Notes under the pieces: generated by a model
What the model was told of the DNA's origin: nothing
Database searches by the model: none
What the model saw: only the letters and a program-made list of their open reading frames with translations
Made by a program: the position numbers and the translations under genes
NCBI GenBank assembly: GCA_976551045.1
Contig: CDPCPM010000077.1
Location: forward strand, 2,108,001-2,172,000
Length of the DNA: 64,000 bases
Source of the DNA: Glaucostegus cemiculus
Lineage: Eukaryota
Reading direction: 5' to 3'
In this document: positions 1 to 64,000 of the stretch, piece by piece
Numbering within the stretch: the stretch's first letter is position 1
Layout of the letters: the number at the start of each line of letters is the position of its first letter

Positions 1-439
1 TCTTTATATATCCAATGTACTTAAAGACTAGTTGTACGAATTATATATAAGTACATATTACAAAAACATTTATTTGTTGAATTTACGACACAAGATCCTG
101 CTAAGCACATAAAACTGAGCGACAATCTCCAGAAACTTGTGATTCATTTTGCTGGGAACTCTAAGTGTGTGAGCATTTGGTTTTGATTGCTTTCAACTCT
201 ACTGGAGACCTTCTGCTATGAGAAGTGCTTGCAGCTGTTGTATTTCCCCTCTGAAGGTCTTGATCTATCGTGCCAGTGTACAGGAGATCCTGGCAGGTTT
301 CCAGCCACAAACCTCAATCGCAGCAAAATGGGAATGGGTGGGAAAATAATTCCCAGTCTGCTAACACGCATCGGCAACATCGTCAGCTGGGTTATAATTC
401 CCCAACCATTCCCTGCTTGTTTATCACTCCAGGGAATTG

Positions 440-1228
440 CTGAGGGAGTGCTGCATACTCAGAAATGGGAGTACAAACCTTGGGAAGATAAATCAAGGTA
501 GGACATTCATAGTCAATGGTAGGGCCCTGGGTGGTGTTGTAGGACAGAGGGACCTAGGAGTACATGTCCATGGTTCCCTGAAAATGGCATCACAGGTACA
601 CAGGGTAGAGCTTTTGGCACACTGGCCTTCATCAGTCAGGGCATTGAGTATAGAAGTTGGGAGGTTATGTTGCAGTTGTACAAGACACTGGTGAGGCCAT
701 ATTTAGAATACTGTGTTCAGTTTTGGTCACCCTGCTATAGGAAAGATGCCATTAAGCTGAAAAGAGTGCCGAGGAGATCTACAAGGATATTGCCAGGACT
801 CGAGGGACTGTGTTACAGAGAGAGTTGGGATATTTTTCAGTGGAGCAGAGGAGAATGAAGGGTGATGTTATAGAGGTGTGTAAGATCATGAGGGGCAAAA
901 ATAGGGTGAATGCACACAGTCTTTTTCCCTGGGTTGGGAGATCAAGAACTAGAGGGCATAGGTTTAAGGTGAGAGGGGAGAGATTTAATAGGAACTTGAG
1001 GGGCAACTTTTTCACCCAGAAGGTGGTCAGTATATGGAATGAACTGCCAGAGGAGGTGGTTGAGGCAGGTACATTAACAACATTTAAAAGGTACTTGGAC
1101 AGGTACATGGACAGGGAAGGTTTAGAAGGATGTGGGCCAAAATGGGACTAGCTTAGATGGGAATCTTGGTTGGTATGGACCAGTTGGGCCAGAGGGCCCG
1201 TTTCTGTGCTGTGTGACTCTATGACTCA
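440..1228 (+). mobile_element. CR1 LINE, 5'-truncated 3' fragment (RT C-terminus and 3' tail)
   Basis: Frameshifted ORFs LQLYKTLVRPYLEYCVQFWSP and RTRGHRFKV...FFTQKVVSIWNELP are CR1 ORF2 C-terminal motifs; ends in a short gactctat-type tail. Confidence 0.9.
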
Positions 1229-1231
1229 AAA

Positions 1232-1462
1232 TAAAAATAGAAAATGATGGAAATGTTCAGCAGTCAGGCAGCATCTGAGGAGGGAGAAAGACAGAGTTAA
1301 TGTTTCAGATGGATGACCTTCCATAACCATTTTGATGAAAGGTCTTTGACCTCAAGAGCTCACCGTGTTTTTCTCTCTCTCCACAGATGCTGCCTCACCG
1401 GCTGTGTATTTCCAGAATTCCCTGGCTTTTGTTTCAGGTTTCCAGCATCTGCAGTATTTTGC
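1232..1462. repeat. Palindromic non-autonomous repeat, probably Penelope-derived
   Basis: Arm cagtcaggcagcatctg...acagagttaatgtttcag followed by an imperfect inverse (ccacagatgctgcctcaccggctg); related copies near 11100-11320, 28800-29000 and 31200-31410. Confidence 0.6.
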
Positions 1463-3034
1463 TTGGGGTCCTCCTAATGCAATGCCAGATTGAGGCTTTG
1501 TCTGCTCAGTGGGCAGGAGGGACATGTTCACCAGCGCCCAGTGTTGACAAATTATTTCCAGAAGTGTTTCCTGAAAGAGGGGACTTTCCCTTTTCAAGAA
1601 TTTGATTTAGTTTGGTTTTATTACAGAGAACAAAGTTCATACTTGCCCCACCCCCCAGAGTCAGTTCAACCAATCTTTAATAAACCAAAAATAGCCTCTT
1701 GCCTCACTGTTACACTGCCCTCCTCCCCCTCGCCCCGCCCCAACAGCACACACTGATTCAGTTCCCTTTTGGTAGGAGTTAACCATCCCAGTACATTAAA
1801 CCTGGGACGATTAGCTTTTACCAAAGGGGAACTGAAATTACAGAGCACTTGGGATTCAAAGAGAGTTGGGGGGATGGGGGGAGAGGGGAGCTTTGTTTTG
1901 AGAATTTGCTGGAATAGTCAGGCAGATTTAAGTGGTGATAGGTTAACTCTGCTTTGTCAGTGCTTAGTACTTAGCTAAGCCATGAGTGGTGGAGATGATC
2001 TTACAACCCTAGACCAGTCACAGTCACACTCCTTGCTACGTCCCTCTCCAGAAATTCTGTCTGTCTGTCTGTTTCTCTCCTCTCAAGACAGTTTATTTTT
2101 GGGTGATCCTTTGTTAGAAATTGGCCTCGATATGTAGATAAACTGGTGCTTTTAGACGGGACTGTAAATTTCAAAGAGGAACAGAGAATTCGTAAAGCAG
2201 AGGAAAGGAACTGAAACTGAGAGAGGGAGACGGTCGAGAGAGACAAACAGCAGGGAGAGCTCTAGAACAGGGTGGAAATAAAGAAAGATTATTGTCAAAC
2301 ATGAATTGCCATCAGCAGATTCTACGAGGACCGGGGATACAGATTCAACATTTTTTTTGGGAGGGGGCATAAGAGAAAATATTTTTATATAAAGAGTGGC
2401 TTAAATCTGGAACCTATTCCCTGTCAGTATTAATCAGGGGTTTCAAAAGGGAAATGAATAAGAACTCAAGGGAAAATGGTCCACAGGGCTGTAAGGAAAC
2501 AACAGGGTAACTGGGACTGAATGGATTGCTCGACAAGGAGTTGTCACGGACCCAGTGGGCCGAATGGCCTGTATGTAATGATTCCGTGACAATTAATCAT
2601 ACTGATTAGCTTTTATAAGAGTTCTCGCTCCACTTTTTCACAGTGATGGTTGTCAACGCTGATTGGTCAGTGGCATAATTAGAAAAGGACGGAATGCAAT
2701 TGGACACAAGTCCATTTTGCATCCGATTGGTTATCAGAAGCGTTGCTGGACAGCTCAAGGAAGTTGATGCAGATAATAAAAAAGACTGGTAAATCCCACA
2801 ACACTGTCCCTCTGAAAAGTGCTTCTGAACTAAGGGCCATGACCAGGGCAACTGCTTCAAGGTGAGGGAATGTGTTGGTTTGCTTTCCACTATGTTCAAT
2901 TTCTCGGTCCCAACCTGGTGTTCTGAATCTGTGTACAGTGGCGTGGGAAGAGAATCTGAGAGAGAGCGCAGCATCAGGTCCAAAATCAACATGACAGATT
3001 GCAGCAGTAGATAACATTCTGTCACAGGAATACA

Positions 3035-3730
3035 AGATAATAGGAGCAGTAGTTGGTCACCTGGCCCCTTAAGCCTGCCTGCTGTTCAATAGTAATCATA
3101 GCTGTCTAAGCTGGCCTCAACTCCTCTTCTGTGCCAGTTCCCCATAGCCCTCAATTCCTCAGTCCTTCAAACATTCATCTATCTCCACTTTAAACACATC
3201 TAATGATCTGGCCTCCTCCACCCTTGAGGACAGAAACTTCCTGAGATCTACTACTGCCTGAGTGAAGAAAGTTCTTTACACCTCAGTTTAAATGACTGGC
3301 TCCTTATTTCATATCTATGATCCCAAGTTAGAAACTCTCCCACAAGAGAAAGCATCTCAACATCTACCCTATCAAGCCCCCTTATGTCTGAATAAGATGC
3401 CCCTCATTCTTATAAATTCCAAGGAACACAGACCCAAACTGTTCAGCCTCTCTTGATAGGACAACTCTCTCATCCCAGGAATTAGCTGGTGAATCCCTTT
3501 GGCCTGCCTCCAATGATATGATATCCCCTTTTAGGTAAGGGGAGCAAAACTGTGTGCAATATTCCAGGAGTAGCCTCGCCAACACCCTGTACAAGTGTAA
3601 CTTCCCCATTCTTAAACTCCACGCCTCCACATTAAAAACTGACATCTCATTTGCCTTCCTCACTACTTGTTGGAGCTGCTGGCTAACTTTTTGTGATTCG
3701 TGAACTACAACACCTAGGCACCTCTGAACA
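3035..3730 (-). mobile_element. Decayed CR1 LINE fragment
   Basis: Minus ORF 3382-3756 reads LHLYRVLARLLLEYCTQFCSPYL, the CR1 LVRPHLEYCVQFWSP motif. Confidence 0.8.
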
Positions 3731-6624
3731 AATGTACAACAGTTCAAAATATGCAAGAGTGCAATTTTTATGGCTTGTGTAAACTGTTGATGGTCTATGT
3801 TTTATTTCAGTGGTGTGGGGAGAGGACATGTAGGAACTTTGGATTATTTCCCATCACTCTGAAGGGCTTTATTATTCCTTTTAAGGTGTTTATTTTACAT
3901 TGATATCGAATGCTTCCTTGCTAATACTCCATGGCATCAAAAATAGCGGAAAAAAACCCAAAACAATAATTAAAAGACTGGCAGAAAAATAGTCAGATTT
4001 CAGGGAATTGCAGAAATACCTGACTCAGGATCCATTTCCCATCACCTTCAATCTGTACTGACATCAGAGCTTAGCAGCCCAACTAAGTAAACCTTCAGAA
4101 GCCACCACAGTAACACAATAAGTGTCCCTCATCCATCTCCCCAAGACAGGATGGGAGATCACAAACAATATCAGGTCACAGCATGGTAAAACATACCAGC
4201 ATGCAGCCAAGTTAGCTAAGAGATCACCCCTTCCACAACAGTTCCCACTGTACTGACAGGGGGAATATTACTGCACACTCTGGGAGCAAATGAATCACTT
4301 TAAAAGGCAGTCATTGCTGCTCTCGAGTGAGAGTGAGAGTTGGGAAACAAAAATCAGCCTCATTGGGACTTTGTGGATCAGATACTCACAGAAGAGAAGT
4401 AAACTAAAGCCAACAACCTGCATTTATCTTGTGCATATAACAGTGTAAGTTTTGTCAAAGGATTTCCAGGGATCAATTTCAAACAAAAAAAAATTGAAAT
4501 CACCAAGTACAAGGAGATACCAAAACTGATGTGACCAAAAACTTGGTCTAAGGGACAGGAATTATAGAGGGTAGAGTGAGAATGGTGGTGGGAGGAGTTC
4601 CAAAGCTTGGAGCCAAGATACTTAGACGTTAATACTAGGGATGCACAGGAGGGCTGGGGAGAAGGAAAAGGCTACAGACACTTGATGTTGGAGGAGTGGT
4701 GATTACAGTGATTACAGAGTGGTGATGTTGGAGGAGCCTCATATAACTTAAAGGAACAGAAAATGAATAGAGAGACAATAAGAACAGCTCCAACAGAATC
4801 AGGTGAACACTCAGACAGGTCAGAGATCCAAGAGACACTAATCCAGTCTTTACTGTCCGTGTTTGTGATCGGACAAAAGGCTTTACAATCTAGAAAGAAG
4901 CTGTTCTCATTGAAATGTACAAAATAGTGTCTGATATGGAATAGGAAATCCCAGAAAAATACTTTAAGCCGCAGGGGACTAGGAAAATGTCTCACTGGTT
5001 CAAACGAACTTTAGGATTGACATCAAGAACTTATTTTTTTCCCACACAAAGCATGGAGTTGGTGGAAAAACCCTGGAACTGAAGAGATATAACTGGGTTT
5101 AGCAATGTAGGGAGTGGTGCAGGGCAGGGGAGTGGAAATGGTGCTTTCAAAGTGTTTACAGTGACCAAGTTTATCTAATCGACTCAAAACGTTAACTGTT
5201 TCTCCCTCCGCAGATGCTGCCAAGTCTTCCAGCCCTTTCTGTTTTTATTTAATCCTATTAGTCTTTTATAATCTTGTAAAAAGACAGGCTTGGTAGTTCA
5301 AAGAGGCGTGGAAAGTTGGTTCCCCCACACAACTGGTTAGGAACATATATTCGGGCACGTAGGAGTATAGAGGGATGTTGAAACTTAGTCCCCACACGGT
5401 CACCTTCAGACAGTTCGCAAGGAACAGTTATCAGGAGCAACAAACGATGTGCAGGAGGAACTCAGCAGGTCAAGCAGGATTTATGGAAGAAGAACAGTTG
5501 AAATTTCAGGTTGAAATGCTGCATCAGCACTAAAGGTGTAGAGGGAAGATAGCCAGTGTAAAGTGGAGAGGGGGAGTGGCAACACAGGGGCCAGTTGGTG
5601 ATTGGTGGACCGAGGAGGAGTGAAGGGTAATGGGCAGCTGGAGCCAGGTAGGGAAGGGGAGGGGTGAAGCTGGGAGTCAAGGAGGTGGAACCAGGAGTGT
5701 TGAAGTAGACAGATTCTCTGAAAGGTAGGCAGCACACAGCCAGAAGGAAACAGATACTCAATGTGATTGCAATTCCAGGTAAAATAAAACAAGCCCACTG
5801 CCAGGAAATGTTCTCACCCTCTCTAAAGACGTCTACACAGTTGGCTGGGGATCACATACTCTTATGAGGTCAGGCCTGACTTTAGCCAACTCTGGGTCTG
5901 TAACTGTTTCCCACCCTTTAGCTTTGTTTGTTCTGCTACAATCAATGGGAGGTCATCTGATTGTTCACAAATGTAAAGGATAACAAGAATATTCCCAATG
6001 AGATCTTTAGTGTTTCAGAACACGGAAACCAATCCAGCAATGGAAGGTGGCTGCGGTACTGACAATGAGATTCAATCAAGCCTAATGTGTGGAGATCTTT
6101 CCAAAGGTTGTAACCTAAATGAAGGTCTTTCTTTCCAAGGGACAGTGTCTGAAATAATCACACACCATTCTAATAGAACAGGTATAAAACAGGTAGTAGT
6201 AGAACACATACGGGCTGTGTCTTTCCAAGTGTACCTATTTTCAATGGGACAGGAGGTATTAAAGATTATTGGCTGTGTGCTGTTTTTTCTAACAGTGACT
6301 TAGTTGGCTGATGATCCCTCTTTTAAGGTTTGATCCTTATAACAGTGTGCTCACCCAACTGTAAGCCTCCCCAAATTATATAGGGATTTATTTCCACATG
6401 AAGCTCACCCCCCACACAGAGCACTTCCTTCCCAAGCTAGTACACTGCTCCTGGTAATGTTCCAAGAAAGAAGGTCACTGCGTCAAAGTTATGTTCACAG
6501 AACTGGACTGCTGCCAACTGTCACTTGTTTGGGATCTGATTAGCCTGTCAGCTGAAGGCCACATGATACCAACTTAAAATGAAGCCTTGAGAGTGCCAAC
6601 TGTTGACTGCATCCATTTCATCTT

Positions 6625-6960
6625 GGGCTTAGTTGGGAGTGTTCTCACTCTGAGCTCGAAGGTGGTAGGTTAAAGTCCGGCTCCCGAAATCTGAGCACAA
6701 AAGACTCAGGCTGACGCCGAGTGTGAACAGAGGGAGTGATGCACTGTTGAGATGTAGGTTCTTCACGTGGGACATCAAACTGCTCTCTAAGGAGGATGTA
6801 AAAAATCCTCAGGTGCCAGCTACAAGAAGAGCAGTATTCTTCCCAGTATTCCAGTCAATAATTGTCCTGTACCAACACCCCTAACATCAGATTACCTGGT
6901 CAGCATCACTGCAGTCTTTGTGGCAGGCAACTGGGTTGTCCACATTATAATGGCACGTAC
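6625..6960 (+). mobile_element. DeuSINE-type (SacSINE1-like) SINE, diverged
   Basis: tRNA-like head (ctctgag..gaaggt..ggttaaagtcc) then ctgagcac..ggctgac..gagggagtg..gcactgt core; related copies at about 7460-7690(-), 17445-17600(+), 26040-26360(+), 34100-34470(-), 48445-48750(+). Confidence 0.6.
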
Positions 6961-9900
6961 AGTCAGAACAAACACACATTATTTGAAAATCGTTTGGAGA
7001 CACCCAGAAGAAAGAAAAGTGCTAAATAATTTCCAATTTGTTCACTTTTTGATTTCATTACTCAGAAGCTGATAAAACTTGGTGCACAGGGCATTTATTC
7101 TAGAAGTGTTAAATTCACTCAACCTTGTTTTATAACTCTCACATACTTAACTCCAGTAACAGCCATGCCTTTGAACACTTGAGTGCAACAGGACCCACTC
7201 CTTATGAGGAACAGAGAGGACAATGGGAACATTAATGGTTGTTCCCATAATGGCCTCATTTTAATGGGTCAACAACTGGAGTAAATGAATGTCTAGTCCT
7301 TGGTTGGTCACTTTACGTTGACTGACATGTCTAACAGCTAATGCTGGCCAGCAGAATGAATTTTGATTTCATTAATTTCTAGAGAACGTTGTTTACGAAG
7401 CTAACAACTGCTTGATAGAAAAAAAATTCCCAGTGGGATAGTGGGTATCTCAGAACCCTGTCCCTCACCCAGGAAACTTGGGAGAGCTCACCTGCAATTT
7501 GAAATATAACCACATAATACCCAGAGGGAGGAGACGAGGTCCCAATATCAAGTGTCATCTGGAAGACAACACCTCCAACCCTGCAGCACTCTTGTTGTAC
7601 TGCAGTCAATACATTTATTAATTCTCTGGAGTGGAACTTGAACCCACGACCTTCAGATTCAGAGGTGAGAAAGCTACCCACTGAGTCAAAGAGCAGGGCA
7701 GATGACTCTCCTCCTCCGCTCCCACCAAACGCCTAACCAGTCCTAGTGATCACTTTGTAATGCTGAGAAACTCTGGTGGCTCCAAAGTTCCCTCCAACTC
7801 AGCTGTCTACGCTGGGGATCGGGAAATCTTTCAAACTATCCTAAGGGAAGGCAGGGAGACCAAAGTAACTCCCCAAAGCTGGCTCACCAAGCCCTTTGGA
7901 AAAGGTGGTCTGCTACTGTAAAGAGAAGGTCAAGATGTCTAACACAGGTCTTTTGAAATTATGGAAGATTTTGATACGGAGAGATTTCCACTTGTACAGA
8001 ACAGCGTAACTAGAGGCCAAGGTTTATCATCACTGACTTATATGACGTGAAATTTGCTGTTTTGCGGCAGCAGTACAGTGCAAAGACACAAAATTACTAT
8101 AAATTACAAAATAAATAGAGTGCAAAGAAAAAAGGAACAATGAGGTAGTGTTCATGGGTTCATGGACCGTTCAGACATCTGACGATGGACGGGAAGAAGC
8201 TGATCATCACCAAGAAATCCAATAACACATTCACAAGAAACTTCTTTACTCAAGAAGTGGGAAGAATGTGGAACTCAGTCCCACGAGATGGAGATGAGAT
8301 GAAGTCTGGCACCTAAAAAGGGACAATGGACAAGTAGTTGGGGAGAAGGGGATGGACGGTCACTCTGATGTATCTAGATGAGGAATGTTGTGTGGATTAC
8401 TAATGCTGGCAACACTGAGTTGGACTAAATGGCCTGTTTCTGTTCCATATTGTATAGGTAGGCATGAAGGTCGGCACAGACGTGATGGGGCGAAGGGCCT
8501 GTTTCTATGATGTACAACCCTACTCTGTGTAACCCGAAACAAAAAGATTTCTTTTTAGAAAAGGTGATGAAGACTGAAATTCCAGTGGCACGGTGCTCAG
8601 GAAGAGGTGACAGCGGACGATGCTGCAAATGGTCACGGCTTGAAAAGTCTGGGCACAAACAGAGCAGGAAACGTACAGCGACGCAGGCAGAGAGGGTCAG
8701 CTGCTCCAGCCCAGGGGTCCAGGGAGGACTCGGGGTGTGAAGGCTACGCAGCAGTGAGCTGCGTGAACCAAGAGAGCTGGCACAGTGTTGGTTACTCTCT
8801 GCTGCCTCTGAGGTCAAAAACAAGACCGATATTCTGTCTGCTTCCCAGCGATCCCTGCCGACCTTTATATTGGCACTAATAGATCCAGAGACCTGCCCAA
8901 ACCATAAAACCCTTCAAGTCTGCAAGTATTCACCCTCTCAATTCACAACCATCACTTGGGTGACGTAAGGAAAGTGAACAGATCAAGAAAGGAGATACAT
9001 TTCTAGGGGTTGTGGGGAAGAGAGTAGACGGGGGATAGAGGACAGAAAGGGGAAGCTGTCACTTTCAGCGTTGGTCTGAGTCTGTGAATATTATCAGACA
9101 CCGAGCCCGCAAAAGGTAAGTGGAAGATAAGCAGTGCGGATAATGGGAAGGACATTTCCTTGACAGCTCTGGATCCTTCAGTCTGGAACGTCACTCAGCA
9201 GTGGACAAAAGTCCCCCAGGAGCCAATTCAATAGGACAATGGAGGTTCCTGAACGGCCTGGAGGCTGGACACAGGATAAAGTCTCTGTCTTTCTTCATTG
9301 CAAAAGCTTTAGAAATCATTTGAGTGACAATTATCATTTTCCACATATCTCCTCATGACATAGTACGCTATTCTGCCAATTGCACCTATGTCAGCTCACA
9401 GAGCAATCCCCATTTCCTCACAAAGTTTCCTTGTAACCTTAGGTCTCCACGTTCCCCAGATTACTACTGCTCACCTCCAAACTAGGGGCAATTTAGTGGC
9501 CAATTAATCTACCAACCTGCACGTCTTTGACATGTGGGAGGAAACTAGAGCATTCAGAGGAAACCCAGGCCTTCACAGAGAGGGCGTGCAAACTCCACAC
9601 ACAGTACCGGAGATCAGGGTCACTGGAGCTTACTACCTGCACCACCTAAGGCATGCTGCCTAGCCCCACTGGAGTTAGCTGAGGAGCTGGTGACACAGAA
9701 ATAAATCATTACTCAGAAGTGATTTCCTTTGAAGTGAAATAAATTTCTGCTCTCACCTCGAGACTTCCCCTGAACTGCTGCAGCATTAACCCTGAGAGTG
9801 CCGACTGTGTGTGCAAGTGCAGTCATACGTGCACACTCACATTAAACCATAAACACTTGCTCAATCACACACACTCATATCCTTGCACACACTCAGACCT

Positions 9901-10249
9901 GAGCAGCAGACCATTTATACCAGCGTTACAATGATCCCGAAATTAATTTCAGCGATTTTCGGGAAGCAGCATACTCAAACACGGTTACTCATTCTCACCC
10001 ATGGAAAAGAAGCAAGTCTCCCAGCTGCAGGTGGGAAGACCCAGTGATAATCCAGTCATTTATCTCACTTGCGTGTGTGGGAGCTTGCAGAGTGCAAGTT
10101 GCACGGTGCACTCCCTGCAACACAGCAGTGACTGCACTTCAACAAGTGTTCTGGCTGCACTGTGCTTGGGGACTTCCTGCTGGAAATGGTGATGCAGATT
10201 AAAAATCCATTTGCACTGGAAAGCGGAAGGGGTTACAGTCCAAAAGAGA

Positions 10250-10635
10250 AGGAAGGTGAGAGGAGACGTGATAGAGGTGTACAGAATATTAAGAGGAATA
10301 GATAGAGTGGACAGCCAGTGCCTCTTTCCCAGGGCACCAATGCTCAATACAAGAGGGCACAGCTTTAAAGTAATGGATGGGAAGTTCAAGGGAGATATCA
10401 GGAAGGTTTTTTTGCCCAGAGAGTGGTTGGGGCATGGAATGCTCTGCCTGGGGTGGTGGTGGAGGCAGGTAAATTGGTCAAATTCAAGAGATTGTTAGAT
10501 AAGCATATGGAGGAATTTAAATTAGAGGGATATGTGGGAGGAAGGGGTTAGATAGTCTTAGGCGAGGTTTAAAGGTTGGCACAACATTGTGGGCCGAAAG
10601 GCCTGTATTGTGCTGTACTGCTCTACGTTCTATGT
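10250..10635 (+). mobile_element. CR1 LINE 3' fragment
   Basis: ORF RGDVIEVYRILRGIDRVDSQCLFPR...TRGHSFKV; tail gtgggccgaaaggcctgt...gttctatg. Confidence 0.85.
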
Positions 10636-12515
10636 AAACGTGGTGGGAGGGAGGGCCTCCCCCTTAATACACCTTGCGTACCTAAGGGTGTGAATGCATC
10701 ACGTCAGTGAGCTGTGTCAACAACGAGCGCCGATGTGGTGTTTACATTTCCCAAGACTCCAAAATCCTGGCAGCTAAAGGGGCGAGAGGAATTGCGGGTT
10801 CAGCGGGGAAGAGGTTTTCCACCACTGCTCATGGGGTAGAAGGAGCAGGAGGGCATTTTCACCTCCATTTCCCCTCACCCAACTCCAGCTGCCACTCCCC
10901 CCAGCTATCTGGGATATAGTGGGTTAACTAAGGTACACGGTGACCATAACTGTGTACAGTGCTCCCAAATTGATCTAACCCAGGGATCTGAAGACCCCAT
11001 GTCTATTGGCTCTGGATTATACTATTGAATGTATAATGCATTTTAAAATCCTACAATAGGTGTAGAATGTAATAACATAACACAAATAATTGTCCAAATG
11101 CAAAATACCGCAGATCCTGTAAATATTAATAGAAAAGGCGAGAAATACTCTGTAAAGCAGGCAACAGCTGTGGGGAGAGAAATAGAATTAACGTTTCAAT
11201 TCAATGACCCTTCACCAGAACTGATGGAAGGTCATCATCACATTGAAACATTGGCTCAATGTCTCTCTCCATAGATGCTGCCTGACCGGCTGAGTATTTC
11301 CGGCATGTCCTGTTTCCATTACAGTTATTCTTTGTAAATAGGCTGTTTGAATTCAGGACAGACTCATCCCCTTATCAAAACTCTTGACGGAAACATAAAA
11401 TTAAATGACCCTTGGTGTGAAAGGCACAGAAGAAGAGGTATAGCTTGCAGTTTCTACATTTCTCCCCATTTCACAGCAGTCACTTTATATATTCCCTATG
11501 ACATTACGAAGAGACAACACACCAGTTACCAAAGAAAATCTGATAACGGAGCACACACAACACTCAACATCTTGGTCTAAGACGCTGGTTTTCAAAAATG
11601 ACATGGAGGAGGAGAGGGAATACGAGGGAATACTTGGCATCTGAAGGCACAGACATCAAAACAAACAAAGAAAACTGGGGATATGCAGGAGGCAAAAACT
11701 GGATGAGAGTGGAAATCTCAGAGGGCTGTCAGACTGGAGGAAGTTAACAGGGATAGGGAAGGTTTGGGCTTTGGACGGGTTTTAAAATGAGAGTGAGAAT
11801 GTATTGCAATTGGGAGAGAAGTTTGTCTTTGGTCAATGACGTTAAATGGGCACTGAATTTTGGCTGTTGATTGGATGACTCCCCTGACATTTGACTGATG
11901 TGATGAATAGTCCAGATTGAGCCTCTTTACTGGACAAATCCATCACCAAGTCAGCCCGCCATCCGATCCATTGTGCATTGCCATTCCCGATCTGCACACA
12001 GAGCATCACCACATCTTGATGCTGAGAACTGGAGGGATTCCTGGGATGGAGGGTTTGTCATAAAGGGGAACACTCAGCGGGTTGGATCTACACACTCTAG
12101 AGCTTAGGAGATCTCACTGAAACATTCACAATCCTGGAGGAACTTTGAAGGGAAAAATGCTTTGAGGATATTTCACTAATGGGGAAATCTAGAAAGTGGG
12201 GCAAATTCAGAAGAAAAGAATAATCATTTTAGAATGGTTTGAGGAGGAATGCCTTCTCTCAGCGAGGAGGGAATGTTTGGAGAGTCATGGATGCCAAGTC
12301 ATTAAACATTCAAGGATTCTCTGGGATACAGAATTCCAAAAACTCCCAGCCCTCTGAGAAGAAATTTAAGCCTGAGGTAGATGTTTGGACCAAAGAGGAA
12401 CTGTGGGTTATGGGGATTATTCAGAAAGCGGCCAATCACCCCCTCCATTGTAATCTTATGGAATGGCAGAGCTGACTAGAAAAGGCTAATCCTTGCTCGT
12501 AAGTCGAGAAGTCAC

Positions 12516-12895
12516 GTGTTCTTATGGGGCGGGGATCTTATTGAAAACTACTGGATACTGAAAGGCCTGAATAGAGTGGACGTGGAGAGGATGTTTCCAT
12601 TAGTGAGAGAGTCCAGGATCCAAGGGCACACCCTCAGAATAAAGGGACGTCCCTTTAAAACTGAGATGAGCAGGAATTTCTTCAGCCAGAGGGTGTTGAA
12701 TCTGTGGAATTCATTGTCACTTAGAGTGTATTTAAAGCAGAAATTGATAGGGTCTTGATTGGTAAGGGGGGGGGGGTTAAAGGTTAGGGGGAGAAAGCGG
12801 GAGAATGGGGTTAAAAACAAAATCAGCTACGTTTGAATGGTGGAGCAGACTTGATGGGCCGAATGGCCTTATTCTGCCCCTATAATCTTATGGTC
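12516..12895 (+). mobile_element. CR1 LINE 3' fragment adjoining the NAB exon donor
   Basis: ORF GDLIENYWILKGLNRVDVERMFPL...FFSQRVLNLWNSL and tail gggccgaatggcctt; ends about 25 nt from the splice donor at 12917. Confidence 0.85.
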
Positions 12896-12917
12896 AAGTA
12901 GATAATGATGACTGTAC

Positions 12918-13691
12918 CTCGTGCAACGTGAGATTCTTCCCATCTTTCCGTTTGGAGTCAAACCTCCCGTAGATGGCGCTGAACTTCCGGATCTCCTCTT
13001 CCTTCTGTGGCTCCTGGTCGCTCATCTCGAAGATGTGGCCGAGGGTTTTGGCCATTTTCTTGTTGCTGATGAAGATGCACTCCAGCTCCTTGGGCTCCAT
13101 CCGGGGCACAGTCTGGATGAGGCGCTCGGCGCAGGCGGCGATGATCTGGATGACGTCCTGGGTGAGGGGCAGGGAGGGGCCGTCCTTGGGCGGAGAGTGG
13201 GGCTCCTCCTTGGTCACCGTGATGACGTTGGAGATGGTGGGCAGGTGCTGGCCAGAGGCCACCGGCTCCGTCTGAGACGAGGTCTCCGTCCGCCGTGGCG
13301 AGGCGTGGTTGTTGCCGATCTCCTGTGTGCCGGCCAGGTTCTGCGTCAGACGCGACGGATGCTCTTGTTGGGCGCTGGCGGAGTTGGGGTCCGAGATTTT
13401 GGCAATGGGGATGCTGCTGGCTGGCAGCTTTGTGAGGGGCTGGTTGAAGGCCGAGGGGTTTGTGATCCACTCCTGCAAGGCTTTCTGGAGGCGTCGGACG
13501 TGCAGCGGTTTGCTGGACATGCCCACCAGCGCCATGATCTCCAGAAACTCCTCCTCCGCCGCATCGCACAGCTGCTGGACGTCATCTCCTCCCTGCTGGA
13601 TGAAGGCATCGTAGTAGAGGAGAAGATTCGCCCGCTGGAGGACCCGGTAGAGTTGCAGCTCCCCCAGTGTGGATGGCTGAGATGTGGTCAT
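12918..13691 (-). CDS. NAB-family (NGFI-A/EGR1-binding protein) co-regulator, first coding exon (258 codons): NCD1 plus N-terminal part of NCD2
   Basis: TLGELQLYRVLQRANLL..FIQQGGDDVQQLC..FLEIMALVGM..KPLHVRRLQKAL is NCD1; GHIFEM..KEEEIRKFSAIYGRFDSKRKDGKNLTLHE is NCD2. ATG in GGGGCC-ATG context; donor GAG/GTACAG after LTLHE (phase 0); acceptor cttctgtctacag gives exon start 13727. NAB1 versus NAB2 orthology is unclear, so no symbol given. Confidence 0.95.
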
Positions 13692-13727
13692 GGCCCCCGG
13701 GGTGAGATCGCAGCCGGCGAGCGGTCC
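13692..13727 (-). other. 5' leader portion of the NAB first coding exon (36 nt, in frame, no stop)
   Basis: Pyrimidine tract plus CAG at 13728-13730; leader reads GGA CCG CTC GCC GGC TGC GAT CTC ACC CCG GGG GCC before the ATG. Confidence 0.8.
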
Positions 13728-13822
13728 CTGTAGACAGAAGCAACAGAACCTTCAGATCCCACCGACCCCTCCACCGTAACCAGCGCAAGGCAAACGCAGC
13801 CAGCAATGCCGCACCTAAGGCA

Positions 13823-14110
13823 GGCACGGTAGTGTAGTGGTTAGCATAACGCTTTACAGCACCAGCAACCCGGGTTCAATTCTGGCCACTGTCTGTAAGG
13901 AGTTTGTATGTTCTCCCCGTGTCTGTGTGAGTTTCCTCCGGGTGCTCCGGTTTCCTCCCACATTCCAAAGACGTACAGGTTAGGAAGTTATGGGCATGCT
14001 ATGTTGGCGCCGGAAGCGTGGTGACACTTGCGGGCTGCCCCCAGAACACTCTACACAAACATGTATTTCACTGTGTGTTTCGATGTACATGTGACCAATA
14101 AAGAAATCTT
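13823..14110 (+). mobile_element. tRNA-derived V-SINE-like element, near full length
   Basis: A/B-box head (gtagtggttagc...gggttcaattc), V-domain tttgtatgttctccccgtgtctg..gtttcctccgggtgctccggtttcctcccaca, tail aataaagaaatctt. Confidence 0.85.
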
Positions 14111-14291
14111 AACAATGCAAAAAGCACTCCTAGACGCTTTGAAGGAGCACAGACCAAGAAAGCTGCTGCTTGAGGAGATGTGAGGACAGAGGTTGGGTTT
14201 CAGGTAAGCCCTGAAGGAGGGCGGAGAGGATCAGAGAGAGAATCCCAGTGCAGGATGGCAAACTGCTGGAGGAACTCAGTGGGTCAGGCTG

Positions 14292-14615
14292 CATAGAACA
14301 TAGAACATTACAGCACAGTACAGGCCCTTCAGCCCACAATGTTGTGCTGATATTTTATCCTGCTCTAGGATCTATCTAACCTTTCCCTCCCACATAGCCC
14401 CCCCATTTCTCTATCATTCATGTGTCTATCTAAGAATATCTTAAATGTCCCTAATGTATCTGCCCCCACAACCTCTTCAGGCAGTGTGTTCCACGCACCC
14501 ACCACTCTCTGTGTAAAAAAACTTACCCCTGACATCCCCCTTACATCTTCCTCCAATCACCTTAAAATTATGTCCCCTTGTGTTCGCCATTGTTGCCATG
14601 GGAGAAAGTCTCTGA
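14292..14615 (-). mobile_element. CR1 LINE 3' fragment
   Basis: Minus ORFs FFTQRVVGAWNTLPEEVV and NTRGHNFKV; catagaacatagaa tail; tail matches the 10250-10635 copy. Confidence 0.85.
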
Positions 14616-15629
14616 CCGTCTGCGGAGGCAGAGGGGTGGTTGATGTTTTGGGTCAAGATGCTGCAGCAGACCAAGAGTGTGAAGGGGAGATGCCCAGTTT
14701 AAAGAGCTGAGAGGGAGGAGTGGAGTTGGGAGACAGCGGCAGGTGGGTGATGGGTAGACACAGATAAAGAGAGAGAAAGCAAAAGGGGGAGGGTGGAGGT
14801 GGAGGCAGAGGCTGGAGGTGATAAATGGAGACAGGAGAGGCTGCAGATACTGGAATCTGATAAGGAAGGTGATGCAGAACCAGATAAGGGAGGGGAGGTG
14901 GGCAGATGGAGCAGGATGAGGAGGAAGAGAGCACCAGAAGGTGTGGTGTTGTATGTGATGAAACTGGAAGGGGGAAGGGAATAAAACTAGGCATTCCAGA
15001 GCCTTGGCAGCAGATAGTGCAACCACCAACGGAAAGACAATTAAACGAGGGCTTGAGTAGGAGACAGGAAGCCAGAAATGGAGGAACAGAGAGATCTTGG
15101 CAGGGTGGAGGGGATTTCAGAGACAGGAAGGGGCAAGGCCATGGGAAGGGGTAATGCCAGTAAGCGTCAGGAGGGATCTGAATAAAAAGGTGACAGAGCA
15201 GGACGTTGGATGTGGTTCTCTCCTGCCTGTCTGTCTGGGCCATGGTGTCCCCTTCCTCTACTCTACAGTCCATCCCAAAACATTGGGATAATGTTTAGCT
15301 GGGACTGAAGAACACTTATTGGCCACTTCCAGATTCAGGCTCAAAGTGAATGCAGGCAGTGGGGATAAAGACCTCTCTCACGAGAGCGCTCTTGTGCTTT
15401 GGGTTCACACGCAAGGAACTGAATTGACAGAACTAAAAAAAAATTGTCTTTAAAAGCTGGCACATAGCAGAGAATGAGAGAAGGGAACTTAACTCTCAGC
15501 ACATCGTGTGACAGCTCCAGATCACTCAGCCTGCTCAGAAGGTCCAGCGTTTGAACCCCATTCCAAAAACTTGACTCCACAGGTCAGTCTTCTCCCTTCC
15601 AACAGCAGTGAGCCCCAGTACCAGAACAA

Positions 15630-16030
15630 AGGAGAGTACAGCACGGGAACAGGCCCTTTAGCCCACCATGGCAATGCTGACCACAATACCAACTGCACAT
15701 CTGCCTGCACATGGTCCCTATCCCTCCAACCAGGCCTGTCCTAATCCTTCTTAAATGCTGCTATGGTATCTGCTTCCACCATGTCCCCTAGCATTGTGTT
15801 TCAGGCACCGACCACACTCTACATAAAAAAAAATGCCACGTAAATCTCCTTTAAACTTTCCATCTCCCACCTTAAACCTATGCCCTCCGGTATTTGACAT
15901 TTCCACCCTGGGGAAAAAAGACCCTGACTATATTCCCTCTCTATGCCTCTCATCATGTTATAAACTTCTATCAGGTCTCCCCTCACCTTCCAATGCTCCA
16001 GAGAAAACAACCCAAGTTTGCCCAACCTTT
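15630..16030 (-). mobile_element. CR1 LINE 3' fragment
   Basis: Minus ORF KLGLFSLEHWKVRGDLIEVYNMMRGI. Confidence 0.8.
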
Positions 16031-19000
16031 CCTTCTAGCTCAGGATGTCACCTTTCCAATGGGAAGTGGAACCACAGACACACACAAAACACCACACAGT
16101 TCCTTTTGAAGGAGCAAAGAAGTTTTCTCACTGGTCCCGGCCAACGTTTCCACTGGGAGCTTCAATAATACAGATCAACTAGCCATTTATCCCATCGCTG
16201 CTTGCTTGCACTTCTTGTGCCAAAATTCCTGATGCAGCTTCCAACTAATTGTCAGGGATGTTCAGAGGGTTGTATCGGCTGGAGTCCTGGGGGACAACTG
16301 AAACATCCTAAGGGGTCTTGCAAGGATGGACGTGGAGAAGGTGTTTCCTCAGAATCGGGAGAGTCACTGTTTAAATACAAGGCCCAATAAGAACGATGAG
16401 GTGAATATTTTCTCTCCAAGGGATGTGAATTTGGAACTCTCTTCCACAAAGGGTACTGACAGCAGAGTCTTTGGAAGTTTTTTAGATAGGGTCAGGTGGA
16501 GACTTGACACGCAAGAGGGTAAAACCTGATGCAACTTCCAAATGACTGTGAAGGATGTTCAGGGGTTGTGAAAGGTGCTCCATAAAATGAGGCCTCACAC
16601 TGTTTCCTTGACTTAGCAGCAGTGGATTGTGCTAGAGAGGAAACGGACACTACAAAGCAAGGCCCAACAGAGAGGCAGAAGGGTTTCACATCCAAGATGC
16701 CCTGATCACTTGCTCCACCATATTTTCCTTCAGTCTCTCTTGAAGTTTACTGGCACCATCCATCCCACTGCCTCTCTGGCTGGTCTTCTCAAGTTATCAA
16801 TAATTTCTGTTGTAAATTCATAGCAAGATATAGCACAGAAACAGGGCCTTCAGCCCAACACGTTCACATCAACCATCAACCACTTACTTACACTAATCCT
16901 ACGTTAGTTCCACTTTTTATTCTCCCTAAGTTCTCATCAACTCCCTGCTGATTCTATTACACACGAGAAGCAATTTACAACAAATTAAACTACCAACACA
17001 TATGTCTTTGGAACATAGGAGGAAACTGGGGCACTCAGGGGAAACCCAAAGGGAGAATGTGCAAACTCCACAGTGACAGCAGCCGAGGTCAGGGTCAAAC
17101 CCAGGCCCCTGGTGCTGTAAGGCAACATCTCTACTGCCTGGTCCACTGTGCACCCCACCCCCCACATTGTGCTAACCAAGTTAAATCTTCCCCTTCTGCA
17201 TTCAAGCTCCCGCCCTGATCTGCAGATCAAAGTCTAGTGCAAGAACAAGCGATAAAATAAAGCCTAGACAAAAACTCTGAAACTGTCCAGATTTTAGGTC
17301 AAGTTAAAAAGCCCCAACTTTTGAATGAAAAGCCCCAGGCAGTTTTCAGAAATTTTTAACTGAAACATCTGCACTTTATCCACAATGAACAGCACAAAGG
17401 TTTCTGACACATTTTTGAATGGTTAAGAATGTGGTTGGGTGACAGCCGTGCCTCACTTAGCACCACCCTCTGTCTCAAAGTAAGAAGGTTGTGGGCCAAA
17501 GTCCCCTCCAGAGACTTGAGCCCAGAGCTCCAGGTTGTTGCTCTGACACAGTACGGAGGAGTGCTGTACTGTTGGAGAAGCCTTCGTTCAGATGTCCCCA
17601 TTGCATTTGCATGTGGACATATAAAATGAACCCACTGCTGGAAGGTGGGAGCAGACTGGGTGGCTGTTTTATGACCAGAACAGATACAATGGGCTGAATG
17701 GCCTCCTATATTGGAATTTTTTCTGTGGACCTAAGGGAGAGATGTACTGGCACCCCTGACCAGTACTCACACATCGAAGAAAGTATAACCAGAAAGAACT
17801 TTTGGTTTCCACATTCTCTACATTACAACAGAAATTACATTTCCAAAGTACCCTCATTGGCTGTAAAGCAAAAAGAGACATCCAGAAAGGGGTGTGAAAG
17901 GTGCTATGTAATTGCAAGCTTTCTTTTTCTTAAACCTCTGCTAAAAAGACCCGATAGGAGTGGGTCTGTGACCAATGCTCATCGCCATGACAATGCGAGC
18001 TCGGGAACTAACAGATAATGGAACTTGCACACAAAGTACAGATTAGAAGCCACAGTGTGCCCCCCCCCCCACCCGCCCCCGCCCCACCGGCCCTGCAAAC
18101 CTGCTCCGCTGTTTATTACAATCACGGCTGAGCCAACCCAAAGTCTGTGCTCCCACGGCATCTTTTACCCTTTTGCAGGTCAAGTCTCCACCTGACCCTA
18201 CCTTAAAAACTTTCAGAAACTCTGCTGCCTTGAGGAAGAGAGTTCCAAACACTCACATCCCTGAGAGAGAAAATATTCACCTCATTGGTCTTATTGGACC
18301 TTGTATTTAAACAGTGACCCACCCCCACCCCCCACTCCCCCAATTCTAGATTCTCCCACCTGAGGAAACACCGTCTCCGTATCCATCCCTGCAAGACCCC
18401 TTAGGATGTTTCAATTGTTCCCCAGGACACAAGCCAAGCCTGTCCAACCTTGTTTCAATAGACAACTTGCACATTCCAGGTCTTAATCTAGCAGGAGTAG
18501 GCCACTCGGCCCCTCAAGACTGCTCCATCAATTAATCGTCAATGGCTGATCTGTACGTATGTCAAGCCCTCATTCCTGCGTATCCATGGCAACCTTCTCT
18601 CAACTGCATCAAAATAAATAACGTCCCTCCTTAAACATTGAGGCCAATGGCATACACAGTACTCCAGAAGTAGTCTCACTGTGCCCTCTATAACTGAAGC
18701 AAAACCTCCCTACTGCCAGAGTTTGTTGGAGAGAAGTGCAGTGTCATTTCAAACTCCAACACCAGGAACAAGTTTTACTTTTACTTGTGCAAACTCAAAA
18801 CTTTACCACAGATAAGTACAGGTAAAATAATGGCAGGAAACAACAAGTACTAATTATATCCTACACTTCGATCCTGTTAAAAGAAGAAATTCACACATCC
18901 TTCAGGTGCTCAAGATGTTCCAAAGCATTTCACAGCCACTGAACCACTCCTTAAGTGTAAGTTCACTGCTGGTTTTGTAGCCCACTGCAGTGGGACCTGT

Positions 19001-20479
19001 TCCTCCCTTCATACTGCTGAGCTGACCCACACCGGAAACTCACTGTATAGAAATATCTGAGCTTCAAAGTCTGGGCTCAAAGGTGCAATGCACAAATACA
19101 CCAATAATCAGTTAAGCAGTTATTTCCCCTGTGAAATCAAACCTGTTTACACAGACAGAAGGCAGCTCAAATGGCCGTGTTGTCATTGAATGTGTGTTGT
19201 GTGGTACGAGCAGCAGGATTGCAGGAGACACAACTGCAGTCAATTAAAAGGAGTGCGATATTCTTTAATTTATCAGCTGAATTCCACCACCAATATTTCC
19301 AGTGTCCCATAAACACCTATAAAAAGTAAGATTTGCATAGCGCCTCTCATAACCTCAAAAAGCACTTTGCAGCCAATAAGACTATCTTCCAATGTAGTTA
19401 TTGTTGTTCCTGTGAACAGTTCGTAACCCCAACAGTTCGCAAGTCAGTAATGTGGCCACGAATCGAGTTCCCACATGGCAGAAGATGCCTGCAGCCCCAC
19501 AGCAGCCGGCAAGTCCATCCTGCCTGGTATGTACGGGCTGGACATAAGTCAGGTGTTTGTAACCTGGGGAAGACCTGTACTGAACTAGTGCACTGGAAGG
19601 TCCCACAAACAGCAATGCAAGTTACCAAGTAATCTGGTCCAGTGGTGTTGACCACCAATCAGAACACAAGGGAGAACTGCCCTCCACTTTCCCAAGCCAT
19701 CATTACATGTTCATTGCAGCAGCTGTGACAGTGCAGCATGTCCTCACACCTGCACCACGGAGCCCGCCTGGAATTTTGTGCCCAAGTCTCTGAAGAGGCC
19801 TTAAACTCACAACCTGGTCGTTATCTAACTTTCTCCACATTTTTGATTTAGATTGTAAGCATCATTGCCTGGGACAAATTGGTAACAATTTTTTTAAATT
19901 TACAGATATGGCCATTCAGCCCACCTGGTGTGTGGGATGTAGTCAAGTTCCACACAAGTGTCCTCCCACCTAACCCTACAGGTACACTTCTAGTCCTTGT
20001 ACCTATCCAGCTGCTCTAACCTTCTGAATGTCAAAAAGGGCATCTGTTTCACTTTCTGACCCAACATCTTTTAGCGCGTCTCAGGATCCAGTCTGTAATT
20101 TGCCTGTAAAGGAACTGGGGACATTTTACCCTGGTCAACAGCACTATATTTTGCTACACATTGGCTGCAGTGAGGACTGGAGACCCACAGCTACTGCTAG
20201 CGTTCCCCCACTTGCCAAGCCCAAGACTGGCACTCTGAATCAGATACAGGTTCCCTTATGAAGCAAGACACTGACCCGGGCCTGAGGATAATCCAGTAGA
20301 AGGCACCCGTGACCTCAGAGGGACCCATGATCCTCCCCCCCTGGCCTCTTGCACACCCCCTAATTTAATCTCTGCTCCACTGGGGAGAAGCCAAGTCTCT
20401 AACCTCAGACATTCCCTCCCTCAGCCTCTCTACCCACTTCTCCTCCCCTGTGCTCCTCACAAATGGGCACTTTCAGAGA

Positions 20480-20840
20480 ACATAGAAACATAGAACAATA
20501 CAGCACAGGAACAGGCCCTTTAGCCCAGCCTGCCTGTGCCAACCATGATGCCAGTCTAAGTAATCCCATCTGCCTGCGCATGGTCTGTATCTCAGTTCTC
20601 TGCCTGTTGACGTGTCTGTCCAAATGCCTCTTAAGCATTGCTAGCATATTCATTTCCACCACCCAACCTGGTAGTATGTTCCAGGCACCTACCACTCTCT
20701 GTGTAAAAAAAACTTGCCTCACAAACCTCCTTTAAACTTTCACCTTAAACCTATACCCTCTAGTGTTTGACATGTCCGCCCTGGGAAAAGGATTCTGACT
20801 ATTTACCATATCTAAACCTCTCATGATCTTATATACTTCA
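20480..20840 (-). mobile_element. CR1 LINE 3' fragment
   Basis: Minus ORFs FFTQRVVGAWNILP and EVYKIMRGLD..NTRGYRFKV. Confidence 0.8.
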
Positions 20841-20889
20841 CTTGGGCTACCATCAAGTTTTATTTCATATTGCCCTGAAGTAGTTTTAT

Positions 20890-21125
20890 TTAAGATTTCC
20901 TTATCAGTCACATGTACATCCAAACACACAGTGAAATACATCTTTTGCGTAGAGTGTTCTGGGGGCAGCCCACAAGTGTCGCCACGCTTCCGCCGTCAAC
21001 ATAGCACATCCACAACTTCCTAACCCGTACGTCTTTTGGGTTGTGGGAGGAAACCGGAACACTGGAGGAAACCCAGGCAGACACGGGGAGAACGTACAAA
21101 CTCCTTACAGACAGTCGCCAGAATC
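20890..21125 (-). mobile_element. V-SINE-like element, same family as 13823-14110
   Basis: Reverse complement matches the 13823-14110 body and tail. Confidence 0.85.
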
Positions 21126-22049
21126 TGAAGTATGTTGGGTCCTTTTACCACCTTAAAGGTGCTTTGTAAATGCAGCCGGTTGATTGTTGCGGGGCTCACT
21201 AGTGCACACAATAGAAAGTGACAAGGTCCGGCTAAAGAGGATCAGTTCCTTCATCAAACAAGACAGGACACATGAAGGTAACTAAAGGCACCTGGGTTCT
21301 GTTTGACAGCAAGCTGTGCAGGCCTGAGATGTGTGAGGAGCGGAGAGCAGGAACTGAGTAAACAAAGGGGGAATGAGAGGAAAGAGATAGCTGGAAAAAT
21401 AATTAAGCTGGTTCTTCTGTGAGAAACTGCAGTGCTGCAAGTATTCCAAATTATATATTAAAATTCACAGTCTAGGGCACGGCCTCTCCTAAGGCAACCT
21501 CAGGCACTTCCCCAACCATCACCCCCCACCCCCCCCTCAGGATCAGGGCTCTGCCTCCACTACAGGAGGCACCTGCAACCAAACTCATCCATCTGCACTG
21601 GAGACGGGGGGGTAAGAGCACGTCAAGCTTTCATCTCACCTACCCAGCCAGAAGTAATCTCTACCTACGATCTTAACGTGAAGGGGGCCCTTTGATGTCA
21701 TTTTGGCTTGTGGTTCGAATTCCTCACATAGTTAACAAGAATTGGCCAATGCATCTGGCCCTGCAACTGCAAGTATTAGCGTTCCTTTACAGCTGGGGTA
21801 ATTAGGAAGGTCCTTGCATCCTTCTCCATTAGAGCTGCTACCATTGCCAATTCTGTTTGCCTCTGAGTCACTACCTGTTGCAAAAGCAAAAGCGTTCGTC
21901 TTCACTTGGGGGAAGAACCTTGAATGAGGGACATGGTTACAAGACTGGGGGCGGGGTTGAGGTCTGGAGGGACCTTCTGGCAGAGGGTGGTATTTCTCTG
22001 GAAGTCTGTACCCCGGAGGGTTTGGAGGCTAGATCACTGGGTGTACTTA

Positions 22050-22315
22050 AGATAAGATGAGATCTTTATTAGTCACATGTACATTGAAACACAGTGAAAT
22101 GCATCTTTGCCGTAGTGATTTTGGGGGGCAGCCCGCAAGTGTCGTCACGCTTCCGGCGCCAACATAGCATGCCCACAACTTCCTAACCCGTATGACTTTG
22201 GAAAGTGAGAGGAGACCGGAGCACCCGGAGGAAACCCACACAGACACGGGAAGAACGTACAAACTCTTTACAGACAGTGGCCGGATTTGAAGCTGGGTCA
22301 CTGGCGCTGTAAAGC
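22050..22315 (-). mobile_element. V-SINE-like element, same family as 13823-14110
   Basis: Reverse complement matches the 13823-14110 body and tail. Confidence 0.85.
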
Positions 22316-24539
22316 ATTAAAGGGGAAGTAGATAAATTTTTGGAAGATCAGGGAATTTAGGGTTATGGGGAACTGACACAGAAGAGGAGATGAGGCCTGG
22401 GGCAGATCAGTCACAATTATACTGATGGTGGGGCAGGCTTGAAGGGCCAAATGCTCCTATTTTCTTTCGTCCTGATGTCAGGTCCAGTATCCCCCATCGC
22501 CTCTTAGGGCACCTTTCCTTTGGCAGTCTGTAGTGCTGTGCTCCTAGTACTGCAGAACAATACAGCCCACAAAGAGGCTATTCAGCCCAAAATGTCCATG
22601 CCGGTTCCATTTAAAACCACCCCCCTGCGCCTATCTTCAACCTGCAATTATGCTCCTGACCGTGAATAGGGACCAGCTTGTGGGCAATGCACTCCAGATC
22701 ATAACAGCTCACTGTTAGCTTGAGTTGCCTCTGGTTATTTTTCCTGTTATCTTGTATCGTTCATCAAACCTTTATCTGATAAAGCACTGATTTCCAAGGA
22801 ACTGTTTCGGGGAGAAACCTTGCTACAACACTGTACTTGGTCGGCATGGACGAGTTGGGCCAAAGGGCTTGTATGACTCTGTGACTTTCTTTGTCCCCTC
22901 TCTTTATCATAACCTGTAAATTAAAAATTGTTACCGTCACATGTACTGAGATACACTGAAAAAAGTTTTACCTGCAGTGGAATGCAGAATAAAGTGTCAC
23001 AGCTACAGGCAGACAATAAGGTGCAAGGCCATAACAAGGTAGATTGTGAAGTCAAGGGTCCAGCTTATCATTCTTAGGGGACCGTGCAATAGTCTTATAA
23101 CAGCGGGATAGAAGCTGTCCTTGAGCCTGGTGGCACGTGCTTACAGGCTTTTGTAAAACAGTTTCTCTTTTGTCATTTGAACAAGTCCCTTCAGGATTTT
23201 GAACATTTCCATCAGTGCTCCTTCTCTCTGCTCCAAGGAGAAGGATCCAGTTTCTCTGTGGCCAAAGTCCTCCCTCTCCTGTCCTGCTATTCACATATAC
23301 TACTTCCTTATGGCATTGGGGGAGGCCATTCATCCCATCAAATCCATGCTGGCTCTCAGAGTAATCCCATTCCCCCATGTACTTCCCCATAACCACAATT
23401 CTCTCTATAACTCTCTCTCTCTGCCTGTTACCCTCCTCTTCTACCAGCCATCCACCTACCAGGTGTCATTTAAGGACCAGTTAACCTATTAATCTTTGGC
23501 ATGTGGGAGGCAAATGAAGGACACTTGGGCAACCCACGTGGTCACTGGGAGAATGTGTGAACCACACAGGCAGACCGGGTCACTGGAGCTGTGAGGCACC
23601 AGCCCTATCTGCTGTGCCACATATCCCTGGATGATAAATGAATGGCAGAGCAGGACTGAGGGGCTGAATGGCCTACTCCTGGTCCTATTCCATCGACAGT
23701 GCAAGGCCCAATCATGTCCTCAAACATCTTCCCTGGAAGGTGAGTCAGAGAGGATCTTCTAACCAAAGCAATGAAGACCACTTAGTCCATCCCTCCACCT
23801 GTGAATTCAACAAGTAGTGGCAAATCAGCTAATTATTTACTCCACATAGAGTATTACAGTTTGAAGGTCACTAACACATCCTGAAAAGTGATTGGCTGTT
23901 TGAGTTGGATACCCACAATCATACATCGAAGTGTCTTTAATCCACCAGTCACACTGCCCCTCCCCCTCACTTGCCCAGGAGTGTCCAAGCCTCACACAAG
24001 AGGTCAACTCTTGGTTTCGCTCTTGTTGCGTCCTGATAAGATGCAAGTTCCCAAAGTCACTGGGAGTCCGTGATCTACCCACCAGTTACTGGAGAATGAG
24101 CCAACTTCACATAGTCTGTTAGTTAAAATATTTCTCTGCAAGCATCCAGTCAAAACAGTGTTGGCACTTGTTCAAACCAAACCCCTAGTCCTATTAATAG
24201 CCTGCATTGCTCAAACTGTTCATTTCCTTACAAAGCCCCTCATTACCCTTCGTAAGCCCCTCCCATTTGTCCTGTGCACTTGTCTTCAACTATTGCCTAA
24301 TCTCTCATGCTCCCCGTCCTTTCCAACGTTGTTCAGCTCATCACTGCCTTTAACACCCACAGCTTCTTGTTCAGATCTGTGCTCAGTGCCGTTGGAATTT
24401 TCACTTGTCCCTCCTCTTTCACTGAAGTTCGGTTGTAAAGCACAGATGATGGACCTGAGCTTTCTTGTGTCAAGTGGAGGAGATCAGTTGCATTGTCCCT
24501 GTTTCCCAATGAAGGTCCATGGATCTTCACTCCATCTCC

Positions 24540-25600
24540 TCAGGCAACCCTTGGGGTCCAGGATGACTTGCTTCCACTGCCAGTTAGTGGGCTCTGGTGT
24601 AGCTGAAGACCCCAATGTGGGAGCCAAAGACCGTGACAGGGGTGGGTCAGCAGGCTGTGGACAGGACTTGGCAGGTTTTTTAGTGCTCCTTCCACTGTTT
24701 GTGCTTGGCATCAGGTAACAGGCTAGAGTGGCAATGAATGTCTGAGGAAAGCCAAGACTGAGGATTCTCCATAATCCCTCTTGCACTGAGAAAGGCCATG
24801 CACAGTGATGGGGGGTGCCACTTCCTACAGTTCCCACGGATCTGCCATCCACTATACTACCTGATGGGCAGGATCCATTGGCAGGGCAAGTGAACTAACG
24901 TCAGAATCCACTCCAGGAGCAACATCCCTACTGCACAGGCTCTGACGCACAGGTCTTGTTGTTTACATATCAGACATCAGACTCCTGAGTAGGAACTCCG
25001 AGCTCTGTCATAGCAACAGGTTTCCAGGAGGGCAGAGAAAGTGCTTCAAGGATCTTCTCAAAGCTTCCCGGAAATAATTTGACTCTGGGAGCAGAGAGCC
25101 CACCACTGAGAGGGGAGGTGGAGGAGGATACTGCCAATGGCCTTCCATGTGGCAGACAGCATGGAGACCCCTCCGTAATTAGTGCAATTAAACCAGTCTC
25201 CCTTCCTGAAACTAGTCACGATAACCACATTAGTGAGATCTGCTGGCATGCTCCCAAACGGGGGGAGAAGAGGCTATGAGTTCAACCCAGAAGTACTTCA
25301 ATGCCACATCTTTGAACTTCATCTGGGACTCCCAACTGCTTCAAAGCCTTGTTGTTTGTCAGCTGTTGGATGCACAGCCTTTCCAACAGCCTGCCAGGCT
25401 GGGGTGACACAGGATAATGCACAACATCAAAGGCAGGGTCTCAGCCCAGGAGTTTTTCAAAATGCTCCTTCCAGATGCAGACCACCTCCCTGTCCTTGAT
25501 AAGCCTTCCTCCAGTCGTGGGCCCTCAGCAGGCTGGGTTCTTACGTGTTTGGGCTATCGAAGGATGTCAGCTGAAGAACGCATGCTTCACACAACAGCCA
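24540..25600 (-). mobile_element. Decayed RTE-clade LINE with an internally inverted piece
   Basis: Minus ORF 25058-25249 VIVTSFRKGDWFNCTNYGGVSMLSATWKAI resembles RTE IVTIYKKGDRSDCGNYRGISLLS; about 24870-25075 reads as RTE C-terminus on the plus strand. Confidence 0.65.
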
Positions 25601-25779
25601 GAAGATTAAAACTGGTTTGCAAAGTTTAAAAACAATTCCAACAGCAAACAAAAAAAGGGTGTGTCTCGACCTGAAACAGTGACTGTTCATTTCTCTCCAT
25701 GGATGCTGCCTGACCTGCTGAGTTCCTCCAGCATTTTGTTTGTGATGAATTAAAAAAGGTACAATGTGACCTAGATGAA

Positions 25780-25890
25780 AAGCACGATGATGCTGGAGAA
25801 ACTCAGCAGGCCAGGCAGCATCCGTGGAGAAAAGCAGGCAGTCAACGCTTCGGGTCAGGACCCTTCTTCAGGACTGAAGATAGGAAAAGG
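25780..25890 (-). repeat. Penelope-type repeat containing a minimal type I hammerhead-like motif (25839-25876)
   Basis: Minus strand reads CAGTC CTGAAGA A GGGT-CCTG-ACCC GAAG CGTT GACTG. Confidence 0.55.
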
Positions 25891-26849
25891 GATCCTTAAT
25901 GGGGTTAAACCACACTGAACACCAGCCTCCTACAACGAGATATAAACTTGTGAAACTTGTACTTAACTGCTGTGAAATGGTGGGTGCATGAGTTTGTTAG
26001 GTCATTATTTACTGAATGTGGGCACCTTAATGTCCACGCACTGTAGCTCAGTGACAGCACTCTTGCCTCTGCAAGTCAACATTCCGACTTCCGTTCCAAA
26101 TACATTAGCACGAAACCCTAGACTGACATTCTGGGGCAATATTTAATTTCAACTTTAAACCAAGATCCCATCCACCTCCTCAGGAGGACATAAAAGAACC
26201 CATGGTAATGTTTGAAGAGCACAGGGATTATCTCATGTCCTGGCCAATATTTATTCTTAATCAACATCACACGAGCAGATGATCTGGTCATTATCACATT
26301 GCAGTCTGTGAGAACTTGCTATGTGCCAAAAGTCTGCAATACAACAGTAACTATGAAAGTATCTAAAGCTGATGTTGATTGAGAATAATATTGGCTGTGA
26401 AAAACATTAGAGAAACTAGTCTTCCTTTTTGTTTACCAATGCTGCTAAGTTTTACGTTTCCCATCCTCTTGGATCCAGCAGTCAGAAGCTTTAGTGAAGC
26501 ACCAGCTTTCTCTAACTGCCGGAAGTAATTTGGTTGCATTATTTCTTTAAGTTTCTGCACTTGCACAAACATACAGCAAGCGAGATAACAGTTCAGAAGT
26601 GAAGGAGAAAGCATTGGTGACAATGTTGGCCCAGAGATCCACCTGCAACCACCAGCCCAGGACATGGCTCAGTTCACACACACACACACACAAGACAAGC
26701 ACAGCACACACACAAGCAGACCAAACAGTGATTTCACTCTCTTCAACATTTATCCGTTGCACACTTCACACTGTTAGATGTTTTCCCTGGAGCGAAGAAG
26801 GCTGAGGGGTGACATTATAGAAATATATAAAATAAAATATATATATATA

Positions 26850-27590
26850 TCAGAATCAGAATCAGTTTTATTGTCAACCATATACATACATAGTATGCAT
26901 AGGAGCGAGATACCGTCCTCCTCAGGTGCTCGTCCCATAAAATAACAACCAACAGAGACACACATACACACTTGACAGAATAGACATTAAAAAAAACATT
27001 AAACATTAAAAACTACGGAAGTTAAAATTAAATTAATACGCAGATTAAATTAAAATTAAATTAAAAAATAGTTATTAAAGTGAACGGGCTGGTGTCGGGC
27101 ATTTAAAGTCCTGGTGCATTTCTGTGCACCTAGCATCTCTTAGTGTTAACAAAGGAAGATGGAGGGATGAGAGAGTTTGCAGTCCTGATGGCTTGCGGAA
27201 AGAAGCTATTGTTCAGCCTGGTCGTTCTTGCCCTGATACATTTAAGCCTCCTCCTTGATGGCAAAATTGTGAAGAGGTGGTGGGAGGGGTGAAAAGGGTC
27301 GGCCATTATGCTTTTGGTCTTCCTCACACAACGGTCTTTGTATGTGTCTGCGAGGGATGGAAGCGAGACACCAATGATCCACTCCGCAGCCCTAACTATC
27401 TTCCGGAGGGACTTCCGCCCAGCAGCTGAGCAGCTTCCAAACCAAACAGTGATACATTGAGTTAGGATGCTCTCAATGGTCCCCCTATAGAAGGTTTTCA
27501 TGACGGAGGGATGGGGGTACGCTTTCCTCAGTCTCCGCAGGAAGTAGAGGCGTTTCTGAGCTTTCTTCGTGAGGGCCGTAATGTTAGTGG
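26850..27590 (-). mobile_element. Rex1/Babar-type LINE 3' fragment
   Basis: Minus ORF FYRGTIESILTQCITVWFGSC..HPSHHLFTILPSRRR..RTTRLNNSFFPQAIR; (gattct)n tail. Confidence 0.85.
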
Positions 27591-29469
27591 ACTTTAAGTG
27601 TCCAATGACTGCTGCATCAGCACGTTCATTTTAACCTGCTTTTATTCAAGTTCCTTTTTAATGCGGTTTCAATGTCTATAATGTCTTTCTGGCCTTGTGT
27701 CTCTTATTGTTTTTAATATGACCTGCACCTTGATCTGTGGAGTACGGTATTTCACTCCCATGCATGCTGAATGTGTATGTGGAAGTGACAGTAAAACTGA
27801 TTCTGATTCTGATAATCATGAGGGGCATAGTTAAAGTGGATAGTCACAGTCTTTTTCCCAGGGTAGGAGAATCTAAAACTAGTGGGCATAGATTTAAGGT
27901 GATAGAGGAAAGATTTTTTTTAAAGAGGACCGTGTGGGAAGCAACTTTTCCTTTACACGGAGGGTGACAGGTATGTGAATGAGCTGCTCAAAGTAAGAGC
28001 AGTTCAGATAGTTGCAACCTGCTGTGCCAAGTCCCAGTTAATTAACAAAGTTTAAGGTCAAGTGTGAGGAAAGGACAGGGGAGGGGGATGGTTGGTGGGG
28101 GTGGGGAAAGCAGGTTGAACAGGTTGAAGGCACGTAGAACAGAAGTGGATCACTCATTCCTGCTCTGTCAGTTCATTAGATGTGATTGTAACCACAAATC
28201 CACATTCTGCAGTAACCTTTCACCTCCTCTATCAAGTACCTATCCATCTCTGCCTCATAAATATTGAAAGACTCTGCTTCCATCTCCCTGTGAGGACGTT
28301 TCTAAATCTCACGACCCTCTGAGAGAACAAATCACATCCTGTCTTCTTACACAGATAAGATGTACCTTTCTTTTAAATTGAACCTGGTTTTTGATTCTCC
28401 CACATCAAGAAACATCCCTGTTAAGACTACTCCAACCTTCTAAACTCCTAGCCTATCCAACAGTTCCTCATTAGACAACCCGCCTATTCCAAGTGTTGTT
28501 ATAGTAAACTTTCCCTGAAGTACCTTCAAGGTTCTAATATCCCCCATTAAATAAACAGACCAATGTTATTCCCAGTACTCCAGATATGGCCTCACCAATG
28601 CCTGAAGCATAACTTCTCCACTTTCATATTCAATTCCCCTTGCAATAAGCAATAACATCCTGATAGCCTTCTTAACTACTTGCTGTGACTGCATTTTAGT
28701 CTTTTGTAAACCAAACACTAGGACAGATTCCCGTGTAGTCGGCTTCTGCAATTGCTCACCAGTTAGATAATGCACTTCTTTTAAACAAAAAGCCCTGCCA
28801 AAATGGAGACACAAGAGACTGCAGATGCTGGAATCTGGAGCAACACACAAAGTGCTGGACGAACTCAGCGAGTCAGGCAGCATCCGTGGAGGGATGTGGA
28901 CAGTCGACATTTTGGGTTGAGACCAGTCCAGATGAAATGTTGACTGTCCACTCCCCTCCATGGATGCTGCTCGATCTGCTGAGGTCATCCAGTGCCTTGA
29001 GTGTTGCTCCTGCCAAAACCAGGTTGAAACGAGGGGAAAATGTGAAACGATCCATTTGCCAGATCTTTGCCCTGCCATATGTGTATTGAACAGTTCCACC
29101 AGCCCGTTAATGGAGGCATGGCTGCTGAGAGCAAGAGGCCATGGATGTGAATCCTCCTGCTTCACCTGGGAAAAGCTACTTGTGCCCGTTAAGCATCTCA
29201 GGACCACATTAAAAAGTGTTGCAAGTGGACAGTGGAGTGCTGAGAGAAGCAGGCAGCAATACACAGAACAAAATGCATTACTGCTTTGTTGGCCCGGGAT
29301 ACTCACGTGGTGCTGACTCTTCACATAATGGTGTGCATGGCCAGGCTGTCTGACCTCGTCATCACCAGCCTCACACCCCAACATCCAGCCCAGCCCAAAC
29401 CCCTCCTCCTGACATTCATGGCTCCCTGGATAGTGGCCAAGAATGACTAATAGGCCTCTCCCCTACCTA

Positions 29470-30045
29470 ATCATGGTACAACGGTACAAGACGTTGGTGA
29501 GACCGCACTTGGAATATTGTGGCCACTCTGGTCACCTGGGTGCAGGGAGGATGTCATTAAGCTGGAAGTGGCGCAGGTAAAGATTCCTGAGGATGCTACC
29601 AGGACTGGAGGGCTTGAGCTACAAGGAGAGACTGGATAGGCTGGGACTTTTTTCCCTGGAGCGTGGGAGGCTGAGGGATGACCTTATAAGAGGTTTATAA
29701 AATCATGAGAGGCATATTTAAGGTAAATGGCCACAGTCTTTTCCCCAGGGCTGGGGAATCTAAAACTAGAGGGTGTTGGTTTAAGATGAGAGGGAAAGAT
29801 TTTAAAGGAACCTGAAAGGTACCTTTTTCACACAAATGATGGTGGGGATATGGAACAAGCTGCCAGAGGAAGTGGTAGAGGCGGGTACAATTACAACATT
29901 TAAGATGTTGATACAGGTACGTGGATAGGAAAGGTTTAGAAAGATATGGGCCAAACACAGGGAAATGGGACTAGCCCAGGTAGGCAACTTGGTCAGCATG
30001 GACGAGTTGGGCTGAAGGGCCTGTTAGAGTGCTGCATTATTCTGT
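29470..30045 (+). mobile_element. CR1 LINE 3' fragment
   Basis: tacaagacgttggtgagaccgcacttggaatattgt encodes YKTLVRPHLEYC; typical CR1 tail. Confidence 0.85.
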
Positions 30046-30611
30046 AGCCCACTGAGACCAACTTGTGGCACCTCTGCTGTTGCCCTGCTCAAGGGTTCTC
30101 TGCAAACGTTTTATTCTGTGCCTCCGGGCAGGCACAAACACTTACTCCCAAGTAGCACTAGTAGTTTTACATACAATACTACTTGCATGGTTCATTACTG
30201 TCAGTTGCTAACACCTCCTTTAAAAGGCTGCCAGCACTGCTCAGCACACATGTGGCAAGGCAACTGATGCCAGCACCATTCAAAAGCACACGTAAACATT
30301 TCAAACAATAACAAACTTTCTCCCTGCCACTATCCAACACAAGAGAGGAACAAACCACACAGACGCACAGAGCCACACAGTAAGTGGAGTCACTGGAAGT
30401 CTTTGCAAAGTTGTTAAGAATAAGACATGGCGAAGGACATCTGTTGATGTGCCTTTTTTTACAGCAAACTGATGCAAGGGATTCTGTAAGTTTCAGGATG
30501 AGGGTTAGAAGGAGAATCAGACACTGACCAGGCACAAGCAGTACGGCAACAGGAAGTTAATATAAGCGACGAGGTGGGGTTCACGGAGGTTTATGTGGAA
30601 CCACAGCTGGA

Positions 30612-30840
30612 ATGATAGTGTAGTGGTTAGCACGACGCTGTTACAGCGCCAGCGATCAGGGTTCAATTCCCGTCGCTGACTGTAAGGAGTTTGTACGTTC
30701 TCCTGTGTCTGCGAGGGTTTCCTCCGGGTGCTCCGGTTTCCTCCCACATTCTAAAGACGTACGGGTAGGTTAATTCGGGGGTTTAAAATGGGCGGTGCGG
30801 ACTCGTTGGGCCAAAAGGGCCTGTTACCACGCTGTAAACA
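30612..30840 (+). mobile_element. V-SINE-like element with CR1-type tail
   Basis: tRNA-like head gtagtggttagc..gggttcaattcc, V-domain, tail gttgggccaaaagggcctgt. Confidence 0.8.
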
Positions 30841-32489
30841 AAATATAAGAGTAGTAGAATCATCACAATACCCACAAGGTGCACCTCCCTTCTCCCCCAC
30901 CATGTCCCTCCTCCCAATCTCCAGCCAAAATTGATGCTAATGAAAATCAAAAAAAACTGCAGATGCCGAAAAAAATAGAAAATGCTGGAAACAATCAGTT
31001 GATAGTATCTTTGATCTAAAATGTTTAACTCTGCATTTCTCTCCACAAAATCGATGCCAAGTTGAGCTCAGGCAATATTTACCACTCATCTAATATTACT
31101 GAGAGAAACAATACATGGCCGGCGTAAATGAGGTGAGGGGTTGGATGGGTGATATGAATGCAATTCAGGTACCTTGAAGGGCCAAGCCAGGCCTGTGAGA
31201 GGTGGAGACACAGGTGGCTGCAGATGCTGGGATCTGGAGCAACACACAAAACGCTGGCAGAACTCAGCAGGTTAGGCAGCATCCGAGGAGGGAAATGGAC
31301 AGTCAACGTTTTGGGTCTGGACCCAGATGAAGGGTCTTGATCCTAAACCTCAACCGTCCATTTCCCTCCGTAGATACTGTCTGACCTACTGAAGTCCTCC
31401 AGTGTTTTGTCTGCGAGAGATGGGTCTGATGGTTTCAGTGGTGGAGGTACAGTGAGAACAGAAGCAGGAAAGGTCCCGAGAATGGGAATGACAGTGGTGC
31501 CAGTGAACCTAATGCTTCGAGACTCTGGTGCTGGTCAGAGCATGACTGTCTCAAAATACACGTTTTAATGTAGAAGCCATTCCATCACACTACAAATGCA
31601 GCACAATATTCCACACTCAATAGGTACAAGAGAAGGGCACCAGTGCACGTAGATGCTGGAGCTCCCTACCTAACAGGGAGAATCTTCAGCACATCAACTG
31701 CACCAGTTCGTGAAGGCCTCTCAACTTCATCTTCTCAGGGGCAGTAACAGATGCTGCCCTTGCCAATGGCACTCAGGACTATATTAAAAATAAATGCTAA
31801 GAGACTGACTCTCTATCAGGCTAGTATGCCGCTAACTGTACAAACAATTGGCCAACACAGCACCAGCTTCCCAGCTCAAGCAGGGAAGGGACAATAAATA
31901 CACTCAGCTAACTTCATCCAGGTAAAAAGACAGAAAGAAAGCATTGATGCTGACAGCAATGTAAACCACAAATTCATGGCACTCTGAGCCACAAATCTTT
32001 TATTATCTTTTAAATCACCATTTCCTGACACGTATCATAACTGAAGGCCTTTCATTTTGCAAAAAAGGAAATTAGCTGCTCTTTTTAACACATACTATCC
32101 ATCGTAAACTCCAGCGACAACCCCCCCACCCCAGAACAAGGGAAGGGGTACGACCAATATCCACAAGGTGCACTTCCCTTCTCCCCACCATGCCCCTCCT
32201 CCCAATCTCTAACCCAAATTGATGCTGATGAAAATCAAAGAAAAACTGCAGATGCTGAAAATCTGAAATAAAAATAAGAAGTGCTGGAAATTTTCATTTG
32301 GCAGTACTTTTGACCAAAAACGTTTAACTATTGTCTTTCTTTCCATCGAATTGATGCCAAGTTGGGCTCAGGCAATATTTACCACTCATTGAACATTATT
32401 AGGAGAAACAACACATGGTCAAGAATGCACTATGATCTGCAGGAGCGGACTGAGCACTAATAGCTGGGTTTCCTAAAGACTGGATAGAG

Positions 32490-32940
32490 GAAAGATTCAC
32501 AAGGATGTTACTGGGACTGAAAGGCTTGAGTTATAAAGAGAAGCTGGATAGGACGGGGCTTGTCTCCGTGGAGCGTAGGAGGCAGAGGGGTGACCTTGTT
32601 TATATAATCATGAGGGGCATAGATAAAGCAGATGGTCCCATTCCTTTTCTCCAGGTTGGGAGAGTCCAAAACTAGAGAGCACAGCTTTAAGGTGAGAGGG
32701 GAAAGATTTAAAGGGGACGTGAGGGGCAACTTTTTCACGGATTGGTGGGTATGTGGAACGAGCTGCCAGAGGAAGTGGTAGAGGCAGATACAAGTACAAT
32801 GTTTAAAAGGCATTTGGACGGGTTAATGTTCAGAAAAGGTGTAGAGGGATAATGGGCCAAATGCGGGCAAATGCAACTAACTTAGGTAGGCGACTTGGTT
32901 GGCACGGACACGCTGGGCCTGTTTCCCTGCTGTATAACTC
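32490..32940 (+). mobile_element. CR1 LINE 3' fragment
   Basis: aaaactagagagcacagctttaaggtgagaggggaaagattt..tggaacgagctgccagaggaagtggt, matching other CR1 copies. Confidence 0.8.
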
Positions 32941-33119
32941 TCCATTCCCCCCCCCCCGGCCCACCCCCAAAACCCAACTACATGACCACCACCACTTTAC
33001 TAACTAGAGTCCTGCAAAAGCAAGTGGAAGGGGAAAGAGTCTCTTATTTTGTTTTGTGGTCTGAAGGAAGGAAAGTCCATCACAGCCAAAGTCAATCAGG
33101 AAGGGCAGCAAGCAACTTC

Positions 33120-33850
33120 AGGTGGGGCCCACGAGAGAGAGAGAGAGGGGGGGGGGGAGGAGGAAAGGAGAAGAAGAGGAGGCATTACCGCTTTAAATGT
33201 GAGGGACGCTTTCCCTGAACTGGGAAGAAAGAGAAACATTGGGGGTGGAAGCTGGGATCAGCGATCTCTGCTCCCTCCCTTCCCCCCCCCCCCTGAACAT
33301 CTGGCAAAGGCGAGGGGGAGGGGGAATGACGGCACTGGGTTTGAGGATTGTTTTTTTGGAAGCGCCCGAGGGTGCAGAGCCCGGCCGGCAGCGCTGCTTA
33401 CCTTGGCGGCGGCGGCGGCGGCGGACTGCCGGGCGCTGCTCCGAGTGTTGACCGGGGAATCGCTGCACCGCTGGAGCCCGGGACACAGGCGGGAGGGAAG
33501 GGCTGTTTGTGGGGAGGGTGGGGTGGGGGTGGAGGGGGAGGGTGGTGCTGGTGTGGGTGGGTGGGATGCAACAGCAAGAAGACGTGGGTGGGTTTTTTTT
33601 TTGGCAAAATAAATGCTTGAGGGGGGGGGGTGGGGGGGAAATAGCCCGACGCAGCAAAATAAGATTGAGAGCGGCAGCGAGCAATGGCGCCAGTGAGGAG
33701 AGTGTGTCTGTAATCCCTTTCCCCACCCTGGTGCTGGCTCCCTCTGAGGGTGGGGAGCTGGGTCACACTGCAGGCGTTTAAGGTGGTCCGTGCAAAAAAA
33801 AACAAACTGCAAACAAAACCCAGTCGGCACCTCCTTACAGGGTGACTACA
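33120..33850 (-). promoter_or_regulatory. GC/CpG-rich island: probable promoter and first-exon region of the NAB gene
   Basis: The most CpG-dense non-coding block in the window; (GGC)n run at 33405-33422; G-tracts; lies upstream of the NAB coding exon on the same strand. Confidence 0.7.
33402..33700 (-). other. Probable 5' exon of the NAB gene (upstream boundary uncertain)
   Basis: Strong minus-strand donor CAAG/GTAAGC at 33402/33401 inside the CpG island; no minus-strand ATG seen in this stretch. Confidence 0.6.
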
Positions 33851-36800
33851 CTCCCAAACCAAACCAAAATCATTGCTCTTTATTTGTTACTGTTGTCCCT
33901 TTACCCGGACTCCTGTCAAAATTTTCTCCAGATGCTTGAAGGTTGCAATATTTCCCCCACCCCCCCCCCCCCCAGCTCTGGGGTCTCTTTAAACCATTTG
34001 AAACATCCTGCTGGTTGTACGTTTTATATCTTTTGCAATGCACTGGATCTGCGAGCTTTGGACAGTCCACACACTGGGTGTTGGTTTAAAGAAAGATCTG
34101 CATTTATGTAGCTCCTTTCACTATGTTTTGAACTGCTTATCAGTTAAGGAAGTACTGTTGCAGCGTAAATCTTTTTCAACAATGCAGCCAATCGGCACAC
34201 AGCAAGATCCCACAAACAGCACTGCAGTCATGACTAGATTGATGTTGAGTGGGGGAAGCACCTTGTCCAAAACATCAGGGTAAAAAAAAAACTTAAAGTA
34301 CCTTGGAAGAGCAGAGGGAACTTTGGTGTAATGTCTTGTCCGAAAGATAGCATCTCCAAGAGTCCAGTAATGCATTGGGAACATCAGCCTTGATCTTGTG
34401 CTCAGATCTCTGGAATGGGATTTGAACACAACTGTGCAAGTGGTCACTATACGACGCTGTCTCACACCAGAGATCCTCTAAACCAGAAGACCCCTCTATG
34501 GCTGGCGGCAGCGGGATTGGATTGAGGACTTTGTGTCTGAGTGGATGAGATATCATCACTGAAACTGAGTTGGCCACTTTCCCCGAGCTGCTTAGAGGCA
34601 AATAAACCCTTCACATGTTGTGAATGCCCAGTAGGGTTTATCTGGATTTCTAGACAATTGAGATTTGTTTTTCAAAGGTACAGTCAGGTAGTAATTCCAT
34701 GTGGATGCTGTTACAGACCTCACTGGATTAAGAGAGTGGAGAACCCTTCAAGTAAAGATGTGGCTGAGTGTGATGGCCTTCCAGAAAGTGCGTGGGTATG
34801 CTCTTGAAATTCAGTCACGAGGAGGGCTCAAGGACAGCCTAGACCCAAGGTGATTCACCTTCAGGGTTGAAAGGCAGAAAGAATCAGGGGTAAAAAAAAA
34901 GAAATGGGAATTTCCTGGGACAATTTCTTCTCAGTTAGATACTTTATAATAGGTTTTCAACAAGTTACATGGTCATTCACCCCCACGAGGCAACTTTATT
35001 TTATACATTGACTTGCTATGTGTTTTCAACATGTTTGTTTTTATTTTTTAAATGAATCATTTTCCCTCAATTAAAACCTTGGAGCCTGCATTAAAAATCC
35101 TTCTGAAATGTGTAAATAAAATATTGTTAACATTGTGTAAAATTCATTTATTTTGTATGAAGAAATATGAAAATAAAGGTGCAAAAAAAGGAACAAGTCC
35201 AAGTTTATAAGGCTATTTGACCAGATAAATACGATGCCTTCAAGTTTCCTGGACCTCCTTAAGAACCTTTCCCCCCCACCCCCTGAGTGATTTTGCATAG
35301 ACTCAGAGATAGTGACGTGTTTCCCTAAGGCTGGGGGAGGAACAGAGTGAGCACAGACCCAGAGAGACAATCAGCCACAGACAATGTAAGCATGTCTGAG
35401 TTAGAGTGGCAGAGGCCGAGAGTGAGAAGGCAGAAACAGGGAGAATAAGAAACAGTGGTCAAAAACAAAATATGATATTTAGACACACACAGAAAAAGCT
35501 GTAAGTTTCCATCAGACACACTCAGAAACAAGGACAGGAATGAATGTGTGTGTGTGTATGTTCTGGTGTGTGTGTGTGTGTTTGGGAGAGGCACATGAAT
35601 CAGAGGCAGTGTTTGAATTCACTGCTGACGAGCGTAGTTAGAGCTGGGGGAGGGGGGTTTTCACAGAGAAAGACATTAAAAGGAGATACAGCTCATGGGA
35701 GAATAGAAAATGCAAAGTGTAAGCATGAAGGTTTGAGGACACAGGACGAGGAAGTCATTTTTTTTATCAGTTACCCACTGCAGGGCAGATTGAGATACAG
35801 TGAAACAGAGACAAATGCTTGCAGTTAGCTGATAGAACAGGAAGAAAGACCCAGCTAAAAATGTTACCAGCATCTGCTGCAGGAGGGGCTGATCTGTGGC
35901 TCTTGTCTGGATTTGAAAGAGAAAGGTCTTACAACGCTTTCATTTTACTGAATGCAGTTTGTAATATATAATTAGTTATTTCAACTTTGTTGATTTTTGT
36001 TTTTTCCTGGAGCTAGTTTACCCCAAAGTCATTGAACAGAAGGACAGAAGCTTGCCTCAACCTGCCCCCCCCACCCCAACCCCATCAATTCCAGGCCACA
36101 AGAAACTGCCAAAGTACCACCGCACAGCTGGCTTCTCTCTAACCCAGACACCAGCACATACTCAGCATTAAGCAGATGTTCGAATATGAGCGACATTTAA
36201 ACCTGGAATGAAAGTCAGGGATTTTGTCGCAGTGTTAGCAACCCTAAAATGTCCCACAAACGTCACTTTACACCCCCCAAAGTATTGCTGAAGCAGGGAG
36301 TCCAAAATGTAAACAAAATAATCAGAAAACGTTGGAAAACCCCAGCAGGTCAGGCAGCATCTATGGAGAGAAAAGCAGAGTTAATATTTGCAGTGTATCT
36401 TTAAGCAGGGACACTGTTCCCTTTGTATCCCTATGTGTGTTCGTTCATATTTGTTATTGGACAGGAGAGACATGTGGTATGTCTGCTTTGCAACAATGTA
36501 AGTTTGCCACAGTCTGGAAGTTCAGTCTGCTTAAAGTCTAAACACATAAATAATGTTAAGCACCATCCCTTGTAAATAAAGCATTACTGCTGTACCACTT
36601 ACATCCCATTGTAAAAACATCAGAAGTTGGAGTTAAGTGCAGTAGTTGTCTTCAGGATTGATAAAAGACATTGGTAAGTCTAGCAAGGCAGCTTTTACCT
36701 GAGCTTGTAGCATCAAAACTGACTTCTTGTGGTCTCCTATGACCACTCACATAGAATCACATTTGTTGTCAGATACTGATGACAATGCCGGGCACAAGAA

Positions 36801-36949
36801 GCCACAGTGGTCAGGAGGAGCAGTCTTGACTTGTCACTGGACTACTGCACACACCCAAGAGGAAAGGGACAAACAACATGGCTTCCCCTGACTGGCTGTG
36901 TCAAGAACCACAGTGGGCATCAGTGGTCAGCTCACTGGTTGAAGAAAGG

Positions 36950-37630
36950 GCCAAGTCAAGTTTATCATCATGTGCACAAGTACGGCGAGGTACAGATACA
37001 ATGAAAAACTTGCAGCAGCATCACAGGCACATATGTACATAAAACAGAGAAACATAAATTATACAAGACAACGGAGACACAACATTAAGACTGTGCAAAA
37101 CAAGATATTACTGCAAAAAAAAACACGTTCAGAGAGAAGTTCATGGTAGTGCAAGTGGTGGTCCGTAGTGCTCTGTTGCCGAGGTAGGGTTAGGGTTGTC
37201 CAGGTCAGTTCAAGAACCTGATGGTTGTAGGAAAGTAGCTGTTCCTGAACCTGGTGGTGTGGGAGTTCAGGCTTCTGTACCTCCTGCCCAACGGTAGCAG
37301 TGAAAAGAGGGCATGGCCCAGATAGTAGGGATCCTTGTTGATAGATGCCGCCTTCTTGAGGCAGTGCCTCGTGATGATGCTGTCAATGGTGGGAAGGTCT
37401 GTGTCTGTGATGGACCGGGCTGTGTCCACTACCCTCTGCAGCCTCTTGTCTTCCTGTGCGTTGGAATTACTGTACCAGGTTGTGATGCAACCAGTCAGCA
37501 TTCTTTCAACAGTGCATCTGTGGAAGTTTGTTAGAGTATTTGCTGACATGCCAGTTTCCTTAAACTTCTAAGAAAGCAAAGGCTCTGCCACGCCTTCTTC
37601 ATGATTGCATCTACATGCTGGGCCCAGGAC
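36950..37630 (-). mobile_element. Rex1/Babar-type LINE 3' fragment
   Basis: Minus ORF NFHRCTVERMLTGCITTWY..HALFSLLPLGRRYRSL..TTRFRNSYFPTTIRFLN. Confidence 0.85.
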
Positions 37631-38589
37631 AGGGACAAGTTTCTCCTTTCACATGAACAATATCCTGGAGGTGGAAGGAAAAGATAGTCTCTCATCACTG
37701 AGAGTCCACAGTGATGAGATATGTGTCTGTAAAAAAAGCAATACTCTCGACTGAGGCTGGGCCAGAAAGATGTGGCACTCTGACAAATCATTTCATGTTA
37801 CACCAGGCAAAAGATGTCTTGTTTAAAGATCCTATGCAGAACCTGGAAGCTTAGTTTAATCCGACACCATTAAAAGTAGCTGAAAGCTCTTTGACAAGCA
37901 GCCAGCATCAGGGGGAAACAATTAGTGGGTATATTGTTCCATTAAGGACTTATCCTCACATTGCAGTTTGATTCTTTGCTATATTGTGCCTTACGTGATC
38001 AGTTTTTGTGTGGACTTGAAGCTATAAAAAATTTCAGTCAAATCTGTTGAGCACGCAAAATCTGACATTGGAATTGCACGTAATATTGCTGTGTAAATTG
38101 TAATGGCATTCAAGAAATCTAAAGAAATTCATCCACAACACACCACTGATATGGCTGCAGTCCACAGTCAGCTGCAGCAGAGTTCAAGGCTATGAAGCAG
38201 AATCCAAAGCCTCCTGCTGAGACCAGTTCGGATGGTTGCTACCATTGCAATGGCTCACTGCTTGTCAACTTGTATTTCAGCTGCCGAGAGTAAGGTCGCA
38301 TTGCGATAGCCTACAGATCCAAGGTAGAAACAAACAACAAAAGCAGTCACAGTGGTAGTTCGGAAAGGAAAACTTCATAGTTTGGAAGTTCATTCAGACA
38401 ATGAGGAGATGGGATTGTACAGTGGACGTGCCACAAGCATTAACAGCAGCATTTTTGAGCAACGTTTGTTGATTACTAACCAGTACATTGACAAATTAAT
38501 TGATCCTGCTGCAAACTGTTTGGTAATAAGTTCTGGCAAGTTCAGCCAGATGGAGTTGACAGAAGGCACCATCGCATTGAAAATCTAGC

Positions 38590-38992
38590 CTGGCACTGAG
38601 TATAGAAGTTGGGATGTTATGCTGCAGTTGTACAAGAATGAGGGGTGAGGTGTATAAAATCATGATGGTTATAGTTAGGGTGAATGCACACAGTCTTTTC
38701 CCCTGGGTTGTGGAATCAAGAACTAGAGGGCATAGGTGAAGGTGGGAGGGGAGAGAGTTAATAGGAACCTGAGGGGAAACCTTTTCACCCTATATGAAAC
38801 GAGCAGCCAGATGAAGTGGTTGAGGCAGGTACATTAACAACATTTAAAAGGAATGGACAGGTACATGGATGGGAAAGGTTTAGAGGGATATGGGCCAAAT
38901 GTGGGCAAGTGGGACTAGCTTAGATGGGCATCTTGGTCAGCATGGGCTATCTGGGCCAAAGGGCCTGTTTCCGTGCTGTATGACCCTATGAT
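38590..38992 (+). mobile_element. CR1 3' fragment nested in the Gypsy remnant
   Basis: Closely similar to parts of 640-1228 (gagtatagaagttggga..gggtgaatgcacacagtctttt). Confidence 0.85.
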
Positions 38993-38999
38993 GAGGTTT

Positions 39000-39670
39000 T
39001 AGTAAATACAGGGCTTCTTCCTAGGTAGGAGCTCAGGACGGAGATTGAGTGTTTTCTGGACTAGTTCTGTGGGTTTTGAGGTGAGGCAGCAGGAAAGTTA
39101 GGGAGGTGATGCACTCCTTCAGCAGATTACGCTAGGCTTCTGTGTGCTGCTGACTCGTGGATTCGAGGCTCTCAGTACCAGTCAAATGTCCTTCTCAATT
39201 GAGAGCATTCATGGGCCAGGGATTCCCATAGTCAATGGGGATGTTACACTTTTTCCAGGGAAGCTTTGAGAACACCCCTGAATCTTTGCATCTGCCTACC
39301 TGGTAACCTCTCACCATGACAGCTTGGAACAGCATTTGTGGGAGTCTGCTGTCAGGCATAACAATGATGTGCCCTGCCCCTCTGAGCTGACTGGGTGTGC
39401 ATGGGGCCTCAGTGCTGGGATATTGGTATGGGAAACACCCCTGGTGTTGGTTTGCCCATTTGCCAGTGGAGCTGGAGGATTCTGCAGAAACAGAATTGGT
39501 GGCACCTCACCAGTGCTTTGAGATGACTGCTCTACGTAGTTCACATCTCAGACATGTACAGGAGGGTAGGGGTCACTGCTGATGACGGCCAATAAGCCTT
39601 GTGCTGGGTTGAAGATCTGGACGATCAAACACTGTGGTCCTCAGATCGTCAAAGACTGCGCTGGCAAACT
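39000..39670 (-). mobile_element. RTE-clade LINE 3' fragment nested in the Gypsy remnant
   Basis: Minus strand near 39260-39380 reads as the RTE C-terminal GHIVMPDSRLP..GRQ..RFR.VLKASL pattern. Confidence 0.65.
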
Positions 39671-42559
39671 GAGGATGATGGTGAATTTCATTGTCGGTAT
39701 GTGCTTTCAGCCAGGTTTGGTTCCCTGAGTATGGGAAGTGGTCCACACAAACGGAGTACACAGTGTAGAACATCAGATAGTGAGTATGTCGCCAATCATT
39801 TCAGGAAAAGGCCAACTTTAACGGGGAAGGATTGATGGAGGCAACTCATGATAGATCGGAAGAGTATTTTTACATTGACACTTAAGAGTCACACCTTGGC
39901 ATGTCTCTGGGAAGGTATGACAAGATGTTTAAAGATAGTTACACTGCCATAACCAGGGAGAATGCAAATATTCACATTGGAGCAGATACAAAGCTAATCT
40001 GCTGCAAGCCCAGACTAATCACCTATGCTTTAGGGAGTCGAATCGAGAAGGAACTGAATAGGCTGGAACAAAAAGGTGAACAAAGTGGGCTACATCAATG
40101 GTGGTCATGCTTTAGGCAAACAGAAAGGTGTGGTTGTCAAACTGAACTGAGCTGTAGACAGTGACGTGCGCAAAGTTAGCAAGATCAAAGGCATTCAGAA
40201 AACTGGATTTCTCCTCTGCGACAAAAATCTGAATTGTTGACAAAAATTGACAGCAGAACACAGAGGGCTCTGCTCATACACATGGAGTCAAATCTTATGA
40301 GATTTTCTATGCTACCGTAGATAAAATCTAGCAAGTAGTAAATCACTGTTTGTATTAACGCAATACATTTTTGAATCCCGTGAATGCAGAAGAAAATTGA
40401 TTTTGCAGGAAATCCTCAGGAATTACACAAGCACAACATGTGGTTGAAGCAAAGCAACAAGAAGTAAGATACCTCAGATCATAGGTTGATGCTGAGAGTG
40501 AAGAGAAAAGCAGTGGCTGTCACTAAAGGCTGAAAATGCAGCAGAGCGAAGGTTGTTTCTGGAGATGCTGCAGTATTACATGCGGTTTCTACCAGGTCTT
40601 GCAATCGTGCTCAGACCATTGCATCATGCATTGAAAAAAAATGGACGTGGAGCAAGGAGCAAAAAAGTGCATGTGCTGAATGCAAGGAGATCTCAACAGC
40701 TGAAGCTCTCCTTATTTGTTGCAATACTTTGTGCAAGTTAAAGTTGCTATGTGATACATCATGTTATATTATGAGAGACAAGGGGCAAGAGAAACACATA
40801 ACCTTGCCTTCTTGCACTCTTACAAGAGTGAACATTATTAAGTATAACTCAAGAACGAAGCTATTAGAATGAAGTTTGGAGTCCAGAAATTCCATCAGTT
40901 TATACCCACATAACAGATAATAGACCATACTGGTCAATTAGGTCTCAGATCAGCGATAAGGTAGCATTAAGGATGCAATGCTGAGCCATCCTTCTATTGC
41001 AGTATGACTACACAATTAAGCATGACTACACTATGCTTTATTGTGTATCATCCAATACTATCATGGATGCTCCAGAACTCTGATTTTGGAAGTGAAGATG
41101 TGATCTACACGTAAAGTGTGGATGATGAAGTCCTTCCAATCTGAACTGCAACCAAGACTCAGAGACACCAATGATCGGTGAACAGATTTTGAAAGGATGG
41201 GCAGATTCTGACTAATATACAGACTCAGAACTGAAACTGTTGTGCAATTGTTGCAGTGAGTTATCAGGTGAACTCAGCTGCATCAAGTGGGGGTCACAGA
41301 GTGCTAATACTTACTATTTTGAGAGAATAGATTTTGGCTGAACTTCACACCAGGCACACATGAAAGCAATTGCCAAAAGGTTTACTTACAGGCCTTGTTT
41401 GGATGGTGACCTTGGACCCTTGGTAAGCAAAGGCAACGTCTACCAAAACTGAAGAAACTAACCATCAAACATTTCTTTGGACCCATGGTCATGCCTACTG
41501 GGCCTCTTCAAGGAGCACTTTGTGGAAACGGGCATGATCATTTCCTGGTTCTGATTAGTAATCGCTAGAGATGGATATGAATGAAATGTTGGAGTGTGTA
41601 TGCACTACTGACCATACAATAGATGAGTTGAGTGTATATGTAGATGTTATGATTTGCCTGAAGAGCTAATCTCTGACAAGCTACAAGTTTAATAAGACAG
41701 TATGCTATCAAACAAACTTCCATTTCTTTATATCATCCAGCTTCATAAAGAGAACCAAAAGGTTAGTCAAATTTGTGAAGAAGCAAGAGTGGAGCAAGGC
41801 AATTCAAAACTCAACATGAAACATTGCTTGGCAAAGTTCTCGTTGCTGTAGAGAATAACTCAGTACGCCACCACAGGATGCACACCTTCAGAAACATTGC
41901 AGAGGATTCACAGCATGCTTCGAACAGAAGAGGCTGAGTCAAAAACATTACTGTGATATTACTAACAAAAAACACCAAAAAGCAGAACAGGCAGGTTTGT
42001 GTTTTTAACCCACCTGGCAAGTTGAGATCACACAAACAGGGAGTAGAAAACATAGCAGAGAATTGCAGAAACAGAAAATATTTGGTTAAAGTTGGTGATA
42101 AAACCCAAAGTGCTCATGTGGATCAGAAATGTTGACTAGAAATGAATCTGGGTGGTGAACCCCTTGATGATGAAGTTGTAGCTGAGTTTAATCCAGTGAA
42201 AACTTTAGGAAGTGAAGCAAGTCCCACAAAGGAAATGAACTTTCTTTGAGCTCAAATCTAGACCGACACATCTTAAAAATGGTTCAACACCAAACCTGTA
42301 AGGATATTAGTAAAGCTCTGAAATCAGGTTATGAGACAAGAGTTTTAGTCATTCATTAAATCTATGTATTAATAAGTTGTGTATGCTTTACTGATGCTTT
42401 AAAAAAAGGAAGAATGGTGCCATGTGTCTGAAGCATTGAGATCTGTGTGGTTACAATGGTGGAATATTCAATCTGCACAGTCAGTACGCTCTGTAATGGA
42501 ATTCATCTATGGGTGAGAACTCACTGAGTACACAGACATAACTCTGGCAATGAGAATAG

Positions 42560-43200
42560 TGAAGAACCACAGCCACTAACAGTGATGGATTCGTTGACAA
42601 CTTAGAGTGACTACATGGCTGCACTGCTAAGGTGAATCAATTAATTGCACCAAGTCTAATGTTCAGACTTAACCAGAGAAAAGAAAAAAAAGTCAAGCAT
42701 GGTAATTGTCAAAGTGGTAGACAATACAAAACGGCCAGCCACTCACAGACTGACTGTATCAGAAACCAAGGTGGTTACAATAAGGTATCCATACATCGAA
42801 AATCCATACATCGAAAAGAAAGAAACATTTATTTGGGTGATTGAAACAGAGGGTAAGAATGAAGATGCTCAGAATGAGGCCAACGTAAACACAAGAAAGT
42901 GATCTTGTTATTAGAAATAAGGCCAAATACACATTTGATGTTGGCATACTTACTTGTACCTTCGGGACAACTGCTGTCCTATTTAACAAAGTAAAGCAAA
43001 GATACAAAATTATTTCAGCCCAGCACTACTAGAAATCTTGGAAAGTCTACGGTTGGAATCTGTAAGGTTGGGGGGGGGTTAGGAAAAGTAACTAGTGACC
43101 ATACAGATGGAACCTCTGTGCATTTCTGCACTGAGAGAGGTTTGTGTGTGGACTAATGAATGAGCAAATCCATTTAATGATACTTAAGACTCAAGAGCTA
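42560..43200 (+). mobile_element. Decayed R2-superfamily (restriction-like endonuclease) non-LTR element remnant
   Basis: Ordered degenerate motifs: SDYMAALLR*IN*L (42606), CQSGRQYKTASHSQTDCIRNQGG (42707), RK-frameshift-DLVIRNKAKYTFDVGI (42894), KVKQRY, RGLC. Confidence 0.5.
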
Positions 43201-44018
43201 ATGTTCGAATAGGTGTGCCAGATAGCTACATCCATGGCTATAGCCTCTGAAGCCGCAAAGGAATTTCAGCCAGTACGGAGCGTTAGTATAAACACATCCT
43301 ATAGACGAATGACAGCAGCAATGGCAGGAGTGCCATCATCAAGTCTGGATTGTATCAATATTTTATGGAAGGTTCCAGGGACGGTTTTGGAAGAGCCCCT
43401 GAATGAAATACTACACGACTTGTTTTGAGCTCCTCGTACCTCATGTGTATGAGTCTGCACACACTGCAGTCAACTTCGAGAGAGGGGAAGTGCCGACCTG
43501 GTACACATACTTAACAGTCCATTGTAACCTGTCTTGTGTTATTTTTAAATTTTCTCTCTGACACTGAGCCGCGCCGGTACCTGGACTCACACGCATCTCC
43601 TGGCAGTTGCTCTGGCAGTGGGGGCCAGACTTATGAGGTCATCGCTGGCTGGTTTTGACTCTGGTTTGGTTAGTAACAGCTAAGTCTGAAGGTTGCAGGC
43701 CAGAAGTCCTACTCTAGGGACCGGTCCTGGAGCAAGGTTTTGACCTGAAATGTCGACAATTCCTTTCCTCCCACAGATGCAGCTCGACTGCTGAGTTTCT
43801 TCAGCAGATTGTTTGTTACTAAAGCACAAAACTCTAGCTCAGGCAGATCCATTGGGTGCACCCATTGGTAGGCATCAGGATTGGGTGGAACTTCTTCCGA
43901 ACACAGTGGGTGTCTAAAACCAGTAGTCACAGTCTGAAAGTAAAGTATTGGCCATTTAGGGATGAAATAAAAGGAATTTTCTTATCCAGAGGTTAGTGCA
44001 TTGTTGGAATTCTCTACC

Positions 44019-45334
44019 CATCCATCTAGACTAGATACAGCTTTTTCCTTATGGAAAGGGAAGGGAATAGTATGTTTTCATGATCTATTCATTGGTAACT
44101 GTTTTGCATCTTTTGAACAGCTGTCTAATAAATATAATTTACCTAGATCACATTTTTTTTCGATATTTGCAGATTAGAAATTTTTTAAAAGCTACTACAC
44201 CCTCCTTTCCATTTTTTTATAAAGACGAAATCATTGATAAAATTTTAGGTTTTAATCCTCATCAGAAGGGCTTGACAGCAATAATTTATGATTTAATTAT
44301 GAAAATACAGTCAGATTCACTGGACAAAATTAAAAATGATTGGGAAAGTGAACTCCAGATTTCTATATCTATAGAGACTTGGAAGAAAATTCTTCATTTA
44401 GTTAATACATCCTCAATGTGTGCCAGACACTCATTGATACAGTTTAAAGTTGTGCACAGGGCCTATATGTCCTAAGATAAGCTAGCTCGTTTTTATGATC
44501 GTATAAACCCTATATGTGACAGATGTAAATCGAACGTGGCTTCTTTGTCGCATATGTTCTGGTCCTGTCCTTGTTTGGAAAAATATTGGAAAGACATTTT
44601 TAATATTATTTCAGATGTATTGAATATCGATTTACAACCTCACCCTATTACTGCAATTTTTGGATTACCATGGATAAAGTCTGGCCATTTACCTGCTTCT
44701 GCTAATCGTATGATTGCTTTTGTTACATTGATGGCCAAACGAGCCATTCTGCTTAAATGGAAGGATCCAATACCCCCTACCACCTTTCAAAGGTTCTCTC
44801 AAACTATATCATGTCTAAATTTGGAAAAAATTAGGAGTGGTACTGTTGATTCTTCACTTAAATTTGAAGATATTTGGAGTCCATTTATTCAATACTTTCA
44901 CATGATGTAGTTTCCCCTTCTATAACTTTTTTTTAAATTTAGAGAAACAGAGCTGACAACATTATATTGTTCTATTTCTATTGAAAATTTTAGCCCAGTT
45001 TTTTTTTCCTTGTTTTGTTTTTCTTCTTTTTTTTAAATTCATTTTCAGTTTAATTTACTCTATATTATTATGATTTTTTAAAATTGATTTGGGTTTTTTT
45101 TGGGTTTTTTTCTAATTATATAACAAATCTTTTTCTTTTCTATCTTTTACATTACACTTATGAACCGAGAGATTGTTGGAACTATTTCTTTTATATATAT
45201 CATACTTTATTGCTCTTTTTTATGATTACCTACGATTGTTACTTGATATTTCTATAATACATGTGTAAACATTGTTGTTATATATCTTAACCTGTATTGA
45301 TTTGTTATCAATAAAAAAGATTGAAAAAGAAAAA
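44019..45334 (+). mobile_element. L1-clade LINE, 5'-truncated, with target-site duplication
   Basis: ORF2 C-terminus FFRYLQIRNFL..HSLIQFKVVHRAY..CDRC..SLSHMFWSCP (CCHC knuckle) with an in-frame stop at 44473; T-rich 3' UTR, AATAAA and A-rich tail; 13-bp TSD ggaattctctacc at 44006-44018 and 45335-45347. Confidence 0.9.
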
Positions 45335-48300
45335 GGAATTCTCTACCTAAAAGGATGATGGGAGGTTCTGCTGCTGAGTATGTCAAAAACAGAGGCAGGT
45401 GGATTTTTGTTTACTGAGGGAACCAAGGAAAAGGGGAAAGTAGCAATGAGGTGAGAGATCAGTCACAGTCTGGGGCAGGTGTGAGGGCTCAAACAACTCC
45501 CCTTCTTTCTATTTCTTGTGTTTTCCATTGCAAACACAACCAGCCATTGGATCACTCAACTCAGGAGACAATTTGTTCAAGTTCGAGTTTATTGCCATGG
45601 GCTTACGGAAACCAGGGTATAAATGCCATGCAAACTAGTTTTTTTGCAGCAGCAACCCAGTACATTATAAACATGATGAAAATATGTTAACATAAACTTG
45701 TTAATATAAATTATACATAACTTACACAACAAAATAAACAGAATAACATTAGTGCAAGATGAGAGAGAGGGGGGGGGGTCCGCTGTAGTGTTAGGGTTCG
45801 TCAGGTCAGTTCAAGAAGCTAATGGAAAAGCTGAGCATGGATCTGGATGACGATAGGATGTTGAGGGTGGTGGAGATGGGGCAGGAATTTGCAAGGATAC
45901 AAGGGTTCAAGGTTTTGTTTTTTCAGGAAAGGGGTAACAAAGGAAGGATTGAAGGGAGAAGGAGATGGATCCTGAAGGTAGCGAGCCTTTAACAACATTG
46001 GCTAAGGGAAGCGAGGGAAGCTGGGTGGTTGGCAGATTGGTGGGCAACATGTCAAGGGAGCAGGTAGTGGGTCCCATGGTGACTCAGCAGGGGCAGAAGG
46101 GGAGATGGGGCAGAACTAGTAGAAGATGGAGCTGGGGTTGTGAAGAGGATGGAAGGGTCATTAGAAGTTTGGCTCAGAGGGGATGGAAGACATTTCAAGC
46201 ATTGTGCCAATGACCGTCTTGTAAAATGTGGGGACGCCAAACATCCCTAATGCAATGACTATGCCCTGGGTTTGAATGTATAATGTGAACAGTTAGCAGG
46301 CTTATATTCCTGGTTTTAAGAAACTGACTTGTTTCAACAAAAGGACTGACAGGCACCAGGCTGTCAGTTAGAGCAACTATTGGATCCGTGCCAGCTCTTT
46401 GTGTGGGAGGGGGAGGGACATAGATATCCCTGACATGCAAAGTGGGCATGAATGGGGGTGGAGGGGGTGCAACATGTCACCTTTTGTTGGAGGTTACTTG
46501 GAGCCAGTGGTAAGGAAGAGATAAGCAGCATGTGATCTTCTGCATGAGTAATCACCACCCATCTCTGCATCCTGTGCATGGCTGTGAACCCAGTCACCGA
46601 GAGGTCCGCCTGTTTCCGCTGTGAGCTGCACACACTGTTGTTCTAACCAGTCAGTGACACAGGGGTAGGAGAGAGTCCCAGGAACAAATCAGATGAGAAA
46701 AGTATAATTTCCCTCATTGATGTTCTGTTCATGTGGAGGCTGAGGACTGTTAGATATTCTGGCAATGCTAGTTAAGAGTCAGGATTACTTTGCAGCTATT
46801 GGTAATAATCCTCATACTGGTAAACCAATCCCAAGTCCCTTACAACTGTAAAATAAAAACTAGAAAATGCTGGAAAAACTCAGCAAGGTCAGGCAGCATC
46901 TGTGGAAAGAGAAACAGTTAACGTTTAAGGTCCGGGGCCCTTCATCAGAACAGAGAAGGGGAGAGAGCAAGTTAGCCTGAGTAACAGAAGGCGGGGGAGG
47001 GCAATGGGTGGAACAAAGGGAATGACTGTAATAAGGTGAAATGACGGTGAGAGAGGGAAAGTTTAAATTTAAGGTGGGAGGGGGAAAGTTTAAAGGAGAT
47101 GGGCGGGGTAAGTTTTTGTTTTACGCAGGGAGTGGTAGGTGCCTGGATCGCATTGCCAGGGGTGATGGTGGAAGCAGACACAATAGTGGCATTTAAGAGG
47201 CCCCTACCCACACGTAGGGAATGGAGGGATATGATCATGTGCAGGCAGATGGGTTCAGTTTAATTTGGCATCAGAGTCAGCACAGACCTTGTGGGCCAAT
47301 GGGCCTGTTCCTCTGCTGTACTGTTTTATATGTTCTAGATATATGATGTGCTGTTATTACAAAGTTTTTTTTATTTTTAAGCCACTTTCCCCTCCTCAGG
47401 ACACCCGGTGCATTTTACAGCCAATAAGAAATGCAACAACCATTGAGTGCGGCGTAATCTCAAACAAACAGCAGAATAATGTTGACCAGATAATCTCTGC
47501 ATCGTGGCTGAGAGTGCAGAGGGAAGGTAGCCACTGTATAGAAGTGAGAGGGAGGAATGAGACAGAGGCTGGTAGGCGATCGGTGGAAACAAATGAGGGG
47601 AGGATGATGGGCAGGTGGAGCCAAGTGGGGGAGAGGTAGTCTTGAGAGGCTGGAAGGTGATAGGTGGAAAAATACGCCCCCCCACCTTGTCTGGTTCCAC
47701 CAGTTGCCTACCAGCCTGTCTCACCCCTCCCTCCCAATTCTATATCCTGGTGATCTTCCCTCTACACTCTCAGCCCTGATGTCGGGTCTCAACCTGATCA
47801 TCCCTTTGGCTCCACGGATGCGGCTCAGCCCACTGAGTTCTTCCAGCAGTTTACTTCATGCTTCAGATTCCAGCATCCGCAGTCCCTTGTGACACCAAAT
47901 AACCTTTTGTGATGTCGAGGGGTAAACATTGGTCGGAATAGTGCATGGGATCACTTGTGGTTATTGGCAGATGGTCAAGGGTTTATAAGAGTGTGTTCAA
48001 TCAGTGTCTGAAAATTAAGGAAATTAGGGTATATGTGGATTGCACAGGAAGGTGGAGCTGAGACATGGGCTCAGTCGTGACCTTGTTGAATGGTGGAGCA
48101 GGCTGAAGAGACTGTTGGGTCTACTCCTGCTCCGGTTTCCTCCCACGCTCCAAAGACGTACGGGTTAGGAAGTTGTGAGCATGCTGTGTTGGCGCTAGAA
48201 GCATGGTGACACTTGTGGGCTGCCCCCGGAACACTCTATGCAAAAAGATGCATTTGACTGTGTGTTTCGATGTACATGTGATTAATAAAGATATCCTATC

Positions 48301-50649
48301 TTATATCTTATCTTATTTCTCACACAAGTCTTGCTGTAGGTTGTAGGTTGGGAGTGAGAGTAGGAGGATCATGTACAAGCCACCACTTAATGGATTATTG
48401 TATTGCTGTCTTCCCTTGAATTTAAATTGTGGTGCCTCAGCTTTGACTCAAGGAGAGTCCTGCTTGCCAATGAGTCGGAAAGTTGTGAGTTCAAATCCCA
48501 CTTCAGAGAATCAAACTCACACCTAGGCTCACTTCTGAGTAGGAGGTGGCAGTTTCTGCTCTCTATGGTAGATGTAAATGGTTCCACGTCCTACATAAAA
48601 GAGGCGGTGTGTGTTAGCTAGGATTAAAAATGTAACCACCACCATTTCCTAAAACAGTCAGTAATACATGGCTGCTTATGGGAGTTACCACAAATGTGAC
48701 TGCACTTTGTTGGCTGGAAAGTACTTTGAGGCATCCTGAGATTGTGAAGTGTGTGCTACATTAGATAAATATTTACTCTTATGCTTCCTCTCAAACCCAT
48801 TACCTCTACCGTCAAGAAGAACGAGGGCAGTAACATCAGCTGCAGGTTCCCCTCCAAGTCACACACCACCCTGATTTGGAAGTTTATCACTGGGTTTAAG
48901 TCCTGGAATTCCCTCCCCAACAGCACGGTGGGAGCACCTGACCACGAGGATACTACAGCACTTCAAGAAGGTGACCTACCGCTATCTTGCCGAGCCCATT
49001 TAGGGACAGGTGACAAATACTGGCCTTGCCAACAATTGTGAAAAGTGAGTAAATGAATAGAGAAATTCTCAAACCATAATGATATTGTTTTCTCTGTCAA
49101 CCCTCTCCCCCTGAAACAGGTTCCAAATGACCCCATCCTCCCTCGTCCTTTATGTTCCAGGAATATTCTTTATCTTATGTGCCCCTTGCACCCTTTACAC
49201 ATCTACCACATTGAACCATCTGTAGTGGGAACAGCTTCCATTTTCCCTCTGTAAGCCTGTCATGATCTTGTTCACCTCAGTTAAACCTTTTTCTCAATCT
49301 TCTTTGCTCCAAGAAGGACAATCTCACCTCATAGCTGAATTTATTAGAACATAGAACATAGAAAAACTACAGCACAATTCAGGCCCTTCAGCCCACAAAG
49401 CTGTGCCGAACATCTCCCTACACTAGAAATTACTGGGTATTCCCATAGCCCTCTATCTTACTTATCTCCATGTACCTATCTAACAGTCTCTTGAAAGACC
49501 CTATCGTATCCCCCTCTACCACTGCTTCCGGCAGCCCATTCCACGCACTGGAACTATTGCTGGAACTATTCTTGCAAAGCCCAAGGTTCCAGCTATAGCT
49601 CCTGACTTCTGCTGAATTCCTCTCATGGGTTATATTGAAAGCAGCTCATTGGGATCCAGTACCCATTGCATTAGCCAGTGCTCATCAGTGTCTGGTGACC
49701 TCTGCTGGAGTTTATCAGCTAAACTCACTGCTAAAATTCCACATTCTTTAGAATCAGAAGCAGAATCAGGTTTATTATCACTGACACATGTTGTGAAATT
49801 TGTTGTTTTGCAGCAGGAAAACATAAAGACATAAAAATTATTATAAGATACAAAAATAAATAAACAATGCAAAAGAGGAATAACAAGGTAGCGTTTATGG
49901 GTTCATGAACCGTTCAGGAATCTGACGGTGGAGGGGAAGAAGCTGTTCCTGAATCGTTGCATGTGGGACTTCAGGCTCCTGTATCTCCTCCCTGATGGTA
50001 GTAAGATGGAGATCTGTATCTTGATTTTTCTTAACAATATATATTAATTCAACATTAAATACATTCACAACATCACAATCAGCCCTTTGTATCATCCTGT
50101 CCTTATACAGAATCACAGAAAGTGGTTACGGAATGGAAGATGGCCAGCCTATCATTCATGCAGCTCAATGCAAGGGCAATCCAGCCAACTACACTTCCTC
50201 GCCCTCTCCTCATAGTCCCCAACTTGCTTCCTTCTGGATACTTAACCACCTCCTTTTTAAAGACCCCACATTTGAACTTAGAGTCATATGGTGCAGAAAA
50301 AGGCCCTTCAGTGCAATTGGTCCATGCTGGCCAAGATTCCCATCTAAACCAGTCCCATTTGCCCGTGTTTGGCCCACCCTTCCTATCCCTGTACCTGTCT
50401 AAGTACCTTTTAAATGTTGTTCATTAATTTGCCTCCAATATTAGCCTGGCAGTACATTCCAGACCCCAACCACTCACTGTGAAATAAAAAATCTCATGTC
50501 ACTTTTGTTTCTTTTGCCAATTACTTTCATTCTAAGTCCCCTGGTTCTTGACCCAGGTCAACTATGGGAAGAGCTTCTCTCTCTCTCTCTCTCGGCTGTT
50601 TGCACCCTTCGTGTTTTAAATATCATCAGATCCCGTCGCAAGAACAACA

Positions 50650-51070
50650 CCAGCTGGAGAGGCTGGGTCAGTTTTCCCTGGAGCAGAAGAGATTAAGAAC
50701 AAACATGACTGAGGTATATAAAATTATGAGGGGTAGAGATAGGGTAAACTGCAGGTAACTTTTCTCCATATCAGAGGTAGATAAAACTAAAGGATATAGG
50801 ATTAGGGTAAGGAGGAAGAGATTTAGAGGGGATCTGAAGGGGACCTTTTTCTCCCAGAGGGTGATGAGTACCTGCAACACACTGCCTGAGAGACTGGTGG
50901 AAGCAGAGTCACTGACAGCACTTAAGAAGTGTTTAGATGAGCACTTGAATCGCCAGCATAGAAGGCCCCAGACCACCATGTGCTGGAGGATGGGATTCAT
51001 AAAGATGGTACCCGCTAGTTGCTATGGAAATGGTGGGCCAAGTGGCCTGTTTCCAAGCTGTGTGACTCTG
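50650..51070 (+). mobile_element. CR1 LINE 3' fragment
   Basis: LERLGQFSLEQKRLRTNMTEVYKIMRG and CNTLPERLVEAESLTALKKCLD. Confidence 0.8.
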
Positions 51071-54000
51071 TCGATGTCGCCATTCCATCTGCATAACTCA
51101 AGTTCCTCATCCTCCTGCACCCTCTCCAAAGCCTTCAAAGAGTGCCGCCTAGAACTGAACACAGTACATCAGTTGTGGCTGAACCAGTGTTTTATAAAGC
51201 TTTACTGTGACTTCATCTGTTCCTGTGATCTCTACCTCTGTTTATAATGCCTGTATCTCTTTACCTACTTTCTCAACTCACCCTGTCACTTTCAACAAAC
51301 TATGTGCATATACCACGAGATGTTAACCCTTTTAGAAATGAGCTCTTATATTATGTTGCATCTTTTCCTTCCTACCAAAATGTAACAATTCACAATTCAC
51401 AACATTAAATTTGATCTGGCACCTATCTGCTCCTTGGTACCTGTCTATATCTCCTTTAAGTTTGGAAACATAAGAGACTGCAGTTGCTGGAATCTGGAGC
51501 AAAAAAATGAGCTGCTGGAGGAACTCAGCAGGTCGGGCAGCACCTACAAAGGGATAGTCAACATTTTGGGTCAAGGCCCTTAATCTGGACTGAAAGAGTG
51601 GAGGGAAGTTAGCCAGTATAGAGTGGTGAGGCTGACAGCTGGGGCAAGAGGTCGCAAGCAATAGGTGGATCCAGGGAAGGAGGGGATAAAGGGCAGATGG
51701 AGCCACTAGGGGAGGGAAGGGTGGAGATAGTGACAGAGGCTGGGAGGTGGTAAGTGGAGGCAACAAAGGGCTGCAGGTTGTGGGACCTGAAAGGAAGGAA
51801 GGTGAAGAGGAACCAAATAAGGAAGGTATGGTGAGCAGATGGGAACTGGAAGTTTATTACTTTGATCCTCTGTTCAAATTTTTACCAAGTTTTAGTCGCA
51901 GAATTTTTAAAATTCATTAAATTCAAGAACATTATTATTTAATGTCACACAGTACCAAGTTTCAAAAATTAAAATTCAGTTTTTCTCTACAGCATTTTCC
52001 AAACTTCAGAAAAGGTGGACACGAATATTAAGAATCCATTTGGTGTGTATGAAGTTGTTAACAGTGACTGGAACCTGATGCAGAGATAGCTGAACCTGAT
52101 CCAACACAGAGTATTAATTATACATTGTTTAACAGCTAAAACAGTGACCACACTTTAACTTGGGTTTATTATATAATAAATTCTTCTTGCTTTTCCCCAT
52201 CACATTCACTTCCCCACTTCATTGACATTGTGGAATATTCTCTTCATCTTTGACCAACTCTTACCAGAAAACTGTCATCAGTTCTTGCAGGTGGAATCAA
52301 CACAGATCAATGATTCAGTAAACATAATCTTTTTATGCATGATTTTTGCTATGAAAACCACTGAAATTGTTAAATCTCATTGAAGGAGATGCATCTGAGT
52401 TTTTAGCAGCACTCATAATTATCATTGAACAATCCCTCTCCTCTCGAAAACTAATGTTATAAATGCACAATGTCAAACCACCAGAAATAATATTTAAAAT
52501 TGCTTTTAAAAACATCAAATATTAATATTTTTATAATTGTTTTAATGTAATGAGCTTTATTATTTTATTCAGTAAACTACAAATTATAATCTATACTTGG
52601 TTTACCCTTTGATTTGCTGTGCGAATTCTGATTGGTTAGTCTGCTTGTTTAATGACATCACTGTGGTTGAACATTCCAGTTGCCTATAGATGGCAGTGGA
52701 TTGGAATTCACATCATAACAGGGAATATCATTGTTATAGATACCTGTCAGCTGCTTCCTTTATGGGATCATGACTAGCCTTGTTCCTTCATTACTCATCC
52801 AAAACCCAGACTGTAATTGTTATCTTGATAATCAAAAAAACCCTGCAGATTCTGGAAATCTAAAATAAAAACAGAAAATACTGGAAATACTTAGGTAGTT
52901 TAGAGATGAGCAATACTGTGCATACGGAATAGGTCTTCAGGAGATAAACGTTTGAGGGATCAGAAGCTTGGCTCAGGATCCAATAGGCTATAGCAGTCTG
53001 GTTCAGTCTGAGTGGCCAGGAGGGGTTTGGAGGTGGTGGATAGGGAAGATTTAGAGGGATATACGTGGATAGGAAAAGTTTGGAAAGGTTAGATGGGGAT
53101 CTCGGTCAGCATGGGCCAGTTGGGACGAATAGCCTGTTTCCGTGCTGTAATGAATCTATAACTCAGCAGGTCAGACTGCATTTGTGGGGAGAGGAACAGT
53201 CAATGTGTCATGTGGAAGACACTTAGTCAGAACTGGGAAGGAAAGAAAAGGGGCTTGTTCGGCTTCAGGGAGGGTAGGGGAGAGAGGTTGTCTCTGATGG
53301 GGCTGACCTTTGCAACAAGCTGTAAGCAAGATTAGTCAATGAGTGAATGGGAGCATTGATGAAAGAATGTAGTAGTTATGAAATACTGAGCAGGAAGACA
53401 TACCTTATCTCGATGTTCACTGGGAAGTTATATAATCAGCATTACATCTCTCTGGATGTAAAACTGTGATCCTTTGGAGCAAGAGCACGCAGTTTCATCT
53501 TTCAAGCTTGTTCCACCATTTAGTGAAATCCAAAATAGTACCTGCTCTGCCTTCCCTCCCTACTCCACCCCACCCCACCCACCCATGTTCCTTAAACCTT
53601 GAATCTCCAAGAATAAAAGGCTTTTCATCTTAGAGAAACACACTTAGGAATGGAGAGTAACGAAGGGATGAAAATTATCATAGATCTATAGTTTAAAAAA
53701 ACTCCCTGCAGAAAACCTTTAGAATCAAAGATTATACTTCTAATAGGGAGACCCAAAGGCAATTTGTAGAAAGACAGCACAGATCTACCTATAAGCCATT
53801 GCAATTCAAAAGATATTCACTGCAGAAACATTTGGGATGTTCTATATTATTTAAATACAAATCAGCTTCTTTGTGCACTGTACTGTATGCCAAAGTCAGC
53901 TATGCAATGACTGATCTCCTGCTCCATTTATGGGCCTTTGCTTTACAGACCCAATCTCACCCCAGACTATAAATAGCAGTATATTCTTTATGAAGAGTCC

Positions 54001-54329
54001 AGATGAGAACAAAGAGTGCCTGGATTTTCTGTCTTGCACCCTGGCTCCACAGCAACTCTAGGGTTGGTCAGCAAAAGGTGAAAGTCCTTGAAGTTAAAGG
54101 CACTACATAAATTAACAATAGAGGCAAGAGTGCGTTACCTGGTCTCTACAGCCTGCCCCACCATCCCATGGCTGATCTACCAGGCCTCAACTCAGTTGAT
54201 CCCCATAACCTTCAATTTCCAGATCTTTCAAAAATAAATCCACCTCCTCTTTAAATACTTCTAATGATCTAGGCGCCACTGTCCTCTAAAGTAGAGAATT
54301 CTAGAGATTCATCACCTTCTGCAGGAAGA

Positions 54330-55015
54330 CCTTTCCCCTGTGAAAGAAGTGATTCAGGAAGCAGATTTTGGTAAAATGGGAGCATCAGGAAGCGGTCCAA
54401 ACTATGGCATGTAGAGGAAAAAATAGTGGAAACCATTCTATATCATTGCATGTACCGGATCTAGGAAACTCCTTATTCATTGTGTGCTGATAGCAGATCG
54501 AAGAGCCGCATCACAACTAGTCTTACTATCAGGTTAGGAAGGATAGAAAGTCAGAAGGATAACTACTCATTAATCAGTCCTGAAGTTGAGATGGCTGGAT
54601 CGATAACAAATTAAATACTCTGATCTGCCTGAAATCTGTTGGTCTTCCAGTACAAGATGTCTGTAAGGGAATGCTGCTACCTGGCACATTTCAGGTTGCA
54701 GGAATGCATTGAAGCATGGTTGGTACAGCCATTGCAAAAGTTTTGTGGGAAGGACCGAAGGTCCTGCTGCCACTAGCCATTTGAGGGCTGGGTCCTGTGT
54801 ACAAGCCTCTCAACACTTGGAGTTTGTATCATCCAAACAGGCCACGAGTGGCAATGATGCCTTGTATGTAGAACATGCTAAAACAACAAACGTATAGATT
54901 GAATAACACTGTGAATGTACAGACTAAACACTATGAATGCAAAGAAAGCATGAATTGATTTTTTTTATTTATATATATCACATGAATAAAGATTATTTTT
55001 GAATAAAATTAAAAC
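54330..55015 (+). mobile_element. Decayed Tx1/L1-like LINE 3' end
   Basis: About 54640-54710 encodes VFQYKMSVRECCYLAHFRLQE, resembling the Tx1-type ORF2 C-terminus; followed by AATAAA and an A-rich end. Confidence 0.5.
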
Positions 55016-55966
55016 ACCAATCGAGGTCAAAGCTGTTGTGTAACTATCCAATCATTGGATGCTCTTGTCCTATTCTGAAGAGCACTGACACCCAAAGGCA
55101 AGCTAACTCAGTAATGACCACAATAATGTTTTCCCCCCAATAGATAATGATTTAGATTCGAGTGACCCTCAGGTCAATTGCTTTGAACTGACCATCAGCT
55201 CCAGCTGAGAGGTTTACTCAGAGAGGGGATTGAACCATAAGCTTTCCCAACCTGTAGGCCTCTATAACCAGGCTTTCTTCTCTGTGCCATCAGAGAAAGC
55301 AAGGGCTTATCTTTTCTGATGTCCCCAGTGCATAAGCGTGAAGAATGTTGGTTTATTAAAAAATGTTAACATACTGCATTATTTTCATTTGATAACATGG
55401 ACCACAGGTTAAAGTTAACCTTTAAGTACTGAGTGTTAACAGTAATTTCAAACACTTTTCATTGCTGAATGCCAGGAATAGATTTTTCTTCCTTACCATC
55501 CAGAAAGTAAATTCACAACAGAAAATACTCTTATACTTTTTTAAAATTCATTTAAAGAATGTGGGTGCTGTTTGCAAAGCTAGTATTTATGACCCAGCAC
55601 TAATGGAACTGGATTGTTTTCTCATCCCATTCAGAGGACAGTTAAAAGTCAACACATTCCCAAGAGCCTGGAGTCACACATCACCCAGAACAGGCAAGGT
55701 CGGTAGATTTCCTTCCTTAAAAGGCATCAATGATACAGAATGGATTATAAACAACAAATCAGATAACTCCATGATCATGAAGACTGATGTTCGTTTATTT
55801 ATTCCAGATTTATTTAATTAAACTCTTAAGTGCTCTAACAGCAGTGACTGGATTTGAACAGCTCTGGATCAGCAGCCCAGGTGTCTAGATTTGTTTGTCC
55901 AGTGAAAGCTGGAATCATTTTTTTTTAGTTACAAAGTAAAAAAGAGCATAGGTTTGTGATATTAGT

Positions 55967-55972
55967 TTTATT
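55967..55972 (-). terminator. Candidate distal polyadenylation signal of PSMD3
   Basis: AATAAA on the minus strand about 260 nt after the stop. Confidence 0.45.
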
Positions 55973-56164
55973 GACCATATATTTTTCATAAGTAATTGTT
56001 TACAAGGTATAAAGGGACAAAGGTAGCTATTCCTAGGAAAACAACCGTGAATGAAGAGAAATAAATGTAGGTAAACATATGTCAAACCTGGACAGCGTAT
56101 AACACTCGCATTCTCAAACATGCTAACAGACTCGAGTCTATTAAATGGCTTCCACGATTCTGGT

Positions 56165-56170
56165 TTTATT
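56165..56170 (-). terminator. Candidate proximal polyadenylation signal of PSMD3
   Basis: AATAAA on the minus strand about 60 nt after the stop. Confidence 0.45.
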
Positions 56171-56231
56171 TATCTTTACTGTTTGTAGTTACAGTACTTC
56201 AAATGCCACAGAATCAATATCCTACACAGCC

Positions 56232-56309
56232 TCATGGGAATCCATCATCATCGTCCTCTGCCATTTCTTTCGCAAATTCCAGATCTTGCTGTTCACGTTC
56301 TCGCCTCTC
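56232..56309 (-). CDS. PSMD3: 26S proteasome non-ATPase regulatory subunit 3 (Rpn3), last coding exon
   Basis: cttccttacag/ then [25 protein letters not shown], matching the PSMD3 C-terminus; TGA at 56234-56232. Confidence 0.95.
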
Positions 56310-56360
56310 CTGTAAGGAAGATATTTAAAAGTATGTGCCATGTATTCACATAAATGTTAA

Positions 56361-57316
56361 GTCCCCTCCTGTACGCGTTCTTCACCTACGACTGTTCACC
56401 CAAACATGGTACAAATACCATAATTAAATTCGCAGATGACACAACAGTCATCGGCTTAATCTCCGACTGTGATGAGTCTGCGTACAGGGATGAGGTCGAC
56501 ACCTAACAGTCTGGTGTTCTACCAACAATCTTATCCTAAACACTAAGAAAACCAAGGAGATTGTGGTTGACTTCAGGAGGACGAGCAGAACAGAACTTGG
56601 CCCAGTGCTCATTGATGGCGAGGCAGTAGAGAGAGTTACAAGCTTCAAATTCCTGGGGACTCACATCACCGAAGACCTCTCCTGGGGAAATCACTCTACA
56701 TTAAGCACCAGGAAGGCGCAACAGTGTCTGTACTTCCTACGGCAGCTGAACAAGTATCAACTTGTCAACAGGTATCCTGGTCAATTTCTATAGGTGTGCG
56801 ATAGAGAGCATCCTGACATACAGCATCACTGCCTGGTATGCCAGCTGTACCAACAAAGAGAGGAAAGGCCTACAGCGGGTGATTGACATGGCACGGAAGA
56901 TCACAGGGGTGCGCCTACCCGCATTGGCGGACATTTATGAGTTCCGGTGTCTGAACAAGGCTACAAACATCATTAAGGACTCTACCCACCCGGCCCATCA
57001 CCTCTTCAGTCTGCTCCCCTCAAAGAAACACTTCAGGACATTCCACATATCCATGGCCAGATTGGGGAATAGCTTCTTCCCCAACGCCGTGAAAATCTTA
57101 AACGACTTTAAATTTCACAGATTGCACTAGCCCTTTCTTGCTGCTTCTCTCTCTCCCTCTAATACATCAAGTAAATCCTACAGTGTAAACTGTAACTTAA
57201 TTTATTCTCTATTTATTTAATATTTAAGTACTGTGCCTATTGTCTGACATGGGAGTGCCAATGAAATCTCGTTGTTCTGTTGTCTCAATGACAATAAAGC
57301 AATCTTGAATCTTGAA
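56361..57316 (+). mobile_element. Rex1/Babar-type LINE, 5'-truncated, in the last PSMD3 intron
   Basis: IIKFADDTTVIGLIS (RT core), VDFRR..FKFLGTHITEDLSW, NFYRCAIESILTYSITAWY..NSFFPNAV; aataaag then (atcttga)n tail. Confidence 0.9.
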
Positions 57317-58249
57317 TTTAAAAGGGCTTGTATCTATAAAGTGTTATAACACTGTACCATACTTCCCATACAATAAATTACACTTGAGGCACAAGAGATG
57401 CTGGAGTTTGGAGCAATAAACAAACTGCTGGAGGAACTCAGCAGATTAGGCAGCATCTGTAGAGGGAAATGGCCAGTCAATGGTTTGTAGTCGTTATGCA
57501 GTGAATCATTTAAGATGGGAATAGCTTGCATCCAGTTCACATGCAGAAAAATGCCAAAAGCAGCAAGGAAATTTGGATCAATTTATCTGTTCTTCTTTTA
57601 GCTAAACTAAATTCAGGGAGGAATGATGGCCGGAAGAAATAAGGAATCCAAACTGTGCCATGGGATCATTAACATTTACCCAGACGGCCAGAACTGGAAA
57701 ATGGGATGTGTTTCAAAGTCTCAGCTGAAGGGCAGCACCTCCAACTAGCAGCACTTCTTCAGCTGCCAACGCCTTTAATGCACTGAGCTCCGAAAGGTTA
57801 AATCCAGACCAGTTGATGCAAACATGCCCCCTTTGTTTTTCTAGAATTACCCTTATTAAAATCATGCTGAAGTTTTCTATTTCATCATAGTTGTAACTTA
57901 TTTCATAATTTATTCTTTTTTTTTATAAATTGTTCATTTTCCAAATTTCATTTGACACCCTTAACTTTAAATTGCACCATCAGCTCTTGAATTTGGTGCC
58001 AGCAGAGCTTTCCTTAATCTCAATTCGCCATGCCTATGAAAATCTTAAACACAACCAAGTCACAGGGAACGCAGTTTCCTCACGTTTCAGTCCTGTTAAA
58101 GTCAGGAATTATCATAACTAATGATAATTCCCCAGGGCATTCCCGGGTTCAACCAACAGCAGATTTGAACAAACTCCCATAACATTAAATTCAAAAGTCG
58201 AATGTGCGTATACACATTCATTCCTATGAACGGCAGAACGAGTATCCTC

Positions 58250-58900
58250 TTTCTCTCCATTTTTAGTAATTGTTCTTTCTTATCAATCTTATATGTTTAG
58301 GATGCCATTCACTACAATACTGTTGAGGTATGGTTACCTTATCGAGTCATTTCTGTGTATTTTGGACAAAATTGACCTAAGCACGTCTGTAAAGACAGAA
58401 CCCATTCATGACCCAGAGACAGCCTGTACATATTTCCCAATAGTGAAAACCCACACTAACCATAGGTGTAACTTCAACATTAGCCTCAGTCGCATCCTTA
58501 GCTCTACATACAATACTCGATTTGTTTCCATTAACAAACTATTCCCAGATCTCACTCTGTCATACAGACAATTACAATAAACCCCTCATTTATTCACTTT
58601 TATCTAATCTTGTGATTTTGTCCATTTTAAACTCCATCTGCAACTGCTCATGGCACCCAATTTGGTGTCATGCATAAAACCCAAAAAATCAAAACCAATC
58701 GCCCCAACACCATTCCACGACAGGTGACAGACTCCTTCTCACATTCTACTAACTTTCCGGAGTACTTTCTAATTATACTGGAATTCTGCCTGCAACTCTT
58801 GCCTTGGGAATGAACTTTCTGAATCAAGCCTGTTCTGTGGGACAATGCCTCCAGGTAGGTAATCTCCACTACTGTCTGTATAAAATAAATCTCTAATCTC
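58250..58900 (-). mobile_element. Very old CR1 RT remnant
   Basis: Minus strand retains DTKLG (about 58660) and QMEF..DK (about 58630). Confidence 0.45.
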
Positions 58901-59059
58901 CTCACAAAAATCTACTGGCTTGGTCTAGCTCTAAAGCAAGCTCTCCAACTACATCTTACAGGTGATCTGTCATCTTATCTCCCATTTAAATTTCAACACT
59001 TTTAAGCTTCAAACACGTTCCCCTTTATAACGCGTCACTTTCTTCAATGGATACCTCAC

Positions 59060-59110
59060 CTCTGCTGACTCCAGGTCTTTGTTGTATGACTTGGGTGGAA
59101 ATCGCATTGC
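59060..59110 (-). CDS. PSMD3: PSMD3 coding exon (51 nt)
   Basis: tttacag/ AMRFPPKSYNKDLESAE /gtgagg; phase 0-0. Confidence 0.95.
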
Positions 59111-59648
59111 CTGTAAATCAAAGGAGAACAGTGAGATTTCTAAACATTGAAAATAATAGATGTTCAAAACAATTCTGCTTTTATACCCTAATGTGATGGG
59201 ATTGCCCTGAGCAACAAAGCATCAGACTTTGGCCTCCTCTCAGACCTGCTGCCCTTCATCAGAAAGTGCTATGGACTCTCTAATAGCCAAGGCTATAAAC
59301 TGCATCCTTTGGATACATTTCCACATAGCACTTAGAGGCGTCCCTTGTGTGAACAGAAATACACACACACACATATGCAACTAGCAGTTGAAGGATGGCA
59401 CAAGGTTAATCTCTGCTGAGATAAAACACTGTCTTTGCAATCAACAGACCAAAACAGTAAATGATTGAGCTAATAAAAAAAAAACTGACCATAATTTCTA
59501 AAGATTGACTTGCACATCAATCTAATCTAACCAGGAAGAGCTCTAAATTTATTTTAATCTCAAAGTGATTTCCACATCACCCTCCTCATCTTGAAAAGTC
59601 AATTCAATGGAACTATGGAAAAATCAATAGTTGGGAATTGTGTCATAC

Positions 59649-59804
59649 TTTGACAGACATGTTGTGGATATCCAGACAGAAGGAGATTCTCTGGTGGAAG
59701 GCCAGCTGAGGTTCCCTTGTGCCATAAATATCGATGGTCTCTTTAGATTGTACATATCCTCGCTCATGGTTAATACTGGCCTCGATCACTCCATCACGAA
59801 TGGC
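59649..59804 (-). CDS. PSMD3: PSMD3 coding exon (156 nt)
   Basis: aaccag/ [52 protein letters not shown] /gtatga; phase 0-0. Confidence 0.97.
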
Positions 59805-60107
59805 CTGGTTAAAAAGAAAAAAGAACAGATTAAGATTATTTTCCCCCATTTTATCTCTTCTGCTTCTGAAAAGCCTGCCTCATGTTGGGGTAGTTACAAG
59901 AGTGCTAGATTGCCTCTATTATCTTAAGATGTCACCCCAAGTGAGAAAGTGACTGGATATTAGAATGCTTGAGGAGGCAAGGTCTTCAATAAACACAATG
60001 CCAACTGAGTCTTGTGTCCACTTTACAGCAGGTATTGTTAGTTAACAACAGACAGCAGGCAGTCTGGAATTATTTACATCCTACTTTTGTTTCTTCTCTT
60101 GTGTTCA

Positions 60108-60251
<144 letters not shown>

Positions 60252-60549
60252 TTACGCTTCATTATTTTAAAAAATCAATTACACTTTTGTAAGAAACACA
60301 AGTAAAACATTTCAGGCTTTTTGTTTTGAACAGATTGGCATTAAACAGAGGGAGTCAGACTTGTATACGAGTCATTGCAGCAGAGCGTATGATGTTAGTT
60401 TGGTGAATGCGTGCACCTGTACCAAGTCTCCTTCTGCAGCCCTGCTGGTTCTGTGCTCCTGCCTTCCCACTTTACTGTTTTCCTCTCTCAGGCTCTTAAT
60501 CTGCTTTGGCTTCTCCAACTCATAATCTGCTCCCACCCTTTCTCAGAAA

Positions 60550-61425
60550 TATAAGGCACGGAAACAGGCCCTTCAGCCCAACTGGTCCACGTTGACCAAC
60601 AGCCCATCCAAACTAGTCCCATTTGCCCACATCCCTCCAAACCTTTCCAATCCATGTACCTGTCCAACTGTCTCTTTAAAGTTGTTATTGTACCTGCCTC
60701 AACCACTTCCTCTGGCAGCTCATTCTAAATACTGACCACCTCTGGGTGAAAAAGTTGCCCGTTAGATTCCCATTAAATCTTTCCCCTCTCACAAACCTAT
60801 GCCTTCTAGTCCTTGATTCTCCAATACTGGGAAAAACTCTTGAGTGCATTCACCCTATCAATGCCCCTCAAGATTTTATATACCTCTATAAGATCACCTT
60901 TCAGTCTCTTGCAGTCCAAGGAATAAAGCCCTAAGCCTGTCCAACCTCTCCCTATAACTCTGTCCCCCAAGTCCTGACAATATCCTTGTAAACCTTTTCT
61001 GCACTCTTTCCAGTTTAGTAACACCTTTCCTATAGCAGGGTGGCCAAAACTGAACACAATACTCCAAGTGTGGCCTCACCAATCCCTTGTACAACTGCAA
61101 CTTCTATACCCAATGTCCTGACAGATGAAGACCAGCATGCCAAAACCCTTCTTCACTGCCCTATCTACCTATGACTCCACTTTCAGGGAACCATATACCC
61201 GAATTCCAAGATCCCTTTATTCTGCAGCACTTCCCAGCCCCTTCTGTTCACCATGCAAGTCCTACCTTGATTTGACTTTCCAAAATGCAACATTTCACAC
61301 TTGGATAAATTAAACATCATTTGCCATTCCTTGGCCCATTTAACCTAGCTGATAAGATCCCACTGTAATTCTTGATAACCTTCTTCACTGTCTATGATGT
61401 CATCTATTTTAGTGTCATCTGCAAC
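60550..61425 (-). mobile_element. CR1 LINE 3' fragment in a PSMD3 intron
   Basis: FADDTKI at about 61410; QLYKGLVRPHLEYCVQFWPPCYRK..LERVQKRFTR; KGDLIEVYKILRGIDRV. Confidence 0.9.
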
Positions 61426-62357
61426 TCTTTTCTTTGGATATTTTAAAGCAATGCCCATCCTTCTTTACATTGTTGGGAAAGGTGATCATCTCCTTACATT
61501 GTGCAGAAAGTGAAAAAATATCCACCACGCACTAAAATCAATTCTTTTTTACAATCAGGACAGTTATCCCATGAGTAACTGTGACTCCTGCAAAAAACAA
61601 AAAATCAATTTTCTCCCCTTCATACCTGCTGCCACTCACTGCCACAAGCAGCAAATTGGTGAACAAATCAAACAGTAACTCGTAAGAACAGAAGTTCAAA
61701 GACAGGCACTAATTTAATATGACAGAATGAGCGAGAAAAAAAGATAACAAACCAGGAAACTCTTGGGAACTTGAGAGTCAATTACTACCCACATGTTGTA
61801 TAAATGTAACTTCCCCTTCTTGTGAAATTATATCTTGGGTCCTTATTATATAGCTGATTAACTCTTTAATGTTGCATCATCAGATTGGATACAATTTAAA
61901 TACTGACTCCAACAAACTATTCTTTGTAATGTAGAGGAGCTGTTCAATCAATGCCTTCCTCTGTGCTCTGAAAGTACATCCACCAAAGTAAATGAACCAT
62001 TTCTCACACCATCAAACTTGTGTTCTGAGTGAAATTGCCAATGTAATGCTAGCTTTGGGTAGCTGTGCTGTGGTCTCATGTACACTAGGGTCTGGGTTGT
62101 TATGACTAGCAATATTTTCTAGAAAGACAAGTGTGCCCTAATATTTGTATATTTTTGGGATTAAGGTCACTGTATACACGTACAGAATTAGAAACTGGGT
62201 TATTTTCTCTTTCCCTTCTCAGGATCACTACAAGTCAACTATAGCTTCCCATCTAGAACGTCAGCTAAAATCAGCATGGACTGCGTATTAAACCTCAGCA
62301 CCACCTTAAGTAATACTTGTACTTGATTAAGGAATGCCAAGATATGACTGATCTTCA

Positions 62358-62693
<336 letters not shown>

Positions 62694-64000
62694 TCATTAT
62701 TGAGAACAGTATGACTGCAGTTTATCAAAGACTATCAATAAAGGAATTTACATAGAACATTGTTTAATTGAAAAAGAACCAGCTCAAGGAATAGGTCTGG
62801 TTAAACCTCGACAACTGTAGCATAAAGAGGAGTAACGTATTTTTACCAATGCAATGAAGAACAACAAATAGCAATATTATTAATAGCGATCTTATTCTGA
62901 TTAAAATAAATCAAAATTATTGGCAGTCATTGCAATCACATAATGCAGATACTTGAATTTCCAAGATCAAAACTTTGAAACGCATTAACTTTAGCATGAT
63001 TTATACTTAAATCAAGGCATTTGCTTTTAAGACCCACTGCTACTTGTACAAGATAACTTAAACCTGCCTTGCCATGACCAAGCTTGTTATTTTTGGGCTC
63101 ACTGTTGAGTGCCATTGAGCCTCAGGGTTAACAAAGATTAAATCCATGTGATAAATCTGCATAAAATACATTTCAAGTTGCTGAAGACAATGAGTGTTTG
63201 TTATCTTAATGTAGAATTTATCATCCATTACATTAATAGCACTAAAATGCACTAAAAACTCCAGATCCAATTTAGTTTCTATGAGAGACATCATTGTGAA
63301 ATCCTGGCCAAAAATATAAGATGTTCTTTTTATCAATAAGGCTGTTTTTAAAAATCACACTCAGGGAAGTCTAATCCAAAAGTTCTTAAGCTTTAGGGCT
63401 TGAAGGTCCATTTTTGTGTTGAACGTCAAGACCACAGGCTGAAAATGCTGCCAGCATTTTTGTGTACACAATGTGATTATATCTGTAGACTTCTCAGCAT
63501 GAGCAACAATGCCAAATGGAGCACAGTTGACAATGATTGAACAAAATTCTATGGTGCTTATGAGGATCCCAAGAACACCAAAACTGGTTTGAGAGCTTGA
63601 ACTTTGAGAGAGTTCAGCAATGAAAAGCCCCATTTTATCTAGGCCACTGCCACAAGTGGCATTCATTTGCCTCCGGGTAGGTGCCTTCTCTGACTATTTG
63701 AGACTGTTGATGATCCTCACCCCTACGCTCACTGTTCCACACACTCCATTGTCCATCATCCCTTCCCCCACCAATCATCTGCCCAACAAATCCCTATACA
63801 TGATCCAATCCACAACTCACTTTCTCCTCTCTGCAAAACAGCAGATTGTGAAGAAGGGCCTTAGGTAAATTAAAACATCCAAGCATCTTCATGTAGTGTG
63901 ATCCTTTCAGTAAGCCAAGCCAAGAATTGTTGCAGGAAAAATTTGGAGGAGCACTATTTAAGCATCTTTATTCACTGAGCTTTCAATTCCATGTTTAAGA

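Follow-up and report, generated by a model that had tools for sequence, protein, structure and literature searches.

A 64-kb window of Glaucostegus cemiculus DNA (64,000 nucleotides, the whole stretch analysed here) contains the first coding exon of a third vertebrate NAB gene, which lies outside the NAB1 and NAB2 pair and which we will refer to as NAB3. With a probability of roughly 80%, we read NAB3 as a strongly conserved gene present across chondrichthyans, likely the HoxB copy of the family, likely lost in bony vertebrates and likely an EGR co-repressor.

The coding exon lies on the reverse strand at 12918..13727, exactly where the initial annotation had placed a NAB exon, and all of the motifs quoted there are found in its translation. 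An acceptor AG stands before position 13727 and a GT donor after position 12918, and a 36-nt 5' UTR leads to an ATG at 13691 that opens 258 stop-free codons (codons 1-258). The exon encodes the NCD1 (SAM) domain (residues 6-83; 13443..13676, reverse strand; Pfam PF04904, E 2e-44, 149.9 bits against a curated cut-off of 24.3) and the N-terminal part of NCD2 (residues 176-258; 12918..13166, reverse strand; Pfam PF04905, E 4e-29, with a match to PDB 2yuf), the remainder of NCD2 being encoded past the left end of the window. NCD2 scored above its curated cut-off both in the exon alone (101.5 bits) and in the full orthologue (183.7 bits). When aligned to the protein of the sawfish Pristis pectinata (XP_051894632), the translation differed at 2 of 259 residues (99% identity).

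Evidence for splicing came from contigs of relatives in four runs from four studies (X10, X16, X20 and X21), whose RNA status is guessed or unrecorded; among the matching runs listed, none is recorded as RNA. These contigs matched the coding exon at about 90-96% identity. All four stop at the donor and then continue into the next NAB exon, and three of them (X10, X20 and X21) run past the acceptor into sequence matching the window from 33402 onward. There, a non-coding exon 1 occupies 33402..33570 (reverse strand; 5' limit approximate) within a GC-rich island and ends in a canonical GT donor. The relatives' contigs and repeat mapping delimit a repeat-rich intron 1 of 19.7 kb (13728..33401, reverse strand). 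Only the start of intron 2 (1..12917, reverse strand) lies in the window, the four contigs all running into the next exon, and no NAB3 coding exon after the first was found within the 64 kb. Contig depth, which is no measure of expression level, was equal at the coding exon and the 33.4-kb exon (X10, 36.2; X20, 18.5); the exon 1 joint was not among the rows listed. The X10 contig differs from the window exon at 31 positions, of which 29 are synonymous and 2 non-synonymous, and the resulting dN/dS of 0.019 indicates purifying selection. From these data, we conclude that the exon belongs to an intact, spliced gene under purifying selection. Repeats cover 9,753 bases of the window (13830-14112, 14292-14603 and 53 further intervals), and many of them are abundant in sequencing runs. 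We also considered EGR sites in the promoter: 10 of the 27 one-mismatch matches in the window fall within 33.3-34.1 kb, but they lie in GGC/G-rich runs with no perfect match, and this candidate was rejected.

The last five coding exons of PSMD3 are on the same strand (reverse; 62650-62531, 60217-60114, 59804-59649, 59110-59060 and 56309-56232, the last with the stop codon; Rpn3_C, E 5e-12; PCI, E 3e-8). The NAB exon had been described as lying next to PSMD3; it is downstream on the same strand as claimed, but 42.5 kb separate it from the PSMD3 stop codon, and non-coding exon 1 is about 22.7 kb away from that codon. In a Pfam scan of all 177 stop-to-stop frames of at least 48 aa in 33.9-56.2 kb, which could overlook short cytokine exons, no gene was detected between PSMD3 and NAB3 exon 1; the matches were one to ALKBH8_N and one weak match to DUF6652. 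ALKBH8_N matches occur in similar-looking repeat frames at 27130-27630 and 37534-37797 (reverse strand), and we presume that these frames are most likely retroelement remnants and not a gene. The available text of PMC7717901 gives the gene order in human and coelacanth as PSMD3-CSF3-MED24. The order downstream of PSMD3 in the window is unlike this, with no CSF3-like gene in 33900-56200. According to the same text, two chondrichthyans have lost the PSMD3 gene next to MED24; that the PSMD3 exons are intact here suggests rearrangement.

To follow NAB3 across species, we used protein searches. The top 19 protein clusters (80-99% identity) were all chondrichthyan, and the vertebrate matches that came after them were at most 57% identical (best 120 of 992). 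Together with their members, these clusters contain NAB3 orthologues from 18 named chondrichthyan species, including the chimaera Callorhinchus milii. A query with the C-terminal region returned 20 matches, which were the same 19 clusters and one hemichordate protein, although its reach was limited, as it missed the lamprey proteins. Among 408 further proteins, the 40 nearest to NAB3 fell into 28 at 0.89 identity or above and 12 at 0.64 or below, with none between. No bony-vertebrate NAB3 was found in the first search (best 120 of 992), nor with the full-length or the C-terminal query. Given this identity gap and the chondrichthyan-only top matches, bony vertebrates have likely lost NAB3.

NAB1 and NAB2 are each recorded as genes of their own alongside NAB3 in nine chondrichthyan species (P. 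pectinata, Hypanus sabinus, Hemitrygon akajei, Heterodontus francisci, Carcharodon carcharias, Scyliorhinus canicula, S. torazame, Stegostoma tigrinum and Mustelus asterias); those of the sawfish lie on separate contigs (NAB1, 150.0 Mb; NAB2, 16.4 Mb; NAB3, 33.8 Mb). No chimaera NAB2 was seen among the matches listed. The sawfish NAB3 orthologue carries the RefSeq name "NGFI-A-binding protein 1-like", and the "NAB1-like" label on chondrichthyan NAB3 is a mislabelling. No description of a third NAB was found in the literature searched, which included few subscription papers, or in the accessible part of the whale shark genome paper (PMC8455134), and the accessible parts of PMC11979771, PMC10948149 and PMC8040251 held nothing on NAB. 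According to the accessible part of the skate paper (PMC10115646), chondrichthyans retain 19 ohnologues that bony fishes have lost; NAB3 would share this pattern of retention and loss, and NAB may be among those 19.

To place NAB3 within the family, we built a tree from 221 NCD1 and NCD2 columns and 52 rows. NAB3 (100/99), NAB1 (99/97) and NAB2 (100/99, including all nine elasmobranch NAB2 rows) each formed a clade, NAB1 and NAB2 grouped together (100/99) with NAB3 outside them, and all vertebrate rows grouped together (99/97). A 518-column tree, from which 16 of the 52 rows were dropped as long, partial or redundant, had the same topology, with one lamprey gene weakly joining NAB3 (82/82). 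Tunicate-like, sponge, coral and arthropod proteins were left out of all trees. Nesting of NAB3 inside the NAB1 or NAB2 clade, which the initial annotation had named as an outcome that would count against it, was seen in neither tree, and AU tests rejected both NAB3 with NAB1 (p 0.0006) and NAB3 with NAB2 (p 0.0006). When NAB3 was paired with either cyclostome group, neither placement was rejected (p 0.13 and 0.40). In both trees, the NAB3 duplication follows the divergence of the invertebrate outgroups and precedes the jawed-vertebrate split. As the gene is shared with the chimaera, a recent lineage-specific duplicate is excluded, and the rate of change within NAB3 is low, at 0.01-0.10 changes per site counted from its crown. 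The exon had also been said to change positions shared by NAB1 and NAB2. This is borne out for CDAAEEE, which all 10 rows of the NAB3 clade carry, but IRKFS is not diagnostic, being found in reedfish NAB1 and in four of five cyclostome rows while the chimaera NAB3 has IRKYS.

The part of NAB3 that most distinguishes it from NAB1 and NAB2 is its C-terminal tail. A model of the full protein predicts two helices at residues 326-369 and 373-421 (pLDDT about 96), which form a putative hairpin, and a further helix at 469-490 (pLDDT about 75) that carries the motif DEGLR; outside NCD1, NCD2 and these helices the model is disordered chain. We built profiles of the tail from invertebrate segments (hairpin, 30 of 31 rows; DEGLR helix, 26 of 31 rows). 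The hairpin profile scored 80-84 bits in nine of nine NAB3 proteins, from -2.5 to 35 bits in NAB1 (sharks, fishes and a caecilian, 16-35; a bird and rodents, about 0) and below zero or without a match in bony NAB2. The DEGLR-helix profile scored 27-30 bits in NAB3, 12-17 bits in bony NAB2 (11 of 11) and below zero or without a match in NAB1. The NAB3 scores are inflated, as the training proteins had been found with NAB3 as the query, but the alignment directly shows the same pattern. Among jawed-vertebrate NABs, NAB3 alone thus appears to keep the full ancestral C-terminus of hairpin and DEGLR helix, unlike NAB1 and NAB2, whose tails are complementary remnants of the ancestral tail, split between them. 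Its C-terminus also accounts for the outcome of a full-length NAB3 search of 1.8 billion representatives, in which two lamprey proteins and crinoid, hemichordate, brachiopod and amphioxus NABs outranked any NAB1 or NAB2.

The hairpin (residues 326-421) aligns as far as coral and sponge NABs. In Pfam, no family matched it above the cut-off (a weak Nab1 match occurs in 14 of 57 members), the Atlas held nothing usable, and the sole Foldseek match at E <0.001 was an NCD2 structure. Cyclostome tails vary: one lamprey gene keeps both hairpin and DEGLR helix, the other lamprey gene keeps the hairpin only, and one hagfish group has neither. The lamprey and invertebrate NABs (Petromyzon, Branchiostoma, Saccoglossus, Anneissia and Lingula) share the full NCD1-NCD2-hairpin-DEGLR architecture with NAB3 but are only 42-56% identical to it, and NAB3 falls inside the vertebrate clade. 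The NAB1/NAB2 "mosaic" described by the initial annotation is an unneeded idea, the residues in question being ancestral states together with states specific to the NAB3 clade.

Compared with the two known vertebrate paralogues, NAB3 is close in its folded domains. NCD1 and NCD2 are 86% and 58% identical between the sawfish NAB1 and NAB3 pair and 85% and 57% identical to those of coelacanth NAB2. NAB1 (HoxD/STAT1-STAT4 paralogon) further resembles NAB3 in the match of the NAB3 NCD2 model to PDB 2yuf, in the weakened hairpin of shark and fish NAB1 and in a SUMO-type motif near the NAB1 C-terminus. It differs in its clade and chromosome, in having no DEGLR helix, and, in birds and rodents, no hairpin signal either; NAB3 in turn is below the cut-off of the Pfam Nab1 family PF04902 (14.9 against 25 bits). 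NAB2 (HoxC/STAT2-STAT6 paralogon; X-linked in elasmobranchs) shares the DEGLR helix, which lies inside the C-terminal part that the available text of PMC11554739 describes as the CHD4-interacting domain, but it forms a separate clade, is without the hairpin, and in elasmobranchs is short, with an NCD2 that is eroded in most species.

NCD1 is the EGR-binding, oligomerising part of NAB proteins. Judged from its sequence, NAB3 is likely an EGR co-repressor, a brake on EGR-driven genes. Its NCD1 would bind EGR proteins and oligomerise, and its NCD2, in which the core motif is intact, would repress transcription; the protein also has one SUMO-type motif. NAB2 represses EGR1 through NCD1, NCD2 and the C-terminal CHD4-interacting domain, as stated in the accessible part of PMC11554739, and the DEGLR helix common to NAB3 and that region of NAB2 is a candidate CHD4 contact that may recruit CHD4/NuRD. 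The predicted 95-residue helical hairpin, present in lamprey and invertebrate NABs too, may add a surface for partner binding or oligomerisation, one that would be eroded in NAB1 and absent from NAB2.

A different function could be served by the same gene. NABs of invertebrates can be co-activators and work with zinc-finger factors other than EGR proteins, and the closest full-length matches of NAB3 outside chondrichthyans are the lamprey, crinoid, hemichordate, brachiopod and amphioxus NABs. Its orthology being as described above, NAB3 might use the ancestral hairpin mainly for co-activation or for binding zinc-finger partners outside the EGR family. The literature listings, as far as their text extends, name MAB-10 with LIN-29. 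We regard this as unlikely, given the 85-86% identity of its NCD1 to those of NAB1 and NAB2, the intact core motif of its NCD2 and the DEGLR helix that it shares with the repressor region of NAB2.

The origin of the gene can be approached through its linkage. In Hemitrygon (80,845,220 bp) and Hypanus (69,719,156 bp), a single contig carries both NAB2 and NAB3, which are on separate contigs in each of the seven remaining three-gene species. Joint location of HoxB and HoxC on X1 has been reported for myliobatiforms alone (bioRxiv 2025.06.08.657570, a preprint, in its available text). Because NAB3 lies outside NAB1 and NAB2 and is joined to NAB2 on a contig only in the group with a reported HoxB-HoxC fusion, it is likely the HoxB-paralogon ohnologue from the early vertebrate genome duplications. 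The initial annotation had proposed a HoxB-paralogon copy; the ancient origin and the position outside NAB1 and NAB2 are upheld, and the HoxB linkage is indirect, as it is the PSMD3 neighbour, the contigs of other species and the preprint that point to it.

Other reports, each in its available part, bear on these chromosomes. NAB-related genes have been noted at the STAT1/4 and STAT2/6 clusters (PMC3296744), and Stat2 and Stat6 are X-linked (PMC12318234). In the little skate, Nab1 is on chr7, Nab2 is on chr40 beside two STAT genes, and chr27 carries Hoxb13, Stat3 and Stat5b (PMC10115646). A stated upper size of 73.0 Mb for myliobatiform X chromosomes and a range of 16.4-28.8 Mb for those of non-myliobatiforms are given in bioRxiv 2025.02.26.637739. 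The lower and upper ends of that latter range are matched by the NAB2 contigs of sawfish (16,413,646 bp) and of the white shark (28,814,942 bp), and Mobula hypostoma NAB3 is on a contig of 73.08 Mb. In the stingrays, and in the devil ray going by its NAB3 contig, NAB3 would lie on the fused X1, so that NAB2 and NAB3 would both be X-linked. The NAB2 contigs of Heterodontus (horn shark, 37.8 Mb) and Rhincodon (whale shark, 120 Mb) exceed the published X range, a misfit that assembly version, misplacement or translocation could explain.

The duplication that produced NAB3 can be set against published pairings of the Hox chromosomes. The legend of Extended Data Fig. 8 of PMC10972751, in the part available, groups Hox clusters A/B against C/D, a pairing that predicts the NAB tree observed here, and we infer that NAB3 arose at the first duplication, with HoxA/B on the NAB3 side and NAB1 (HoxD) and NAB2 (HoxC) on the other. 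The master table of the same source pairs CLG-B chromosomes A with C and B with D, and for Dlx its file records a "swap relative to master table"; that pairing predicts NAB3 with NAB1, a grouping that the tree rejects. In the hagfish, NAB genes map to chr4 and chr5, which the first duplication places on opposite sides of CLG-B, and PSMD3 maps to chr8, on the same CLG-B side as chr4.

The conflict between these published pairings, together with a local gene order that differs from that of human and coelacanth, a skate chr27 that is noted as also touching linkage group H and the failure of the AU tests to reject either cyclostome placement beside NAB3, leaves some room for an ancient third NAB of other derivation, either by a small-scale duplication before jawed vertebrates or as a HoxA-paralogon copy that moved to the HoxB chromosome. 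We consider such an origin rather improbable, as NAB1 is on the HoxD chromosome and NAB2 on the HoxC chromosome, the hagfish genes fall on opposite sides of the first duplication, and the NAB topology fits A/B against C/D. It is scarcely credible that NAB3 is a NAB1 or NAB2 that has moved or diverged fast, a duplicate that arose recently in one lineage or a chimeric gene made of NAB1 and NAB2, as its RefSeq name and the motifs it has in common with NAB1 (DAFIQQ) or NAB2 (RVLQ and DEGLR) might suggest, when true NAB1 and NAB2 stand beside it in nine species, both trees and the AU tests speak against either pairing, the slowly evolving gene is shared with the chimaera, and RVLQ and DEGLR also occur in lamprey and invertebrate NABs.

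In 13 elasmobranch species, NAB2 models are 259-416 aa long as annotated; three of them, which end just past the donor position of exon 2, may be incompletely annotated. A comparison of sawfish with catshark gives an NCD2 identity of 91% for NAB3, 95% for NAB1 and 34% for NAB2, whose NCD1 is 82% identical. We observed that elasmobranch NAB2 keeps NCD1 while, in most species, the core of NCD2 is eroded (0.75 changes per site on the batoid branch), unevenly so, the erosion being slight in Pristiophorus and severe in batoids and carpet sharks, and that it lies on X-sized contigs in most species. Elasmobranch NAB2 may be a decaying or decoy protein. A tentative extension, which we think doubtful as a whole, is a reciprocal replacement of a conserved co-repressor in the two lineages: bony vertebrates would have lost NAB3 and use NAB2 for CHD4/NuRD-linked EGR repression, and elasmobranchs would have kept NAB3 while X-linked NAB2 decays to an NCD1-only decoy or dominant negative, with the NAB1 and NAB2 tails as complementary halves and the hairpin as an undescribed NAB domain found across animals.

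The vertebrate NAB family has been treated as having two members, and NAB3 is a third that was hidden under the name "NAB1-like". The remnant tails of NAB1 and NAB2 single out the short DEGLR helix as a possible point of contact with CHD4, and some NAB2-STAT6 tumour fusions partly lack the NAB2 C-terminal region that bears this helix (PMC11554739, in its available text). Retention of ohnologues by chondrichthyans alone is already known as a class, to which NAB3 would add a case. As the likely HoxB copy, NAB3 would occupy the STAT3/STAT5-HoxB position that had been empty in the NAB-STAT paralogon, and it provides one more gene tree that bears on how the four Hox chromosomes are paired.
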